From contig CAZCYD010000005.1 of the NCBI GenBank assembly GCA_964502735.1, positions 54,632 through 118,631 on the forward strand: a DNA stretch of 64,000 nucleotides. The letters are read 5' to 3'. Position numbers and translations under genes: made by a program. Source of the stretch: an uncultured Pseudobdellovibrionaceae bacterium. Its GTDB lineage: Bacteria; Bdellovibrionota; Bdellovibrionia; Bdellovibrionales; UBA1609. The notes beneath the pieces are model-generated. The model was given only the letters and a program-made list of their open reading frames with translations. It had not been told where the DNA came from and made no database searches. Of the stretch, positions 1-64,000 are shown one piece after another (position 1 is the stretch's first letter; every line of letters starts with the position of its first letter).

Positions 1-559
1 CGCGATAATTGAGAAAGGAGATTAGGCTTCCAATAATTAGTGAACTTAAAAAAGCAGTTATACCAACAGTTCCTAAAATTATGGGAAGAAGAAAAAGTAA
101 AAATGAATATAAACAAATCGAGTACAGGCAGTATTTGAATGTTAGATTTTTAGTTCTAAAAAAGGAGGTTTCATTAAGTATAAGTAGAGAGAATAGGGCT
201 ATCAAAAATAGTAGGGATGTAGAGAGGGAAGAGCTGATAAAAAAGAATAGCGTGTAGATACTGAGTAGACCTCCAAGAAAAAAATGAACAGCTTCGTTTT
301 GATAGGTCCATAATTTTTGAATTTTAGTGTGTGGAGTCCAAAGTTGCTCTCGTTCAAAAAAGTGTTGGCGGAGTAGGAGACCAGCAACCCCTATATAGAG
401 GCATTGCTGAGCTAGAGAAAAGATATTATCGACACGGCCAAGGGTTATAATATCAAAGAGAAAGCCTAGGCTAAAAAAGACGGCTGGTCGGAATTTTTTG
501 TATTTATCAAGCTTGTATTTATTAAATTTATACAGACTAAAACCAATAGAATTTTCCAA
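1..559 (-). CDS. polytopic membrane protein, partial (3' end runs off the left edge; not in the supplied ORF track)
   Basis: The reverse-complement frame is open from TTG at 559-557 (GGAGGA 7 nt upstream) to base 1. The translation (..FFSLGFLFDIITLGRVDN..LGGLLSIYTLFFFISSSL..LLFLLPIILGTVGITAFLSSLIIGSLISF..) is a series of hydrophobic helices. No family recognised. Confidence 0.45.
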   Translation of the reverse strand, partial: MENSIGFSLYKFNKYKLDKYKKFRPAVFFSLGFLFDIITLGRVDNIFSLAQQCLYIGVAGLLLRQHFFEREQLWTPHTKIQKLWTYQNEAVHFFLGGLLSIYTLFFFISSSLSTSLLFLIALFSLLILNETSFFRTKNLTFKYCLYSICLYSFLLFLLPIILGTVGITAFLSSLIIGSLISFLNYR

Positions 560-575
560 GGACCGATCCTCCCCA

Positions 576-676
576 AAAGGTGCCAGGGCTAGTTCGAAAG
601 GTGCCAGGCCCTAGTTTGCACCGCTCTACGGTGCAAACTAGGGCCTGGCACCTTTCGAACTAGCCCTGACACCTTT
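576..676. repeat. REP-like nested palindrome, copy 1
   Basis: 47-nt arms at 576-622 and 630-676 with one mismatch and a 7-nt loop. Each arm holds two copies of the core GAAAGGTGCCAGG(G/C)C..TAGTT. The element is GC-rich in an AT-rich context. Confidence 0.85.
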
Positions 677-1234
677 CGAGGTCAGGGTAAAGTTGCGCAT
701 GATTTGGTTGCAGGATTTTACAGTCAACTTAAATTCATCCTGGTGGCCTCGGCAAGAAAGTATGTAAGCATTCTTTTCATTTAAGAAGACTACCTGGCGA
801 ACTTGTCTTTGGCTCTTTGAGTGGATGAGGTCAATCAAGAAACCTTCTTGTTTTGAAAGATTGATCTTTTTAGTCCCCAAAATGTTAAATCCTAAACGTG
901 GGTAAACCTTAACCCACTCTCTCATATATTGGTTTAGAGTCTTTGAGCTTTCTAACTCGTCTACCCTCACTGACAAAAGAGCTTGAACGCCTTTGTAAGA
1001 TTTGGGGGCCTTGTATAGGGTTGCAATATTTTTTTGATTTTCTGGGGGAGCTATATGAAGCCAGTTGGTCTTGTCCGAACTGATGCTAAATCCTAAGGGG
1101 CTTCTAAACAGTCCAATACCAGTTTGTAAGAATTCAGATGTTGATGTTGCAGGGATGGGAGCCGCTAACGTTGTGTGTGAAAGCGCCAATAAATAAAAAA
1201 GACCTGACAGTGTCCCAGTTCGGAAAGTGCTCAT
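638..1234 (-). CDS. hypothetical exported protein
   Basis: ORF with an N-terminal signal-like segment (LSGLFYLLALSHTTLAAP). The last 13 codons and the stop lie inside the REP-like palindrome. Confidence 0.5.
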   Translation of the reverse strand: MSTFRTGTLSGLFYLLALSHTTLAAPIPATSTSEFLQTGIGLFRSPLGFSISSDKTNWLHIAPPENQKNIATLYKAPKSYKGVQALLSVRVDELESSKTLNQYMREWVKVYPRLGFNILGTKKINLSKQEGFLIDLIHSKSQRQVRQVVFLNEKNAYILSCRGHQDEFKLTVKSCNQIMRNFTLTSKGVRASSKGARP

Positions 1235-1251
1235 TTTTTAATTCTAACTGT

Positions 1252-2355
1252 TTAAGGTTGCAATGAGCAAGCTATTGGTGGATTAAACTTTATTTTAAAA
1301 ATATGAAAGTTTCCCTCTAACTGACTTGAAAAGTATATAAATTGTCCGTCCGGACTAAAGACAGGGTCTATTTCTGCAGAGGCTAAATAAGTCAGTCTCT
1401 TTACACAGTTGTGAGAAAAATCATAAGTGTATAGCTCAAAATTTTTTTTATCATGTAGATTAGAAGAAAATAAGATATAGTCTCCACTAGGGTGCCAAAC
1501 TGGGCTTAGAAAAAAGGTATCCATAGACTCGTTTGGATTTATTACTATCGTTGCCTGTCCTAAATTGTTACCAATAGCTATTCGAGAAGAAGAATAGTCG
1601 TTTCTAATTTGAAGCCATGTCCACATTTTTTTTGAAAATAAAAACACAGGATTTAAGGCATGATAGTCTTTAAGATCGGCTCTTGTACTAATATTGGAGT
1701 GTAGCCACTTATTTTTTTTCTTTGAAGCCTCTCTTAACCCAATAAGTTTTTTGGTTTCTGAAGAGTAAATGAAATGATCAGGTGTTAAAAATTGCACGCC
1801 GCCATCAAAGCCCGGCGACTGTGTAAGTCTCTCTATAGAAGAACCAACAAGATTGCTAGTGTAAATTTCGTAGTTGTCGATTTGTAGGAGCGATCTGATA
1901 TCATCAAAACTAGGGAAAGGGTTAAAATCAATAATAGTTTCCCTAGTTTTTTTCACTTTTGAGCTAAAGGCTGTCTCTTTGTCTGAGTCCGTTGTGCTTT
2001 GATAAGATATTAATAGGCTCCTTCCTATAAACTGAGGGTGGCTAAGACGACCATTTTGATAGGTGATCCTTTTTTCTGTCTGAGCTAGAAGATCAAGTAG
2101 ATACACCTGCTGGTGATCGTGTTTATCACGATTTGCAGATACATAGAGAAGAAACCTCTGATCTTGAGATAAAGAGGGGAAGCGATTTGTTCCCCTTTGA
2201 GTGATCTTCTCAGGAGTTTCGGGTTTATAGTCTTTTGGTGGATGGGGATGGTTTAAATCCCTGGGTTCATATTTTTTTCTGGTGGATTGACAGCTAATGC
2301 TGATAAGCAAACTCATAGCAGTAAAAAATAAGAAAAATACGTTTTTAATTTTCAT
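1252..2355 (-). CDS. TolB-like (PD40/WD40-like) beta-propeller lipoprotein
   Basis: Lipobox ISISC. Repeated PD40-type motifs (FLLYVSANRD..VYLLDL, PVWHPSGDYILFSS, DPVFSPDGQFIYFSS). Confidence 0.6.
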   Translation of the reverse strand: MKIKNVFFLFFTAMSLLISISCQSTRKKYEPRDLNHPHPPKDYKPETPEKITQRGTNRFPSLSQDQRFLLYVSANRDKHDHQQVYLLDLLAQTEKRITYQNGRLSHPQFIGRSLLISYQSTTDSDKETAFSSKVKKTRETIIDFNPFPSFDDIRSLLQIDNYEIYTSNLVGSSIERLTQSPGFDGGVQFLTPDHFIYSSETKKLIGLREASKKKNKWLHSNISTRADLKDYHALNPVFLFSKKMWTWLQIRNDYSSSRIAIGNNLGQATIVINPNESMDTFFLSPVWHPSGDYILFSSNLHDKKNFELYTYDFSHNCVKRLTYLASAEIDPVFSPDGQFIYFSSQLEGNFHIFKIKFNPPIACSLQP

Positions 2356-3340
2356 ACCTATTTTTTATATGACCCTTTTCAATTGTTTTTTTTATTAATG
2401 AAGAGGGATTAACCTTTGGCAATTCTGTATTTGAAATCCATTCCCAATCTCTATTTGGAAGAGAGGGGTTCTTTTTTTTAGAAATCTTCACATAAATTTC
2501 ATGATGAGTAATAAAGTGCTTGAAGTCAAAATTATTCGGTGGCGTATTAAGACGCTTTCCCATTCCAGGAAAAATCCATTGATTTCTTAAAAATGGAAGC
2601 TCCAAATTTTTTATTAAAGCCCAATTTTGATTCTTCTCAATAAGTTGAGGTTCCCATAACCAAATTTCAGTCTTTTTTTTAGGTTTTTTTAGAGGAAGTA
2701 GAATCTTTGTTTTTTTAGAAAAAGTCTGGCAACTTTTGGCAATGGGGCACAGTTGACAATGAGGATTTTTGGGGCGGCATATCGTTGCCCCAAGCTCCAT
2801 CAGAGCTTGATTTAATATAGCAGGCGGACCTTGTTGTGCTATTTTATCAGCGAGAGTCTGAAGTTGGTGACGACCAGCTGGTTTCCACCATTCAATGGGG
2901 AGGTGATAAAAGCGAGAGAGAATGCGAATGACATTTCCATCAATAACACCGACAGCTTCATCAAAAGAAAGGCTGCTAATAGCCCGAGAAGTGTAGGGAC
3001 CAATTCCTGGCATTTTAATTAACTCACTCCATGTCCGAGGAAATTCAGGCAAGCTGTAGAGTTCTTTTGCGCATTTATGAAGGTTCCTGGCACGACTGTA
3101 GTAACCCAGACCCGCCCAGAGTTCTAATACGTCTTTTTCTTCTGCCTGAGCTAAACTCTTTAGGTTAGGAAACTTGGCAAGAAATTTCTCATAATAGGGT
3201 AACACTCCAACAGAGGTTGTTTGTTGAAGCATAGTTTCTGAGATCCATATCGGGTAAGGTTGTTTGTGTTTTCGCCATGGAAGCGGGCGATAATTTTGTT
3301 TATACCAAACTTGTAAGTTATTAATTTCTTTTTTATGCAT
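2345..3340 (-). CDS. mutY: A/G-specific adenine DNA glycosylase MutY
   Basis: HhH-GPD motifs (LQQTTSVGVLPYYEKF, GLGYYSRARNLH, GIGPYTSRAI), a 4Fe-4S Cys cluster (C..PKNPHCQLCPIAKSC) and a C-terminal NUDIX-like part. Confidence 0.9.
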   Translation of the reverse strand: MHKKEINNLQVWYKQNYRPLPWRKHKQPYPIWISETMLQQTTSVGVLPYYEKFLAKFPNLKSLAQAEEKDVLELWAGLGYYSRARNLHKCAKELYSLPEFPRTWSELIKMPGIGPYTSRAISSLSFDEAVGVIDGNVIRILSRFYHLPIEWWKPAGRHQLQTLADKIAQQGPPAILNQALMELGATICRPKNPHCQLCPIAKSCQTFSKKTKILLPLKKPKKKTEIWLWEPQLIEKNQNWALIKNLELPFLRNQWIFPGMGKRLNTPPNNFDFKHFITHHEIYVKISKKKNPSLPNRDWEWISNTELPKVNPSSLIKKTIEKGHIKNRYEN

Positions 3341-3355
3341 AGAGGCGGTCCCGTC

Positions 3356-3913
3356 CTACTTGTCAGATATAATTTTTTTCATATTCTTGAAATAGACAGA
3401 GGGTCTTCCTTTTTCCTCTTTAAGTTTGTGAGGCAAAGCTTTATCGTAAAAATAGTGACCCTTTTCAAAAGTCAAGTTTCGACTTCTTTTTTGTACAGAC
3501 TCACTAAATACAAGTGTAAGTTTTCGAGAATTGATTTCCAAAATATACCAGTTAAGGTTTTGCACTTCAGCATCTCCCGAGGGCTCAGTCCAGATCCATA
3601 TCTCAATATAGAGTTGAGATCCAATTTTTTGAAGTTGTATATCTTTCCACTCCGTAAGTTTGCCGGTAAGAGGGATGGCCTCGATAGTTCTCCAGACTCC
3701 ATCGTGGACCAATATCTTGTCTTCAGCAAAGTGGAGTTTAACTCCAAGAGTGTGCAACAGACAGTTTTTGAGTTCTAATTCACTACTATCACATTTCTTT
3801 TTGCTCTTTACGGCATAACAGGGGTTAGAAAATAGCAAAAACAAGGTAGCTAAAAGTGGAGTAAGATTTATAGGTTTTATCATAGGTGCAGATATATTCA
3901 TTTGCAGCCTCAT
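3356..3913 (-). CDS. hypothetical exported protein
   Basis: ORF with a signal peptide (LLATLFLLFSNPCYA). Its start overlaps the recX stop (ATGA). Confidence 0.5.
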   Translation of the reverse strand: MRLQMNISAPMIKPINLTPLLATLFLLFSNPCYAVKSKKKCDSSELELKNCLLHTLGVKLHFAEDKILVHDGVWRTIEAIPLTGKLTEWKDIQLQKIGSQLYIEIWIWTEPSGDAEVQNLNWYILEINSRKLTLVFSESVQKRSRNLTFEKGHYFYDKALPHKLKEEKGRPSVYFKNMKKIISDK

Positions 3914-4425
3914 CCTTTAAAAAGTAGTTTTTTAATAACGACATGGGAAAACCCTCGACTCTGCAAGAATCGAACAGGTTTCTGTTTTTGCTCAAAAGTG
4001 TAAGATTCCCATTCGTCAAATTTGCTGTTAAGAAGAGATAGTCCCTTGTTGTACTCAAGACTTTCATCAATAACTACACTGGGTAAGTTTAATTTCTTGA
4101 GATAGTTTTGAATGTAAAGCTCTCCTTTTTTTTTGTCATTCAGAATTCTGTAAATTTGCTGAGCCAGCTCGCAGGGGGTTTTTAACCATCCCATTTCTTT
4201 TGCCGCGTCAATAGCTTGTAGAGCAGTTTGTTTTTCAAATCTTATTTTCAGTTTGTCATAAAGCTCTTTTTCTGAATGATCGCGACGGGCTAAATAAAAG
4301 GCAACTTTATTGAGGGCTTTATTTTTATCTGAGATTTTATCTGAGATTTTATCTGAGATTTTATCTGAGATTTTATCTGAGATTTTTTTTGAGCTAAGTT
4401 CATCCATCAAGGGTAAAAATGACAT
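3910..4425 (-). CDS. recX: RecX-like recombination regulator with an N-terminal (KISD)x5 repeat
   Basis: Three-helix repeat pattern typical of RecX (ALNKVAFYLARRDHSEKELYDKL.., ALQAIDAAKEMGWL.., EQKQKPVRFLQSRGFS). Confidence 0.7.
   Translation of the reverse strand: MSFLPLMDELSSKKISDKISDKISDKISDKISDKNKALNKVAFYLARRDHSEKELYDKLKIRFEKQTALQAIDAAKEMGWLKTPCELAQQIYRILNDKKKGELYIQNYLKKLNLPSVVIDESLEYNKGLSLLNSKFDEWESYTFEQKQKPVRFLQSRGFSHVVIKKLLFKG
4327..4386. repeat. perfect 12-bp tandem repeat x5 (ATCTGAGATTTT) inside recX
   Basis: Read directly from the sequence. It encodes KISDKISDKISDKISDKISD on the minus strand. Confidence 0.95.
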
Positions 4426-4542
4426 AGATATTCAGGTGCGGCAAGCTCTTGTAAGCCTCAACTAACCAAATTTCTGCAATTTGATGGATCTAAGACGACT
4501 CATTTGCGCAAATAGAAGACCGAACACCGAAATTAAGTTTTA

Positions 4543-5877
4543 CTAACCACTTCTACGTTTTTTATTGTTGGGAATTGCTGGTGGTCTGGATAAATTAGAA
4601 GGGTAAGGCTTATTTCCAATTTTTGGTGTGGTCTCTTCAATTTTAATACTAGAATAGGAAGACTTATCTTTTAGAGAATGGGATTTTTCCAGTTCTATTT
4701 CTTCTAGATTGTTCCAAGCATTAGATACCACCTTCTGATACTTGCTATTGTTTCTCCACTTTTCTTTATCAGAATCATGTTGTTTAATTCCCCCAAAACG
4801 AATAGCAAAATCTTCACCGTTGTCGGTAAGCCTGATAGCTTCTTCATAGTTGATAACTTCTTGGGTAACCAGTTCAAAAAGGCTTTGGTCAAAAGTTTGT
4901 GTGCCAAATGTAACAAAGCCCTCTTCCAGTGCCAAAGGAATTTCCTTTGTTTTTTCTGGATGCTCAATCATTTCTCTCACGCGGGTGTTGTTCACAAGTA
5001 TCTCGACGACAGGAACAAAGCCCTTTCCATCAGCTCGTTGAGCTAGACGCTGGCTGATGATGGCTCTCAATACAGCACCCAATTGGAGGCGTATTTGTTT
5101 TTGTTGTCCATCAGGAAAAACGGATACGATTCTATTGATAGACTCTTCACAGTTAACAGTGTGCATGGTAGAGAGAACAAGATGGCCTGTTTCAGCAGCT
5201 TGAAGAGCGGTCTCCATAGTTTCTTTGTCACGCATCTCACCAATAAAAATAACGTCAGGGTCTTGCCGCAATGAAGATCTCAGAGCTGTGGCAAAGCTGT
5301 TTGTATCAACACCGAGCTCTCGTTGAGTAATAATACTTCTTTTATCGCGAATAAGAAACTCAATAGGGTCTTCGATTGTAAGTATATGACGGTTTTTAGT
5401 GTTGTTAATGTAGTCTATCAGTGCTGCAATTGTCGTGGATTTTCCTGAACCCGTAGCTCCAGTGAGTAGAATAAGACCACGCTCGTGTTTGGCAATTTTA
5501 TTTACGACAGGGGGAAGGTTTAAATCAGCTAACTGTGGAACTGAGTAGGGAACGTTGCGGATAACAACAGTTGTGCTGCCTCGCTGACGAAACACATTCA
5601 TGCGAAATCTTCCTAGGCCGCGGATACCATAACCCAAGTCCATTTCTTTTTTTTCTTGGTATTCTTGATACTGTTTGGGGGTCATAAGTTCTTTAACAAG
5701 AGACTCTATGGCTTCGCCAGTGAGACCAGGTAGATCGGGGCTTAGAGGTCGCAATTTACCATGTTTTCTCATAACGGGAACTATCCCAGCTTTGAGATGG
5801 ACATCACTAGCATTAGCTTCGACTGCCATTTTTAGGAGTTCATCAAGATTTAATACCATACATATAGAGATCGGCAA
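4543..5877 (-). CDS. pilT: type IV pilus retraction ATPase PilT/PilU family, with an extra C-terminal tail of about 90 aa
   Basis: ASDVHLKAG, Walker A GATGSGKST, Asp box, Walker B DPDVIFIGEMRD and His box LVLSTMHT. Met7 (5859) is an alternative start. Confidence 0.85.
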   Translation of the reverse strand: MPISICMVLNLDELLKMAVEANASDVHLKAGIVPVMRKHGKLRPLSPDLPGLTGEAIESLVKELMTPKQYQEYQEKKEMDLGYGIRGLGRFRMNVFRQRGSTTVVIRNVPYSVPQLADLNLPPVVNKIAKHERGLILLTGATGSGKSTTIAALIDYINNTKNRHILTIEDPIEFLIRDKRSIITQRELGVDTNSFATALRSSLRQDPDVIFIGEMRDKETMETALQAAETGHLVLSTMHTVNCEESINRIVSVFPDGQQKQIRLQLGAVLRAIISQRLAQRADGKGFVPVVEILVNNTRVREMIEHPEKTKEIPLALEEGFVTFGTQTFDQSLFELVTQEVINYEEAIRLTDNGEDFAIRFGGIKQHDSDKEKWRNNSKYQKVVSNAWNNLEEIELEKSHSLKDKSSYSSIKIEETTPKIGNKPYPSNLSRPPAIPNNKKRRSG

Positions 5878-5990
5878 AATTCTTTAGAATCTTGAGGCTT
5901 GGGTCAGCCTCCATGTAGAGCTTTCGAAGTCAAATGTTGGGGTTGATCAAATGTGATGACAAACTTCTGTTTGTTATGAGAAAAATAATC

Positions 5991-6470
5991 ATGAAAAATC
6001 TTGTGAAGTTTTTGGCTACAGGGGTTTACCTTGGACTTTTGCCTAGGGCACCGGGGACTTTTGGCTCATTGGGTGCTCTGTCCATCGCTTATATCTTGTT
6101 AACTTCTTTTAGTTTAGTTCATTACATGATAGCAACCTTTGTTTTTGTCCTCTTTGCCATTTTGATTTGCAAGCTTTACGAGGCGTTTTTTAACAAGCAT
6201 GATGCAAAAGAGGTGGTTATTGACGAAGTTGCTGGAATTTTAATCACCATGGTGGGGCTGCCTATAACGTGGCAGAGCTTTGTATTGGGGTTTCTTTTGT
6301 TTCGGTTATTCGATATTTGGAAGCCCTTTCCCATTAGTTGGATGGATAAAAACATAAAAGGTGGTGTGGGAGTCGTGGCAGATGACCTTGTAGCGGGTAT
6401 TTTCAGCAGTTTTATTTTGCAGATAGTTTATACAAACACGCCGTGGTTAGGAGTGCAACTTGTCGGATAG
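5991..6470 (+). CDS. pgpA: phosphatidylglycerophosphatase A
   Basis: GLLPRAPGTFGSL, DEVAGILI and FRLFDIWKPFPI motifs. The start was chosen at the third in-frame ATG; 5934 and 5976 are alternatives. Confidence 0.8.
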   Translation: MKNLVKFLATGVYLGLLPRAPGTFGSLGALSIAYILLTSFSLVHYMIATFVFVLFAILICKLYEAFFNKHDAKEVVIDEVAGILITMVGLPITWQSFVLGFLLFRLFDIWKPFPISWMDKNIKGGVGVVADDLVAGIFSSFILQIVYTNTPWLGVQLVG

Positions 6471-6963
6471 TCAAAATAACAGCGATAGAGAAAAGCTTTT
6501 AGACTGGATTCATTTTACATTTTGTGAGCGAGGTTTAACCCTGGGCCTTGCTGAAAGTTGTACGGGGGGACTAGTTTCGTCTTGGATTACTCAACGATCG
6601 GGTTCCTCACAGTATTTTATGGGAGCTGTTGTCTGTTATTCAGGGAAAGTTAAAGGGAAAATTCTAAAAGTTCCTTGGACTTTAATGCAAACTCTGGGAG
6701 AGGTGAGTTCCCCTGTAGCTAAATTTATGGCACGAGGCTCCAGAGACGTTCTGCAATGCGATTGGTCAATTGCCATCACGGGAATTGCCGGACCTACGGG
6801 CGGATCTTCAGATAAGCCCGTAGGAACAGTTTGTTTTGCCGTGAACGGCCCAGGTTTTGAATACGCAGAGCAAAAACACATTGAGGGTTCGGAGCGGGGA
6901 ATAATTCAGCAAAGATCGGCGGAACACGCTTTGAAACTGCTGAAAATGGCGCTAGAGTCATAG
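6460..6963 (+). CDS. pncC: CinA C-terminal domain / nicotinamide-nucleotide amidohydrolase PncC
   Basis: [13 protein letters not shown] and [17 protein letters not shown] motifs. TTG start overlapping the pgpA stop. Lies directly upstream of recA. Confidence 0.85.
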
Positions 6964-6983
6964 CCTACAAACAAGGAGAAAAT

Positions 6984-8117
6984 ATGGCAACAACAACAAA
7001 TACCGATAAAGCACGAGCTCTAGAATTAGCTCTTACCAACATTGAGAAGCAATTCGGAAAAGGCTCGGTCATAAAGATGGGAGGAGGAGAGAGTCTTTAT
7101 GAAAATGTTCCAGTTATCAGTACGGGAGCATTAAGCTTAGACATTGCACTGGGTATTGGTGGATTGCCGAGAGGTCGAATTGTGGAAATCTACGGACCGG
7201 AGAGTTCTGGAAAAACCACTTTGGCGCTTTCGACGATTGCACAAGCTCAGAAGCTTGGTGGCACGGTGGCTTTTGTTGATGCTGAGCACGCACTGGACAT
7301 CAATTATGCTAATAAATTAGGAGTGAATATTGATGAACTCTTGGTTTCTCAGCCTGATACGGGTGAACAGGCTTTAGAAATTGCAGAAACTTTGGTTCGC
7401 TCCGGTGCAGTTGATGTACTAGTTGTGGACTCTGTGGCCGCCCTAACCCCAAGGGCTGAGATAGAGGGAGATATGGGTGATAGTCATATGGGTTTACAGG
7501 CTCGCTTGATGTCTCAAGCTCTACGGAAGTTGACGGCAATAATTAACCGTAGCAACACTCTGGTCATTTTTATTAACCAGATTCGCATGAAAATTGGGGT
7601 TATGTTTGGCAATCCTGAGACGACAACAGGTGGGAACGCATTAAAGTTCTACTCGTCTGTCCGTTTGGATGTGCGTCGCATAGGTTCCATCAAAAATGGA
7701 GAGGATGTGACGGGCAACCGTACAGCAGTGAAGGTGGTCAAAAATAAAATGGCACCTCCATTCGCAAAGGTGGAATTTGATCTTATGTACGGTGAAGGCA
7801 TTTCTGAAGAGGGCGATATTCTTGACTTAGCTGTAAAGCAAAACTTGATTGAAAAATCTGGTGCTTGGTTCAGCATTAACGGTGAGAGAATGGGTCAGGG
7901 CCGAGATGCGGCTAAGAATTTTTTGAAGGAAAATTCTACCTTGAAAAAAGAATTGCGAGCAAAACTTTTAATGGCTTATGGAATTGGGAAAGAGGCCAAA
8001 ATGGCGGCGGCGGAGCAGGCAAAAGAGGCTTTAGCTAGGGCTGCGGCTGAAAAAGAGGAAATCACTGAGGAGATTAAAAGGGCGGCAAAGTCGACCGCAA
8101 AAGCGAAAAAATCTTAA
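6984..8117 (+). CDS. recA: recombinase RecA
   Basis: Canonical sequence throughout ([29 protein letters not shown]1/L2 loops) with a charged C-terminal tail. Confidence 0.98.
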
Positions 8118-8185
8118 AAGAGTTTCCTGTTAGGGTGGTTGTAACTAAAGCCACCTTAATAAACTAAATTTTAAATTGGGTGTAA

Positions 8186-8216
8186 AGGCCTAGCCGTTAA
8201 GGCTAGGCCTTTTTTA
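8186..8216 (+). terminator. intrinsic terminator after recA
   Basis: 10-bp stem AGGCCTAGCC/GGCTAGGCCT with a 5-nt loop (GTTAA), followed by TTTTT. Confidence 0.75.
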
Positions 8217-8319
8217 TGGTGCCCATTAGGAAGAGAGGCTATTAGGGGACGACCCATAAGTGCTTGCTTACCTTCAAAGTGTAGACTACTACATAGAGCA
8301 CAGTCTCAAGGGGGAATAA

Positions 8320-9000
8320 ATGTCTATCCAATCGCTGAGTTTATTTTTTACGATTTTTGTTACAAGTCTTTGCTCTTGGGCGCAAAGGGAGAATTGTTCG
8401 TGGCAAGAGTTTACGGAATCACAGGCGAGAGTGGCTTTTGTACAAGATGGAGACACGTTAGCCCTTTGGGACTCAAAAGGTGTGCGAAGAAATGCAAGGC
8501 TGGTGGGAATAGACACGCCTGAAACTTATTTTCTTGGCAAGAGCCAAGGCTCGTGGGCTAAAGAGGCCTCTGATCGGCTAAAGGAATTGTTGCCTAGAGG
8601 GACTCGAGTGAGTATAGCATTTGATATTGAGCGTTGCGACACTGGTGGTCGCCTCTTGGTTCATGTTTTTTCTGGAGGTGTTCATCTCAACCGATTGATG
8701 ATGGAAGAAGGGTGGGCTGTTAACTACTGTGTGGCACCCAACGAAATGTTCTGTAAAGAGTTTGGAGATATAGCCACTCAAAACTTGGTGGAGGGAGTTG
8801 GGTTTCTTGGAGACCCGAGCGTGCGGTTACCTTATTTATTTCGTTCGGAAGAAAGGGAAACGGAGTTTCATTATTTTGTTGGAAATCGATTGACTAAAGA
8901 TGTGTACAAGTCTTCCAATATGGACAAAGTTCCCATTGGGGAACGCATTTTATTCTACAGTCGTCGGCATATCCGTCGTCCCTATAAAATGGCCAATTGA
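8320..9000 (+). CDS. secreted staphylococcal-nuclease (SNase/thermonuclease)-like protein
   Basis: Signal peptide. DGDT..RLVGIDTPE resembles the SNase active-site region. Confidence 0.6.
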   Translation: MSIQSLSLFFTIFVTSLCSWAQRENCSWQEFTESQARVAFVQDGDTLALWDSKGVRRNARLVGIDTPETYFLGKSQGSWAKEASDRLKELLPRGTRVSIAFDIERCDTGGRLLVHVFSGGVHLNRLMMEEGWAVNYCVAPNEMFCKEFGDIATQNLVEGVGFLGDPSVRLPYLFRSEERETEFHYFVGNRLTKDVYKSSNMDKVPIGERILFYSRRHIRRPYKMAN

Positions 9001-9221
9001 TTCCTTTTGGGTATAAAACAAAGCCATTAAAATAAAACTACTAAAACAAAATCTCAAAATGAGCCGTTAAGATACTGACACGTTAAAGCAACTGACAGTT
9101 GTATAAGTAATTGTTTACAAATACCGATAATTTCCAAGAGAAGTCGATCAGAAGTGATCTGGCCTTGGTCTCAGATTTGCTTTTTATTTAGTTGAGACAA
9201 GGAGTTAGGGATAAACTGACA

Positions 9222-10196
9222 ATGAAGCAATCACCTTTCTACACGAAAAACTTAATTTACAAAGCCTTCTGCCTTTTGGCCGTCATGACTTTTTTAGGAT
9301 GTGAAAGTTCGTTCGAAAATCCTTGCCCAGAAGGCGATTGTGATTCCCTGAGCTCTAGTTCCACCCAAAAAGATTTAGAAATTGGATCTGCCGCATCCGG
9401 AACACAAGGGACGGGAAGGCAAGACGGAGGGGCTTCCTTTGTAAATCCAATTGGAATTTCTAGATCTGAAAGTGGAAATTCCTCGAACGGATCGGGTTCG
9501 GGGGAGGACTCAAGCGAAAGTACAAGTTCAAATGGTTTTGGTACAACTAATGGAGCTAACACATCAGGGGGGGGGACGTCCTCTGGCGCAGGTTCTTCTG
9601 TTGAACCCACTTCGAACAACTTTATGGTTATAGATCAACTTGCAGATAAAGTTGTTGAGACGGAAGACTATTTTGTTATTCAGTATATCGTAACAGGTGA
9701 GCCTCCCTTAACTTATCAGTGGTACAAAAAATCAGCATCGGGTGCAGATCAAAAAATTGGAGAGAACAAGGCTTTCTTTTACGAGCTTGATGTCAATTTC
9801 GGACATGCAGGAATTTATTATGCAATTGTAACGGACGGAAAAGGTAGAACTATAAAAAGTCGGGAGGCCAAAGTTCATGTCATTGCAGGAAGAAAACCCT
9901 GCGATAGCCAAAAGTATGCCCCCCGTTACAGAATGGACAGAAGTGGCCAGTTGGATTGGAACTATTTGTATGAGAAGCCTTACTTGGCCAATCGTGAACA
10001 GTGGGCGATTCAAACCGTGCGCAGTACAAGTGATTCGGGTTTTTATATTAAAAGTTGCGAAAACCGAGTCGCTGCTACTGGATATTGCTTTGGGGCGTGG
10101 AATGGTCATATTAAATACCAATGTCAAAATGGAAAGTTTAAACTTGTGCAAAACACTTGCTTCTGCTCGGAAGATTACAGTGGAGGGGGAAACTGA
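9222..10196 (+). CDS. lipoprotein paralog 1: Ser/Gly-rich linker + Ig-like domain + Cys-rich C-terminal domain
   Basis: Lipobox TFLGC, low-complexity S/G region, PLTYQWYKK..AGIYYAIVTDGKGRTIKSREAKVHV, C-terminal YQCQNGKFKLVQNTCFC. ATG 9222 preferred over the track's TTG 9192. Confidence 0.65.
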   Translation: MKQSPFYTKNLIYKAFCLLAVMTFLGCESSFENPCPEGDCDSLSSSSTQKDLEIGSAASGTQGTGRQDGGASFVNPIGISRSESGNSSNGSGSGEDSSESTSSNGFGTTNGANTSGGGTSSGAGSSVEPTSNNFMVIDQLADKVVETEDYFVIQYIVTGEPPLTYQWYKKSASGADQKIGENKAFFYELDVNFGHAGIYYAIVTDGKGRTIKSREAKVHVIAGRKPCDSQKYAPRYRMDRSGQLDWNYLYEKPYLANREQWAIQTVRSTSDSGFYIKSCENRVAATGYCFGAWNGHIKYQCQNGKFKLVQNTCFCSEDYSGGGN

Positions 10197-11140
10197 TGAG
10201 AAAAATCAGAAATTATTCCCTTACCATTTTAAAATCTAGCAGGATAAAGCCTTTCATTTGGGTGTTCTCTACATTTTTTATCGCCTATTTTTTGAATTCA
10301 TGCAGCGATACATTTCAATCTCCTGAAGGGTCTTCAGGGTCGAACTCGTCAATAAACAACCTTACAGAGTTGGGGCAAATTGGTTACGATGAAACCTCTC
10401 TAGTGAGAGTTATCAGCTACAATTCGGGAACGACCCATTCGGCTTCAGGGTTTGGAGCGGGAACATCGACCTCTACAGGAAGGACTTCACAGTCCAACTC
10501 CGGTGGATACGCCAGCGGTGGTGGACAATTAGATCAGGGAGTAGATTCAGAGTCTTCAACTTCATCAATAACTTATGACAATTACGATGGTAAAGGGTTT
10601 CATTATTTTGAGAAAATGACTGAGCCTGAAAATGCTTTTGTTTCTGAAGGTGAGGCTTTTGCTTTGCAGTTTGTAGCCATCGGTCGGTTTCCGCTGAAGT
10701 ACGTTTGGTACAGGGAAGGAACAATGGGTAGGCAAGTAGTTGGAACGGACTCAACTGTCTTTTCTAAAATATCAGCAAGTCGCACCGATGCGGGGGTTTA
10801 CTATGCGACGGTGCAAGACCGAGAAGGCAATACTCTGACCAGTCGTAAAGTCACACTCAGTATTCGTCCATCAGATAATTCCTGTTCTGCCGGTAATTAT
10901 GGAAAGTTAGGGGCTACCTTCGACGAGTTGGTTTCTGAGAATTATGTGCCAACGGGGTACCGAAATTGGTTGGTGCAGCTTCCGTATAAACGAGGCACTT
11001 ACACGGCAGAAGTGAGTTGTGAAAACTATAGAAGTTCTTTATTAACCACTTGCACAGGGACTTTAACCTATCAGTGTATAGATGGAAAATATAAAAGAAT
11101 TGATGGGGAATGTGTGTGTAGTGATAATGGTGGAAACTGA
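10196..11140 (+). CDS. lipoprotein paralog 2 of the same family
   Basis: The ATG overlaps the paralog 1 stop (TGATG). Lipobox FLNSC, PLKYVWYRE..AGVYYATVQDREGNTLTSRKVTLSI, YQCIDGKYKRIDGECVC. Confidence 0.65.
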   Translation: MRKIRNYSLTILKSSRIKPFIWVFSTFFIAYFLNSCSDTFQSPEGSSGSNSSINNLTELGQIGYDETSLVRVISYNSGTTHSASGFGAGTSTSTGRTSQSNSGGYASGGGQLDQGVDSESSTSSITYDNYDGKGFHYFEKMTEPENAFVSEGEAFALQFVAIGRFPLKYVWYREGTMGRQVVGTDSTVFSKISASRTDAGVYYATVQDREGNTLTSRKVTLSIRPSDNSCSAGNYGKLGATFDELVSENYVPTGYRNWLVQLPYKRGTYTAEVSCENYRSSLLTTCTGTLTYQCIDGKYKRIDGECVCSDNGGN

Positions 11141-11143
11141 CAA

Positions 11144-12286
11144 TTATGAACAGGCTTCTAAGTTCTGAATGACTTTTTCTGCCAAAGCGGAGTCGCAGAG
11201 ACTATGAATGTGATTGTGATTGGAAACAATTTCAATAGCCTGAGGTTGTTCAATGTCCGCTAACAAGGTCAATTGGGCTGTTGAAGAGCCTGTAGGTGAG
11301 TCGCTAATTAAACTTACGAGACTTTTATCTTTTGCATATGGGATGTGTTCATTTTCCAACAATAAGAGGATGGGTTGTAGAGTTTCAATATTTCCCCAGA
11401 AGCAAGTCAAGTTCTGTACAGAAAATATATGAGGTTTGTTCAGTCTATGGGAGTTCATCTTCTCAATGAATTCAGAAGAGGCGAGATCGACTCGGACGAC
11501 TCCATTTACAGAAACAATAGCTTTGAAATTGGGTTGTGGGCGAGAGGATACAGTTGTGTATTCATTTGGATTTTCAGCATTCACAATCTTATATTCAATG
11601 TCCATTTCTTTGGCCAGTTCTACTGCGGGCACATGAAGAACCTGTGAACCCAGTTGGCAAAGCAAAAGAAGTTGGTCGTGAGAAAGATATGGAATAGTTT
11701 TGGCTTTAGAAGACTTTTTGGGGTCAGCTGTACAGATTCCAGGAACGTCTTTGAATATTCGGCATTCGCTGCGGAAGTATTTTGCGAAAGCCATGGCTGT
11801 AGTGTCGGAACCGCCTCGACCAATTGTTGTAATTTCTTTTGTTTCGGGGTTTACGCCTTGAAAGCCCGCAACAATAACAATTTTTCCTTTGTTTAGCTCC
11901 TCCACCACTCGAACGGGTTTAATTTCAACAATTCGTGCATTATTGTGATCACTCTCAGTGAGAATGCCGGCCTGACTTCCCGTAAAACTTATGGTGGGAC
12001 AGCCCATATCATTTAATATCATGCTCAACAGGGCCATGCTGACTCTCTCGCCGGTGGTCAGAAGCATATCCAGTTCGCGTCGTTGAGGTTGGTGGGAGAC
12101 TTGATAAGCCAATTTTACTAAATCATTTGTGGTGTTACCCATTGCGCTGACAACCACTACAATCGAATATCCCTGTTGTCGCCACGAGCTTATAAGCTCC
12201 GCCCTTAGTTTCATTTTGTCGGTATTGGCTAAGCAACTCCCACCAAATTTCACAACCAAAACTTTTGATAAGTCATGTAACGACAT
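11144..12286 (-). CDS. aspartate kinase
   Basis: VVKFGGSCL, GRGGSDTTA and a C-terminal ACT-like region. Confidence 0.85.
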   Translation of the reverse strand: MSLHDLSKVLVVKFGGSCLANTDKMKLRAELISSWRQQGYSIVVVVSAMGNTTNDLVKLAYQVSHQPQRRELDMLLTTGERVSMALLSMILNDMGCPTISFTGSQAGILTESDHNNARIVEIKPVRVVEELNKGKIVIVAGFQGVNPETKEITTIGRGGSDTTAMAFAKYFRSECRIFKDVPGICTADPKKSSKAKTIPYLSHDQLLLLCQLGSQVLHVPAVELAKEMDIEYKIVNAENPNEYTTVSSRPQPNFKAIVSVNGVVRVDLASSEFIEKMNSHRLNKPHIFSVQNLTCFWGNIETLQPILLLLENEHIPYAKDKSLVSLISDSPTGSSTAQLTLLADIEQPQAIEIVSNHNHIHSLCDSALAEKVIQNLEACS

Positions 12287-12543
12287 AGAAGGGGATAATA
12301 AGGGGAGGGAGTTTGACTGACAAGCGGATTTCTAAAAAATTGTGCAGAAACTCGTAACGTGAGAATTTAGGGATTATTGTGTGTGGCTTGATATAAGACG
12401 TTTCATACTGAGACGTAAAGTTATTGTCCAAGTGCTTGATTTATAACAGAAACAAACCGAGAAGTCCTCACGAGGTTGACCTGAATAGGCCCTGTTTTTG
12501 CTTACTTAGGTAGTAAGGTTTACAAAAATATCCGAGGAAATCT

Positions 12544-13470
12544 TTGAATTATTTAGGTTTAATTTTTTTATCAATTTTGGTTCTTGCTGGCTGCGATACC
12601 AGCACATTTACTCCTCCCAAAATCTGCGATGGAGACAATTGCACATCCAGTTCTGAAAGTTCAGCATCTGGAGCATCCGGAGTTTCTGGAGCTAATAGCC
12701 AAACTGTAGGTGGCAATGGTGGAGTCACTTCAGGGGTTGGAACTATAACTCCTAATTCAGGAAGTGCCCCATCATCAGGAGGAGGCAGTCCCCCATTGTC
12801 TACAGGTTCTGGCGGTTTTGCTAATAGTGGTATATCATCAGGGGGAGGGTCAGACGCAAGGTCTGGTGGTAGTTCTGGTCAAACCATTATCGAATACAAG
12901 AGCCCAGGTGGCTACAGTAATTATTTTGCCAAAATTAATGAACCTATTGATCAACAAGTGAGCGAAAAACTCCCCTTTGCTTTAAAGTTTGTGGCCGTTG
13001 GGAAAATGCCTCTAAAGTACAGTTGGTTTAAAGAAGAAGGAGGAGGCTCTCGTCAACTGAGTGTAGATACAAGTGTATTTTCTAAGGACAGTGCGGCTCT
13101 GTCAGACTCGGGAACCTACTTCGCTAGGGTGGAGGACGCTGATGGTAATGTTTTAACTAGCCGTCGGGCCACGTTAAAAATAAACCAGGAAAGAAAGGAG
13201 TGCTTTGCTGGTGAGTACGGTCCCGAAAAGTATGACTCCCAGAGCCAGTCTTTTGATTATTCAAATCTTGTTCCTAGAGCCAGAATGAACCGCACAATTG
13301 GGGCAAAATTTTATAATTTAGGTGGAGAAATTGACGGTTATGCTCTTTCTGTCAACCGATGTATAAAATATTATGGAAGTGGAAGCGAATGCACTTCTGG
13401 TGGTACTTTGTTGCAATGTCAAAATGGGGCTTACACGATTGTGAGTACGACTTGCAGATGTTACAACTGA
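12544..13470 (+). CDS. lipoprotein paralog 3 of the same family
   Basis: TTG start after GAGGAA. Lipobox LAGC, S/G-rich linker, PLKYSWFKE..SGTYFARVEDADGNVLTSRRATLKI, LLQCQNGAYTIVSTTCRC. Confidence 0.65.
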   Translation: MNYLGLIFLSILVLAGCDTSTFTPPKICDGDNCTSSSESSASGASGVSGANSQTVGGNGGVTSGVGTITPNSGSAPSSGGGSPPLSTGSGGFANSGISSGGGSDARSGGSSGQTIIEYKSPGGYSNYFAKINEPIDQQVSEKLPFALKFVAVGKMPLKYSWFKEEGGGSRQLSVDTSVFSKDSAALSDSGTYFARVEDADGNVLTSRRATLKINQERKECFAGEYGPEKYDSQSQSFDYSNLVPRARMNRTIGAKFYNLGGEIDGYALSVNRCIKYYGSGSECTSGGTLLQCQNGAYTIVSTTCRCYN

Positions 13471-14474
13471 CTGCGGATGTATTTGGCTACAATGGGAATG
13501 TAACCTTTGGGAACCCGAATTCTGTGGGATTTAACAAAGCCTGGTATGAACCCCATTTTTAAATCAGGGTTTAGTCTTTTTAGTTTGTCCTTAGAAACGC
13601 CAATGTAATTAGATAATGTATGGAGATCTGTGCCTCCTGGAACGTACATATAGTCGTACTCATAGGGAGTCATGGGGACGATGTCTTTAAATCCATAGAG
13701 TTTAGGAGCTTTTGAAATCAAGAGTACAGCCAGCATTTTTGGAATGTAATTCTTTGTTTCATCAGGAAAATCCTTTTTGTTCGCTAAAATCCAAAAATCT
13801 TGGGTCTGGTGCTTTTTAATAAGTCGATTTAATCGACCTTCGCCCATATTGTAGGCCGAAGCTGTTAGATACCACGAATTAAACATTTTATAGAGATCTC
13901 CCAGGTATCCCGCAGCGGCAAGTGTGCTTTTTAAAAAGTCTTGCCTCTCATCAATCCACCAGTCGATTTTAAGATTATAGCGTTTAGCAGTAGGCTCAAT
14001 AAACTGCCAGTAACCTACTGCATCTGCTGTGCTAACAGCGTGGGCTGAGAAACCACTTTCAATCATAGAGATATAAGCGAGATCTTGAGGTAGGCCTTTT
14101 TCAGCTAAAGCTTTTTTCATAAAAGGTAAGTATTTATTACTTCTCTCGAGTCGTTTTTTTAGCCAATCTTTACCTGTAGTTTGATAATAACGGATCCAAT
14201 TTTGTACCTCTTTATTGTAGGTAACAGGAATATCAAAAAAGGGTTTGTTTTCTACGGATGTATAATGTTGAGTTCCTTTTCGAATTACGTAAGGTGAATG
14301 CACACGCTTTTGACTCTTTTGTAGTCTTTGTTTTTGCAATTCATTAGCTATATCTTGAAAGCTTACAACGTCATTCTTATTAATAGCGGCCTGGACGGAA
14401 CTGGTCCAACTTAGATTGCAAAAAGAATACAGATTGCAAAAATAAAATACTGTAAAAAACAAAATTCTTAACAT
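13461..14474 (-). CDS. lytic transglycosylase (SLT domain), divergent from flgF
   Basis: Signal peptide. Catalytic region ISMIESGFS..AVGYWQFI..YNMG. Confidence 0.8.
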   Translation of the reverse strand: MLRILFFTVFYFCNLYSFCNLSWTSSVQAAINKNDVVSFQDIANELQKQRLQKSQKRVHSPYVIRKGTQHYTSVENKPFFDIPVTYNKEVQNWIRYYQTTGKDWLKKRLERSNKYLPFMKKALAEKGLPQDLAYISMIESGFSAHAVSTADAVGYWQFIEPTAKRYNLKIDWWIDERQDFLKSTLAAAGYLGDLYKMFNSWYLTASAYNMGEGRLNRLIKKHQTQDFWILANKKDFPDETKNYIPKMLAVLLISKAPKLYGFKDIVPMTPYEYDYMYVPGGTDLHTLSNYIGVSKDKLKRLNPDLKMGFIPGFVKSHRIRVPKGYIPIVAKYIRSQL

Positions 14475-14619
14475 GAGATTTAGTATGAATGAATTCTGCT
14501 CATTTGAGTAGACTTAGTATGTTATACTTCAGTCTAGTTTTATGTCATTTTCCTATCGCCTTGTGATAGTTTTTTGACGCCTCAAAAAAATTTTCAATGC
14601 TAATTCAGGTGTTTACTAG

Positions 14620-14634
14620 TGGCACACTCATTGC
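14620..14634 (+). promoter_or_regulatory. sigma-54 promoter for flgF operon
   Basis: TGGCAC-ACTCA-TTGC, an exact -24/-12 consensus with GG-N10-GC spacing, 24 nt before ATG 14658. Confidence 0.65.
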
Positions 14635-14657
14635 TTTGTAGAGTAGTGAGGAAGAGT

Positions 14658-15464
14658 ATGAGTACGAAAGGAATCTACACGGCCGTTAGTGGAGCCATTG
14701 CACAAAGTGCGAGGGTGGACACTATAGCCAACAATATTGCTAACACCAATACAACTGCATTTAAAAAGAGTAAGCAAGTTTTTAATGAATATCTCACGGC
14801 TAATGAAAAGCTTCCTGATATTATTCAAGTCCCGAGAGTTCCAGCCTCAATAGATAGTTTTTATGACATGCAAGGGGGAGACAAAGCCTATGTGGATAAG
14901 TCTGGGACTTATGTTGATTTTTCACAAGGACAACTTAAACATACAGGGAATACTTTTGACGTAGCTATTGAAGGTTCTGCGTTTTTTGAAGTTTTGGGTC
15001 CAGAAGGTGTGCGTCTAACTCGAGATGGGTCATTTAAAAGAGATGTCGATGGTCGACTTGTAACAAAACAGGGTTATCCGGTTCTTAGTCGTGGGGCGGG
15101 AGATCCCTCAACTCGAATAGTCCAAATTGAATCAAATGATATGACAGTATCTTATAGTGGAGATTTATATTCAGGGGGGAATCTTGTGGGTCAGATTTCG
15201 ATGGTTCAACCAACAGAAGCTTCCGCACTAAAACCTATAGGTATGAATTCATTTGTTTTAAAGCCAAATTATCAAAATAGTTTGATTCCCACAGAAGATG
15301 CGAAGTTGCATCAAGGATTTCTAGAGGGAAGCAATGTTAATGTTGTAGCCGAAATGACAGACATGATTGCTGCCACAAGAACTTTTGAAAGTACACAACA
15401 GGCCATAAAAGCCTTTGATTCAATGAACGAAAAATTAGTTAATGTTGTGCCAAGATTAAAATAG
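14658..15464 (+). CDS. flgF: flagellar basal-body rod protein FlgF
   Basis: N-terminal rod motif (GIYTAVSGA..IANNIANTNTTAFKK) and C-terminal FLEGSNVN..M..MI...R.FE. The start was moved off the sigma-54 site (the track start 14619 lies on it). Confidence 0.85.
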   Translation: MSTKGIYTAVSGAIAQSARVDTIANNIANTNTTAFKKSKQVFNEYLTANEKLPDIIQVPRVPASIDSFYDMQGGDKAYVDKSGTYVDFSQGQLKHTGNTFDVAIEGSAFFEVLGPEGVRLTRDGSFKRDVDGRLVTKQGYPVLSRGAGDPSTRIVQIESNDMTVSYSGDLYSGGNLVGQISMVQPTEASALKPIGMNSFVLKPNYQNSLIPTEDAKLHQGFLEGSNVNVVAEMTDMIAATRTFESTQQAIKAFDSMNEKLVNVVPRLK

Positions 15465-15475
15465 GGGTGTAGGGA

Positions 15476-16261
15476 ATGATTAAATCTTTAAATACAGCGG
15501 CAACAGGTATGAAAGCTCAACAAACAAATATGGATGTTATAGCAAATAACATTGCGAATGCCTCAACAACAGGATTCAAAAAGGCAAGAGCTGAATTTGA
15601 AGAACTCATGTATCAAACAATTAAGGAGCCTGGCGCAGCCTCTGGAGCTAATTCTATTTCTCCAACTGGAGTACAGGTCGGCCTAGGAGTAAAAACGAAT
15701 TCTGTTCAAAGAGATTTTGCTCAAGGCTCAACCACGATAACTAAAAATGCTTTGGATATTGAAATTCAAGGCTCTGGTTTTTTGCCCGTTCAACTTCCAA
15801 GCGGTCAAATTGCGTACACTCGAGACGGAGCGCTTAAAAAAGGCCCGGATGGGCGAGTTCAAGACAAGAACGGAAATGTCTTACAACCAGAAATCTCTGT
15901 ACCACAAGGAGCAACAGGTGTGGAGATTTCACCAGATGGTCAAGTTAATATCATTACAGGACTAAATACAGAGCCTCAAAATATAGGACAAATCCAATTG
16001 GTAAATTTTGTTAATCCAGCAGGTTTAAAAAGTGTAGGGGCCAATTTATTTATTCCCACAAATGCGAGTGGTTTGCCACAGCAGGGGATACCAGGAACAA
16101 ATGGAATGGGAATGCTTGCCCAAGGGCAGTTAGAAACAAGTAATGTGAATATAGTGGATGAGATGGTAAATATGATTGGAGCGCAAAGAACATACGAGAC
16201 CAACTCAAAAGTTATTCAGGCATCAGACCAGATGTTGCAGTATATGAATAATCTGAGGTAG
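15476..16261 (+). CDS. flgG: flagellar distal rod protein FlgG
   Basis: MIKSLNTAATGMKAQQ..IANNIANASTTGFKK and C-terminal LETSNVNIVDEMVNMIGAQRTYE. Confidence 0.95.
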   Translation: MIKSLNTAATGMKAQQTNMDVIANNIANASTTGFKKARAEFEELMYQTIKEPGAASGANSISPTGVQVGLGVKTNSVQRDFAQGSTTITKNALDIEIQGSGFLPVQLPSGQIAYTRDGALKKGPDGRVQDKNGNVLQPEISVPQGATGVEISPDGQVNIITGLNTEPQNIGQIQLVNFVNPAGLKSVGANLFIPTNASGLPQQGIPGTNGMGMLAQGQLETSNVNIVDEMVNMIGAQRTYETNSKVIQASDQMLQYMNNLR

Positions 16262-16268
16262 TGAAAGC

Positions 16269-17210
16269 ATGAACAGAATGTTTTTTGTTTTTATATTCTT
16301 ATTTTCGCTATTTGGTTATGGAAAAAACCAGATAGTGGCTATTTCTGAAATTGAGATTGAAAATAAAAAAATCATTACTTTGGGGGATGTCACAAATATA
16401 AAAGATTTTCCTGAGCTGTTGTCAAAGTCGTTGGAGTCAATAGAGCTAGGTAATGCTCCAGAGCTAGGAGAGGAAAGAATTTTCACAAGTTCTGCAATTG
16501 CCTTAATTCTTAGAAAAAAAATGACCAAGCAAGAATTGCAAAAATATCAATTAAGAATTCCAAATCAAGTGCGTGTAAAAATAAAAGACAACAGTTTAAC
16601 GCAAGAAAACTTAAAACGGGAATTGATGGGTCATTGGCAGGTAAAGTGTCAAGAGTGTCGATTTAAAATAAAATATATAAATTTCCCAAGGATCTCATCC
16701 TCGGAGTCAGTCGAAAACTGGACCCTTGATGCTGGTGAAACTTTGCCAAAGGGGAATTTTAATGTAGCGCTCTATATACAAAACAAAGATAAATCAAGTC
16801 GCCAGTATTGGGTAAGCGGTCATGTGAGTTTATTTAAGAAGGTTCCAGTTGCAAAAAAAATGTTAAACCTTGGAGAAAAGTTTTCTCTAAATAATATAGG
16901 GATTGAAGAAAGGGAAATCACGCACTCAATGGACACGGCCCCTGAACTCTCTGAGCTTGTTGGTAAATCAGCAAATCAAGTTATACGGTCGGGCACAATT
17001 ATTTGGCACAATGTAGTTCTTCGTGAAAAGGCAATTCTTAAAGGTGAATTGGTAAAGATTGTTATAGGAGGAGAAAAATTTGAACTCTCCACAGTTGGAA
17101 AGGCTAACCGAGATGCCTATCTGGGAGAAAGAGTAGATATAACCCCTATAGGAACTTCTAAACCATTGTTTGGTGCAGTTATCAACAAGGGAGAGGTGAG
17201 AATAGAATGA
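16269..17210 (+). CDS. flgA: flagellar P-ring assembly chaperone FlgA
   Basis: Position between flgG and flgH, signal peptide, C-terminal SAF-like segment (G..V.I......F.L...G.A...G..G..V). Confidence 0.7.
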   Translation: MNRMFFVFIFLFSLFGYGKNQIVAISEIEIENKKIITLGDVTNIKDFPELLSKSLESIELGNAPELGEERIFTSSAIALILRKKMTKQELQKYQLRIPNQVRVKIKDNSLTQENLKRELMGHWQVKCQECRFKIKYINFPRISSSESVENWTLDAGETLPKGNFNVALYIQNKDKSSRQYWVSGHVSLFKKVPVAKKMLNLGEKFSLNNIGIEEREITHSMDTAPELSELVGKSANQVIRSGTIIWHNVVLREKAILKGELVKIVIGGEKFELSTVGKANRDAYLGERVDITPIGTSKPLFGAVINKGEVRIE

Positions 17211-17971
17211 CAAAAATGAATTTTTTTCTTGTTATACTTTCTTTGTATCTTGGGGGGTGTGCAAATTTCGGTATGAAGCTGAAGTCATTTCTGCGAGGAG
17301 AGGAAGTCAGATCGGGGGAGGTTGAAAACTCTCAAAAATTTGAAAAAAGATTTTCACAAGATCCAAATTATGCAGCTGGACCTAAAAGGCAATATAAAAG
17401 AACAACTAGATCGAGTTTAGAAAACGAAGCTTTGCTGGCAGAAAATTCAGGGTCGTTGTGGGTAATGGAGGGTCAGGGGGCTTATTTGTTTTCTCAGAAT
17501 ATTATGAGAATGATTGGAGATCCACTGGGTGTGAGAATTGAGGGAGAGTCGAAAGAACAGTTAGAATCGAAAGTTAAAATTATAACAGACCTCTTAAATC
17601 TTTTAGCTAATAAGAGAAAGATGGAGGCCCGTAAACTAGCTGAGGCTCAGGGAGCTGGTAAAAGTAACCAGGAAAAGAGCAAAGAAAAACCGGAAGAAAA
17701 AGCTGGAGAGAATGATCCTAAAGGCAAAGACGAAATGGCAGCAAGTTTTCCTGTAAAAACCGTACCTACACGTATAATTGAGAGATTAGTTGACGGTAAC
17801 TATCGGGTTAAAGGAGCGCAGCCATTTATGATAGGTAAACGAGAGTACAGTGTCATAGTTACAGGAATAGTAAGGGCTGAAGACTTTGCTGAAGACGGAG
17901 TGAGTTCAACTCAGTTGTTAGATCCAAAGTTTGATATTGTCAGTAAAAAAAGAAGGGAAACAAGCTTATGA
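17207..17971 (+). CDS. flgH: flagellar L-ring lipoprotein FlgH
   Basis: Lipobox LGGC, SLW motif, position, C-terminal V.P.DI pattern. Confidence 0.85.
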   Translation: MTKMNFFLVILSLYLGGCANFGMKLKSFLRGEEVRSGEVENSQKFEKRFSQDPNYAAGPKRQYKRTTRSSLENEALLAENSGSLWVMEGQGAYLFSQNIMRMIGDPLGVRIEGESKEQLESKVKIITDLLNLLANKRKMEARKLAEAQGAGKSNQEKSKEKPEEKAGENDPKGKDEMAASFPVKTVPTRIIERLVDGNYRVKGAQPFMIGKREYSVIVTGIVRAEDFAEDGVSSTQLLDPKFDIVSKKRRETSL

Positions 17972-18969
17972 GTCGATGGCGCATAGGGTTTGCAATCATG
18001 GTACTTTTATCTTTTTCGCCGGCTCAATCTGCTCGTCTGAAAGATATTACAAATATCAGAGGTGTTAGAAGTAATCAGTTGATTGGCTACGGAATAGTAG
18101 TGGGACTTAATGGCTCAGGTGATAGCAAAGTCGACTATACAAATAAAAGTGTTGTGAGGATGTTAGATCGATTAGGTATGAAGGTCGATGCTAAATCTGG
18201 TTCAAGCAAGAACGTGGCCGCAGTGATATTAACGGCAGAGCTTCCGCCATTTGCAAGGGCAGGAAACCGGTTAGATATTACAGTAAGTGCGTTGGGGGAT
18301 GCAACGAGTTTACGCGGAGGAACTCTGGTTCAGACTCCTCTGCGAGCAGCAGATCAGCAGGTATACGCTGTGGCTCAGGGTTCTGTAGTTGTCGGCTACA
18401 GTCAGTCAGGTGTTCACGAAACGGTGGCAAGATTGCCTAATGGGGCCATTATTGAAAGAGATATAGGAAAGGAGTTTGCTGGAAGAAAGATGTTCCGTGT
18501 CACTTTAAATAATCCAGACTTTACAACAGCGGCAAGAATTGCCAAACGAGTAAACATGGAGCTTGCAGGGAAGTATGCCACCGCCATTGATGGAGCAACG
18601 GTGGATATCGTTGCTCCACCCTCATATGAAGGAAAAGGCGTTGAATTAATGGCAGTAATTGAAAACGTAGATATTGAACCTGATACGAGAGCCCGTGTGA
18701 TTGTTAATGAAAAGACGGGAACTGTAGTTATAGGTGACGGCGTAAAGTTGTCTAGGATAGCCATTAGTCATGGAGATCTAACATTAAAGGTGGGTGGAAC
18801 TAAGTCTAGTAAAGATGCCGACAAAGTTATTGAGGTTGATGAGGCTGTAAACCTTAGAGACGTGGTTAAATCTATGAATAGACTAGGGGTTTCGCCAAAA
18901 GATTTGATAACCATTCTTCAGAACATAAAAGCCGCAGGAGCCTTGCAAGGTGAGTTGGAGGTTTTATGA
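17968..18969 (+). CDS. flgI: flagellar P-ring protein FlgI
   Basis: RLKDITNIRGVRSNQLIGYGIVVGLNGSGD, GGTL..TPL and C-terminal IKAAGALQGELEV. Confidence 0.95.
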   Translation: MSRWRIGFAIMVLLSFSPAQSARLKDITNIRGVRSNQLIGYGIVVGLNGSGDSKVDYTNKSVVRMLDRLGMKVDAKSGSSKNVAAVILTAELPPFARAGNRLDITVSALGDATSLRGGTLVQTPLRAADQQVYAVAQGSVVVGYSQSGVHETVARLPNGAIIERDIGKEFAGRKMFRVTLNNPDFTTAARIAKRVNMELAGKYATAIDGATVDIVAPPSYEGKGVELMAVIENVDIEPDTRARVIVNEKTGTVVIGDGVKLSRIAISHGDLTLKVGGTKSSKDADKVIEVDEAVNLRDVVKSMNRLGVSPKDLITILQNIKAAGALQGELEVL

Positions 18970-19426
18970 CAGATACAATGGCTAGTTTTGCAAAGGATGT
19001 TTCAGAAGAAGACACTTTTTATATTAAAATAAGAACAGGTGGTATTTACACATGGATGTGTAAAGTCCTCGAGGGGGATGGTGAGTTAGAGAGCCAAAGC
19101 CAAGGATGGTCAAGAGACTCCAGTTTCGCGCAGGAAACAGGGGAAAGATTCAGTCACAGTCAAGGAATGACGGTGTGCCGAGTTTGTTAAAAAAAGTGCA
19201 GGATGCACAAAAGTTCCTGGCTCATTATCCCTCATTTTTTTCTTGTTTTGCAAATGTGTTGCAGAAGCTTTCTATTATAACTATTCTGCTCATTTCAGAT
19301 TTTAAATTAATTCTCGCCAAAGAAACCAATAAAGATAATCAGAATACAGAGTTAACAACTTCTCAACGTCACCAGGTATTTAAAGACTTAAATAAGCCTG
19401 CACTTTCACTAAATAAAAATCATTAT

Positions 19427-19876
19427 ATGAAACCAGAAGAACAGAAGAAGAATTTTGAAAAAAAACTGTATGATGCTGCTCAACTGTATGAAAGACAATT
19501 CCTAAATGAAATGGTAAAAGCGATGAGATCAACTGTAACGCACTCCGAATACTCCCAACCAACAATGGCTGAGAAAATATACCAGGATAAGATGTACGAT
19601 AAGTACGTGCAGGATTGGTCAGACAGGGGTGGAGTAGGGTTCTCAAAAATTATTTATAATCAATTGCTAGAGCGTTACTCTCCCTATCACAATCAGAAGG
19701 TGAATACACAAGAGGGAGTCTTCTCATTAGAAAAATCATCTAGTAAGAGTTTTAATAAACCTCCTGAAAGCTCATTCAAGAAGTTAGAAGGGATTCAACA
19801 AGGAGGAGGTATCCATCCCGAAGTAGAGACCCAAAATTTAGAATTGGAGGCTGATAATGGTAGCCATATTGAATGA
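19427..19876 (+). CDS. flgJ: single-domain FlgJ-like rod-binding protein (start uncertain; the frame is open from 19106)
   Basis: Rod-binding motif AAQLYERQFLNEMVKAMRSTV and GGVGFSKIIYNQL. No muramidase domain. Confidence 0.6.
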   Translation: MKPEEQKKNFEKKLYDAAQLYERQFLNEMVKAMRSTVTHSEYSQPTMAEKIYQDKMYDKYVQDWSDRGGVGFSKIIYNQLLERYSPYHNQKVNTQEGVFSLEKSSSKSFNKPPESSFKKLEGIQQGGGIHPEVETQNLELEADNGSHIE

Positions 19877-20023
19877 CTCGACTTTAGAGTCAAATTTAGA
19901 GTCAAAAGCCCAGTTGGGCATTTGGTCGAGTCTACACATTTTTTCAAAAGTTAGAGGGATAGCATTGCGGCAGGATGTCTCAATATGCTACACTTAAAGA
20001 AGTAGCAGGGATGCGGAGGAAGT

Positions 20024-20341
20024 ATGAAAATAAATAACTCAATTGGGCCTAATTTAACTCAGATTGATAATGCAAAATCTAAAGGTGCCACCGACTCAAA
20101 TGTGGTAGGTAGAGGTTCAAGAGAATCTGGTGGAGTTGGAGAGTCAGCTCAAGTGCATGTATCCGAACGTGCCCAAATGATGAATAGAGCCAATGAAATT
20201 GCGAGCAATGGAATAGATAGTGTAGATGAAGCTAAAGTTGCGAGGTTGCAAAAATTAATTGACGAAGGGAAGTACAATATTAGTGCAGAAGCTATTGCTG
20301 ATAGATTAGTGGACGAACATATGATGTTACCTTCGGAGTGA
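20024..20341 (+). CDS. flgM: anti-sigma-28 factor FlgM
   Basis: C-terminal VDEAKVARLQKLIDEGKYNISAEAIADRL. Confidence 0.8.
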   Translation: MKINNSIGPNLTQIDNAKSKGATDSNVVGRGSRESGGVGESAQVHVSERAQMMNRANEIASNGIDSVDEAKVARLQKLIDEGKYNISAEAIADRLVDEHMMLPSE

Positions 20342-20355
20342 TGAGGGATTAGTTC

Positions 20356-20871
20356 ATGACGAATCATTCTACTTATCTAAATCTTGTAAATAATCTTGAG
20401 GATATCATCAAGATTTATAGAGCCTTGCTTTTAATTGTGAGAAGGGAAAAGGAAATCTTAATTTCGGCAAATCTGGATGACCTTAACGAGAATAATAAAG
20501 TAAAGGAAGAGACTCTACTGAAAGCCAAGAAGTTAGAGAGAGAAAGGTTAGAGATTGTAAAGAAGTTGGTAGCAGAAGACAGAATTCCAAATGAAAAGCC
20601 AACACTTTTGGAACTCTCTGTATTTTATGAGGGGGACAGAGGAGAGAAGCTTCAAAGTCTACATGCGGTGTTAGAGATTTTAGTAAAGAGATTAAAAGAC
20701 ATTAATAGTTTTAATGAGAAGTTAATTAATTCGGCGTTGCACAATATTACAGGCGCTATGAAATCGATAAAAGAATTATTAGAAGAAAACAAGACTTACC
20801 AGAAAGAGGGTGGAATACAATCTAGCCCTGCAACTCAAAGTTCAGGGCAGTTGGTAAGTAAGCAAGTGTAG
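20356..20871 (+). CDS. flgN: FlgN-like export chaperone
   Basis: Helical protein between flgM and flgK. Assigned by position and general FlgN-like pattern only. Confidence 0.5.
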   Translation: MTNHSTYLNLVNNLEDIIKIYRALLLIVRREKEILISANLDDLNENNKVKEETLLKAKKLERERLEIVKKLVAEDRIPNEKPTLLELSVFYEGDRGEKLQSLHAVLEILVKRLKDINSFNEKLINSALHNITGAMKSIKELLEENKTYQKEGGIQSSPATQSSGQLVSKQV

Positions 20872-20892
20872 TCACTTGCTACTGGAGACAGG

Positions 20893-22317
20893 ATGTCGAG
20901 AATATGGTCCATGATGGACATTGGTCGGCGCACGATGATGAATAACCAGACGTCGCTGCAAACCGTGTCTCACAACATAGCAAATAAATCCACAGAGGGT
21001 TATTCTCGTCAAAGAGTAGAGCAGCAAACAAGCGTGCCTACGGGTTCTGGAAAATTGAGAATTGGAAATGGGGCTAGGTCCGTAAAGGTTACCAGAACTA
21101 ATAACCCCTATTTGGAAAAACAAATACAAAATGAAACTGTTGGTCTTGGGTTGGCGCAGTCTAAGGCTGAAGTTCTTATGAGAGTTGAGCAAGTTTACAA
21201 TGAGCAGATCAATAAGGGTTTAAATAAGTTCATGGGTGAATTTTTTAACTCTTTTAGAGAGCTTTCCAATAATCCCGAGAGTTTGGCCACTAGGACTCTA
21301 GTCAAGGAGTCAGCCGATTTCTTGGCAAGAGATTTTAAAAGGGTGAACAATCAATTAAAGAGCATTCAAAATGATGTGGACTTTCAAGTTGTTACCCATG
21401 TTCAACAGATAAATGAATTAACCAAAGAAATTGCAGCACTAAATGAAAAGGTGCAAGTTGTAGAATTAAACGATGTTCCTGCCAATGACGAAAGGGACAG
21501 GCGAGAGTTGTTACTTAAGCAATTGGGAGAGCTTATTAACATTAAATATACTGAGGGAGACACCGGCCTGGTGACTGTGACTGCGGGGAATACTGCCATA
21601 TTGGTTTCAGGCCATAGTCATAGGGAATTAATGGCAGCTCCAACAGTTAAGCATCACAACAAGGATGAGGGAAATTTTGATGTTTTCTACAAGGCCACAG
21701 ATTCTGGATCTCCTGTAAATATTACTCAGCAGATAAAGAGCGGAAAGTTGGGGGGGCTTATTGAAACGCGAGATAGTGTTATTAATGATCTGATTGGCCA
21801 AGTCGATAAAATGGCCTATGTGCTTGTGGATCAGGTTAATTCTGCTCACAGCCACGGGTATGATCGATATAATAAACCAGCCGGAGTTTTTTTTCGTCCT
21901 TTAGATATCAAAGGTGCAGCTGAAAATATTCAGTTAGATGAAGGAATTATGAAAGATGTGGGGTTGATTTCAGCTGGAGCAACTCCATTTGCTCCCGGAG
22001 ATAATAGAATTGCCAATATCATATCGGACATTCAGTACAAGGGTGTTTTGAATTCTGGCGAAACAACACTTGATGAATTTTACAATTCTTTGGTTGGTCA
22101 AGTGGGGGTCACGACGGCTAGAGCGAATAATGAGTTGATATCTCAAGGTGATCTTGTTTCACAACTAAAAAATATTAGAGAAAGTGTAAGCGGAGTCAGT
22201 TTAGATGAAGAAACCGCTAAGATGATTGAATATCAAAAAGGCTTTGAGGCTTCTGCTCGTCTAATCCGCACGGCTGACGAGATGATGGACACTGTTTTGA
22301 ACTTAAAGAGAGTTTAA
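20893..22317 (+). CDS. flgK: hook-associated protein 1 FlgK
   Basis: N-terminal ..SLQTVSHNIAN..T.GYSRQ and C-terminal SGVSLDEE..MIEYQ..F.ASARLI. Confidence 0.9.
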   Translation: MSRIWSMMDIGRRTMMNNQTSLQTVSHNIANKSTEGYSRQRVEQQTSVPTGSGKLRIGNGARSVKVTRTNNPYLEKQIQNETVGLGLAQSKAEVLMRVEQVYNEQINKGLNKFMGEFFNSFRELSNNPESLATRTLVKESADFLARDFKRVNNQLKSIQNDVDFQVVTHVQQINELTKEIAALNEKVQVVELNDVPANDERDRRELLLKQLGELINIKYTEGDTGLVTVTAGNTAILVSGHSHRELMAAPTVKHHNKDEGNFDVFYKATDSGSPVNITQQIKSGKLGGLIETRDSVINDLIGQVDKMAYVLVDQVNSAHSHGYDRYNKPAGVFFRPLDIKGAAENIQLDEGIMKDVGLISAGATPFAPGDNRIANIISDIQYKGVLNSGETTLDEFYNSLVGQVGVTTARANNELISQGDLVSQLKNIRESVSGVSLDEETAKMIEYQKGFEASARLIRTADEMMDTVLNLKRV

Positions 22318-22321
22318 TTAA

Positions 22322-23416
22322 ATGAGAGTTGCAGATAGAATGACATTCGATCAGGTTAACAAGAATCTGGCCAAAAATCGCTCAGAGATGGCAGATTTGC
22401 AAAATCAGGCAGCGACACAAAAGCGGGTGAACAAACCTTCAGATGATCCCATTGCTGCGGCCAGAGTGTTGACAACCAGAATCGATCTCCAAGGAACTCA
22501 GCAGTACATTAAGAATCTCAACTATGCACAATCTTTTTTAGAGTTTACAGATCAATCTCTGGATGAGCTGACTCAGACTCTTGTGCGCTTGAAGGAACTC
22601 ATTATTAGCCAAACGAGTGATGCTAGTGCGAACCCAAACTCAAGACGAGTCGTGGCCACTGAAGTGGAACAGCTGTACAATCAAATTGTTAAAATAGGAA
22701 ACCGTAAGATTGCCGACAGATTTATTTTTGGTGGATTCAAAACGACTCAACCTCCGTTTGATCCCAAAGGACAATACAAGGGAGATCAGGGTGAAATTTT
22801 AGTTGGAATTGATAAGCAAAGCTATTTAGCTATGAATGTACCAGGGGCAAAAGTCTTTTTGGGAGAAGGACTGTCGGCAGATGGGGTTTCACATGCGACA
22901 TCTACACAGCCTTCAACGATAGAGGACTTTTTACAGTCTGAACAAAAAAAACATCTGCACTCTTCAGGAGAGAGCCGACGGGAGTTGGGTGAATCTCTAG
23001 AAATAAGAGGACCCGCTAGCGTGAGTCCGTCAGAGAGTTACGTCCCCTCGCCACAAGATTCACCTGAGTCTCAGATAAAAGGGGTCAATTTATTCTCGGC
23101 GGTGAGATCTGTAGAGTCGGCATTAAGAGCTGACGATAAGGTGGGTTTACAAAATTCTCTGGAAGTTATTGACGATGCCATTTCGCAGGTTATTTTGGCT
23201 CGCTCCCATGTGGGGGCCAGATCAATGGCGTTAAACAGCTCACTTGAAACCTTGCAAAAAGGCAAGGTCGATGCCCATGCTCAGATTTCAAACTTGGAAG
23301 ACGCTGATGCCTTTAAGGTCATTAGCGACATTAATAAAACAGAGTCGACTCTTCAGGCAACCTTAGCCACTTCTGGAAAGATGATGCAATCTAGCCTTAT
23401 GGATTTCATCCGTTAA
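22322..23416 (+). CDS. flgL: hook-associated protein 3 FlgL
   Basis: Flagellin-like N-terminus (MRVADRMTFDQV) and C-terminus (D.D....I.D......LQA.L.) directly after flgK. Confidence 0.85.
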   Translation: MRVADRMTFDQVNKNLAKNRSEMADLQNQAATQKRVNKPSDDPIAAARVLTTRIDLQGTQQYIKNLNYAQSFLEFTDQSLDELTQTLVRLKELIISQTSDASANPNSRRVVATEVEQLYNQIVKIGNRKIADRFIFGGFKTTQPPFDPKGQYKGDQGEILVGIDKQSYLAMNVPGAKVFLGEGLSADGVSHATSTQPSTIEDFLQSEQKKHLHSSGESRRELGESLEIRGPASVSPSESYVPSPQDSPESQIKGVNLFSAVRSVESALRADDKVGLQNSLEVIDDAISQVILARSHVGARSMALNSSLETLQKGKVDAHAQISNLEDADAFKVISDINKTESTLQATLATSGKMMQSSLMDFIR

Positions 23417-23430
23417 TTGTAAAAAAATCA

Positions 23431-23507
23431 GATCAAGTTGATTGAGGTGAGGTGAGGCCAGGTCAGGCCAGGCCAGGAACTCTCACCTCGCCTCAATCAA
23501 CTTGATC
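23431..23507 (+). terminator. 26-bp-stem hairpin after flgL
   Basis: Arms 23431-23456 and 23482-23507 with one mismatch. The 25-nt loop is rich in CCAGG/GGCCAGG. No T-tract follows. Confidence 0.45.
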
Positions 23508-23657
23508 TAGGAAAAAATATTCAAAAAAGAAATAAAGACTTGTTTTTTTATCGCATCGCATTAAATTGTCTGCCTGACGATTTAGAATTGTACATTCCGA
23601 AATTATCACCCTGAGTTTTCAAAAGAAAGGAGTAAAGGCTTCTAGAAGGAGGAAGTT

Positions 23658-24266
23658 TTGAAGAATCTAATAGTTATATTGACTGTGGCCCTCTCGGTGA
23701 TCGGGTGCGGAAAGAAGAATGAAGGTAGAGGGCATAAATTTGATTCCAACCACAGGGGCACTTTGTGGCCAGAAGTCTCACCTGAAACAGTAGTTGTGAA
23801 GGTAGATGCGTCTACGGGAGAAGTCTACTATGCAACTTTAACATCAATACAGAGAGAAATGAGCTACCAAGATTTGATTCGTAACGATCAGCTCTCGTTC
23901 CGAAGACAGAGTTCAGATTCTGTTATTCTTCATAGCTATCCTACTGAACCTTCTGAGCAGCTTTATTTTGTAGAGAATGTTCAGGATTTTAAGAGGGAAA
24001 AAAGAGAAGTTAACAGTTATTATCTGCCTGGTGGAAATAGAGGGTACTATTATTATAATTGTGGTTATCAGTACGGTTATTGGGGCTACTACAACTATTG
24101 TGGTTCAGCTTACGCGCAATTTTATCACTACTATCCTATGAGTTGGTCTTATCAATATGAGTTTAGATACCAGCCTGTGTGGTATTGGAACTCAGTTTAT
24201 TATTATTACACGCCAACTTATTATTACGATTATCGAGATTGTTATTACTACATTTATGTAAGATGA
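23658..24266 (+). CDS. lipoprotein with an extremely Tyr-rich C-terminal region
   Basis: AGGAGGA then a TTG start. Lipobox VIGC. By my count 32 of the last 86 residues are Tyr. Confidence 0.55.
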   Translation: MKNLIVILTVALSVIGCGKKNEGRGHKFDSNHRGTLWPEVSPETVVVKVDASTGEVYYATLTSIQREMSYQDLIRNDQLSFRRQSSDSVILHSYPTEPSEQLYFVENVQDFKREKREVNSYYLPGGNRGYYYYNCGYQYGYWGYYNYCGSAYAQFYHYYPMSWSYQYEFRYQPVWYWNSVYYYYTPTYYYDYRDCYYYIYVR

Positions 24267-24560
24267 GATATGAGCTTAACATTTGTCTAGCGTAACAATA
24301 TAAACAGTAAGACTTAGTGTTTGCCGGGGAAATTGAGACTTTTAGTGAGTTTTTTTTACAAAAAAACTTCAGTCGGTCTTAATTTTGATTACAATCAGTT
24401 TGCCTTAAGTTGACAAGGAAACCGAAAAATAATAGCTAAGGTTTCAAACTCTTTTTCCCGTAGAGAAGGATGCGGGACCCAAAAAAGGATTGGGAAGAGT
24501 TTTTAAGATTGAAAGCGAGTTCCGCTCAATCTTTGACTAGGATGTTGAAGGAGACCCACA

Positions 24561-24788
24561 ATGTTGGTTTTAACTCGGAAACTCGGAGAAAGCATAGCCA
24601 TAGACGACAATATCAAGATTCGTGTTGTGCAAATTAAGGGCAAACAAGTTCGCTTAGGCATTGAAGCTCCAAAAGATACCAAAATTCACAGAGAAGAAGT
24701 TTATCAGGCTATTCAAACTCAGAACGAACAGTCTGCGTTATCGAGTTCTGAAAGCTCACGCGCTGTAGCAAAGCTATTAAAAACTTAA
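24561..24788 (+). CDS. csrA: carbon storage regulator CsrA (long, FliW-partner type)
   Basis: [48 protein letters not shown] plus a C-terminal extension. Confidence 0.95.
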
Positions 24789-24949
24789 GTTCTTGTTTTT
24801 ACTTTAAAATTCAAATATTTGAGCGTTGACGGGCAGACTTCAGTTAAAATCTCGTTTTAATTTTTTTGATTATTTTACTTGATTTAACCATTTTTTGCCT
24901 TGCGGTGTCTGTTTTATAGGGGCATTCTTATACGTGGTAAGGGGGACAA

Positions 24950-25489
24950 ATGAGAATCAAGACGTCTAGGTTTGGAGCAGTAGATCTGACCGAGGAAGAC
25001 ATTCTCACGTTTCCTGAAGGTTTGTTAGGTTTTTCGAATCTCAGGAAATTCGTTTTACTCGATGACCCAAATGATGAGATTTTTGCGTGGATGCAGAGTT
25101 GCGAGAACCCTGGCATCGCTTTTCCAATTCTTGAGCCAGAACTTTTTGCTGGTCAATATAAAGTAGAGTTGTCTAGACTCGATTACGAAGTTTTAGAGTC
25201 CACAAAACAAGATAACTTCAGATGTTTTACTATAGTTACAATTCCTGAAGATCCCACACAAATGACGGCTAACCTAAAGGCCCCAATAGTTATTAGTGTG
25301 AAGAGTCGGAAGGCTCGTCAGTGTGTATTGCAAGATAACAATCTGGCAATCAGAGAGCCTATTTTTTCTAAACTTCAACAAAGGGTTGTACAGAACCCTT
25401 CGGTTCCTATTAAAAGCCAGGCTTCAGAGCTAGGTGTGGCTGTAAAGCTACCCAATAACAGAGCTTCAGCACCAGAAATAGAAGTCTGA
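24950..25489 (+). CDS. fliW: flagellar assembly factor FliW
   Basis: N-terminal ..TSRFG.V.....DILTFPEGLLGF, then F.LLD, NL.APIVI. Confidence 0.9.
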   Translation: MRIKTSRFGAVDLTEEDILTFPEGLLGFSNLRKFVLLDDPNDEIFAWMQSCENPGIAFPILEPELFAGQYKVELSRLDYEVLESTKQDNFRCFTIVTIPEDPTQMTANLKAPIVISVKSRKARQCVLQDNNLAIREPIFSKLQQRVVQNPSVPIKSQASELGVAVKLPNNRASAPEIEV

Positions 25490-25515
25490 CAAAGGTCTAA
25501 AAAAGATACGCTTAG

Positions 25516-25543
25516 TTAAGTTTCAAAAAAACAATCCCGATCT
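25516..25543 (+). promoter_or_regulatory. candidate sigma-28 promoter (12-nt spacer)
   Basis: TTAAGTTT-N12-CCCGATCT. One nt longer spacing than the five flagellin promoters. Confidence 0.35.
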
Positions 25544-25720
25544 TCCTTCTAGAAGGATGGCTTCTCGCTGGCTTGAACGTTTAGTGCTTTAAGTCGGTCT
25601 ATCTTGATAGATGAATGCGAGGAGATCCTGCCACGGAAGGCAAGTCAAAACATTTCACATGAGATGTGGAGGCCTTATATATGCTAAGGATGGTGCACCC
25701 AAGGAAAGGGAGAAAAGGGT

Positions 25721-26281
25721 ATGCATTATTTTGTCTGTCTACTCATCGTGGTCGGCTCATTTATTAGTCAAAACTCATTGGCCAAAGAAGTTGCAATTTT
25801 TGATTCTAGAAAAAGTCTGACGCTATCGAAGGATGAACCTGTTTATAAAGATTTCTATATTAATGCAGGAACAGAAATTGGTTTGAGGCCGGGAGCTTTG
25901 GTAACCGTAATAAGGAACTCTTCACTCTATGATGCCTATCAGAACAAGTCTCCCGGAGATTTGACTATTTCAGTAGGGCAGGTATTGATTATTCACGCGC
26001 AAAAGGGACTGAGTGTGGGACGCTTACACAAAGTTTTTTCAAGGGAGTCTCGACCGGTTCTTGAGTACGATTATATAATGGTTGGAGACAGATTAGACAT
26101 TTCAACAATCACGCGTTTGAAAGAAAAATCGGCCAGCAAAAAAGTGCAAGAGAAGGCAGAGAAAAAAAATAAACTGGTGGATTCAGAGGAAAAATTAGAG
26201 TCTACGGATTTCGCTTCCTCCCAACCTCCACCAGACTTGTCTAAAAATGACGAACCTACCGTTATGCCAAGTTTGCAATAA
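25721..26281 (+). CDS. hypothetical exported protein
   Basis: Signal peptide (VCLLIVVGSFISQNSLA), charged C-terminal tail. No family recognised. Confidence 0.5.
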   Translation: MHYFVCLLIVVGSFISQNSLAKEVAIFDSRKSLTLSKDEPVYKDFYINAGTEIGLRPGALVTVIRNSSLYDAYQNKSPGDLTISVGQVLIIHAQKGLSVGRLHKVFSRESRPVLEYDYIMVGDRLDISTITRLKEKSASKKVQEKAEKKNKLVDSEEKLESTDFASSQPPPDLSKNDEPTVMPSLQ

Positions 26282-26307
26282 TTCTGTAAGGGTAGTATGA
26301 CCCTCAC

Positions 26308-27192
26308 ATGACTCATTATTATAAAGTTTTATTAATCGGATGCCAAAGATTTGAAGAAGATGACATTGCAGATTTCTGCTTTTCGTTCGGAGCAGAGGGG
26401 CTCAGTGAGGTGTTGAGCTTCACTCAAGATGATCCGTCAAATTATGCGCCCAAGACAATTCTTTCGCCAGTGTTTAATTTGGAGGTTTACTTTCAAAATA
26501 AACCGAGTGTGGAGTTTTTTGCAGAAATAAGAAAAATATTTACTATAAATGAAGTGGTATGTACCGAGGAGCCAAATAAAGACTGGTTAGAAGAGTGGAA
26601 AAAGGGCTACAAGGCATTTCCCTTGGTTAGAGACTTATGGGTGGTTCCTAGCTGGGAAAAGGCTCCAAGCGAAGCAAAAAAATACATTTCAATAGATCCT
26701 GGAATGGCATTTGGAACAGGGACACACGACACCACACAGCTTGTTTCTCAACTTTTAATTGGTGCGCTTGAGGAGGAGGGAGCAAAAACTCTCCTTGATG
26801 TTGGGACGGGATCGGCCATTTTGGCAATTCTAGCAAGCCATTTGGGAGTCAAACACTCTTGGGGGATTGATAATGATCCAGAATGTCTAAGGGTAGCTCG
26901 AGAGAATGTCATTTTAAACGGTGTACAAAGTACGGTGACAATACTTGATGAGAGTGTTGCAGAGTTAAATAAAAATTTTGATATTGTATTGGCCAATATA
27001 ATTGATGGAGTTCTGCTTGGCTTAAAGCCACATTTAATTTCAAAGCTAACAGTTGGTGGACGTTTAATTTTGAGTGGTATTCTTTTAGAAAGATGGTCAA
27101 AATTTCAAAAAGAGTTTGTAGAGAGTAGTGGGTTAAGAGTTGTAGCCTTGAGGGAGCAAGGCGAATGGTTGGGGGTCGTTTTGCGTGCGTAG
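26308..27192 (+). CDS. prmA: ribosomal protein L11 methyltransferase PrmA
   Basis: IDPGMAFGTGTHDTT, LDVGTGSAILAI and ANI motifs. Confidence 0.85.
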   Translation: MTHYYKVLLIGCQRFEEDDIADFCFSFGAEGLSEVLSFTQDDPSNYAPKTILSPVFNLEVYFQNKPSVEFFAEIRKIFTINEVVCTEEPNKDWLEEWKKGYKAFPLVRDLWVVPSWEKAPSEAKKYISIDPGMAFGTGTHDTTQLVSQLLIGALEEEGAKTLLDVGTGSAILAILASHLGVKHSWGIDNDPECLRVARENVILNGVQSTVTILDESVAELNKNFDIVLANIIDGVLLGLKPHLISKLTVGGRLILSGILLERWSKFQKEFVESSGLRVVALREQGEWLGVVLRA

Positions 27193-27982
27193 GTATTGGA
27201 TAGATCATCATATACAAGAAGCCGAGGAAATCGAAATTGATGGAGATCTTTTCCATCACATATGTGGTGTTTGCAGACAAGATATTGGATCTAAATTTGA
27301 ACTTCTTAATGAAGGGAAAAAGGCCTATTTGGTCGAGATTGTCGCAAAAGGTAAGAAGGTGGCGCTTGCCAGGGTTTTAGAGTCAAGAGATTTGCCAGAA
27401 TTAAAAAAGCCTTTAATTCGCCTTTGTATATCGATGCCAAAATTTTCAACCTTTGAAACTATTTTAGAAAAGTCTGTAGAGTTGGGGATTCATAGAGTGC
27501 AGCCTTTTTTTTCGGACTACAGCTTTGTTCGAGAGGCAAATAAAATTAGTCCCTCACGTCGAGATCGTTGGAATAAAATTGTGAAGTCAGCTTGTGAGCA
27601 AACGGGAAGAAGTCCGCTGATGACAGTTGAGGAGACTTTGGATCTAAAGCCTCTTTTACAGGAGTGGAATTCTGTGACCACTGATGCTCACTCTCAACAA
27701 GTACTTGGGCCCATTAACCGAGGAGGGACTGTCGGGGGTCTGTTCTTATACGAGGGCTGTGGCCGACAAGATCTTGTCCAAATTTTAAAAGAAATGAAGA
27801 GTCAAAACCTCCAAGAAGTGTGGATATTTATTGGAAGTGAGGGGGGATTTTCAGATAAAGAAGTTGAGTTGTTTCAATCAGTTAATATGCCTCCTGTAAG
27901 TTTGGGGGAGCAGGTCTTGAGGGTAGAAACCGCTTGCTTAGCTGTGACTAGCATCATAAAGTATGGACTCAATCTTTTTTAA
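27185..27982 (+). CDS. rsmE: 16S rRNA m3U1498 methyltransferase RsmE
   Basis: PUA-like N-terminus, EKSVELG, EQTGRS, IGSEGGFS..E and LG..VLRVETA. Confidence 0.8.
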   Translation: MRRYWIDHHIQEAEEIEIDGDLFHHICGVCRQDIGSKFELLNEGKKAYLVEIVAKGKKVALARVLESRDLPELKKPLIRLCISMPKFSTFETILEKSVELGIHRVQPFFSDYSFVREANKISPSRRDRWNKIVKSACEQTGRSPLMTVEETLDLKPLLQEWNSVTTDAHSQQVLGPINRGGTVGGLFLYEGCGRQDLVQILKEMKSQNLQEVWIFIGSEGGFSDKEVELFQSVNMPPVSLGEQVLRVETACLAVTSIIKYGLNLF

Positions 27983-28916
27983 TCCTTCCGGGGGAATAAT
28001 GGATTCATTTGACGATTTTGAAATGCGCCCACTTACAAAGGGGTTAGGTTTTCACAATAGAAAAAAGCTTGATAATGAAATTGCCGAAGAAGTCAAAAAA
28101 GAGATCCCTAAATCTTCTTCGCAGTTGACGGAGGATCAAGAGCTGCAAGAATTAATGTCTGCCCTTGATAGAGTTTCTAATCGTTTGGCCGTTTCAATGA
28201 CAGATGCAGAACTTAAAGAAAAGCAGATACCTCAAGCGAAGGAGACGGATATTGAGATTGTACATCCCCTCCCTAAGAAGTCTCAATTTTCTACAGTTCA
28301 CATAGAGCCACAAATACCTCTAAAAGAAAATATGCCCCCGATACTAGAGAGAGAAGTTCCTCAGATAAAAAATCAGATAAAAAAAGAAATTTCATATCCA
28401 GATTCAGTTGTAAGGCCTACTATTAAAACTTCAGTTTCTCACCATCAAGCTCACGGTAAAAGAAGGGGATCTGCCGACTCACATTCTGCTCGCCTACAAC
28501 CAGCTGTTTTTAGTTTTAGCGCAGCGATATTAGATACAATGATGGTTTTAGCTGTGGCCCTCATGTTTTTAATAACTTTGTTATTAGTTACAGGTGTTAA
28601 ACTGGCAATGGTGTTTAAGGGAGTTCAAACTGATCTCATGACTCAAGCCAGTATGTTTTTACTCTACATATCCGTGTTACAACTGTATGTGATTGTCTCT
28701 CGAAGTTTTTTTGGAAAAACACTTGGTGAGTGGACCTTTGAGTATCAAATGGGCGATGATAAACAGATTCAGTCGGCTATGTATCCGATACTTGTTTTGT
28801 GGAGAAGCCTTGTCGTTATGGCAACTGGAGTGGTCACTCTTCCCTTGTTGTCGGTAGTTTTCCGAAGGGACCTAGCTTCCTTCTTAACGGGTTTGCAATT
28901 TTATAAAAAAGGTTAA
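27963..28916 (+). CDS. RDD-family-like membrane protein
   Basis: Soluble N-terminal half, then three TM segments with ..AAILDT.. and FGKTLGEW resembling RDD domains. Confidence 0.4.
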
Positions 28917-28918
28917 TT

Positions 28919-29428
28919 ATGGGCACGGTGGTCAGTCGCCAGCAGTTGCTGGAGGTACTCCATTCAATTAGGAACTCAAATGAGGGATCCAATAAGGATT
29001 TGAATAAAGAGTCAAAAAAGGTTGTTTTTACTAATGGTTGCTTTGATATTTTACACATCGGTCATGTTCGCTATTTAAAACAAGCTAAGACTTTAGGGGA
29101 TGTACTTGTTGTGGGAATGAATAGTGACGCGAGTGTGAAGCGCTTAAAAGGTCCGACTCGTCCCATTCAATGTGAGCAAGATCGATCTGAGATCCTATCT
29201 TCGTTGGAATGTGTAGATTATGTTTGTCTGTTTGAGGAAGATACGCCTTTTGAGCTAATCAGAGAGCTATTGCCAGATGTCTTAGTAAAGGGCGGCGACT
29301 GGCCCACTGAGAGTATCGTGGGGTATGAAATCGTACTACAAAATGGAGGACAAGTGTTGTCCTTAGATTTCGTAGAGGGTCGATCGAGCACAGCTATCAT
29401 CAATAAAAGCAAAGACTCTCCAATATAA
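28919..29428 (+). CDS. hldC: D-glycero-beta-D-manno-heptose-1-phosphate adenylyltransferase (RfaE domain II type)
   Basis: [32 protein letters not shown] and VKGGDW. Confidence 0.85.
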
Positions 29429-29500
29429 AAAAATTATTATATAACTCTAGGCTTGTGGGAATCTAGAACTGTGGCACTGAAGTCACTATCAAAGATAGTT

Positions 29501-30385
29501 CTACTTTTTAGAAATATTTAAGAATGGTCGTTTTGTTAGCATAAGGATGCGTCGAGAAACAGATCCCATAAGTAATCTTTTTGTTATGTTCTTTTCCTCA
29601 ACTATTGTAATTATTGTCCAGGCTTTAACCTTGTCTGCGAAGTCTACAACTGTTTCAGGAACAGAGCCCTTTTCTTTTAATTTGTGAAGGCTACCGCTGA
29701 CTCCTTTAGATTTTAATTTTTTTAATAATAGAGGAGCACTCTTTGTACTGGTATTTTTTGAACTTGAGAAAATTCTATTTACTAAATAAGATGGCGCTGG
29801 CTCTACGCAGACAATGTCAACATGGGCGCGCATAGTTTCTGCGAGCCTTATAATTGTTGTAATCTGTGTTTGAGAGTAGAGAAGGTTTTTATCTAAGGCG
29901 ACAACTAGACGAGGTTTTTTTGCCAAATTTTTTAGCTTCAGTTGAGGTTTTATTATCCATACTGGAAGTTTTGCGGTCAATACTGCGGATTCAGCAAAGC
30001 TACCTAGCAACCAACGAGGGCGTCCTTCTTTTTCGTTGCTCATGATCACTAAAACATCACTGTTGATTTTTCTGGCAAATTTGTCCAACCTCTCAGACAA
30101 ATAGTGATTTGAAGATCCCACTGCGCTCAACACTCGAATAGAATCAAAATCAAACTCTCCATCAAGTGTATTTAAAATCTTTTGATGAGCTTCACCCATG
30201 TACTTTGTTTCATTTTTATAAAACCAAGAGTTGGGAACCCCATACAAAGAGGAGTGAAGAATTGATGCTAACGTAGTTTGAGAAAAAACCCCCTGTTTTT
30301 GAAAGAGTCGAATGACATCAATAAAACTTTTCAGATATTTGTCTTTTTTTATTGTTGGACTTATTGCCACTAATGCTTTTTGCAT
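29501..30385 (-). CDS. tandem universal stress protein (USP) domain protein
   Basis: Two halves, each ending in a USP-like G.x(n)LGS....V motif (WLLGSFAESAVLTAKLPVWII; LLMGSVSRRILMLTKRPFL). Confidence 0.55.
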   Translation of the reverse strand: MQKALVAISPTIKKDKYLKSFIDVIRLFQKQGVFSQTTLASILHSSLYGVPNSWFYKNETKYMGEAHQKILNTLDGEFDFDSIRVLSAVGSSNHYLSERLDKFARKINSDVLVIMSNEKEGRPRWLLGSFAESAVLTAKLPVWIIKPQLKLKNLAKKPRLVVALDKNLLYSQTQITTIIRLAETMRAHVDIVCVEPAPSYLVNRIFSSSKNTSTKSAPLLLKKLKSKGVSGSLHKLKEKGSVPETVVDFADKVKAWTIITIVEEKNITKRLLMGSVSRRILMLTKRPFLNISKK

Positions 30386-30432
30386 TTCCGTATAACAGCA
30401 CAGTTTAACAAAATATTCAATTGTGAAGATAG

Positions 30433-31197
30433 TTAGAAGCGTAAACCGAGCTTGCTGCTAAAGTAAGTGTCTGTATATCTGTCTATTTGAGCTGATATAA
30501 ATATATTTGAGTATTCGATATTGATTCCAATAAAGGCTTGATTCATCAGTTGGATCTCTTTCTCTTCGTTTGCATTATTATCAAGAACTCCATTAGGGCC
30601 GCCTAAAAATCTTCCTGTGCCCTGCGCTTTTCCAAGCCCTAAAAAAACGGAAATGTTATCGACGTTTAGACCGGTAATCAGTTGAAGAGCAAAGGTTTCA
30701 TTCACAAAGGTATCTGAAATTCTAATGCTATGACCAGTAGTTGAAACAGAAAAAGTAAGTGGCAAAAATTTAGCTTGGTAAAAACTCCACCTAATCATGC
30801 CCCCATAGGTTTGGATTTTATCTTGGTGATTAAACGGAGCAAAGTTAAAGAAAATATCAACGTCATTATAGAGGCCCTTCCCTAGTGAAAGTTCTATAAT
30901 TGAGACAGAAGATTCGTTATTAGTTGTTTGCTGGCCGAGCAGAGAAATTTCTTTGGTGTTTAATCGAGAGTAACTCGCTCCAACTTCAATTCCCGGGTAT
31001 CCTCCTAGAGAATAAGGGTTTGAAAGAAATTTTGTGCTAGAGGGGATTCCAAATTCTTTAACAATTTTTTGTCTGTCAGTTTTAGATAGACCTTTGGGCA
31101 GTTCTAGAGCCTGAAGGGTATAAGATGTCAGATAGGTGAGAAGAAAGATTATAAGCCTCAAAATAAACTCCTTAGAACAATGTGCAAAAGTATACAC
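30433..31197 (-). CDS. putative outer-membrane beta-barrel protein
   Basis: Signal peptide, alternating amphipathic strands, C-terminal ..LGLRF (terminal Phe). Confidence 0.4.
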   Translation of the reverse strand: MYTFAHCSKEFILRLIIFLLTYLTSYTLQALELPKGLSKTDRQKIVKEFGIPSSTKFLSNPYSLGGYPGIEVGASYSRLNTKEISLLGQQTTNNESSVSIIELSLGKGLYNDVDIFFNFAPFNHQDKIQTYGGMIRWSFYQAKFLPLTFSVSTTGHSIRISDTFVNETFALQLITGLNVDNISVFLGLGKAQGTGRFLGGPNGVLDNNANEEKEIQLMNQAFIGINIEYSNIFISAQIDRYTDTYFSSKLGLRF

Positions 31198-31314
31198 CCT
31201 ACTATTTGATAGAGTCCATGGAGTAAAAGAATCAAACAGGGAAAATCCACCATTTTTAGCAGAAGCGAAAAAAGTTCTTAGACTACGATTTTAGTTTACA
31301 ACTAAGGTTTGAAC

Positions 31315-32433
31315 CTAGACTTTAAGAGATTCATCTATGACTTGAATAGCCTCTTGAATAGCAGAGATAAGATGGTTGTCTTGCAGCCTCAAAACAACAG
31401 CTGAAAGAAGTTCTCGCGTGAGCTCATAATTGCGTTTAATGTTTTCTACTAAGAGATTCGAGGTTTGCGGCGTGTTTTCAGAAGGAATGCCCTGTTCAGA
31501 AGAAGAGTCAGTTACATTCTCTTTCGGTTTTAAATTTTGTTTAGCAGATAGAGCAATAAGATTGGCCGCGAGGAGGCTGGCCGAAGCTTGTTCAGAGTCT
31601 ACAACAATTGACCTTAAAACATTGAGATATTGTAAGTTTTTATATACAGACAACTGCTCTTTTGCCGACCCCTTGACCTTATTAGATTGTCCTTCCGCAA
31701 TTATCGAAGTGAGAAATAGAAAGCTATTATAACTGGGGGTGCTTCCCGCTGCAGTTACAGCCAAGGCATTCATCTCTTCACGACTGTCTTCTGTCATGGC
31801 TGTTAACACTTCATAGAAGGTTGTGGCTGGGATCAGACGACTTTGATAATAGTCAACAAACTGCATAAGTAGCTTATAGTTAGGTTCTACTAGTAAAATT
31901 TTTAGCCACTCATCAGTAGACTGTGGAATTTCTGAGTCTGAAAAGTTGTTGTTAGGAGGGATAGGGCCTCCCCCTCCAGCTACATCTGAATTGGTACCAT
32001 GGTTTTGTGCAGATGTATCTGGAGTGTCATCTGCTTTTTCATAATCCGCGCTGTAATCATCAGTGGTCGTGTTATCTTTAATTTTAACGACAGTTTTTTT
32101 CTTTTTTTTGTCTTTCTTTTTCTCTTTTTTGTTCTTTTCTTTTTTTGAGACTTCGCTAAAGGTGTGATCCTTTGCAAAGCCCGTTTTATCATTTTTATTC
32201 TTGTACAGTACTATAGCTTTTTGCCTGTCACTTTTAAGCTTTGTTGTTGAAGGGTGTTCTTTACTGACATGAAAAGGTTCAAAATCAAAAGCTTTCAATT
32301 CATGACCTTGGATTTCATTGGAGTTTCTTCCCAGAGAGGAATTCACTTGAAAGGACTTAAACATCTGCAAGGTCCCTCCAATTAGGAAGATGGCGGCATA
32401 AATATAAAGCTTTTGTCGATCTCTCATATACAA
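31315..32433 (-). CDS. hypothetical membrane-anchored protein with a Lys-rich segment
   Basis: ORF with an N-terminal TM segment and a KKEKNKKEKKKDKKKKK tract. No family recognised. Confidence 0.45.
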   Translation of the reverse strand: MYMRDRQKLYIYAAIFLIGGTLQMFKSFQVNSSLGRNSNEIQGHELKAFDFEPFHVSKEHPSTTKLKSDRQKAIVLYKNKNDKTGFAKDHTFSEVSKKEKNKKEKKKDKKKKKTVVKIKDNTTTDDYSADYEKADDTPDTSAQNHGTNSDVAGGGGPIPPNNNFSDSEIPQSTDEWLKILLVEPNYKLLMQFVDYYQSRLIPATTFYEVLTAMTEDSREEMNALAVTAAGSTPSYNSFLFLTSIIAEGQSNKVKGSAKEQLSVYKNLQYLNVLRSIVVDSEQASASLLAANLIALSAKQNLKPKENVTDSSSEQGIPSENTPQTSNLLVENIKRNYELTRELLSAVVLRLQDNHLISAIQEAIQVIDESLKV

Positions 32434-32747
32434 CTAAGGGGCAGGATTTGTGCCAAAATGAGATGATATAATTAACTGATATTACTAGCGTTTTTCATTG
32501 AGTCCGCAAATGTATTCAAAAAAGGACTGACAAGTTTTATAAGAGAAAGCTCAATTTTTATAAAAATATTAATAATATCAATATGTTAATTGTTTACTGT
32601 GAAAAATCTTTAGGTGCAAAATTTGTCACATTAGTAAATATTTGCGATATCGCCCAGTTTCTTTTTCGTGCAGCAAGACAATAATGAAATAATGCGAAGC
32701 ATTAAGTTATTGTAACTATTTCCGATATACTGGGCGGAGGTCTATAA

Positions 32748-33074
32748 TTGAAACTGTCTTTAATTGAGCCTTTTGCCGTTCGTCCAGCCCAAGAGAATGA
32801 GGGTGCAGAGGGAGCTAATCCAATAAAAGAATTGATTGTGCCTCGGGTGCAAACAAATGTGGAGACCCAACCGGATTCTACAAATCAGGGGGGGGCTCGG
32901 CAGTCCTCTGTTATTTATTTAGATTTTGTCCGTGAAATGCGGAGTCGTAAAAGAAGAATTCTACAGGAGGGTCAAGGCCTGTGGGTGGCAAAAAAAATTG
33001 GCATTTATCACGACAATCAAGAAAACATGAGCCTCTTAGAACTGATCGGAACCCGCTTGAATAAAAACTATTAA
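32748..33074 (+). CDS. hypothetical protein
   Basis: ORF with a TTG start only. It ends immediately before REP-like copy 2. Confidence 0.3.
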   Translation: MKLSLIEPFAVRPAQENEGAEGANPIKELIVPRVQTNVETQPDSTNQGGARQSSVIYLDFVREMRSRKRRILQEGQGLWVAKKIGIYHDNQENMSLLELIGTRLNKNY

Positions 33075-33080
33075 TTCGAG

Positions 33081-33209
33081 CCCCGGCAACCCCGGCAACC
33101 CCGGCGGTGCCAGGCCCTAATTTGCAAGTTTCGGTCCTGAGCTATCAATTTTTCTGTGGTTTGTGCAAATTAGGGCCTGGCACCGCCGGGATTGCCGGGG
33201 TTGCCGGGG
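33081..33209. repeat. REP-like palindrome, copy 2
   Basis: 46-nt arms 33081-33126 and 33164-33209 with one mismatch and a 37-nt loop. The core is GGTGCCAGGCCCTAATTTGCA, flanked by (CCCCGGCAA)x2-3. Confidence 0.85.
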
Positions 33210-33246
33210 TTGGTGCCTTTTTTTAGATCTTTTTTTAGGTTGAGAC

Positions 33247-33273
33247 TTAAGTAATAACGCGATGCGCCGATAA
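33247..33273 (+). promoter_or_regulatory. sigma-28 promoter, flagellin 1
   Basis: TTAAGTAA-N11-GCCGATAA. Confidence 0.7.
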
Positions 33274-33339
33274 GCCTTTTGACTACTGAAATGAAACTGT
33301 CTGTGGGCCCTTTTTCCTGTGGGAAGGAGAGGTGCTTCA

Positions 33340-34170
33340 ATGGCTTTTAGAATACAATCGGGGACGGCTTCCATAGCGGCCCAGAGGTATCTTAGCAAGT
33401 CTCAGAATCAAGTTGAGACATCACTAAAAAAACTTTCTTCAGGCTCTCGCACTGTTAACGCTGGTAGCGATGCCGCAGGCTTTGCGATTGCAGAAGGTCT
33501 TCGTGGACAAGTGAGGGGTCTAAAGCAAGCTGAACAAAACGCTCAGACAGCCTTAGCATTTGTGCAGACAGCTGAGGGGGGATTAAATGAACAGAATAAC
33601 ATTCTGATAAGGTTGCGTGAACTGGCTGTTCAGTCTGCAAGTGACACCATTGGAGACACCGAGCGAGCTTTTGTAGATAAAGAATTCCAACAGCTTATAG
33701 CAGAGTTTGATCGCATAGCTCAGTCGACAAGGTTTGGTAACAGACAGTTGCTAACAGGCTCGGGGGAGGATTTTGAGTTTCACGTAGGGTCTACAAAAGG
33801 CTCGGACAGTATTATTAAATTCTCTCTCCATGCCAATACAACGGCAGATGAAGTGGAAATTGACGGTTTAGATGTCAGAGATCAAGACGAAGCAAGAGAA
33901 GCTTTGTCGGATATTGACTCAGCTCTATTAAAGTTGGCAGATGCGAGATCTACATTTGGAGCTGTTCAATCTCGATTCCAGTTCGCCATTGATAACTTGT
34001 CGGTCCAACAGCAGAATCTAGAAGAAGCTCGATCAATCATTGCTGATGTAGATGTTGCAGAGGAGATCAGCAATTTAACTAAGCATCAGATTTTACAGGA
34101 TATTGGAGTCTCAGTTTTGGCTCAGGCCAATGCTACTCCACAGCGAGCATTAAAACTGATTAATTCGTAA
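33340..34170 (+). CDS. fliC: flagellin (paralog 1, divergent)
   Basis: MAFRIQSG.ASIAAQR.L, SGSR...A.DDAAG.AI, LRELAVQSASDT and C-terminal LQDIGVSVLAQAN. ATG 33340 preferred over the track start. Confidence 0.95.
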   Translation: MAFRIQSGTASIAAQRYLSKSQNQVETSLKKLSSGSRTVNAGSDAAGFAIAEGLRGQVRGLKQAEQNAQTALAFVQTAEGGLNEQNNILIRLRELAVQSASDTIGDTERAFVDKEFQQLIAEFDRIAQSTRFGNRQLLTGSGEDFEFHVGSTKGSDSIIKFSLHANTTADEVEIDGLDVRDQDEAREALSDIDSALLKLADARSTFGAVQSRFQFAIDNLSVQQQNLEEARSIIADVDVAEEISNLTKHQILQDIGVSVLAQANATPQRALKLINS

Positions 34171-34359
34171 CAGGGCGGGCGATAATTTCTAAATAGGTGG
34201 GGTGTGGGATCCCCACTGTCTCCTTATTGAATTCTTTTCTGTAAATAACCACCGATTTTGTCTCAAATCACGACGGTTCAGTAAAAAAAAATAAAAAAAG
34301 ATTGTTAAATAAAAACAGATACAAGATGCGCTGCGTTTATCAAAAACTAGACCAAAGCC

Positions 34360-34386
34360 TAAAGTTTCCTAGACCTAGGTCGATAG
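34360..34386 (+). promoter_or_regulatory. sigma-28 promoter, flagellin 2
   Basis: TAAAGTTT-N11-GTCGATAG. Implies a leader of about 235 nt. Confidence 0.7.
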
Positions 34387-34628
34387 TGAGTGTGAACGCG
34401 TTGAAGCTCTTGAGAAGTTTTCATTTCAGTAGTCACGAAATGGTACCTCCCAAGTCCTAGATGCGGCAAAGGGTCAATCACCCCTTTGCCTCATTTACTT
34501 CAACATAAACAATTTACCAGACACGGATTAGTCCGCCGGGGTTTGCCTTATGCTCAGTGGGAACAATTGAGGGGTAGGCTTTGTGGCAGAGCTTTCTGGA
34601 GTGAAAGCCTAAAAATACGGAGGCCAAA

Positions 34629-35453
34629 ATGGGCTTAAGAATAAACACAAACCAAGCGTCGATAGCTGCACAAAGGCAGTTGTCTAAGCAACAAAAGCGT
34701 TTAGAGCACTCGCAAACAGCTCTATCTTCAGGCTCGAGGATTGTTACCGCCAGTGATGATGCTGCTGGATTAACAATTGCTGAGAACATTCGAGGGCAAG
34801 TTGTAGGTATAAGGATGGCGAGGAACAACGCTTACAATGCCCAATCCCTTATTCAGATATCAGAGGGAGGATTGCAAGAAATCAACAATATTTTAATTCG
34901 TTTAAGAGAGTTGGGTGTTCAGGGTGCATCAGACACAGTTTCGGATGTAGAGCGTGAGTTTTTAAATCAAGAAGCTAAACAACTAGTAGAAGAATCTGAA
35001 AGGATTGCTCAGTCTACAAAGTTCGGAAATAAGACATTATTAAATGGATCTGGCGAGGAGCTGGAATATCATGTTGGCCCTTTTGCCGGACCCGAGAACG
35101 TTATCAAATACAGCATTGAGGCTGATGCAACGATTGGAACTCTAGGCATTGATGGAGTCTCGGTAGCAGATAAAGACTCGGCTAAAGATACGTTGAGTTC
35201 TGTTGATGAAGCTATAGTCAAACTAGGTAAGATGAGAGCCGACTTTGGAGCCGTTCAGTCAAGACTAAACATCACAGTTAGTAACTTGGATATTCAAAAC
35301 GAGAATCTTACGGCTGCTCAAGGGCGCATTAAAGATGCGGATATTGCCTTCGAAACAGCTGAGATGACATCAGCTCAAGTCTTACAGCAGGCTTCTATTA
35401 ATGTTTTAGCTCAGGCCAACCAAAACGGAGCCTCAGCTCTTAAACTTATATAA
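34629..35453 (+). CDS. fliC: flagellin (paralog 2, divergent)
   Basis: MGLRINTNQASIAAQRQL, SSGSRIVTASDDAAGLTIAE and C-terminal VLQQASINVLAQANQ. Confidence 0.95.
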   Translation: MGLRINTNQASIAAQRQLSKQQKRLEHSQTALSSGSRIVTASDDAAGLTIAENIRGQVVGIRMARNNAYNAQSLIQISEGGLQEINNILIRLRELGVQGASDTVSDVEREFLNQEAKQLVEESERIAQSTKFGNKTLLNGSGEELEYHVGPFAGPENVIKYSIEADATIGTLGIDGVSVADKDSAKDTLSSVDEAIVKLGKMRADFGAVQSRLNITVSNLDIQNENLTAAQGRIKDADIAFETAEMTSAQVLQQASINVLAQANQNGASALKLI

Positions 35454-35653
35454 GTTAAAAGGAGGAAGGCTTACAGCCCCCGTAGGCCTTCCCATTTGCA
35501 ATAGGCTCTTATTTGTGAGTGTACGTAAGCAAAAATCAGATAAGACAGACTTTTGGATAATTTTTTAACGTGAGTTCTTTTGTTTAAAAAGAACTTATTC
35601 TTAAGAAATTAAGTCTCCAGGCCCACAGACACGATGGAGACTTTTTAAGCCCG

Positions 35654-35687
35654 CCCTGGGGTTATCCCACATGCCCCAGGGTTTTTT
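35654..35687 (+). terminator. intrinsic terminator with no obvious gene
   Basis: CCCTGGGG..CCCCAGGG stem followed by TTTTTT. A second hairpin plus T-run lies at 35612-35646. Confidence 0.6.
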
Positions 35688-35809
35688 AATACGCCACTCT
35701 CTTGCGCATTCCCTGTGAGGACAAACAAAAACAACTTTCTGGCCACGACAGCATCTACAATTTCCAAAGATTGAAGTCTTTGTAGGGTCTTAATTTTCTA
35801 GTAGGCCTT

Positions 35810-36295
35810 TTAGTAGGCTTTACAGTCTAGTGAGTAAACAGGGGTAGGAGCATTGCCAGAAGCTGTGTAATATAAAGAACCCGGAGTTCCTCCGGTTAGA
35901 CCCAGAACATCATGAAAGGCGATTGAGCCGGAGAAGCCTTCAACTTCAATAGAGTCAGGGTCGGTTGGGCCAAAGTCAATTAGACGAATAGACCCATCAG
36001 AATCATGGAGAGTCAAAACTCTGTAGTCAGATAAAAGAACAAGATTTGGAGTTTCTAAAGAGAAGCCTTCCGGAGCTTGCGGAGTTTCGGGTTGGTTCGG
36101 AGTTGTCCAAAGGTACTCAGGTGTAATAATGGAAAGCTCCAATAATCTTTCGTTTTTATCAATCTTTATAAAAGCCTTGGTGTAGTAGTTGTCCTCGCGA
36201 TCCACGCAAAAATACTTTCGTGTTTCAATTGAGTTTTGTCCGCCATTTACAATAGCCGAATAAAATAAAGATAATATGATTATAAAAAACTTCAT
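35810..36295 (-). CDS. hypothetical exported protein
   Basis: Signal peptide MKFFIIILSLFYSAIVNG. Met8 of the track ORF was chosen because GAAGGA precedes it. Confidence 0.45.
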   Translation of the reverse strand: MKFFIIILSLFYSAIVNGGQNSIETRKYFCVDREDNYYTKAFIKIDKNERLLELSIITPEYLWTTPNQPETPQAPEGFSLETPNLVLLSDYRVLTLHDSDGSIRLIDFGPTDPDSIEVEGFSGSIAFHDVLGLTGGTPGSLYYTASGNAPTPVYSLDCKAY

Positions 36296-36641
36296 TCCTT
36301 CACCCTCTTTTTTCATTATGATTACAGACCAATGTTCGGTCTTAGAACTCTCATAGTTGGATTGAATACGTCATGTCAAATTAAGTTCATGCCGGGAATG
36401 GAACTTGTAAAAAGGTGACGCATTGAAGTTTAAGCCTGATAAAATATCTTCAAGGTAAAGAGCTGTTTTTCCAGATAAGAATCACAATAAATACACAATT
36501 GAAATTCCACTTGTCGAATTTCTCACGCCCTAAAGTCCGAGCTTCTTTTACTGGTTAAGAAAATATTTAAAGAAAATTGGAGCCATCACAGACGATAGTC
36601 CAGTTTAATATAGACAATGGTCTAGTTTAGCTAGACTCGAC

Positions 36642-36668
36642 TAAAGTAAACCTAGACCTGGCCGAATG
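36642..36668 (+). promoter_or_regulatory. sigma-28 promoter, flagellin 3
   Basis: TAAAGTAA-N11-GCCGAATG. Implies a leader of about 210 nt. Confidence 0.7.
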
Positions 36669-36883
36669 TATGAGCATGTAAAGCAACACAACTGTTGTTG
36701 AGTAAAGAAGAAGAGACTATGGCTGAGTGATTGCAGACTTTAGTCTTGTTGAGGTCTTTATTCCATCAAGAGTGTTTCAACGCGTTCAACCAAGCACAGG
36801 GATTAGTGCGTTTCAATGAGGGGCAGTAGGTTGCTCCTTTACTGAAAATAAGAGGGAACTTTGTAAAAAATAGGGAGGCCCCA

Positions 36884-37717
36884 ATGGGTTTACAGGTCAC
36901 TACAAATGTTGCGTCTATAAATGCGCAACAACAGCTCACTCGTTCACAGCGAGAGATTAATAAATCTTACGCGCAGCTGGCTTCAGGCAGTCGCATAACA
37001 AAAGCCGCAGATGATGCTGCTGGCTTATCAATAAGTGAAACGCTGAAGTCTACCATTCGTGGATATACTCAAGCTCAGAGAAATGCTAACGATGGCATAT
37101 CTATGGTGCAAGTGGCCGAAGGGGGGCTTGGGGAAATCTCTAATATTTTAACACGCCTTAGAGAGCTTGGTGTGCAGGCAGCCTCAGACACAGTAGGGGA
37201 TACCGAAAGAGGTTTTATAAATAAAGAAGTTCAACAGTTAGTTTCAGAGGTGGATCGTATCGCGGATGCAACCCGCTTTGGAAAAACACAGCTGCTTAAT
37301 GGAACGGGTGATATTTTTTCTTTTCAAGTTGATATTGGCAACGATGACAAAATAGACCGCATTGAGTTTGATTCTAGTCAACAGATTGCCACAGCATCAG
37401 AGTTGGGAGTGGACAGTTTTGACTTTTCAGACAAAGGTGATGCTCAGGCCGCTTTAGAAGTGCTTGAAGATGCACAAAGACAAGTGAATGGCTATAGAGC
37501 AAATTTGGGGGCTATTCAGAATAGACTATTTTCGACAACAGAAAACTTGGGTGTAGCTGTAGAAAATTTTAGTGCAGCTAACTCTCGCATTCGCGATGCT
37601 GATGTGGCGCAATCGAGTTCAGAGTTGACTAGAAACAACATTTTATTAAATGCTTCCATTGGTGTTCTTTCTCAAGCGAATCAAACACCGGCAGCGGCCT
37701 TGAAGCTCGTAGGCTAA
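36884..37717 (+). CDS. fliC: flagellin (paralog 3)
   Basis: Shares long identical stretches with paralogs 4 and 5 (KSYAQLASGSRITKAADDAAGLSISETL, GGLGEISNILTRLRELGVQA). Confidence 0.95.
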   Translation: MGLQVTTNVASINAQQQLTRSQREINKSYAQLASGSRITKAADDAAGLSISETLKSTIRGYTQAQRNANDGISMVQVAEGGLGEISNILTRLRELGVQAASDTVGDTERGFINKEVQQLVSEVDRIADATRFGKTQLLNGTGDIFSFQVDIGNDDKIDRIEFDSSQQIATASELGVDSFDFSDKGDAQAALEVLEDAQRQVNGYRANLGAIQNRLFSTTENLGVAVENFSAANSRIRDADVAQSSSELTRNNILLNASIGVLSQANQTPAAALKLVG

Positions 37718-37954
37718 GTGTGTGCCATATCTAACACATGTGTCACATAGAAGTATGTGTCGTATAAGGGTGTGACAAGATTTAAGGCACCAAAGCACGG
37801 GGTGGTTTAAATAAACCTCTGCAGTGCAGGTATAATATGTATTTGTTTAATAGGGAGGAGTCAGGTCTCCTTCTTCTCCCGGTACTGACCTACCTAGGGG
37901 GCTTTGCCCCCTAGGGTACTTAAAGTATCAATTATATTATTTATTGAATAAGGC

Positions 37955-38209
37955 TTATTGAACTAAGCCCTTTGAGATTAACCATTCGTATTCAGGGTAC
38001 CACAAACTCTCTACAGTGAATGGTTGGCCAGAGTCCTTATCGCGATCTTCATAGCTTAGACATTTTTCAGAAAATACAGCATCAGAGAAGTTTATTTGAA
38101 TTAAAGCCTCTGCACTTACGCAGGCACCCAGAATTTGTAATTGAAGAACAGTAAAAACAAGCAAGTATTTTGATACTTGTCTGTTGGCAAAAAACACCAG
38201 AGCGCCCAC
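37955..38209 (-). CDS. small hypothetical lipoprotein
   Basis: ORF with a possible lipobox ILGAC. Weak. Confidence 0.3.
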   Translation of the reverse strand: MGALVFFANRQVSKYLLVFTVLQLQILGACVSAEALIQINFSDAVFSEKCLSYEDRDKDSGQPFTVESLWYPEYEWLISKGLVQ

Positions 38210-38417
38210 GATCCCCTCCTCTTGTTTCCCTTTTTATTTTCGTTGCTTTGCTTTGCAGTTCTCTCTTGCCAAGAATTCAATCTTTTAGCCTCGGGAGTAA
38301 TTCAGAAAGCTACATCATGAAAAGGCAACAGAGACATGGATTTAACCAAAAGCGTGTAGATTATAATTTGTACAAGGCGAATGAAGCGGTGTTTATGATA
38401 ACTATTGAATAGTTTAT

Positions 38418-38449
38418 AAATGTTTAAATGTTTAAATGTTTAAATGTTT
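38418..38449. repeat. perfect 8-bp tandem repeat x4 (AAATGTTT)
   Basis: Read directly. Intergenic. Confidence 0.95.
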
Positions 38450-38791
38450 TGAAGTGAACTAAAGATAGTCAACTACTAATGGTGAACTACAGAGACTGCA
38501 GAGTAAAGATTCTTCAAGTGTTAGCATTTGTGTCTCTACTTTTTGCGACGTTCGGCGTATTTGGTCAGATTTTGTAAATCATGAAATCTTTATCTTATTT
38601 CACTCTCCATCGATTTTATATGAATTACAATATGTGTATTTTAAACGGAATTTATTGCTGTAGTTGTCATAATGTGAGCTTGTTATAGTCTATTGTTTAA
38701 CATGGTTTTGTCGGAGTCATGTTAACTCACTCAAAATAAAAAAGGGTGTTTACCTATAATGGTAGGTAAATTTTAAATTTAGGAGGTAGTC

Positions 38792-39346
38792 ATGAAACCT
38801 GTATTGTTGATTTTGTTTGTATGGAGTGTCTCAATAAATTCATTAGCTCAAAGAAACACGACTCCAAGTGAAAGAGAAAGCATAAGTCGATTGGAAAGGA
38901 CAATTAATCGTTTACAGCAGCGAGTTGCCCAGATGGATTCTAGACTCAGTAACATTGAGAACTATCTAGACAATAATGGCTCCGCTCCGCCTAAAAAAAT
39001 TATTCACGCTTGCATGGTGGTTGATTCCAATACAAAAAGAGTTTTTTTTGAAACCGCAAATACCAAAATAGATGCTGAATTTAAGTCTAAAGAATTGTGT
39101 GGTAAGTCTGTTTACCGCGGTGATTGCACAGGTCAGGATAGCCAGCATCTCAAGTGCGACTCAAATATCTATATCAGAGGAAGTTCTGTCGTTTGCATTA
39201 TGAGTGACGGAAACACAAAACGAGTTTTTAGGGGAACGGGGGAGACGGCAGTTCTAGCCGAGGCAAATGCTAAAACTGCCTGTCAGAAAAGTGTCTACTC
39301 TGGATACTGTGGTTTACAGCCCGTGCAATGTGAAGAGGCTTATTAA
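38792..39346 (+). CDS. secreted protein with an N-terminal coiled coil and an internally duplicated 4-Cys module
   Basis: Signal peptide. Duplicated pattern C..(V/S)D(S/G)NTKRVF...C.KSVY.G.C....C. Confidence 0.55.
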   Translation: MKPVLLILFVWSVSINSLAQRNTTPSERESISRLERTINRLQQRVAQMDSRLSNIENYLDNNGSAPPKKIIHACMVVDSNTKRVFFETANTKIDAEFKSKELCGKSVYRGDCTGQDSQHLKCDSNIYIRGSSVVCIMSDGNTKRVFRGTGETAVLAEANAKTACQKSVYSGYCGLQPVQCEEAY

Positions 39347-39358
39347 AGAAGAGGTCTA

Positions 39359-40161
39359 TTAAATTTGTTTACTAGATAAGTTTTTTCTCGGAGATCTACC
39401 AGATTCTTTAGTTGCAATTCCCACTCTAAAACCTAAGGTGATCTGCTTGAGATCAACTGATAGCCTATCAACGAGTATTCTATGGGCCTTGACTAGCCTA
39501 TGCCGATCTTGGGTGGAAAAAATGTCTGCTCGAAGGTTTGTATTAAAACTCCAAAATATTAGTGAATTGCAGATGGGTTGAAAGGAATAGTTCATAGAGT
39601 TAACTGATACCCAAATTTCTTGAAAACACTTGCCCAAATCGATTAGGGATTTAGGGGAATTTTCTACAGATTGGATAAAGTAAAATGCCCCGGAATTAAT
39701 AATGGATGTTTTAACAATCTTCTTAGCAATTGCGGCAGAAAGAAATTGAGAAAATAATGATCGGAGGAATCTATTTTTTTTATTAAATATATAAAGAAAG
39801 ATTCAATCACAGAAAGTCCGAGCTGATTTATAGGGATCCCACATTGTTCTGCATAGGATTCCTTTTGGGTTTTGATTTCATGCAAAAGATCATTAAGAAA
39901 TAAGAGATTTGAACATCTAACGATCTCAAGATATTGGTAACTTTCAATGACATGATTTAGAGAGTTTTGGCAATTTATAACTCTTACTTTTGGGTGTTTT
40001 TTTATTTTTTCTTCTATCAAATGATGGAGATTGAGCGATATGTCCTCTTTTTTAAAAGGGAATCTATTTGTATGTCTTTTTAAGATATCATTGAGTTTGT
40101 ATTTAGTAATGCAATTACTAGTTCTAATAAATGTAAGGTGAATTGTAGTATTCCAATACAA
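39359..40161 (-). pseudogene. possible frameshifted nitroreductase-like (Acg-type) gene
   Basis: Two minus-strand ORFs (39664-40161 and 39359-39637) lie in different frames. The downstream frame stays open upstream across the junction around a C4/G4 run at 39687-39690. Motifs RHTNRFPF, GIP..QLG, ..W.S.NSMNYSFQP and a C-terminal LGF.VG...... tail look nitroreductase-like. Confidence 0.3.
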
Positions 40162-40857
40162 TTCACCTTTGACTCCCGGATTAACATATTGAGGCTGTCT
40201 CAGCCTAAACTAGAGGATGTCTTTGAGTTAATTGATAGTCGGCCATATATTCTGACAGGGTGGATTTCTCAGTTTGTTGATTGTAAAAAAATTCTATCTA
40301 TGAAATCTGAGTTTCAAAAATTTGAGAGAGCGTTAGCTGTTGTTAGTAATGAACCTTTAAGTGGATTTGTAAATGCTGCACTTCAGTTGCAGGAATACAT
40401 GGATTCACCCACACATTCAAATGATATTCTTCTCGATCATGTAGCATGTTCAGAATCAGAACTTAATCGCATACTTTCTATTTTGCAGAAGAATCGAATT
40501 ATTGAGTTTAATGGGAAGAAATACTATCCAAAATTTCAGAGTTTGAGCTTTTCACTCCTGCCAAATAAAAATCTAAGGCCTCTTTATCAGCATGTTCACA
40601 GTTTTATAGATTCTCGATTTAAGTCCTCACCAGCAAATTCTTATCCTGAGTCTAATAAAAAAACGATCAATTTCTCCATGGCTTCAGTGAGAATAGCCCC
40701 TCTGTCAAAAAGAGCTTCAAAGAAGGCCGCCGAGCTTGTATCGAAATTTCATCACGAAATGGGAAAGATTGTAGAAGAGGACTCGGAGCCCAAAACTAAC
40801 GTACAAGTTGTTCTTATACACAGCGTACCTACAAGTATTAATTTGCCGTCTAGATAA
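40138..40857 (+). CDS. hypothetical protein (possible winged-helix segment)
   Basis: ORF only, with an uncertain GTG start. LNRILSILQKNRIIEFNGKKYY looks wHTH-like. Confidence 0.35.
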   Translation: MNCSIPIQFTFDSRINILRLSQPKLEDVFELIDSRPYILTGWISQFVDCKKILSMKSEFQKFERALAVVSNEPLSGFVNAALQLQEYMDSPTHSNDILLDHVACSESELNRILSILQKNRIIEFNGKKYYPKFQSLSFSLLPNKNLRPLYQHVHSFIDSRFKSSPANSYPESNKKTINFSMASVRIAPLSKRASKKAAELVSKFHHEMGKIVEEDSEPKTNVQVVLIHSVPTSINLPSR

Positions 40858-41063
40858 TTAGAGATTCAAAAATAGGGGTGAGAGTGTTGCAAGTGACTAG
40901 ACTCATTTTTAGTCTTAATAAACAAAAGTCTTACGGAGAAAAGTCAGGTCATTACGGACTATAAACCTAAGACCAAGGACGTAAAGTCCTAGACGTATAT
41001 CATATTTTACAAAACTTAGGTCCAGAAGTCCCTAGACTTATGCCTATATTTTCAAGACGCGAC

Positions 41064-41090
41064 TAAAGACTTTTCCAGACTAGCCGTTAG
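41064..41090 (+). promoter_or_regulatory. sigma-28 promoter, flagellin 4
   Basis: TAAAGACT-N11-GCCGTTAG. Confidence 0.65.
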
Positions 41091-41195
41091 AAAGGCATGT
41101 GAGGCAACAAATCAAACTTTAGTTTTAAGACTAAGGTTGAGGTTTTAAGCAAGAGTAGGTTCCTTTCTTAGAACTTCTTAACAAAGGAGGACCCC

Positions 41196-42029
41196 ATGGG
41201 TTTAACAGTTACTACGAATACAGCGTCAATTAATGCACAACAAAACCTTAATAGAACACAAAGAGAAATAGATAAATCTTATGCCCAATTGGCTTCAGGT
41301 AGTCGTATTACAAAAGCGGCTGACGATGCGGCAGGACTGTCAATCAGTGAAACTTTACAATCCACAATTCGTGGATATTCGCAGGCACAACGAAATGCGA
41401 ACGATGGTATTTCTATGGTTCAGGTTGCAGAAGGTGGGTTGGGAGAAATTTCTAATATTTTAACAAGGCTTAGAGAGCTTGGTGTGCAAGCTGCATCTGA
41501 TACAGTTGGAGATGTTGAACGGGGTTATATTAATAAAGAAGTTTCAAATCTTTTATCTGAAGTAGATCGTATTGCTATGTCTACAAGATATGGCAAAACA
41601 AATCTTCTGGATGGAAGTGGAGAAGAATATTCCTTTCAGATTGACATTAATAATGATGACTTTGTTGATCGAATAGGATTTGATGCCAGTCAACAGGCGG
41701 CAAAGACCAGTGATCTTGGCATTGATAGTTTTGATTTTTCTGATAAGGGCGATGCTCAAGAGGCCCTAGAGGTGCTTGAAGAAGCCCAAAAAACAGTGAA
41801 TGGATTTCGAGCCAACTTGGGAGCTGTTCAGAATAGGTTAATTTCTACCAGTGAAAATTTAGGTGTGGCTATAGAAAACTTTAGTTCAGCGAATTCCAGA
41901 ATAAGGGATACTGATGTTGCGCAGTCTTCTTCGGAAGTGACCCGCAATAATATTCTGATGAATGCTTCAATTGGTGTATTATCTCAAGCCAATCAAACAC
42001 CTGCTGCGGCATTGAAGCTTATCGGTTAA
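41196..42029 (+). CDS. fliC: flagellin (paralog 4)
   Basis: Canonical flagellin N and C termini. Near-identical blocks with paralogs 3 and 5. Confidence 0.95.
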   Translation: MGLTVTTNTASINAQQNLNRTQREIDKSYAQLASGSRITKAADDAAGLSISETLQSTIRGYSQAQRNANDGISMVQVAEGGLGEISNILTRLRELGVQAASDTVGDVERGYINKEVSNLLSEVDRIAMSTRYGKTNLLDGSGEEYSFQIDINNDDFVDRIGFDASQQAAKTSDLGIDSFDFSDKGDAQEALEVLEEAQKTVNGFRANLGAVQNRLISTSENLGVAIENFSSANSRIRDTDVAQSSSEVTRNNILMNASIGVLSQANQTPAAALKLIG

Positions 42030-42128
42030 TTTTAAAATTAAAAGTGGAAAGGTAGTTGTCCTCCACCTTTCCACCCAGATTTTGTTAAGGGAGCAACATA
42101 TCTTAACTTAATCGAAGTAGAACCTAGG

Positions 42129-42158
42129 GGGTGGGTGTATAAACACTCACCCTTTTTA
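42129..42158 (+). terminator. intrinsic terminator after flagellin 4
   Basis: GGGTGGGTG/CACTCACCC stem (one G-U pair) followed by TTTTT. An additional hairpin lies at 42044-42074. Confidence 0.6.
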
Positions 42159-42339
42159 TAGGTTATAATAAGTGTTGCGAAAACAAGACTCCTAAAAAGT
42201 CGGGTACCCAGTACCATTGTATAGAGTATCTAGACTAATAAATTAAGACTTTGTATGTATTTGATATGATCTTTGTCCTGAACTCACCGACGAAAGAACA
42301 GTTCTCACTAGACTAAAAGTGGGATCTCCAAGACTTGAC

Positions 42340-42366
42340 TAAAGACGTCCCAAGACTAGCCGTTAG
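42340..42366 (+). promoter_or_regulatory. sigma-28 promoter, flagellin 5
   Basis: TAAAGACG-N11-GCCGTTAG. Confidence 0.65.
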
Positions 42367-42476
42367 AGAGTTATGTGCAGTAACAGTTTGTAAAACAGAC
42401 TGTATTTTTGTGCAAATTCTAGATTCTCGAAGCAAGTATAAGGTCTAGGAAGTTGTAAAATAGGAGGATAGTCATT

Positions 42477-43310
42477 ATGGCTCTTGTGGTGAGTACAAAT
42501 ATAGCGTCAATTAATGCTCAAAGATCATTGAATCAGTCGCAAAGAGAAATTGATAAATCCTATGCTCAGCTGGCCTCTGGTAGTCGAATTACGAAGGCAG
42601 CAGATGATGCTGCGGGATTGTCGATCAGTGAAACATTAAAATCGACAATTCGTGGATATCAACAGGCCCAAAGGAATACAAACGACGGTATGTCTATGGT
42701 TCAGGTTGCCGAGGGTGGACTTGGTGAAATTTCAAATATTTTAACGAGATTGAGAGAGCTGGGCGTTCAGGCATCTTCCGATACTGTAGGTTCTACAGAA
42801 AGAGAATTTATAAATAAAGAGGTAGTTCAGTTGAAGGAGGAGCTTCAGCGAATTGCTCAGTCAACAAGATTCGGGTCTAGAAACTTACTAGATGGGTCAG
42901 GCGCCGAATATGAGTTCCAAGTTGACATACATAATGATGACTTTCGAGACAGGATTGCATTTGATGCTTCTTTGCAAGAGGCCACTCTTTCATCTTTAGA
43001 CATTGAAGATTTATCTTATGATTCAAAAGTGGGAGCTCAAGAGTCTTTAGAAGTGTTAGATGAAGCTCAGAACAAAGTGAATTCCTACAGGGCTAATTTA
43101 GGTGCTATACAAAATCGTCTAATTTCGACTAGTGAGAATTTAGGTGTGGCTATAGAAAACTTTAGTGCAGCCAATTCACGTATTCGCGATGCGGACATAG
43201 CGAGTTCGTCGGCGGAGGTAACAAGGAACAATATTCTTATGAACGCATCAATTGGAGTTTTGTCTCAAGCCAATAGTAATCCCGCCAGCTCTTTGAAGCT
43301 GTTATCTTAA
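42477..43310 (+). CDS. fliC: flagellin (paralog 5)
   Basis: Canonical flagellin N and C termini. Confidence 0.95.
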   Translation: MALVVSTNIASINAQRSLNQSQREIDKSYAQLASGSRITKAADDAAGLSISETLKSTIRGYQQAQRNTNDGMSMVQVAEGGLGEISNILTRLRELGVQASSDTVGSTEREFINKEVVQLKEELQRIAQSTRFGSRNLLDGSGAEYEFQVDIHNDDFRDRIAFDASLQEATLSSLDIEDLSYDSKVGAQESLEVLDEAQNKVNSYRANLGAIQNRLISTSENLGVAIENFSAANSRIRDADIASSSAEVTRNNILMNASIGVLSQANSNPASSLKLLS

Positions 43311-43466
43311 AATCAAATATTAAAAACCCAATCCGTGGATAAAATGTGTCAATTTTTTCTCAAGGTCTTCAAAAGCGCTGTTAGCACCTTCTTCACCGCT
43401 TTCATCATTCAAGGGTCTTAAGTCTAATTACTCAGTAATCACTTAATTTAAATTATTTATTTACCG

Positions 43467-43859
43467 ATGTTTTTATTGATGAATATAAAGTCACTGGCCT
43501 ATAAAATTACTCCTATTGAGCGCGATTCGCAGGTGAGCGCAATAAATAAGTCCGTGAAATCGGAAAGTTCTAGTGCTGATCGAGATCCAAACGGACAAAG
43601 ACAGAGAGATAAGGATAAGAACGCAAAGGACTTTTTAAACGATGAAGAAATGCAAAATGTGTTAGAGAAACTCAAGAATTTTCCGGGCGTACGTGACAAT
43701 AACCTGACCGTAAAGCTTGTTGTCAATGAGATTGCTCGTTATGTTGTGATTACTGATGCCTTAGGAAAAACAGTTAGAAGAATCCCTGAAAGCGAGCTCT
43801 GGCCTCTTATCCAAGAAAAAGAGAATGACAAAGGCCATTTAATCGACAAGGCGGGATGA
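43467..43859 (+). CDS. flaG: FlaG-family protein
   Basis: C-terminal L.VKLVVNEIARYVVITDALGKTVRRIPESEL matches the FlaG pattern. Lies upstream of fliD. Confidence 0.7.
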   Translation: MFLLMNIKSLAYKITPIERDSQVSAINKSVKSESSSADRDPNGQRQRDKDKNAKDFLNDEEMQNVLEKLKNFPGVRDNNLTVKLVVNEIARYVVITDALGKTVRRIPESELWPLIQEKENDKGHLIDKAG

Positions 43860-44059
43860 ATGTCGAGTTACCTTGTTGGTGTGGGCACCGTGTTTTAAAA
43901 TTGACGGTTTAGAAACTCTTGTCTTTTGTCCGTGACATATTATTGGCTCACGAATGATTTACATAATGAATATAATTAAGAGTATAAGACCTGTAGCGTC
44001 TTTGTGAATTTTGATATTTGAACTAGAAGGGTTCAAGAAACAACCAGGAGGGTTGTAAT

Positions 44060-45436
44060 TTGGCAGCAATTTCATTTGGGGGTCTTAGTTCGGGACTTCC
44101 GCCAAATTTAGTAGATAATTTGATTGAGGCAGAAAGAATGCCCATTCAAAATCTTGAGATTCGTAAAGGCAAAACACAGTCTAAATTAGATCTTGTCAAT
44201 ACTTTATCTGAAAAGGTATCCAAACTTACTGAGTCCATAGGAACATTAGCCTCTACACGTGGGTTTAACGATATAAAATTACTGAGCGGTGATCCAAATA
44301 TTGTTCAAGGAGTGGTCGATCCGGGTTTTGCAATCCCAGGTAGTTACAATATAGAGGTTTTGCAGTTAGCGCAGAAAGCGGCGGCAGTTACAAATGGTTT
44401 TCCAGATCGAGATAGAACTCAGTTAGGTGTAGGTTACTTTAAGTTCGAAACTCCAAGAGGTAGTGTCGACGTTTATATAAATGGATCAAATAATACTCTA
44501 GAGGGTGCCGTTAATGCTATCAATTCAGCAAATGTAGGGGTTAGAGCATCAATAATTAATGATCGCAAAAGCCCAGATGCGCCATTTAAGCTTTTAATCA
44601 CTGGAGACAGTGTAGGCGAAGACAATGAAATAAAGTATCCAACACTTTACTTTTTGGATGGTGATCAAGATTTATATTTTGATCAAGAAATTGAAGCCAA
44701 GAACGGAGTCGTTAAAATTGATGGGTTTGAATTCGAGATTACAGACAATACGGTCAAAGACGTTATTCCTGGTGTGACTTTAGAGTTGAAACAAGCAGCC
44801 CCGGATCGAAATGTAAATGTAACCGTGAAGGAAGACCAAGAGATTGTAGCAGGAAAAGTCAAAGAGTTTGTTGATGGACTCAATGAGGTACTTAAATTTA
44901 TACAATCACAAAGTAAAATGGATGCTAATACAGATACAAGCCGGACACTTGGGGGAGAGGGACTACTTAGATCTCTGGAGAATAGAATTCGTAGTTTAAT
45001 ACAAAATCCTCAAGTCGGTATTAATGGAAAAATAAGAAGCCTTAACCAGCTAGGAGTCACATTTAATAGGTCTGGGACCTTAGATTATGATGCCGACAAA
45101 TTTAATTCGGTTTTAAGTCGAGACCCCCAGGCCGTTCAAAGTTTTTTTGCAGGAGATGGTTTTGCGGTAGGTTTTGTTCCGTCTCTTAAAAATCAAATAC
45201 GAGTGATTATGGACCCTTCAATGGGACCAATTTCACTTAGGAAAAAATCGCTACAGGATCAGATAAAAAGATTAGACGATAATATCGAAAGAAAAGACAA
45301 GCAGCTTCTAAAAAAGGAAGAGTCTTTAAGGAGAAAATTTGCCAAACTCGAGGAAACAATGTCTCGCTTAAAGTCTCAAGGCGGAGCTGTAAATGCGATT
45401 GCTAATGTTGGAATCCCTAACTTTGGTGGAGGATAA
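44060..45436 (+). CDS. fliD: flagellar filament cap FliD
   Basis: TTG start after AGGAGGG. N-terminal ISFGGLSSGL..LI.AE and a C-terminal coiled coil. Confidence 0.9.
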   Translation: MAAISFGGLSSGLPPNLVDNLIEAERMPIQNLEIRKGKTQSKLDLVNTLSEKVSKLTESIGTLASTRGFNDIKLLSGDPNIVQGVVDPGFAIPGSYNIEVLQLAQKAAAVTNGFPDRDRTQLGVGYFKFETPRGSVDVYINGSNNTLEGAVNAINSANVGVRASIINDRKSPDAPFKLLITGDSVGEDNEIKYPTLYFLDGDQDLYFDQEIEAKNGVVKIDGFEFEITDNTVKDVIPGVTLELKQAAPDRNVNVTVKEDQEIVAGKVKEFVDGLNEVLKFIQSQSKMDANTDTSRTLGGEGLLRSLENRIRSLIQNPQVGINGKIRSLNQLGVTFNRSGTLDYDADKFNSVLSRDPQAVQSFFAGDGFAVGFVPSLKNQIRVIMDPSMGPISLRKKSLQDQIKRLDDNIERKDKQLLKKEESLRRKFAKLEETMSRLKSQGGAVNAIANVGIPNFGGG

Positions 45437-45543
45437 AAAATGTTTGGGCATTAAAAGATAATTATTAAAAGATTATAAAGTTAAGAAGAATGAAATCCGA
45501 ATTACATAATTGTAAGTAGAGTTAGTTTTAGAGGAGAAGAAGA

Positions 45544-45936
45544 GTGAGTCATAGCCCTTATCAAAAGTATAAAAAAACATCCGTTGAGAGCGCTAGTCGA
45601 GAGAAACTCTTATTGATGATGTATGAGGGTGCTATACGTTATGTGAAAAGAGCTATGATAGCCGTAGATAAGGGTGATATTGCAGATAGAGGCCAGAACA
45701 TAGGTTGTGCATATGATGTAATAATGGAGCTTAACAACACCTTGAATCATGAAGTTGGTGGTGAGATTGCGAAAAATCTAGAGCAGCTCTACATGTTTAT
45801 GACTGATGAATTGATCAAGGCCAATATTAAGGCTGATAAGGAAAAATTGAATAATGTTTTAAAAATATTAGAGACACTATATGAAGGTTGGTGTCAGGCA
45901 GTAGAAAAATTAAAAAAAGAATCAACAGCAGGGTAA
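45544..45936 (+). CDS. fliS: flagellin chaperone FliS
   Basis: Y.K..VESAS.EKLLLMMYEGAIRY. Confidence 0.9.
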   Translation: MSHSPYQKYKKTSVESASREKLLLMMYEGAIRYVKRAMIAVDKGDIADRGQNIGCAYDVIMELNNTLNHEVGGEIAKNLEQLYMFMTDELIKANIKADKEKLNNVLKILETLYEGWCQAVEKLKKESTAG

Positions 45937-45957
45937 TTAATAGACCAAGGAGGGGAT

Positions 45958-46386
45958 ATGTCCAGCATCGTAGATCTACTTATAGAAAAAAATCATTTTT
46001 TAGATAAATTTCTGAGTCTTAATGAGTCAGAAATTCTGAATTTCATAGATGGAAACTTTGACAATCTTGATAACTTCTATAACTCAAGAGAGAAGATTCT
46101 TGGAATATTGTCTGAAATTGATAGTAAAATAGAAGAGGAAACTATTTTTGAATACGAAGAGTCATTATCTTCTGAATACAAAAAACAAGTCGTAAGAGCT
46201 TTGGACTACAAAAACGAAATTGTAAAAAGAATTTTGGCGCAAGACTTACAAATACTTTCTTTAATAGAAAGTGCAAAGTCTCATATCATTAAAGAGCTTT
46301 CTTCTGTAAAGTCCACCAGAAAGATTTTTAATTCATACAAATCTGGGAAAAATTCAGCACCAGAAAAAATTGACGAAAAGGTCTAG
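45958..46386 (+). CDS. helical acidic protein, possible FliT-like chaperone
   Basis: Assigned only by position after fliS and helical character. Confidence 0.3.
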   Translation: MSSIVDLLIEKNHFLDKFLSLNESEILNFIDGNFDNLDNFYNSREKILGILSEIDSKIEEETIFEYEESLSSEYKKQVVRALDYKNEIVKRILAQDLQILSLIESAKSHIIKELSSVKSTRKIFNSYKSGKNSAPEKIDEKV

Positions 46387-46507
46387 TCTGATTGAGAAAA
46401 ATCGTTGAGGCAAAAGAGTTCTGTCAAATTTATGGCAGAATAGGATTTTAGACAAGTCAAGATGTCGTCAAAATATTTACGAGTTTAAAATTATCAGTCT
46501 TACAAAC

Positions 46508-46522
46508 TGGCATCAATGTTGC
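46508..46522 (+). promoter_or_regulatory. sigma-54 promoter for the TPR/GT9 module
   Basis: TGGCAT-CAATG-TTGC with GG-N10-GC spacing, 28 nt before ATG 46550. Confidence 0.6.
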
Positions 46523-46549
46523 TCATATAGAGTTTGAGAGGGGTAGAGA

Positions 46550-47425
46550 ATGTCAGAATTTGAGACCAATGTCAGAGTGAGATTTCCCTTAAGGGAAAGA
46601 AGTATTCCATCAGAAGAAAATGATAATAAGAAAAAGTGTGATGAGCTAGCCGAGCCTTCTTTTTTATTGAAATCATCTGTAGATCGAAGAAAGTATTTAA
46701 AAGAATTTGATCAAGTCGAGCAAATTGAAGATCCTAAAGATATACAGCAAATATTTGAGTCGGCTGAATTATTTTACTTTCAGGGTTTGGATTCAAAAGC
46801 TTATGAGGCTTATTTAAGATATATAGGTAGTGGTAACTACAACCCTCATAATCTTTTTGTGGCCTATAAAAATATTGGAAATATCAAAATACGATCTGGT
46901 GATCTCGAGGGGGCTGAGGAATACTATCACAAAGCATATACTATAAACCCTGATTCAGACACGCTTCTGGTTAATCTTGGAACTTTGGAAATTCAAAAAA
47001 AGAATTTAGAAAAAGCTTTGGAGCGATATCGAATGGCTGTGGACGTTAATCCTAGAAATTCTAGAGGTTGGATTGGCCTTGCCTTGGCTCATAGAGAATA
47101 TGGAGATATTGACTTGGCATGGGGAAATCTAGAAAGATCTTTAGATATTGAACCTTGTGATGATACAGCTCTTGAACTTCTAGTTCAGTGGGGAATAAAA
47201 GACAGTCGAATCGATATAGCAATTGAAAAATTAAGAAACTATTTAAGCATTAACCCAAATAATATTCATATGCGTTTGGCTTTAATTCATGTCTACATTA
47301 TTGGTGGCCGTCTCAGTGTTGCACGAGGTTTTGTTGAAGAGTCATTGAAGTTAGATCCAAATAATGATGATCTATTGAACATTTTTAATAACTTGAAGAC
47401 TATAACAGCGGAGGAACTGGCTTGA
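46550..47425 (+). CDS. TPR-repeat protein
   Basis: Several 34-aa TPR-like units (AYKNIGNIKIRSGDLEGAEEYYHKAYTINPD; LEKALERYRMAVDVNPRN; GWIGLALAH..GDIDLAW). Confidence 0.75.
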   Translation: MSEFETNVRVRFPLRERSIPSEENDNKKKCDELAEPSFLLKSSVDRRKYLKEFDQVEQIEDPKDIQQIFESAELFYFQGLDSKAYEAYLRYIGSGNYNPHNLFVAYKNIGNIKIRSGDLEGAEEYYHKAYTINPDSDTLLVNLGTLEIQKKNLEKALERYRMAVDVNPRNSRGWIGLALAHREYGDIDLAWGNLERSLDIEPCDDTALELLVQWGIKDSRIDIAIEKLRNYLSINPNNIHMRLALIHVYIIGGRLSVARGFVEESLKLDPNNDDLLNIFNNLKTITAEELA

Positions 47426-48054
47426 TTCAATCCTTTACCTCTAGAACTAATATGCCGATTTTTACATGGAATGAGAAACACTTGTGCTCTAGAGTCGACC
47501 CCGTAGCTGAAGCGAAAGAGTGGGTGTGTAAATATAAGAATCAAATACAATCGTGCTCAGAAGTTATAGTTTTAGGACTAGGATGCGGGTATCATATTTT
47601 GGAAGTTATTAAAGAGTTTAGTGGAAAAAAAGTGACTGTCATTGAGTCTCAACCAGAAATCATCAGCTGGTTTGGTAGGTATTATCCCATGGAGTCTGCT
47701 AGTTTTAAGTGTTTAGTCATTAGGGCAGAAGAGGAGCTGTTGAAGTCCTCAGCTATCCAGAGCTCGATAAAACAGTTTTACACGGTTTTAGCACACAGGC
47801 CGAGTCTTGAAATATTTCCAGAATTAAAGATCTACCATAGGTGGCTCTTGGGAAGAACTTATGATTCGCTTAGTTGGATAACACAATTAAGATCAGAAAA
47901 AAGTTTATATGATTGGCAATCTCGATCTCTCTACGATTTAAATAAAGATGGGTTAACAATTATGGACTTAGAATTCAAAGATGAAAGCGGACGTGCAAAT
48001 TGTCTGAGTGATATTCAACAGAAAATTTTAGCCTTGAGAGAACTTATTGCATGA
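47422..48054 (+). CDS. small Rossmann-like protein; resembles my recollection of the N-terminal region of Maf-type flagellin glycosyltransferases
   Basis: L.SRVDPVAEAKEWV then VIVLGLGCGYHILEV...KKVTVIES.PE. TTG overlaps the upstream stop. Confidence 0.35.
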   Translation: MIQSFTSRTNMPIFTWNEKHLCSRVDPVAEAKEWVCKYKNQIQSCSEVIVLGLGCGYHILEVIKEFSGKKVTVIESQPEIISWFGRYYPMESASFKCLVIRAEEELLKSSAIQSSIKQFYTVLAHRPSLEIFPELKIYHRWLLGRTYDSLSWITQLRSEKSLYDWQSRSLYDLNKDGLTIMDLEFKDESGRANCLSDIQQKILALRELIA

Positions 48055-49697
48055 AAGTACTAGCTGTTTCAATATTACGTTTGGGAGACATATTAATGAT
48101 GGTGCCGGTCTTAAGGGCGTTAAAAGACCAGAACGAAAATGTTGAATTACATGTATTGATAAACAGGCAGTTTAATTTTGTTAGATATATTTTGCCATGG
48201 GTTGATAAATTTATAGTTTTAGATAGAGAGGAATTACAAAAAGGACTTGGAGAGTACAATCGTCCTATTTTTGAGCCGTTGGATAGGATAAGCGCTGTTA
48301 TTGATTTTCTAAACCGACAAAATTACGACAAGATCGTGAACTTAAGTCACTCCAGATTTAGTGGTTTTATATGCGGAATGATAGATGCAAACGAAAAGTT
48401 AGGATTGTCTATAAATAGAAATAACACTGTGAGTTTTGGCAATAAGTGGTATTCGTATATGAATGAACAATGCACACTTCCGCGATCTTCATCGGCACAC
48501 TTATTAGACGTTCACTATTATGGATCTGGTTTGACATACAGTCCATATAATTTTGATTATAGAATTTCAGCGAGGGGTGAGGCTGAAGCTGATGCCATTT
48601 TAGAATCGAATACTAAATTCATTTGTGTTCAGGTTCTTACGAGTGATGTAAAAAAGAATTGGGGATATGATAATTTTGCGGAATCTTTAAAAGTATTCAA
48701 AATGACAAATCCGAACATAGCTATATACAGTTTGGGAGCGCCGAGTGAAAGCCAAGACATTGCAGACTTTATAAGGATCTGTGAAGAGCGAGGGGTTAAA
48801 GTTGTGCCTGCCATATGTTCTTTAGAGGGGGCCTTGTCTATTCTTTCTAGGTGTGAATTATTAATCACGGGCGATACAAGCATAAAGCACTTAGCCTGTG
48901 GTGTTGATTGTAGTATCTTGGAGATCGCTGTTGGAAGTAGCGACTTCCTAAAAACTGGAGTTTATAAGAGTCAAAGTTATATAGTTTCTAGTCGTGAGGC
49001 TTGTTACCCTTGTATTCACAGTCACTCTTGTCATCAGCCAACACATGTTTGTTCAAATTCTATTGAGCCTGCAATCATCGGATTGTTAGCTAATCAAATA
49101 TTAATTGGAGCTTCACGAGAAATAGAAATCGTAGCAAAAGAATATAACGATAAAGTGGTTGTTCATCGAACGTATTTTAGTCACTCAGGATTTTGGTATG
49201 TCCGCAACCTTGCAGAAAAGATTTCACCAAAGGACTTTGAGTCTGTAATTAAGCTATCTAGCTGGAAGCTATTGAATCAAGGCGAACATCATAAGTTAGT
49301 GGGGGCCTATGGAAGTGAGTCTATAAAATTAAAGGCGGCACTTAGGCAAGCCTATCCAGAGGCGAAGATCAAAGAAAAAAAACATTTTCTTACAGGACTG
49401 GAAAGCACAACAATAAAGAAAGGCGAAGCTATTTATAATCTTAAAACGGCACTGAGGCGCGCAACAAATAGTAGCCGGATATTAGAGGATATCAAATCTA
49501 ATTATCAGATTTTATCAGATGAGCTGAGTCCAAATTTTGCTAACGAAGTTTTAAAATTTTTTGAAAACTACGATGGAGATGGCTCTAAAAATTTTTTAAA
49601 CCTCAGGAAGTATTCAGAAACACTTGAGAATGTTTTCATAAGAAATCAGATACAACTTAAACTTTTAAGAAACATGATTGGTCAGACAATGGAGTAA
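48051..49697 (+). CDS. glycosyltransferase family 9 (heptosyltransferase-like) with a helical C-terminal extension of about 200 aa
   Basis: MKVLAVSILRLGDILMMVPVLRALK, GDTSIKHLA, CYPCIHSHSCHQPTHVC. ATGA coupling to the upstream gene. Confidence 0.75.
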   Translation: MKVLAVSILRLGDILMMVPVLRALKDQNENVELHVLINRQFNFVRYILPWVDKFIVLDREELQKGLGEYNRPIFEPLDRISAVIDFLNRQNYDKIVNLSHSRFSGFICGMIDANEKLGLSINRNNTVSFGNKWYSYMNEQCTLPRSSSAHLLDVHYYGSGLTYSPYNFDYRISARGEAEADAILESNTKFICVQVLTSDVKKNWGYDNFAESLKVFKMTNPNIAIYSLGAPSESQDIADFIRICEERGVKVVPAICSLEGALSILSRCELLITGDTSIKHLACGVDCSILEIAVGSSDFLKTGVYKSQSYIVSSREACYPCIHSHSCHQPTHVCSNSIEPAIIGLLANQILIGASREIEIVAKEYNDKVVVHRTYFSHSGFWYVRNLAEKISPKDFESVIKLSSWKLLNQGEHHKLVGAYGSESIKLKAALRQAYPEAKIKEKKHFLTGLESTTIKKGEAIYNLKTALRRATNSSRILEDIKSNYQILSDELSPNFANEVLKFFENYDGDGSKNFLNLRKYSETLENVFIRNQIQLKLLRNMIGQTME

Positions 49698-49699
49698 GT

Positions 49700-49882
49700 A
49701 TGAACAATAAACAACTAGAGAATCTTAAAAAATCATTAGGACAATTAGAGAAGGCTGCGCAGCAAATTGTAAATACAAGAGGATATACCAAAGAAGTTCA
49801 AAATATAAAAATATTAAGCGAACTCATTAGGGAGCAGTTAATTCATGAAAATATTGGTCATACAGCTCGCAAGATTGGGTGA
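49700..49882 (+). CDS. small coiled-coil ORF
   Basis: ORF starting 2 nt after the GT9-1 stop and overlapping the GT9-2 start by 38 nt. Confidence 0.3.
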   Translation: MNNKQLENLKKSLGQLEKAAQQIVNTRGYTKEVQNIKILSELIREQLIHENIGHTARKIG

Positions 49883-51341
49883 TATTTATCTTAGTTGGCC
49901 AGCATTATCAGGTCTAAGAAGAAAGTATCCCGATTCACAAATTGACATTCTCGTTAGAGAAAAGTTTGCATCGGCAGCTATTGGAAATATTGACATTGAC
50001 AGTGTTATCCGACTTCCCACAGCGCATATTTTAAATTCAATTTTACAAGAGGCTGAAGTTTCAGAAAGCTTTGAGGCTATTGAAAAATTTTGTAGCTCGC
50101 TCAGAGATGAAAATTATAATAAAATTATTAATCTGAGTTTTTCACCCTTTTCCAGTTATTTGGTGTCTGCAATATCAGGGGGCTCGCTTGCTGAAGTTAA
50201 GGGTTACTCTCGTTATGAGGACGGGTATTTAAGTATTGGAGATGATGTTAGTGCTTATTTTTATGCTCAAGTAGGTATAGGAAAACCAAATAGAGTACAC
50301 TTGGCTCAAATTTTTTCGGGAGTTGCAGGGGTAGAACTCATTGATGAAGATTGGAAGATCAGTGAGCTTGACGATTCTAAAAATAATTTTATTACGAAGT
50401 CCAAAGACCCGTATTTATTATTGCAGGTTGGAGCAAGTCAAATAGAAAAAACATATGGGGTTGATAAGTGGGCAGGAGTTCTCAATCATCTATCTAAGTT
50501 GTCGGATATAAAAGTTGTCCTTGTAGGTAGCTTATCAGAAAAAAAAATAGCTGCGGATCTTGTTGGTAAAACGAGCAATAAAAATATAATTAATATTGTG
50601 GGTCAGACTGAGGTGTCCCACTTAATGGGCTTAGCAAAAAATGCAAAACTTGTTGTAGGCTGTGACAGCTTAATGGTTCACATAGCTTCTTTAACTCGAG
50701 TTCCAACACTTAATGTTTCATTTGATACTGTTAATTTTTGGGAGACGGGCCCACTTGCAGATGGAAGTCGTGTTATTTACGGTAAGACTCCTAACGATAT
50801 AGCTTCAGACCGTGTGGCTTACGAAATAAAATGTATGTTGGAAGGTAAAGAAAGTGGAAACCCTGTTTATTTAAGATTCAATGGAAATTTAGAGTCTTAT
50901 ATTCCCAGTGGATATGTTGATGAGAGCTTTTGTTGGAAATTTATATTGGCTCTTTATATGGAGAAAGAATTTCCAGTTGTAGATGATGAGATAACTTTGA
51001 AAGGTTTAGAGAAACTGTATGCAACCTCTCAACTGGCTTTAGAGCAGTTAAACCATTTAAAGAATTGTAAGCCAGGAAGTTACCAATTAAAAATTTTGTC
51101 ATTTGTTGATGATATTATTTTACAGATTCCAAACTTAGCACCCCAGCTTCATCCCCTAGTCTCATGGTTTCAGACGGAAAGGGTGAGAATAGGTCCTGCA
51201 TCATTTGAAGATCTACAGCTAAAGACTAAAAGTTTATTCCATAAATTTATGGATATCATTAATTTATGTTTAGATAATTTTGATTTGCCTGGAGTTGAAA
51301 CGAAGGAGGCTGAGATTGCAAACGCAAATGTATTCGAATGA
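49845..51341 (+). CDS. glycosyltransferase family 9 (heptosyltransferase-like), second copy, with a C-terminal extension of about 160 aa
   Basis: MKILVIQLARLGDIYLSWPALSGLRRKYP, VGCDSLMVHIASL. Confidence 0.7.
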   Translation: MKILVIQLARLGDIYLSWPALSGLRRKYPDSQIDILVREKFASAAIGNIDIDSVIRLPTAHILNSILQEAEVSESFEAIEKFCSSLRDENYNKIINLSFSPFSSYLVSAISGGSLAEVKGYSRYEDGYLSIGDDVSAYFYAQVGIGKPNRVHLAQIFSGVAGVELIDEDWKISELDDSKNNFITKSKDPYLLLQVGASQIEKTYGVDKWAGVLNHLSKLSDIKVVLVGSLSEKKIAADLVGKTSNKNIINIVGQTEVSHLMGLAKNAKLVVGCDSLMVHIASLTRVPTLNVSFDTVNFWETGPLADGSRVIYGKTPNDIASDRVAYEIKCMLEGKESGNPVYLRFNGNLESYIPSGYVDESFCWKFILALYMEKEFPVVDDEITLKGLEKLYATSQLALEQLNHLKNCKPGSYQLKILSFVDDIILQIPNLAPQLHPLVSWFQTERVRIGPASFEDLQLKTKSLFHKFMDIINLCLDNFDLPGVETKEAEIANANVFE

Positions 51342-51939
51342 AGAACTAATGAAAAAATATAGTGAAGGTACTAAATTGAATCTAGTAGTGAAAGATTTAG
51401 AAGAAGAACAGTGGAAAAGTGGAAGAGTTATTTGTGAAATACATGTGAACGGCAACTATCTTTCTGAGGAAGAAGAGAAGAGCCTGGATCGTATGCCTCT
51501 GTCTAGTTTAAGCGTTTTAGAAATCATTACGCGAGATCAATCTGAACTTATTGAAGTTACACTAAGAACCATTTACCAATGGTTGCCAAAGCTAAAAGAA
51601 AGGTCTCTTGAGATATCTCGAGGCCTCGGTGAGAATGGTTATTCCATGCCCACTCAGTCTTTTGTTGAGCTTATAGATGGTTGCACATGGTTTTCAGATT
51701 CACTAAGTCTATTAAAACCAAAATTACAAGATCTTGTGGTTGTTCAAAATTTTGGGACCAATTGGGACAACTGCCAAACAGTGTTTACTTCTGTAGCCAA
51801 AGAATCTTTAAAAGCATTTGAGCTAAGTGATTGGGTTTTACTCAAGGATATTCTTGAATATGAAATTCCTGTTTCGCTAGACCAATGGCAGGATTTATTA
51901 TTTAAACAACCTGAAATTTTCAAGATAGCTAATGTCTAG
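51328..51939 (+). CDS. hypothetical protein, last gene of the module
   Basis: ORF. ATG 51328 overlaps the GT9-2 stop by 14 nt. No family recognised. Confidence 0.45.
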   Translation: MYSNEELMKKYSEGTKLNLVVKDLEEEQWKSGRVICEIHVNGNYLSEEEEKSLDRMPLSSLSVLEIITRDQSELIEVTLRTIYQWLPKLKERSLEISRGLGENGYSMPTQSFVELIDGCTWFSDSLSLLKPKLQDLVVVQNFGTNWDNCQTVFTSVAKESLKAFELSDWVLLKDILEYEIPVSLDQWQDLLFKQPEIFKIANV

Positions 51940-52039
51940 AGATTTATAGATATTTATTTTGTTAAAATACAAGAAGTTCATATGATTCTTTTGTCGTGCT
52001 GAATTGTCAAAAGAATGAGAATTGTGATATCTTTATACG

Positions 52040-53812
52040 GTGATAGATAGCGCTGGACCATTTGAAATATTTGTTCAAGAAGGGATTTCTCCTGGCTGGG
52101 GTTCAAAGTTTTTTTATAAGATATTTAAGCCCAACTGTAAGATAAAGGACTTTTTAACAGGTCGTATTTTAGTTATTGCCGCAGAGGATTTCAAAGTTTT
52201 GCCAGTGGATATTCCAGTAGAGACGATGGTTCTTTTAATTTTAAATCAATATCGCAGACAAGACTTTATTAAGTTCTCTCAAGGGCATAGCTGTATCGGA
52301 CTATTTAAGTTAGCGGAAGTTAAAAAGGCTATGGATTTTCTCAGGAAGAGATTTTCTACAACTATTGATTGGCAATCTTATGATAAGTGGTCAGAAATTA
52401 ATTTATTTGCCACAAAAGTATCAAAAATGTCATCGCTTTCAGATTTGTTATTTGAACTTAAAAAGGAATTTAAAAAAATAAAAAAAGTTAATCCACCTAT
52501 AATGGGAATATATAAAAATGAAACACAGGTGGATATTTTCTCATTTCAAGGGGATAAAATTAATGTGACTTATGCTCGAATGAAGCTTGATTCAGAGGGA
52601 GATAGGTCATGTCTGGCAACGGCACTGGGTAGACCAGTGGCCAAAGTTTTGGCTATGCCGATTAAGGGGCTTTATCCAGTGACCTTTTTTATAGAGCACG
52701 ATCTTACATCGGGTGAACTAGAGTATTTAAAGAGATTTGTATCAAGACGATTGCAGATAATAGAAACAATATTAGATATTTTATTGGTCGAACGAAAGTT
52801 AAAAGAGGCCTCCCATTTATGGGAAAAGACATTTGAGGGCATAGCAGACCCTGTTGCTATTGTAGATAAAAATTTTAATCTTCTGAGAGGTAATACAAAT
52901 TTTAAGAAAAATTTAAATGAAGAAAAATGTTTTCAAGTTTTTGCAAAAACTGAAAGCGCCTGCGAGAATTGTCCAATAGTAAAAAGAAGTCTAACACAAA
53001 ATCAAAAAGGAGAGGTTGTAGTAGACGGCAGAGTTTATGAAGTTCACAGTTCCCCAATCTTTTTATATAATCAGGAGAATATAGCCGGATATGCTAATCA
53101 TTATGTAGATCAGACTGAGACTCTAGGCTTAAAAACTAAAATCATTCAGAGTGAAAAGATGGCAGCTATAGGCCACTTGGCCGGGAATATTGCTCATGAG
53201 CTGAATAATCCCCTTACTGGTATTAGATCCACGGCACAGATATTAATTTCCGAAAGCGAAGATGAAGAGGTTCGGTCGGATCTTATTGAGGTTGAGAAGG
53301 CCTCTGCAAGATGCCAATCTATTATTAACAATCTGTTGGAGTACACTCGTGGTCAACAAGGAGATCTAAAAAAGGTCTCCTTACAATCAGTGGTTAGAAA
53401 AACAATTCCTCTGCTCAAAACAGCCTTGCGAGGAATAAATTTAAATATTGAATTCCACAAGGAAGATATTTTTATAAATGCTCACGAACAATTATTGCAA
53501 CAAGTTGTATTTAATATTGTATTAAATTCGACTCAGGCAATGAGTGGGGAGGGGCGTATAGATATTTTTGTTGATAAGATTAATGAAAACGGCTTTATAC
53601 GCATTCAAGATAGTGGGCCGGGGATTGCCGTCGAATTATTACCAAAAGTATTTGATCCATTCTTTACAACCAAAGAAGTGGGGGTAGGTACTGGACTTGG
53701 ATTAAGTATGGTAAAAAAGATTGTGGAGTCTTATGGAGGCGAGGTGACTCTACACAGCCAGGTGGGGCGTGGAACAGTTGTCTCGATATGTTTTTCCATT
53801 TGTGAAAGCTGA
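52040..53812 (+). CDS. cytoplasmic sensor histidine kinase (unknown N-terminal domain + PAS-like + HisKA + HATPase)
   Basis: H-box AHELNNPLTGI, N-box NIVLNSTQAM, G1 DSGPGI, G2 GVGTGLGLS. No clear TM segment. Cys motif C..(9)..C..C in the PAS-like part. Confidence 0.85.
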   Translation: MIDSAGPFEIFVQEGISPGWGSKFFYKIFKPNCKIKDFLTGRILVIAAEDFKVLPVDIPVETMVLLILNQYRRQDFIKFSQGHSCIGLFKLAEVKKAMDFLRKRFSTTIDWQSYDKWSEINLFATKVSKMSSLSDLLFELKKEFKKIKKVNPPIMGIYKNETQVDIFSFQGDKINVTYARMKLDSEGDRSCLATALGRPVAKVLAMPIKGLYPVTFFIEHDLTSGELEYLKRFVSRRLQIIETILDILLVERKLKEASHLWEKTFEGIADPVAIVDKNFNLLRGNTNFKKNLNEEKCFQVFAKTESACENCPIVKRSLTQNQKGEVVVDGRVYEVHSSPIFLYNQENIAGYANHYVDQTETLGLKTKIIQSEKMAAIGHLAGNIAHELNNPLTGIRSTAQILISESEDEEVRSDLIEVEKASARCQSIINNLLEYTRGQQGDLKKVSLQSVVRKTIPLLKTALRGINLNIEFHKEDIFINAHEQLLQQVVFNIVLNSTQAMSGEGRIDIFVDKINENGFIRIQDSGPGIAVELLPKVFDPFFTTKEVGVGTGLGLSMVKKIVESYGGEVTLHSQVGRGTVVSICFSICES

Positions 53813-53825
53813 GAGGAGGGGCTCT

Positions 53826-54185
53826 GTGAGAGTATTAATAATTGATGATGAAGATCTTGTAAGAAAATCCCTAGGTAGGGCTTTCAAGTCAAAAAATCAC
53901 GAAGTTTTTCTTGCGGAGGGTGGTCTAACGGGGCTAAGACTGTGGAAAGAATGCGAGCCAGAAATCGTGCTTTTGGATGTTTTAATGCCTGATTTAAGTG
54001 GGCCAAAATTATTAGAGGCCAATCCTGGGTCGGGGTTTGTGGTGTTGATGTCGGCTTACAAGGGTGAATATGACACTTTGACAGCCAAGAGCCTAGGGGC
54101 GCATGATTTTATATCAAAACCTTTTGAAGATATCTTCTTAACTGTGGAAAGGCTGGAGAAGGCTTATGAGAATTATAGCGGGTAA
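53826..54185 (+). CDS. stand-alone response-regulator receiver domain
   Basis: VLIIDDE, LLDVLMPD, MSA and SKPF. GTG start chosen after the HK stop. Confidence 0.8.
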   Translation: MRVLIIDDEDLVRKSLGRAFKSKNHEVFLAEGGLTGLRLWKECEPEIVLLDVLMPDLSGPKLLEANPGSGFVVLMSAYKGEYDTLTAKSLGAHDFISKPFEDIFLTVERLEKAYENYSG

Positions 54186-54741
54186 ATTTAAAGGCCGCAG
54201 ACTTGTGAGCTTTAAAGCGGATCACATCCGCCCTACAACAGACAGGGTTAAGGAAACCATTTTTAATATGTTACAGGCCCACATCGATGGAGCCAGAATA
54301 TTGGATCTATTTTCTGGCACTGGCAATCTTTCCATTGAAAGTCTATCGCGGGGAGCACAATTTGTAACTGCGGTTGAGAAGAATCGTGAATCAGTTAAAA
54401 TTATTAAAAAGAATCTTGCTGGATTTAATATCGACGAGGGTATTGAAGTCGTAGCAGCTGATGTAATGAAGTTTCTACAATTTTACAAGGGGCCTCCTTT
54501 TGACGTTATTTTGATAGATCCTCCTTTTACTGAGAAATTATCACATGATGTGCTTTCAAGCATTGGCAGCTCGCAAGTTTTAGGGGACGAGGGAATTATG
54601 GTGATTGAATCCGCTAAACAAGAAAGGGTAGATAAAAATTATAGTCGGCTAATTTTCTTGGACCAAAGACTCTTTGGTGATAAGAAAATAACCGTTTTTG
54701 AGGTTGAAAAAAATGATTGCAGTGTATCCGGGAAGCTTTGA
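54166..54741 (+). CDS. rsmD: 16S rRNA m2G966 methyltransferase RsmD
   Basis: MRIIAGKFKGRRL, RPTTDRVKE, LDLFSGTG and DPPF. Confidence 0.85.
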   Translation: MRIIAGKFKGRRLVSFKADHIRPTTDRVKETIFNMLQAHIDGARILDLFSGTGNLSIESLSRGAQFVTAVEKNRESVKIIKKNLAGFNIDEGIEVVAADVMKFLQFYKGPPFDVILIDPPFTEKLSHDVLSSIGSSQVLGDEGIMVIESAKQERVDKNYSRLIFLDQRLFGDKKITVFEVEKNDCSVSGKL

Positions 54742-55186
54742 TCCTATCACGGTTGGTCACATTGACATAATTCAAAGGATGAGTTCAAAGTTCGAAGAAT
54801 TTCATATTCTTGTCGCTAAGTCAGGAGATAAAGAATATTTTTTTTCGGAAGAAGAGAGAGTGGACCTTATTAAAGGAGCCTTGCCCAAAATATCAAATCT
54901 GAAAATTCACATCGGCAGTGGCTTAACTATAGATTTTGCAAAAAAGATTAAGGCGGACTGTATTTTAAGAGGACTAAGGGCTATTAGTGATTTCGAGTAC
55001 GAAATGGCAATGGCAAATATGAATAAAAAGCTTGCGGCAGAAATTGAGACTTTAATTGTTTTTGCCAGCCCCCAGCATCATTTTATTTCCTCGCGATTAG
55101 TGAAAGAAGTCGCTAGGCATGGCGGCGACCTGAGCGGTCTAGTTCCCCCTATTGTCGAGCAGGCACTAATGAAAAAACAAGAATAG
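54713..55186 (+). CDS. coaD: phosphopantetheine adenylyltransferase
   Basis: IAVYPGSFDPITVGHIDII, RGLRAISDFEYE and ISSRLVKEV. Confidence 0.9.
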   Translation: MIAVYPGSFDPITVGHIDIIQRMSSKFEEFHILVAKSGDKEYFFSEEERVDLIKGALPKISNLKIHIGSGLTIDFAKKIKADCILRGLRAISDFEYEMAMANMNKKLAAEIETLIVFASPQHHFISSRLVKEVARHGGDLSGLVPPIVEQALMKKQE

Positions 55187-55230
55187 CTAAAAAAACAGAA
55201 AAATGTAAACCCACTTCAGGAGAAGAAATC

Positions 55231-56427
55231 ATGTTATCAAACCGTGTGAAATTGCTTAAACCATCTCCAACACTAGCCCTTGCAGCAAAAGCAAAAGCTC
55301 TGAAGTCACAGGGTCACGACGTTATATCACTAACTGTAGGAGAGCCGGATTGGGATACCTACGACAACATCAAACACGTAGCTAAACAGGCCATAGATTG
55401 GGGTGAAACAAAATACACTCCGTCGAATGGGAACCCAGAATTGAGAGAGGCCATAGCTGTTCAGACGTCCGGGGACCTTTCTGTGGATTACGATCCATCG
55501 GAGGTGACGGTTTCAACCGGGGGGAAGTTTGTTATTTTTAGTGCTTTACAGTCGGTTTTGAATCCAGGCGATGAGGTTATTATTCCAGCTCCTTATTGGG
55601 TAAGTTATCCAACTCAAGTTGAGCTTGCAGAGGGGCACCCTATTGTTGTGAAAACAAAAAGTGAAAATCGCTTTACATTAACGGCATCAGAATTCAGTGC
55701 GGCCATTACTCCAAAGACAAAGTTGTTAATATTAAACTCTCCGAGTAACCCAACTGGAAATATGTACACGGCAGAAGGGTTAAAGGAAATTTCTGAGGTT
55801 TTAGATCGTCACCCCAATATTTTAGTTATGAGTGATGATATATACAATCGATTGGTGTTTACAGAAAGTGGATTAGCTCCTCACCTATTACATGTGGCTC
55901 CTCATCTGAAGGACAGGACCATTATTATTAACGGAGTTTCGAAGACATATGCGATGACGGGCTGGAGATTGGGTTGGGCTCTTGGGCACAAGGACATTAT
56001 TGGCGCAATGACAAACTATCAGAGTCAATCTGTTAGCTGTGTACCTGGTTTTATTCAGAGGGCTGCGGTTACGGCAATTAAAAATACCAAAAATGAATTC
56101 AGTGATTCTCTGAAGAAACTGAAAAGCCGTAGAGATAAGGTTATTAAATTGTTACAGGCCATTCCAAACATAGAGGTTTCGGTTCCAGACGGTGCTTTTT
56201 ATATCTGGCCAAATATTTCTCATTTTTTTGGAAGGGTTTGGAAAGGTAAGGTTTTGGAAACTTCTAGCGACTTTTCTGCAGCGCTATTGGAGAGCAAGAT
56301 GGTGGTTGTGGTTCCCGGAGTGGAATTTGGTCAAGAGGGATACCTTCGGTTGAGTTATGCTCTGAGCGAAGATCAAATGAGTATGGCTATTGGGAGATTT
56401 GCAGACTTTTTGAAAGAAATTAATTAA
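55231..56427 (+). CDS. class I PLP-dependent (aspartate-type) aminotransferase
   Basis: LTVGEPD, NSPSNPTG and SKTYAMTGWRLGW. Confidence 0.85.
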   Translation: MLSNRVKLLKPSPTLALAAKAKALKSQGHDVISLTVGEPDWDTYDNIKHVAKQAIDWGETKYTPSNGNPELREAIAVQTSGDLSVDYDPSEVTVSTGGKFVIFSALQSVLNPGDEVIIPAPYWVSYPTQVELAEGHPIVVKTKSENRFTLTASEFSAAITPKTKLLILNSPSNPTGNMYTAEGLKEISEVLDRHPNILVMSDDIYNRLVFTESGLAPHLLHVAPHLKDRTIIINGVSKTYAMTGWRLGWALGHKDIIGAMTNYQSQSVSCVPGFIQRAAVTAIKNTKNEFSDSLKKLKSRRDKVIKLLQAIPNIEVSVPDGAFYIWPNISHFFGRVWKGKVLETSSDFSAALLESKMVVVVPGVEFGQEGYLRLSYALSEDQMSMAIGRFADFLKEIN

Positions 56428-56568
56428 CCTTCTTCAATCTTCTTATTGATACACAATATTGATACAGACATACTGTGCCTAAGTCTATTGTGACTTTTTG
56501 AAACCAGATGTAAAATCAAAATAGTAGACTAGTCTTATTGACTAGAAAGCTACTATTAGTGAGTTAGT

Positions 56569-57681
56569 GTGGAGGCGTTTGTGTCACTTTGGATGATTGT
56601 ACAGTTGATACTTAATATTTTACTGGCACTTTTTGTATATATTATTTGGGTTAAACTCCGAAGACCGCCTCAAGATGATCCTAGGCTTAGTAAGGGGCTT
56701 CAGTTGTTGCAGAGTAAGATCTCTGTTTTGACTGACTTGTCAGATAAGACAGAAGTCCAGGTGGAGAAGTTAAATGCATTTATGGAAAAAAAGCTTAAGC
56801 AGGTTCAGGCCTGTTTAATTGAGGCGGATTCAAAAATGCAACAAATTGAGTTGGCGACAAGAAAAACAAAAGAAGTGGCTCAGATTTTTCAAGAAGAGAT
56901 TCCCCATGATGAGATCGTTAAACGACAGAATACGATTAAATACATAAAGGCAGCAAAGCTTGCCAACAAGGGAGCAACTGTCGAGGAGATTGCTGAAGAG
57001 ATAGATTTGCCACTAAGTGAAATTGAACTAATTGCGAAATTAAATAAAGACAACTTGGTTTTTGACGATGACAGTCTTCCAGAGTGGGCCAAGGAAGAAG
57101 AACAGCTTTCAACGGCTCCAGAAATTGAAATTTACACCCCAGATTTTAGCGATTCACTTAAATCCAGCGAAGCCGATTATAGCACATTGAAACGTTTGGG
57201 GGAGCAGTTCCGTCAGGCTTGTACAGAATATCAAACTCAGCAAGAAGCGAAGGAGTCTCCCAGCCAGATTATAGAAAAGATGAAAAGTGTATCAAATGAA
57301 TTAACCAGTTTGGGGGCGGGACTGGCCTCAACCATTTCTCAGAGAGTGCAACATACAGTAGATTCGTTGAGTGCCCCTCCGACTATTAAGGCCACGTTTG
57401 AAGAGCCCACACAAAATAAAGTTGAGCCAGGTGAGAAAACATCTGAAACACCGGGCTTGGACGGTTCAGAAGCTCAATATATATCTTCTTCTGGTAGTCT
57501 TTTAGAAGAGTCTGTGCCTAAGAGAGGGTTGAGCATAGAGTCGGTTGGACAAAAAAACTCCCCGGCCTTTGTTTTGAACGAACTACAATCAAAAAAAAGA
57601 TTGGAGCTTTCAAAGGGGGATGTCATCAAAAAAGTCCATTTCCCTAAGCTGGAAGTGGATGTCAACAAAACATTGGGTTGA
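56569..57681 (+). CDS. membrane-anchored coiled-coil protein with an HTH-like segment
   Basis: N-terminal TM segment. KGATVEEIAEEIDLPLSEIELIAKLN resembles segments seen in flagellar-cluster proteins (family not verified). Confidence 0.45.
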   Translation: MEAFVSLWMIVQLILNILLALFVYIIWVKLRRPPQDDPRLSKGLQLLQSKISVLTDLSDKTEVQVEKLNAFMEKKLKQVQACLIEADSKMQQIELATRKTKEVAQIFQEEIPHDEIVKRQNTIKYIKAAKLANKGATVEEIAEEIDLPLSEIELIAKLNKDNLVFDDDSLPEWAKEEEQLSTAPEIEIYTPDFSDSLKSSEADYSTLKRLGEQFRQACTEYQTQQEAKESPSQIIEKMKSVSNELTSLGAGLASTISQRVQHTVDSLSAPPTIKATFEEPTQNKVEPGEKTSETPGLDGSEAQYISSSGSLLEESVPKRGLSIESVGQKNSPAFVLNELQSKKRLELSKGDVIKKVHFPKLEVDVNKTLG

Positions 57682-57688
57682 GATCGGC

Positions 57689-57886
57689 GTGTTTCTGGGT
57701 CAGATTGTGCAGGCAGAGTTTGTTGAGCAGGTGAGTCCCCAGACGTTTATTGTAAACTTTAATGGAAAGTTGATGCGTGTAAAAAACTCCACTCGGAAGA
57801 TATTCAAACCCAAAGATAAAATCGAGTTAAAGGTGTCTTCAATAAACCCTCTTTCCTTCACTCTCCTGAAAGGTGCCAGGCCCTAA
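57689..57886 (+). CDS. small hypothetical protein whose last 5 codons and stop come from the REP-like core
   Basis: The in-frame GTG after the upstream stop was chosen. Ends ..LLKGARP*. Confidence 0.3.
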   Translation: MFLGQIVQAEFVEQVSPQTFIVNFNGKLMRVKNSTRKIFKPKDKIELKVSSINPLSFTLLKGARP

Positions 57887-57894
57887 CTTGCACC
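57868..57894. repeat. REP-like core, solo half-copy (copy 3)
   Basis: GAAAGGTGCCAGGCCCTAACTTGCACC. Only a degenerate inverted partner lies downstream. Confidence 0.7.
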
Positions 57895-57960
57895 ACTAAG
57901 CGTTAATCTGCGGACTTGGGGGATCACTTTAGAGTGGTAAGTTGGCGCGGACTACTAGAG

Positions 57961-58464
57961 CTAGTGGTTGGCGCTAAGATGTATAAAAAGTGTGAAGTAG
58001 TATTTGACTAGGCTTTCAAGATTAAAAACTTGTCCTTCGTAGGTCCATTGTATATCAAATGGTCCCCACTGAGCCTTGAGGACATTGACTAATCCCGATG
58101 GACTTTTTTTGCCCTCGATGATGGGAGCGCCTAGCACGGAAGCATTGAGTTGGGTGGAGTAGATTTGAATAACTCCTGGCTGTATCATTGAAAAAATAAG
58201 TTGAATATTGTTGCGAAATAACATGAAGTCACAGGCTGTATTAGATACTCCATAGAGTTTGATCTGATTGGGAATTTCTCTTTTCATGGCATTGTAGGCT
58301 GTAGCCGCCTCGCCAAAGGCCCCTCGTAATTGTTTCAGAAATTGCATTGTGGACTTCTCGATAGAAACTGACTTTTGAAGATCAAATTTGAGATCGACAA
58401 GTCCTTTTTGTTCCTTTTCTTGCTCTTCTAGAACCAGGTCTTTAATCCAGTCAAGTTTGTCCAC
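57961..58464 (-). CDS. hypothetical protein
   Basis: ORF only. Confidence 0.4.
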   Translation of the reverse strand: MDKLDWIKDLVLEEQEKEQKGLVDLKFDLQKSVSIEKSTMQFLKQLRGAFGEAATAYNAMKREIPNQIKLYGVSNTACDFMLFRNNIQLIFSMIQPGVIQIYSTQLNASVLGAPIIEGKKSPSGLVNVLKAQWGPFDIQWTYEGQVFNLESLVKYYFTLFIHLSANH

Positions 58465-58686
58465 TCTGCCCCCTAAAAATGAAAACGCTCATTACAAAAG
58501 AATCTGCGATTAAACAACAAATAATTTTAGTGACTTGCTATTTTCAGATAATTATTCCCAATTGATAGCAATCAGCAAGAACTATAATCAGCGAAAGAAG
58601 TCTTGCGCCGCAGCGAGCAAAGAGAGTGTGGATTTGACATTTAAAAGCCATTATCTAGAATGTGACGTGTTTACAAGGAGTTGAGT

Positions 58687-59199
58687 ATGGCTAAAAAAGT
58701 TTTGTTTCTTCTTTCGGTTCTTGTGTTTTCTTTTACAATCTCTTGTGGTAGCAAGCAGAAAAAGTCTGATGAGAGTGGCGTTGTGCCAGGTGGAGAGCCG
58801 GGGGCTGAGATCTCATCTCGGAATATGAGCTTCGATCCTGAAGGTAGTGACGGTGGAAAAATTGAGGGATTGAGCACTGTAAATTTTGACTACGATAAAG
58901 CCACGTTGACTGATCGAGCACGCAATCAACTTAAAGACAATGCAAATTGGATTAAATCCAAATCTGATGTGGTTGTGCAAATAGAAGGTCACTGTGATAC
59001 GAGAGGTTCTGTTGAGTACAATTTAGCTTTGGGAGAGCGACGAGCAAAATCAGTAAAGAACTATCTTGTAAGTTTGGGTGTAGATGCAAAAAGGCTGACA
59101 ATTATCAGCTATGGAGAAGAAAAACCATTGGATGATGGATCGGGTGAGGACGCTCATGCGAGGAATAGAAGAGCTAACTTTGTTCCACTACCTAAATAG
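58687..59199 (+). CDS. pal: peptidoglycan-associated lipoprotein Pal (OmpA-like)
   Basis: Lipobox TISC. FDYDKATL, GHCDTRGS.EYNLALGERRA and NRRANF. The ATG 6 nt after AAGGAG was chosen. Confidence 0.9.
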   Translation: MAKKVLFLLSVLVFSFTISCGSKQKKSDESGVVPGGEPGAEISSRNMSFDPEGSDGGKIEGLSTVNFDYDKATLTDRARNQLKDNANWIKSKSDVVVQIEGHCDTRGSVEYNLALGERRAKSVKNYLVSLGVDAKRLTIISYGEEKPLDDGSGEDAHARNRRANFVPLPK

Positions 59200-59227
59200 G
59201 AAATTTGTTTTGAGAAAATTTATTGAA

Positions 59228-59257
59228 GCCGATGTCCTCAAGATGTCGGCTTTTTTT
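59228..59257 (+). terminator. hairpin plus T7 after pal, overlapping the next start codon
   Basis: GCCGATGTC/GATGTCGGC stem (two G-U pairs), loop CTCAA, then TTTTTTT. Confidence 0.4.
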
Positions 59258-59539
59258 ATTTTGTTTCTAACTCTAGTGGGGTGTGCCGGTCCTCGGCCCC
59301 TAGAGGAAATGGTTTTAGCCAAAGTCGCTTTGGACTCGGCTCGTGAATCGGGAGCTGTTACTTTTGCCTCTGGTTATTGGTACCGAGCAGAAGAAAGCTA
59401 CAGGAAGGGCGTGGTGTCTCTTCAGGGAAATTACAATTATGATGCAAAGGAGCAGTTTCAGGAAGCCAAGATTTATGCTGAAAAGGCAGAGAACTCAACA
59501 CGATTAAAAAAATTTAAATCAGGAGAAAGTTATCCATGA
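59243..59539 (+). CDS. small lipoprotein (DUF4398-like guess)
   Basis: Lipobox LVGC, helical. ATGA coupling to cpoB. Confidence 0.5.
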   Translation: MSAFFILFLTLVGCAGPRPLEEMVLAKVALDSARESGAVTFASGYWYRAEESYRKGVVSLQGNYNYDAKEQFQEAKIYAEKAENSTRLKKFKSGESYP

Positions 59540-60204
59540 AGAAGAAGTTGAACTACTTTTTTGTAATATTGATTTCAATGGTTCTTGTGGGATGTTTGAC
59601 TACCAGAACTCAGTTGCGTGAACAAAATCGTTTGCAGTCTGATGTGGCCACCCTTCAAGAAAATAAAGCTGAATACGAGGCCAGGAATCAGGAAGTTGAA
59701 AATCAAATGAGAGATTTTAATGGTCGGATCGAGGTACTAGAATTAAAAGCTAGAGAGATTCGAGATTCTTTTGCAAAAAAAGAGGATCAATCCAAGCTGG
59801 ATGCCGAATTATTGGAAAATAAGTTTAAATTTATTCAAGAAGCTCTGGTAAAAATAGATTCAGAGTTGCAACGATTGAGCAATGAGATATCTAATGTCAA
59901 GAAGAATCAAAGCACAAAGGCCGCCACATCGCCAAGTTCAACCTCGTCGCCAGGGAATTACGTTCAAGCAGAAAAGGACTTTGCAAATAAGAAGTGGAAA
60001 GAGGCTGCAGTTGGTTACCAAAAATACAGAGATCTTAACCCAAAGGGTAAGAATTATGCCGACGCAACTTACAAAATTGGTGTGTGTTTTCAAGAGATGG
60101 GTATGAAATCTGAAGCCAAGGCTTTTTTTGAAGAAGCTATGGAGAGGTATCCTAGTACACGCACGGCAGAAAAGGCAAAGTATAGACTCAAGACTTTAAA
60201 ATGA
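59536..60204 (+). CDS. cpoB: Tol-Pal associated coiled-coil/TPR protein CpoB (YbgF)
   Basis: Lipobox-like VGC, N-terminal coiled coil, C-terminal TPR (Y..A...F....W..A...Y..Y....P......A.YK.G.C). Lies next to pal. Confidence 0.7.
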   Translation: MKKKLNYFFVILISMVLVGCLTTRTQLREQNRLQSDVATLQENKAEYEARNQEVENQMRDFNGRIEVLELKAREIRDSFAKKEDQSKLDAELLENKFKFIQEALVKIDSELQRLSNEISNVKKNQSTKAATSPSSTSSPGNYVQAEKDFANKKWKEAAVGYQKYRDLNPKGKNYADATYKIGVCFQEMGMKSEAKAFFEEAMERYPSTRTAEKAKYRLKTLK

Positions 60205-61253
60205 ACAAAATTCAACGAGTACTTGCAGTTGAAACTAGTTGTGATGATACATCTGTAGCTATTGTCAGAACATCAGGGTTTGTCGAGTACATGACGTCCC
60301 TATCACAGGATGAGGTGCACAAGCCATTTGGTGGAGTCGTTCCAGAGGTTGCGAGTCGTGCACATTCAGAAAAAATACTTCACCTAATTGATAGAGCCAT
60401 ACAGGCTACCAGTTTGGGCTGGAAAGATATCGACGGTCTAGTTGTAACTAGTCGTCCAGGTTTGGTAGGCTCCTTACTTGTTGGATTAGTAACAGTTAAA
60501 ACACTAGCTATAATTTATAAAAAACCATTTGTTGGTGTTAATCATATTGAGGGGCATATCTGGGCCCCTTTTGTTTATTCGGAAGAAACTCAAACAAAAA
60601 TAGTACCAAATGAATTTCTTAGCCTGGCTGTAAGCGGAGGGCATACTCAAATTATTCATGTTAAGGGGTTTGGGAATTATACTATTTTAGGTAAGACTGT
60701 TGATGATGCCGCCGGTGAAGCTTTTGATAAATTTGCAAAGCTCTTGGGTTTGGGATACCCAGGTGGAGTTCTTGTCGATCAGCAAGCTCAACATGGAAAC
60801 CCTCATGCCTACAAGTTTCCGCGTCCGATGTTAAGGTCAGGAAACCTTGACTTCAGCTTTTCAGGGTTAAAAACTGCAGCATGGAATGTTATTTCTAATT
60901 TAGAAACGGGCGAGTTATCGACGGAAATTCCAAATCTGTGTGCGAGCTACCAAGAGGCAATTGTGGACGTGTTATTGGAAAAACTTAAAATGTCGATTAG
61001 CAAAGTCGGCAATATGCCTGTAACCGTGACGGGTGGAGTATCAGCTAATAGCCGTTTTAGAGAAAAGGTTGAGGTTTGGGCAGAAAAAGAAAAACTTTCC
61101 TTTTGTAAGCCGGAATTAAAGTACTGTACGGACAATGCGGCCATGATAGGATACGCCGGGGCAAGAAGATTAGCTAAAGGAGAGTCAAGCTCTTTAGACC
61201 TTGGTCCATTCCCAAGCTCTTTAGAAAATGATTTCAAATATGAAGATTTCTGA
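60201..61253 (+). CDS. tsaD: tRNA t6A37 threonylcarbamoyltransferase TsaD
   Basis: LAVETSCDDTSVAI, VNHIEGH, VSGGHT and GGVSAN. Confidence 0.95.
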   Translation: MNKIQRVLAVETSCDDTSVAIVRTSGFVEYMTSLSQDEVHKPFGGVVPEVASRAHSEKILHLIDRAIQATSLGWKDIDGLVVTSRPGLVGSLLVGLVTVKTLAIIYKKPFVGVNHIEGHIWAPFVYSEETQTKIVPNEFLSLAVSGGHTQIIHVKGFGNYTILGKTVDDAAGEAFDKFAKLLGLGYPGGVLVDQQAQHGNPHAYKFPRPMLRSGNLDFSFSGLKTAAWNVISNLETGELSTEIPNLCASYQEAIVDVLLEKLKMSISKVGNMPVTVTGGVSANSRFREKVEVWAEKEKLSFCKPELKYCTDNAAMIGYAGARRLAKGESSSLDLGPFPSSLENDFKYEDF

Positions 61254-62034
61254 AGTTAAAAGCCTTTGTGAGAATTTGGGAATTAGACCCACTAAAAGTT
61301 TAGGACAAAACTTTTTAGTTGATGAAAGTGTATGCAAAAAAATAGTAAGCCATACCATCGGTGAATATATCAATATTTTTGAAATCGGTCCGGGCTTGGG
61401 AGCTTTAACGAGAGGGCTATCTGAAATTCATCCAAATTTAAGATTAATAGAGTTAGATGGCAAGTTGGCAAATTATTGGCAACAAGAAGGTTTTGAAGTC
61501 AGCAATATAGATGCAGCTAAACTAGATTGGAAGGTTTTAACGAGCTCAGGAGCAACCCTAGTTGTTAGTAATTTGCCATATCAAATATCTTCAGTCATCG
61601 TCGTGGAGTTGTCGAGCATTAGCAATGTGATAAAAATGGTTTTGATGTTTCAAAAAGAAGTGGCACAAAGATTATCTTCAAAGCCTCGATCAAAAGACTA
61701 TGGGTTTTTATCAGTTATAGCTCAAACCTTTTGGAATATAGAGAAACTCGTTGATGTTTCAGCAGGTGCATTTTACCCTCCACCTAAAATTGAAAGTCGA
61801 GTCCTTGTTTTTAATAGGATAGATGGAATAACATTCTCAGAAAAATTTACTACCTTTGTTAAAAAAGCGTTTAGTCAGAGACGCAAGTATTTAGTTAAGA
61901 ATTTAAGCGTATATGACTCTTCCCAGAGACCTATTAGAGAGGTCTTTCTTAAAATGGGATTGGAATTGAATGTGAGAGCAGAAGAGTTGTCAGTTAAGCA
62001 GTATCAAAATTTATATAATGAGTTAGGATTATGA
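61228..62034 (+). CDS. rsmA: 16S rRNA A1518/A1519 dimethyltransferase RsmA (KsgA)
   Basis: LGQNFL, EIGPGLGALT, SNLPYQISS and FQKEVA.RL. Confidence 0.9.
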   Translation: MISNMKISEVKSLCENLGIRPTKSLGQNFLVDESVCKKIVSHTIGEYINIFEIGPGLGALTRGLSEIHPNLRLIELDGKLANYWQQEGFEVSNIDAAKLDWKVLTSSGATLVVSNLPYQISSVIVVELSSISNVIKMVLMFQKEVAQRLSSKPRSKDYGFLSVIAQTFWNIEKLVDVSAGAFYPPPKIESRVLVFNRIDGITFSEKFTTFVKKAFSQRRKYLVKNLSVYDSSQRPIREVFLKMGLELNVRAEELSVKQYQNLYNELGL

Positions 62035-62483
62035 GTATTAAAATTGTCAGCGAAAATAAAAAAGCAAGGCACGACTATGAAATCATTGAGAAGTACGAAG
62101 CTGGTATTGTGCTAACTGGCAGTGAAGTTAAATCTTTAAGAGAAAGCCAAATTACACTAAAAGATGCCTATGTGTCGTTTAAGGGAGATGAAGCCTATTT
62201 ACAAAATGCGCATATTGCTGAATACAAACAGAGTAGCTATTTTAATCATGAGCCTGAGCGTCTGCGAAAGCTTCTTTTAAATCGAAGAGAAATTAATGAA
62301 ATTCACGCGGCAGTCAAAGAAAAGGGATATTCTTGTATTCCACTAAAAGTGTACTTTAAAAAAGGTAGGGCTAAAGTTGAGATTGCTCTTGTAAGAGGTA
62401 AACTTAAAGGAGATAAACGAGAAAGCCTTAAGACGCGTGACGCGAATTTGGAGCTTCAGAGACAGTTGCGCCGTTCGAGGTAA
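62031..62483 (+). CDS. smpB: SsrA-binding protein SmpB
   Basis: ENKKARHDYEI, GIVLTGSEVKSLR, RKLLL and GKLKGDKRE. Confidence 0.95.
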   Translation: MSIKIVSENKKARHDYEIIEKYEAGIVLTGSEVKSLRESQITLKDAYVSFKGDEAYLQNAHIAEYKQSSYFNHEPERLRKLLLNRREINEIHAAVKEKGYSCIPLKVYFKKGRAKVEIALVRGKLKGDKRESLKTRDANLELQRQLRRSR

Positions 62484-63072
62484 TCTGAACCTCATCTAAG
62501 CCTATTTGTAATCTTTTTCTATTTATTAAATTTATCCATTCTTGGTGTTGAGGGTGGTCAATTGGAATATTTAAGTTTATTAAGTTTTCCACCTCTTGGT
62601 TTTGTATTTCGCGAATAAAATAATACAGATGATTATAGAGTCCTATGATTTCCGTGAATTCACTATAATTTTTTTCAATTATTGGACCACTATTCCACTT
62701 TCCGTGACTTAGATTTCTTATTTTATTTTTTACAACTTGTAGTGTTCGATCTACTCGCGATAGGAGTCTAAATACAATTACAGTTAAGACTAATAAAGAG
62801 GCTAGAACGGTAGCTATAAAGAGGTTGTTAATCCAAAATTTCTCTTTTTCTAACTGTTGCACAATAGCTGGAGTACTTTCATATGCCAGTTCAATAAATA
62901 AATCATAGTTAAAGTTAATGTAATAGATAACAGGAATTGAGAAAAACACCAGACTGAGTGCAAACACTCCTACAATAAAAAGTGTGTATTTAAATTCAAT
63001 GCGTTTTAACACTTCGAATTTCTTATGCCCGTCAGGTTTATCACTGAACTTAGTTGTCAATGGGGTCCACAT
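62428..63072 (-). CDS. two-TM membrane protein with a HAMP-like linker and no output domain
   Basis: Two hydrophobic segments followed by RLLSRVDRTLQVVKNKIRNLSHGKW...EFTEIIGLYNHL. The 3' end overlaps smpB by 56 nt. Confidence 0.4.
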   Translation of the reverse strand: MWTPLTTKFSDKPDGHKKFEVLKRIEFKYTLFIVGVFALSLVFFSIPVIYYINFNYDLFIELAYESTPAIVQQLEKEKFWINNLFIATVLASLLVLTVIVFRLLSRVDRTLQVVKNKIRNLSHGKWNSGPIIEKNYSEFTEIIGLYNHLYYFIREIQNQEVENLINLNIPIDHPQHQEWINLINRKRLQIGLDEVQITSNGATVSEAPNSRHAS

Positions 63073-63126
63073 GTCTATATTCTAATTTAGGTTGTCTTTT
63101 AATTAAAGGCTGCATATCATAAAGTA

Positions 63127-63900
63127 ATGAACTCCCATCTATTGTCCATCGGCAAAATTTGCCTATACCTTATTTTTGTCTTGTTGCTATCTTCATGTGT
63201 TTCAAATCGTAAAATGGGAGGCATGGGGTCTGAGGGCGGAAATATTGAGAATTCGGAGTTTGAATTATCTTTAACTTCGGAACGTGAAAATTTAGAAAAA
63301 TTGCGTGATAATATTCCCAAAGAAGTCAGAGAATCTAATGATTCTCTGAAGGAAATTCTTAAACAAATGGGTGAGCTAAAAATTCACCCTCAAAAAGTTA
63401 GAGAAAATTTTGATAAGATGCAGAGAAAGCAGAGAACAATTTTTCAGAAAGCACAAAAAAAATCTAGAGAAGCTTACACCAAAGAGGAAGCAAAGAATCG
63501 GGAAAGTTTTCTTAAACAGCAGAAAGCATTAAGAGATAAGTCTAGAAAAGAGGATATGGATCGCGATCAGAGGTCTGAATTTTATAATGAATTAGATTTA
63601 CGTAGGCGAGAGTTTTTTTCTGAACAAAGAGATAAAAGAAAAGAATTTGAGTCAGAATTAAAAGAAAAGAATAATGATTTTTATCACAACCTAACAACTC
63701 AGAGAAAAGAGTTTAATGAGGAATGGAAGTCTTACAATACTAGGTGGCAAGAATGGCAAAGAAACAAAAAGAGCAAACCCTTGACTAGTTCTGAGAGATC
63801 AAGCTCAAATAGTTTTTTTAGTCCACAAGAAGCTGCCGAATTTGATAGATTAAGAAAATTAGAAGGACAGAGGCAAAGACTTTCAACAGAAGACAACTAG
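63127..63900 (+). CDS. lipoprotein with a highly charged (K/E/R) coiled-coil body
   Basis: Lipobox LLSSC. Repetitive charged heptads. Confidence 0.5.
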   Translation: MNSHLLSIGKICLYLIFVLLLSSCVSNRKMGGMGSEGGNIENSEFELSLTSERENLEKLRDNIPKEVRESNDSLKEILKQMGELKIHPQKVRENFDKMQRKQRTIFQKAQKKSREAYTKEEAKNRESFLKQQKALRDKSRKEDMDRDQRSEFYNELDLRRREFFSEQRDKRKEFESELKEKNNDFYHNLTTQRKEFNEEWKSYNTRWQEWQRNKKSKPLTSSERSSSNSFFSPQEAAEFDRLRKLEGQRQRLSTEDN

Positions 63901-64000
63901 TCAATTTTTACGTCAGTTTATGACTTCAATTTGCATTTGATTCTTGAGAGCTTTAGAGAAATTTTCTTCATTATGAATCCAAACGTTAAAACTTCCTGAA

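What the first reader, a model, noticed from the sequence alone, without database searches (positions are those of the whole stretch)
46508..51939. Sigma-54-driven six-gene module (TPR, Maf-N-like, two extended GT9 glycosyltransferases, two unknowns) directly after fliD-fliS: candidate flagellin or flagellar-sheath glycosylation system of an unusual type
Seen in sequence:
- A consensus -24/-12 element (TGGCAT-N5-TTGC, 46508-46522) sits 28 nt before the TPR gene. It is the same promoter type as the one I find in front of flgF.
- Six ORFs follow with overlapping or 2-nt junctions (47422/47425, 48051/48054, 49697/49700, 49845/49882, 51328/51341), so they look like one operon.
- Both large proteins open with the GT9 signature (M-K-[VI]-L-x-[VI]-x-x-x-R-L-G-D).
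- GT9-1 keeps GDTSIKHLA and a C-x-P-C...C...H-x-C cluster.
- Each GT9 carries an extra helical C-terminal extension of about 160-200 aa.

Established knowledge:
- GT9 enzymes use ADP-heptose, and LPS heptosyltransferases WaaC/WaaF are typically about 320-350 aa.
- Heptosyltransferase-related BAHT enzymes (AAH, TibC) O-heptosylate proteins.
- The Caulobacter flagellin glycosyltransferase FlmG uses a TPR domain to capture flagellins.
- Maf proteins are the usual flagellin nonulosonic-acid transferases.

Inference:
- A free-standing TPR protein plus a Maf-N-like adaptor plus two GT9 catalytic subunits, in the flagellar regulon and next to five flagellin genes, could be a split flagellin-heptosylating machinery.
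- Alternatively, it could modify the LPS of a flagellar sheath.
- An orphan ADP-heptose synthesis gene (hldC, 28919-29428) lies in the same window.
Basis: partly seen in the sequence, partly recalled or inferred. Interest (0 to 1): 0.72.

Follow-up and report, generated by a model that had tools for sequence, protein, structure and literature searches.

The report
Flagellar-locus GT9 glycosylation module, probably for flagellin
Right after the flagellar cap and chaperone genes, this Bdellovibrio-like bacterium has a six-gene, sigma-54-driven unit whose two accessory proteins match parts of known flagellin-glycosylating machines but whose enzymes are heptosyltransferase-type (GT9), pointing to an undescribed way of putting sugar on flagellin.

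Summary
Every sequence observation checks out: the -24/-12 element, six tightly packed ORFs, a TPR protein, a Maf-N-like protein and two extended GT9 proteins.

New evidence:
- The module and its sigma-54 promoter are conserved across the order Bdellovibrionales. Synteny holds in about 80 species-level genomes, and the promoter is present in 69 of 72 loci.
- ORF2 is a free-standing homologue of the N-terminal domain of Maf flagellin glycosyltransferases (hhalign 97.6%, E 3e-12).
- "Unknown" ORF6 is a DUF8042 protein, a small alpha/beta domain plus a four-helix bundle. In other phyla its homologues sit directly beside Maf genes, fliD, flagellins and nonulosonic-acid genes. This is the position and architecture of GlfM, the published Maf-2 flagellin adaptor.
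- Extended GT9 genes with the same four-cysteine knuckle lie directly upstream of DUF8042 in other lineages, for example Nitrospinota (GT9-DUF8042-FliD). In a rough tree they group with both window GT9s, apart from E. coli LPS heptosyltransferases.
- The GT9s are canonical GT9 folds, not TibC-type BAHTs, and they fall far below LPS WaaC/F/Q equivalog cut-offs.
- B. bacteriovorus HD100 encodes separate housekeeping GT9s (Bd1504, Bd2366).

Verdict: most likely a cytoplasmic flagellin O-glycosylation system with GT9 catalysts, probably using ADP-heptose. It has not been described or tested. It is a new variant of a known kind.

The parts
46508..46522 (+). sigma-54 type -24/-12 promoter element, TGGCAT-N5-TTGC
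   Evidence: Read directly. It is one of only two exact matches in the window. The same element lies at the same place in 69 of 72 related loci, and also in the relocated module of L053.
46550..47425 (+). TPR protein, 291 aa, with no signal peptide evident. It is the candidate flagellin-binding subunit.
   Evidence: Several Pfam TPR families score down to E 7e-17. It is the first gene of the module in all Bdellovibrionales loci. TPR genes also flank DUF8042 in other lineages.
47422..48054 (+). ORF2, 210 aa: a free-standing homologue of the N-terminal (Rossmann-like, GxGxGYH) domain of Maf flagellin glycosylation proteins
   Evidence: Of 52 orthologues, 20 hit Pfam Maf_flag10_N (best E 4.9e-6). 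hhalign of the ORF2 family against Maf proteins gives Prob 97.6%, E 3.2e-12, with ORF2 residues 3-144 aligned to Maf 40-192. G52 is invariant and G54, G56 and H58 are nearly invariant.
48051..49697 (+). GT9-1, 548 aa: a GT-B/GT9 catalytic domain (about 1-340) carrying a four-cysteine knuckle (residues 318-334, nt 49002-49052), followed by a C-terminal extension of about 200 aa that is mostly helical
   Evidence: PF01075 E 4e-15. The AF2 model has pLDDT 90. The best Foldseek matches are 3TOV, WaaC and WaaF. D13, K201/K202 and D275-T276 are invariant and the four cysteines are at least 90% conserved.
49700..49882 (+). Small conserved protein, 60 aa, likely helical, overlapping the start of GT9-2
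   Evidence: It is conserved as a protein in at least 23 divergent loci, with mean column identity 48% and the motif TRGY...LL.ELIKEQ..NEN. It was called as a gene in L002. It has no family hit.
49845..51341 (+). GT9-2, 498 aa: a paralogous GT9 catalytic domain without the cysteine knuckle, followed by an unrelated C-terminal extension of about 160 aa
   Evidence: PF01075 E 1.4e-16. It is homologous to GT9-1 over residues 1-355 only (E 1.5e-54). R10, G12, D13 and D274 are invariant, and K202 and S275 are at least 90% conserved.
51328..51939 (+). ORF6, 203 aa: a DUF8042 (PF26154, with PF27299 TP0873_N) protein made of an N-terminal alpha/beta domain and a four-helix bundle, with the family motif (A/K)DILEYE in the last helix (LKDILEYEI here). 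It is the candidate GlfM-like adaptor.
   Evidence: The precomputed Pfam assignment is. The AF2 model has pLDDT 93. Homologues are encoded next to Maf, FliD and flagellin genes in other phyla.
43467..46386 (+). Context immediately upstream: flaG-like (43467-43859), fliD (44060-45436), fliS (45544-45936) and a FliT/FlgN-like gene (45958-46386)
   Evidence: ORFs are. Weak FliT and FlgN hits are and FlaG. The same order is found in about 80 loci.
52040..54185 (+). Histidine kinase (52040-53812) and response regulator (53769-54185) directly downstream. They may be linked to the module.
   Evidence: Pfam HisKA and HATPase_c hits are. The pair follows ORF6 in nearly all loci, and the kinase still follows ORF6 in the relocated module of L053. 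No terminator-like site lies between 46386 and 52300.

Best explanation
The six genes form a sigma-54-dependent flagellar operon. It most likely encodes a cytoplasmic, multi-subunit O-glycosyltransferase system for the flagellins (five paralogues in this window), acting before export.

Proposed working, all inferred:
- The TPR protein and/or the DUF8042 four-helix-bundle protein recognise flagellin.
- The free-standing Maf-N-like protein, and perhaps the 60-aa protein, scaffold the complex as the N-domain does inside Maf enzymes.
- The Maf sialyltransferase-like catalytic domain is replaced by two GT9 enzymes. These transfer a sugar, most probably heptose from ADP-heptose, to Ser/Thr.
- GT9-1, which carries the four-cysteine metal knuckle, would prime. 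GT9-2 would extend the glycan or serve other sites or paralogues.

Shown here: gene content, homologies, conserved catalytic residues, the conserved promoter, and cross-phylum gene linkage.
Inferred: the acceptor, the donor sugar, the subunit contacts and the order of action.
For: 1. The flagellar context and the promoter are conserved across the order.
   - The order FlaG-FliD-FliS-FlgN-like-TPR-ORF2-GT9-(small)-GT9-DUF8042 is found in about 80 species representatives.
   - The -24/-12 element is present in 69 of 72 loci.
   - In L053 the module has moved away from fliDS, and TPR-ORF2-GT9-DUF8042 travel together with the promoter.

2. ORF2 is a homologue of the Maf N-domain.

3. ORF6 is a DUF8042 protein.
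   - Distant homologues sit directly after Maf (PF01973), next to flagellins, FliD and NeuB/CMP-synthetase genes, in Bacillota-type and other contigs.
   - They sit directly after FliD in a contig whose neighbour gene points to Leptospira.
   - Among 80 metagenome loci, within 3.5 kb of the DUF8042 gene, 22 have a Maf catalytic domain, 25 have FliD and 13 have a GT9.
   - GlfM is the published Maf-2 adaptor that bridges Maf-2 to flagellin. It is a four-helix bundle encoded downstream of maf-2, with conserved F-R and D-x-x-E residues.
   - DUF8042 has the same position, a four-helix bundle, a conserved FR and an invariant D-I-L-E in the last helix.

4. GT9 plus DUF8042 pairs occur outside Bdellovibrionales.
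   - Nitrospinota carry GT9 (491 aa)-DUF8042-FliD.
   - A high-GC lineage carries GT9-[Maf-N-like + Glyco_trans_1_2 GT]-GT9-DUF8042-TPR.
   - These GT9s are all extended (440-560 aa) and carry CxPC-x5-C-x4-6-C.
   - In an NJ tree they cluster with the window GT9s, away from E. coli WaaC/F/Q/U, which lack the cysteines.

5. Both GT9s keep the equivalents of WaaC D13, K192 and D261, so they are probably active.

6. They score far below the LPS heptosyltransferase equivalog cut-offs. HD100 has separate GT9s, Bd1504 and Bd2366, annotated as LPS heptosyltransferases.

7. In the HD100 predation proteome, Bd0615 falls in the same temporal cluster as FliS. By gene order Bd0615 is the ORF2 orthologue.

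8. Flagellin heptosylation has a chemical precedent in ETEC FliC.
Against: - There is no experimental datum on Bdellovibrio flagellin mass or glycans, and no paper was found on these genes.
- Within Bdellovibrionales the whole neighbourhood is syntenic, including HK, RR, rsmD and coaD, so linkage there is weak evidence on its own.
- GT9 enzymes with known function act on LPS cores. The only known heptosyltransferase-related protein glycosyltransferases (BAHT) are a different lineage, and TibC is only the 33rd Foldseek match.
- In the high-GC lineage, the GT9/DUF8042 loci have no flagellar gene within 6 kb.
- The flagellum of bdellovibrios is sheathed, so an LPS target remains conceivable.
- No sugar-biosynthesis gene is linked to the module. 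hldC lies 17 kb away, beside unrelated genes.
Confidence: 0.6

Rival explanations
1. The two GT9 enzymes modify lipopolysaccharide or another lipid-linked glycan destined for the flagellar sheath. The TPR and accessory proteins would tie this to flagellar assembly.
For: - All characterised canonical GT9 enzymes glycosylate LPS inner cores, and the closest folds are WaaC, WaaF and 3TOV.
- Bdellovibrios have a sheathed flagellum whose LPS differs from that of the cell body (review).
- Expression from a flagellar sigma-54 promoter would fit sheath-coupled synthesis.
Against: - Two accessory proteins are homologous to parts of flagellin-specific glycosylation systems: the Maf N-domain and the Maf/FliD-linked DUF8042.
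- The same GT9-DUF8042 pairing occurs next to fliD in Nitrospinota.
- The proteins score far below the WaaC/F/Q equivalog cut-offs.
- Separate housekeeping GT9s exist in HD100.
- The reported sheath-LPS difference is in fatty acids, not in core sugars.
Confidence: 0.12
2. The module glycosylates another protein: a different flagellar axial or cap protein (FliD, FlaG, hook proteins), or a non-flagellar target. DUF8042 and Maf-N-like proteins would then be general adaptors for protein glycosyltransferases.
For: - DUF8042 is more often next to fliD than next to flagellin genes. Within 3.5 kb, 25 of 80 loci have FliD and 3 of 80 have a flagellin.
- Some lineages have FliD-DUF8042 with no nearby glycosyltransferase.
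- The high-GC GT9/DUF8042/TPR loci lack nearby flagellar genes.
- The authors of the GlfM preprint themselves suggest GlfM might serve other partners.
Against: - The only characterised relatives (Maf-1, Maf-2/GlfM, FlmG) act on flagellin.
- In most bacteria flagellin genes lie beside fliD anyway, and five flagellin genes lie within 13 kb here.
Confidence: 0.13
3. The proteins do not glycosylate anything. They would form a chaperone-like or regulatory complex for flagellin export or translation, with the GT9 domains acting as nucleotide-sugar sensors or scaffolds.
For: - ORF6 and the C-terminal extensions are helical bundles like flagellar chaperones.
- The preprint reports that GlfM resembles FliS and FliT by HHpred.
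- A histidine kinase and response regulator follow the module, even after relocation.
Against: - The catalytic Asp and the donor-binding Lys and Asp-Thr/Ser motifs are invariant or nearly invariant in both GT9 families over about 80 species. This is expected only for active enzymes.
Confidence: 0.05

Closest known systems
Maf-2/GlfM tripartite flagellin glycosylation system (Shewanella oneidensis SO_3260 GlfM with Maf-2; Unay, Kint and Viollier, bioRxiv 10.1101/2023.12.03.569772)
   Same: - It is encoded in the flagellar locus and acts in the cytoplasm.
- A small four-helix-bundle adaptor is encoded just downstream of the glycosyltransferase. ORF6/DUF8042 has this position and architecture, a conserved FR and a D-x-x-E in the last helix.
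- A Maf N-terminal domain is present, here as the separate protein ORF2.
   Different: - No MAF_flag10/PF01973 catalytic domain is present. Catalysis would be by two GT9 enzymes.
- The donor is therefore expected to be ADP-heptose rather than a CMP-nonulosonic acid. No Pse or Leg genes were seen beside the module in this window or in the related loci examined.
- ORF6 is about 200 aa with an extra N-terminal domain, against 89 aa for GlfM.
- Direct homology to SO_3260 was not tested.
TPR-guided flagellin glycosyltransferases FlmG (Caulobacter) and Maf-1 (Shewanella)
   Same: In those enzymes a TPR domain selects flagellin as the acceptor. The module starts with a TPR protein.
   Different: Here the TPR is a separate polypeptide, and the catalytic family is different. 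No test of TPR-flagellin binding was possible.
LPS heptosyltransferases WaaC/WaaF/WaaQ (CAZy GT9, Pfam PF01075)
   Same: - They share the GT-B fold, the N-terminal GD motif with the catalytic Asp, and the donor-binding Lys and D-T/S motif.
- ADP-heptose is therefore the likely donor.
   Different: - The window proteins are 150-200 aa longer, through C-terminal extensions.
- GT9-1 has a four-cysteine insertion that the four E. coli enzymes compared (WaaC, WaaF, WaaQ, WaaU) lack.
- Their scores are far below the equivalog cut-offs.
- They lie in a flagellar operon with protein-glycosylation accessory genes instead of a waa cluster.
Bacterial autotransporter heptosyltransferases (BAHT: TibC, AAH)
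   Same: They are heptosyltransferase-related GT-B enzymes that O-glycosylate a protein. They carry a four-cysteine metal ('iron-finger') insertion in the C-lobe that takes part in substrate recognition and oligomerisation. GT9-1 has a four-cysteine knuckle after its C-lobe.
   Different: - There is no N-terminal beta-barrel domain.
- TibC is not detected by the family profile and is only rank 33 by structure, at E 8e-6 against 1e-12 for 3TOV and WaaC.
- The cysteine spacing differs: C-x2-C-x5-C-x6-C here, against C339, C342, C358 and C370 in TibC.
Heptosylated flagellin of enterotoxigenic E. coli H10407 (Boysen et al. 2016, PMC5000012)
   Same: It is a precedent that Ser/Thr of a flagellin can carry heptose.
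   Different: No dedicated flagellar-locus enzyme was assigned there. The organism and the genetics are unrelated.

Membership tests
Glycosyltransferase family 9 (Pfam PF01075 / CAZy GT9) | Pfam PF01075 match above the gathering score | tested here: met
   GT9-1 scores 56.2 bits and GT9-2 61.0 bits, against a cut-off of 22.
Glycosyltransferase family 9 (Pfam PF01075 / CAZy GT9) | GT-B fold closest to solved GT9 structures | tested here: met
   For the AF2 model of GT9-1 (pLDDT 90.2), the top Foldseek hits are 3TOV, WaaC (6DFE, 2H1H) and WaaF (1PSW), at E around 1e-12. GT9-2 was not modelled. It aligns to GT9-1 over residues 1-355 at E 1.5e-54.
Glycosyltransferase family 9 (Pfam PF01075 / CAZy GT9) | Catalytic Asp in the N-terminal G-D motif, and the donor-binding Lys and D-T/S motif (WaaC D13, K192, D261-T262; residue roles recalled from established knowledge) | tested here: met
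   In GT9-1, D13, K201/K202 and D275-T276 are invariant. In GT9-2, D13 and D274 are invariant, and K202 and S275 are at least 90% conserved. The alignment to WaaC is shown.
Glycosyltransferase family 9 (Pfam PF01075 / CAZy GT9) | Uses ADP-heptose as donor | not testable with these tools
   This is inferred from family membership only. hldC is present in the window but unlinked.
LPS heptosyltransferase I/II/III equivalogs (NCBIfam TIGR02193, TIGR02195, TIGR02201) | Score above the curated equivalog cut-off | tested here: not met
   The best scores are 50.7 bits (GT9-1) and 81.9 bits (GT9-2), against a cut-off of 185.3 for TIGR02193. The other models are also far below their cut-offs.
BAHT protein heptosyltransferases (TibC/AAH) | N-terminal beta-barrel domain and closest sequence or structure similarity to TibC | tested here: not met
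   GT9-1 starts directly with the Rossmann beta1 strand. TibC is absent from the profile search at E up to 10 and is rank 33 in Foldseek.
BAHT protein heptosyltransferases (TibC/AAH) | Four-cysteine iron-finger insertion in the C-lobe | tested here: inconclusive
   GT9-1 has conserved C318, C321, C327 and C334. The spacing differs from TibC C339/342/358/370, and the metal is unknown. GT9-2 lacks the cysteines.
Maf flagellin glycosyltransferases (PF01973 MAF_flag10 + PF20157 Maf_flag10_N) | MAF_flag10 (DUF115/MptE-like) catalytic domain | tested here: not met
   None of the six proteins hits PF01973. The GT9-1 profile shows no similarity to Maf.
Maf flagellin glycosylation proteins (PF01973 MAF_flag10 + PF20157 Maf_flag10_N) | Maf N-terminal domain | tested here: met
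   ORF2 meets this feature only. Of 52 orthologues, 20 hit PF20157. hhalign to Maf N-terminal regions gives Prob 97.6%, E 3.2e-12 over 139 columns. The window protein alone is below the Pfam gathering score (21.0 against 23.5 bits).
DUF8042 (PF26154) / GlfM-type adaptor | Membership of PF26154 and the family motif in the last helix | tested here: met
   The precomputed Pfam assignment for the window protein is PF26154 plus PF27299. D, L, E and Y of the (A/K)DILEYE motif are invariant and shared with Maf-linked members; the window reads LKDILEYEI. The profile finds 4899 clusters at E up to 1e-3.
DUF8042 (PF26154) / GlfM-type adaptor | Homology to the characterised GlfM (SO_3260) and binding to the glycosyltransferase and flagellin | not tested
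The resemblance rests on gene position, the four-helix bundle and the conserved FR / D-x-x-E pattern described in the preprint.
sigma-54-dependent promoter | GG-N10-GC with TGGCA-N6-TTGC consensus at a suitable distance from the start codon, conserved in orthologous loci | tested here: met
sigma-54-dependent promoter | RpoN- and activator-dependent transcript start | not testable with these tools
   No transcript data were examined.

The most novel reading that the evidence does not exclude
A phylogenetically widespread, unrecognised class of extended GT9 enzymes bearing a four-cysteine knuckle would be dedicated protein O-heptosyltransferases for flagellin. They would work with a GlfM-like DUF8042 adaptor. 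In Bdellovibrionales they would have replaced the Maf catalytic domain, leaving the Maf N-domain as a separate subunit of a six-protein, sigma-54-controlled complex. If so, the filament inside the sheath of predatory bdellovibrios would be heptosylated.
Probability: 0.42. Interest if true: 0.8.

Novelty: new variant of a known kind. Interest (0 to 1): 0.7.

Why it matters
**A possible third catalytic family.** Known dedicated flagellin glycosyltransferases include the Maf (GT-A-like) and FlmG types for sialic-acid-like sugars, plus various GT2 or OGT-like enzymes. A GT9-based system would add a new catalytic family and probably a new sugar, heptose.

**Interchangeable parts.** It would show that the recognition parts of the machinery (TPR, Maf N-domain, GlfM-like bundle) are modules that can be wired to unrelated catalysts.

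**A handle on DUF8042.** It gives a functional lead for DUF8042, a family of thousands of uncharacterised proteins. It would also extend protein heptosylation beyond autotransporters.

**Easy to test.** The module is conserved in all Bdellovibrionales sampled, including genetically tractable B. bacteriovorus. The hypothesis can be tested at once by deletion plus flagellin mass spectrometry. It may bear on filament assembly inside a sheath and on predator motility.

Tried and rejected
- **BAHT membership.** A profile search of the PDB with the GT9-1 family did not find TibC. Foldseek puts TibC at rank 33. Membership is rejected and only the four-cysteine analogy is kept.

- **C-terminal extensions as Maf C-terminal domains or GlfM-like bundles.** hhalign of the GT9-1 and GT9-2 families against Maf and DUF8042 gave nothing (Prob below 1%). 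The two extensions are also not detectably related to each other.

- **PDB sequence searches with the ORF2 and ORF6 profiles.** These gave only marginal hits: class I methyltransferase motif I for ORF2 and designed helical bundles for ORF6. Foldseek of the ORF6 model gave only generic four-helix bundles at E above 0.09.

- **hldC as part of the system.** The gene is real, but it is flanked by prmA, rsmE and an RDD protein. It is treated as unlinked.

- **Literature.** Searches for the HD100 locus tags Bd0610-Bd0621, TP0873, GT9 with flagellin, and heptosyltransferase with flagellin glycosylation found no description of this module.

- **Terminators and sigma-70 promoters.** The scan gave no useful signal for operon boundaries.

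- **Sigma-28 motif.** A simple regex upstream of the five flagellin genes found nothing. The test is too crude to interpret.

Full report
**1. What is in the sequence**

- TGGCATcaatgTTGC lies at 46508-46522, 27 nt before the ATG at 46550.
- It is one of only two exact TGGCA-N6-TTGC matches in the 64 kb, where 0.68 are expected by chance.
- The other match, at 14620, sits at the 5' end of a FlgF/G-type rod gene.

Six ORFs follow on the + strand, with overlaps or a 2-nt gap:

| ORF | Coordinates | Length |
|---|---|---|
| TPR | 46550-47425 | 291 aa |
| ORF2 | 47422-48054 | 210 aa |
| GT9-1 | 48051-49697 | 548 aa |
| Small ORF | 49700-49882 | 60 aa |
| GT9-2 | 49845-51341 | 498 aa |
| ORF6 | 51328-51939 | 203 aa |

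- Upstream lie two of the five flagellin genes, then flaG, fliD, fliS and a FliT/FlgN-like gene.
- Downstream lie a histidine kinase, a response regulator, rsmD and coaD.
- Pfam and NCBIfam confirm the TPR repeats, a weak Maf_flag10_N hit for ORF2 and PF01075 for both large proteins.
- The best LPS heptosyltransferase equivalog scores are far below cut-off: 50.7 and 81.9 bits against 185.3.

**2. The organism and conservation of the module**

- GT9-1 homologues with a source name all come from Bdellovibrionales, Bdellovibrio or Pseudobdellovibrionaceae.
- A scan of species-representative genomes returned 80 loci, nearly all labelled Bdellovibrionota (two only 'Proteobacteria'). They include several complete B. 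bacteriovorus and Bdellovibrio sp. chromosomes. The nearest relative is 55% identical.
- Wherever the contig is long enough, the gene order is the same: FlaG-FliD-FliS-FlgN-like-TPR-ORF2-GT9-1-(small)-GT9-2-ORF6-HK-RR-RsmD-CoaD.
- The neighbours are equally syntenic, so this linkage alone is weak evidence. Two observations make the module a unit.
  - A TGGCA-N6-T(T/C)GC element lies between the FlgN-like gene and the TPR gene in 69 of 72 loci, although the proteins are only about 30-35% identical.
  - In one genome (L053) TPR-ORF2-GT9-1-ORF6 and the kinase have moved away from fliDS. They lost GT9-2 but kept the -24/-12 element.
- The 60-aa ORF is a real gene. It is conserved as a protein in at least 23 divergent loci, with mean column identity 48%.

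**3. The two GT9 proteins**

- The GT9-1 family keeps R10, G12, D13, K201/K202, E233, D275, T276, K279 and H280 invariant.
- It also keeps C318-x-P-C321-x-H-x3-C327-x6-C334 at 90% or more.
- The GT9-2 family keeps R10, G12, D13 and D274 invariant, and K202 and S275 at 90% or more. It has no cysteine cluster.
- By the alignments, and by established knowledge of the enzyme, these residues correspond to WaaC D13, K192 and D261-T262. Both proteins therefore look catalytically competent.
- The AF2 model of GT9-1 (pLDDT 90.2) is a GT-B fold followed by a mostly helical extension over residues 340-547.
- The best structural matches are the Veillonella GT9 3TOV, WaaC and WaaF, at E about 1e-12. TibC appears only at rank 33, at E 8e-6, and is not found by the family profile.
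- The proteins are therefore canonical GT9 and not BAHT members. The four-cysteine knuckle recalls the TibC iron finger (C339, C342, C358, C370) only by analogy.
- The two paralogues align over residues 1-355 only (E 1.5e-54). Their extensions are unrelated to each other, to Maf or to DUF8042.

**4. The accessory proteins tie the module to flagellin glycosylation**

ORF2:
- Of 52 orthologues, 20 hit Maf_flag10_N and 13 hit methyltransferase motif-I models.
- The family profile aligns to residues 40-192 of Maf proteins with Prob 97.6% and E 3.2e-12.
- ORF2 is thus a free-standing Maf N-domain.

ORF6:
- It carries the precomputed Pfam families PF26154 (DUF8042) and PF27299 (TP0873_N).
- Its model (pLDDT 93) is a small alpha/beta domain plus a four-helix bundle, with no specific PDB match.
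- The family is large: 4899 clusters at E up to 1e-3. It includes Halanaerobiales proteins annotated only as hypothetical.
- The last-helix motif (A/K)DILEYE is shared by all members examined, with D, L, E and Y invariant; the window reads LKDILEYEI.
- Distant members lie immediately downstream of Maf (PF01973), next to flagellins, FliD and NeuB/epimerase/CMP-synthetase genes (L084, L085, L086).
- One lies immediately after FliD in a contig whose neighbour gene points to Leptospira (L087).
- Among 80 further metagenome loci, within 3.5 kb of the DUF8042 gene, 22 have a Maf catalytic domain, 25 have FliD and 13 have a GT9.

**5. Link to published work**

- A 2023 preprint from the Viollier laboratory shows that S. 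oneidensis Maf-2 needs GlfM. GlfM is a cis-encoded protein predicted to be a four-helix bundle, encoded downstream of maf-2. It binds Maf-2 and bridges it to flagellin.
- F24, R25, D77 and E80 are strictly conserved in GlfM, and D77 in the last helix is essential.
- Maf-1 and FlmG instead use a TPR domain to bind flagellin.
- DUF8042 has the same gene position, a four-helix bundle, a conserved FR and a D-x-x-E in the last helix.
- I regard it as very probably the same family.
- The preprint does not mention GT9, heptose or Bdellovibrio.

**6. GT9-DUF8042 pairing outside Bdellovibrionales**

- In Nitrospinota the order is GT9 (491 aa)-DUF8042-FliD (L113).
- In a high-GC lineage the order is GT9-[Maf-N-like region fused to DUF3880 + Glyco_trans_1_2]-GT9-DUF8042-TPR (L130-L134, L146).
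- These GT9s are all extended (440-560 aa) and all carry CxPC-x5-C-x4-6-C.
- In a neighbour-joining tree of the catalytic domain they group with the window's GT9-1 and GT9-2, apart from E. coli WaaC, WaaF, WaaQ and WaaU, which lack the cysteines.
- The tree has few outgroups and no support values, so it is indicative only.
- The picture is of a toolkit: a TPR, a Maf N-domain and a GlfM-like bundle combined with different catalytic domains.

**7. Other context**

- In B. bacteriovorus HD100, different papers assign fliD and fliS to Bd0610/0611 or to Bd0611/0612.
- The proteome supplement lists FliS (Q6MQ70), Bd0613 (Q6MQ69), Bd0615 (Q6MQ67) and the kinase Bd0620 (Q6MQ63).
- By gene order this makes Bd0615 the ORF2 orthologue. 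It is detected with four peptides, in the same temporal cluster as FliS.
- The same data list separate GT9 proteins, Bd1504 and Bd2366, annotated as LPS heptosyltransferases. The flagellar pair is therefore additional to these separately annotated GT9 enzymes.
- hldC in the window is genuine but unlinked.
- No paper reports glycosylated Bdellovibrio flagellin.
- Heptose on a flagellin has been reported for ETEC FliC.

**8. Interpretation**

- Best explanation (about 0.6): a sigma-54-controlled, cytoplasmic, multi-subunit flagellin O-glycosylation system.
  - Recognition and scaffolding are inherited from Maf/GlfM- and TPR-type systems.
  - Catalysis is by two GT9 enzymes, probably with ADP-heptose.
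- Rival readings:
  - sheath or LPS modification (about 0.12);
  - another protein acceptor such as FliD (about 0.13);
  - a non-catalytic chaperone or regulatory complex (about 0.05).
- The acceptor, the sugar and the subunit contacts are inferred, not shown.

**9. Novelty and score**

- The kind of system, a dedicated flagellin glycosylation system in a flagellar locus, is known.
- The catalytic family, the split architecture and the probable sugar are not described. I rate it a new variant of a known kind.
- It is conserved in a whole order that includes a tractable model organism, and it has relatives in other phyla.
- It also gives a functional lead for a large DUF family.
- Interest: 0.70.

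Noticed in passing
L084:3847-6332, L085:7090-9420, L086:7074-9630, and L088-L100: In Bacillota-type and other metagenome contigs, DUF8042 genes follow directly after Maf (PF01973) genes inside flagellin/FliD/NeuB clusters. A second arrangement, FliD-DUF8042-Maf-FliS, recurs in about nine loci (L138, L140, L143, L148-L150, L153, L159, L163). DUF8042 is probably the Pfam family of the published adaptor GlfM, but no source names it so.
   Followed up: partly
L134:1169-7638 (also L130, L132, L133, L146): A high-GC lineage has GT9 (about 470-506 aa), then a 594-aa protein, then GT9 (about 547-603 aa), DUF8042 and TPR. The 594-aa protein has a Maf-N-like N-terminus fused to DUF3880 + Glyco_trans_1_2. 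No flagellar gene lies within 6 kb. The Maf N-domain thus also occurs fused to a third kind of glycosyltransferase.
   Followed up: partly
L113:4239-9135: Marine Nitrospinota contigs carry GT9 (491 aa, with the four-cysteine knuckle)-DUF8042-FliD (625 aa). They are followed by a 166-aa protein that one source calls a Zn-ribbon protein.
   Followed up: partly
L053:6194-12303: In one MAG ('Proteobacteria bacterium BJ13') the module is reduced to TPR-ORF2-GT9-1-DUF8042 and is detached from fliD/fliS, lying among PilZ and ExoD genes. It keeps the sigma-54 element and is still followed directly by the histidine kinase. The kinase may therefore belong functionally to the module.
   Followed up: partly
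window 49700-49882: The 60-aa ORF overlapping the start of GT9-2 is better conserved than ORF2 or ORF6. In HD100 the UniProt accession numbering leaves room for only five proteins between the FlgN-like gene and the kinase, so this gene appears to be unannotated there.
   Followed up: partly
window 14620-14634 and 14619-15464: The second exact sigma-54 consensus of the window lies at the 5' end of a FlgF/G-type rod gene. The listed GTG start overlaps the promoter, so the true start codon is probably further downstream.
   Followed up: no
window 24950-26281: A FliW flagellar assembly factor lies at 24950-25489 (NCBIfam E 7e-37). It is followed by a 186-aa ORF with a faint FlgT_C hit.
   Followed up: no
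window 33319-43310: There are five short flagellin genes (274-283 aa), consisting of D0/D1 plus a variable stretch of about 50 aa that holds 8-10 Ser/Thr. My crude sigma-28 regex found no match upstream of any of them.
   Followed up: no
window 54166-55186; L168:16541-18305: rsmD-coaD lie about 2.2 kb downstream of the GT9 module. In E. coli K-12, coaD sits beside waaA at the edge of the LPS-core (waa) cluster that holds the GT9 genes. This is probably coincidental, but it is a recurrent neighbourhood.
   Followed up: no
GT9-1 model (ranks 10, 11, 19): Chains of chloroplast NDH-PSI supercomplexes (9GRX, 7WFF, 7F9O) are among the better structural matches of the GT9 fold, ahead of many bacterial GT-B enzymes.
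   Followed up: no
L050, L061, L070: Three Bdellovibrionales loci lack a match to the -24/-12 pattern upstream of the TPR gene. In L061 and L070 the intergenic region and the proteins are unusually long.
   Followed up: no
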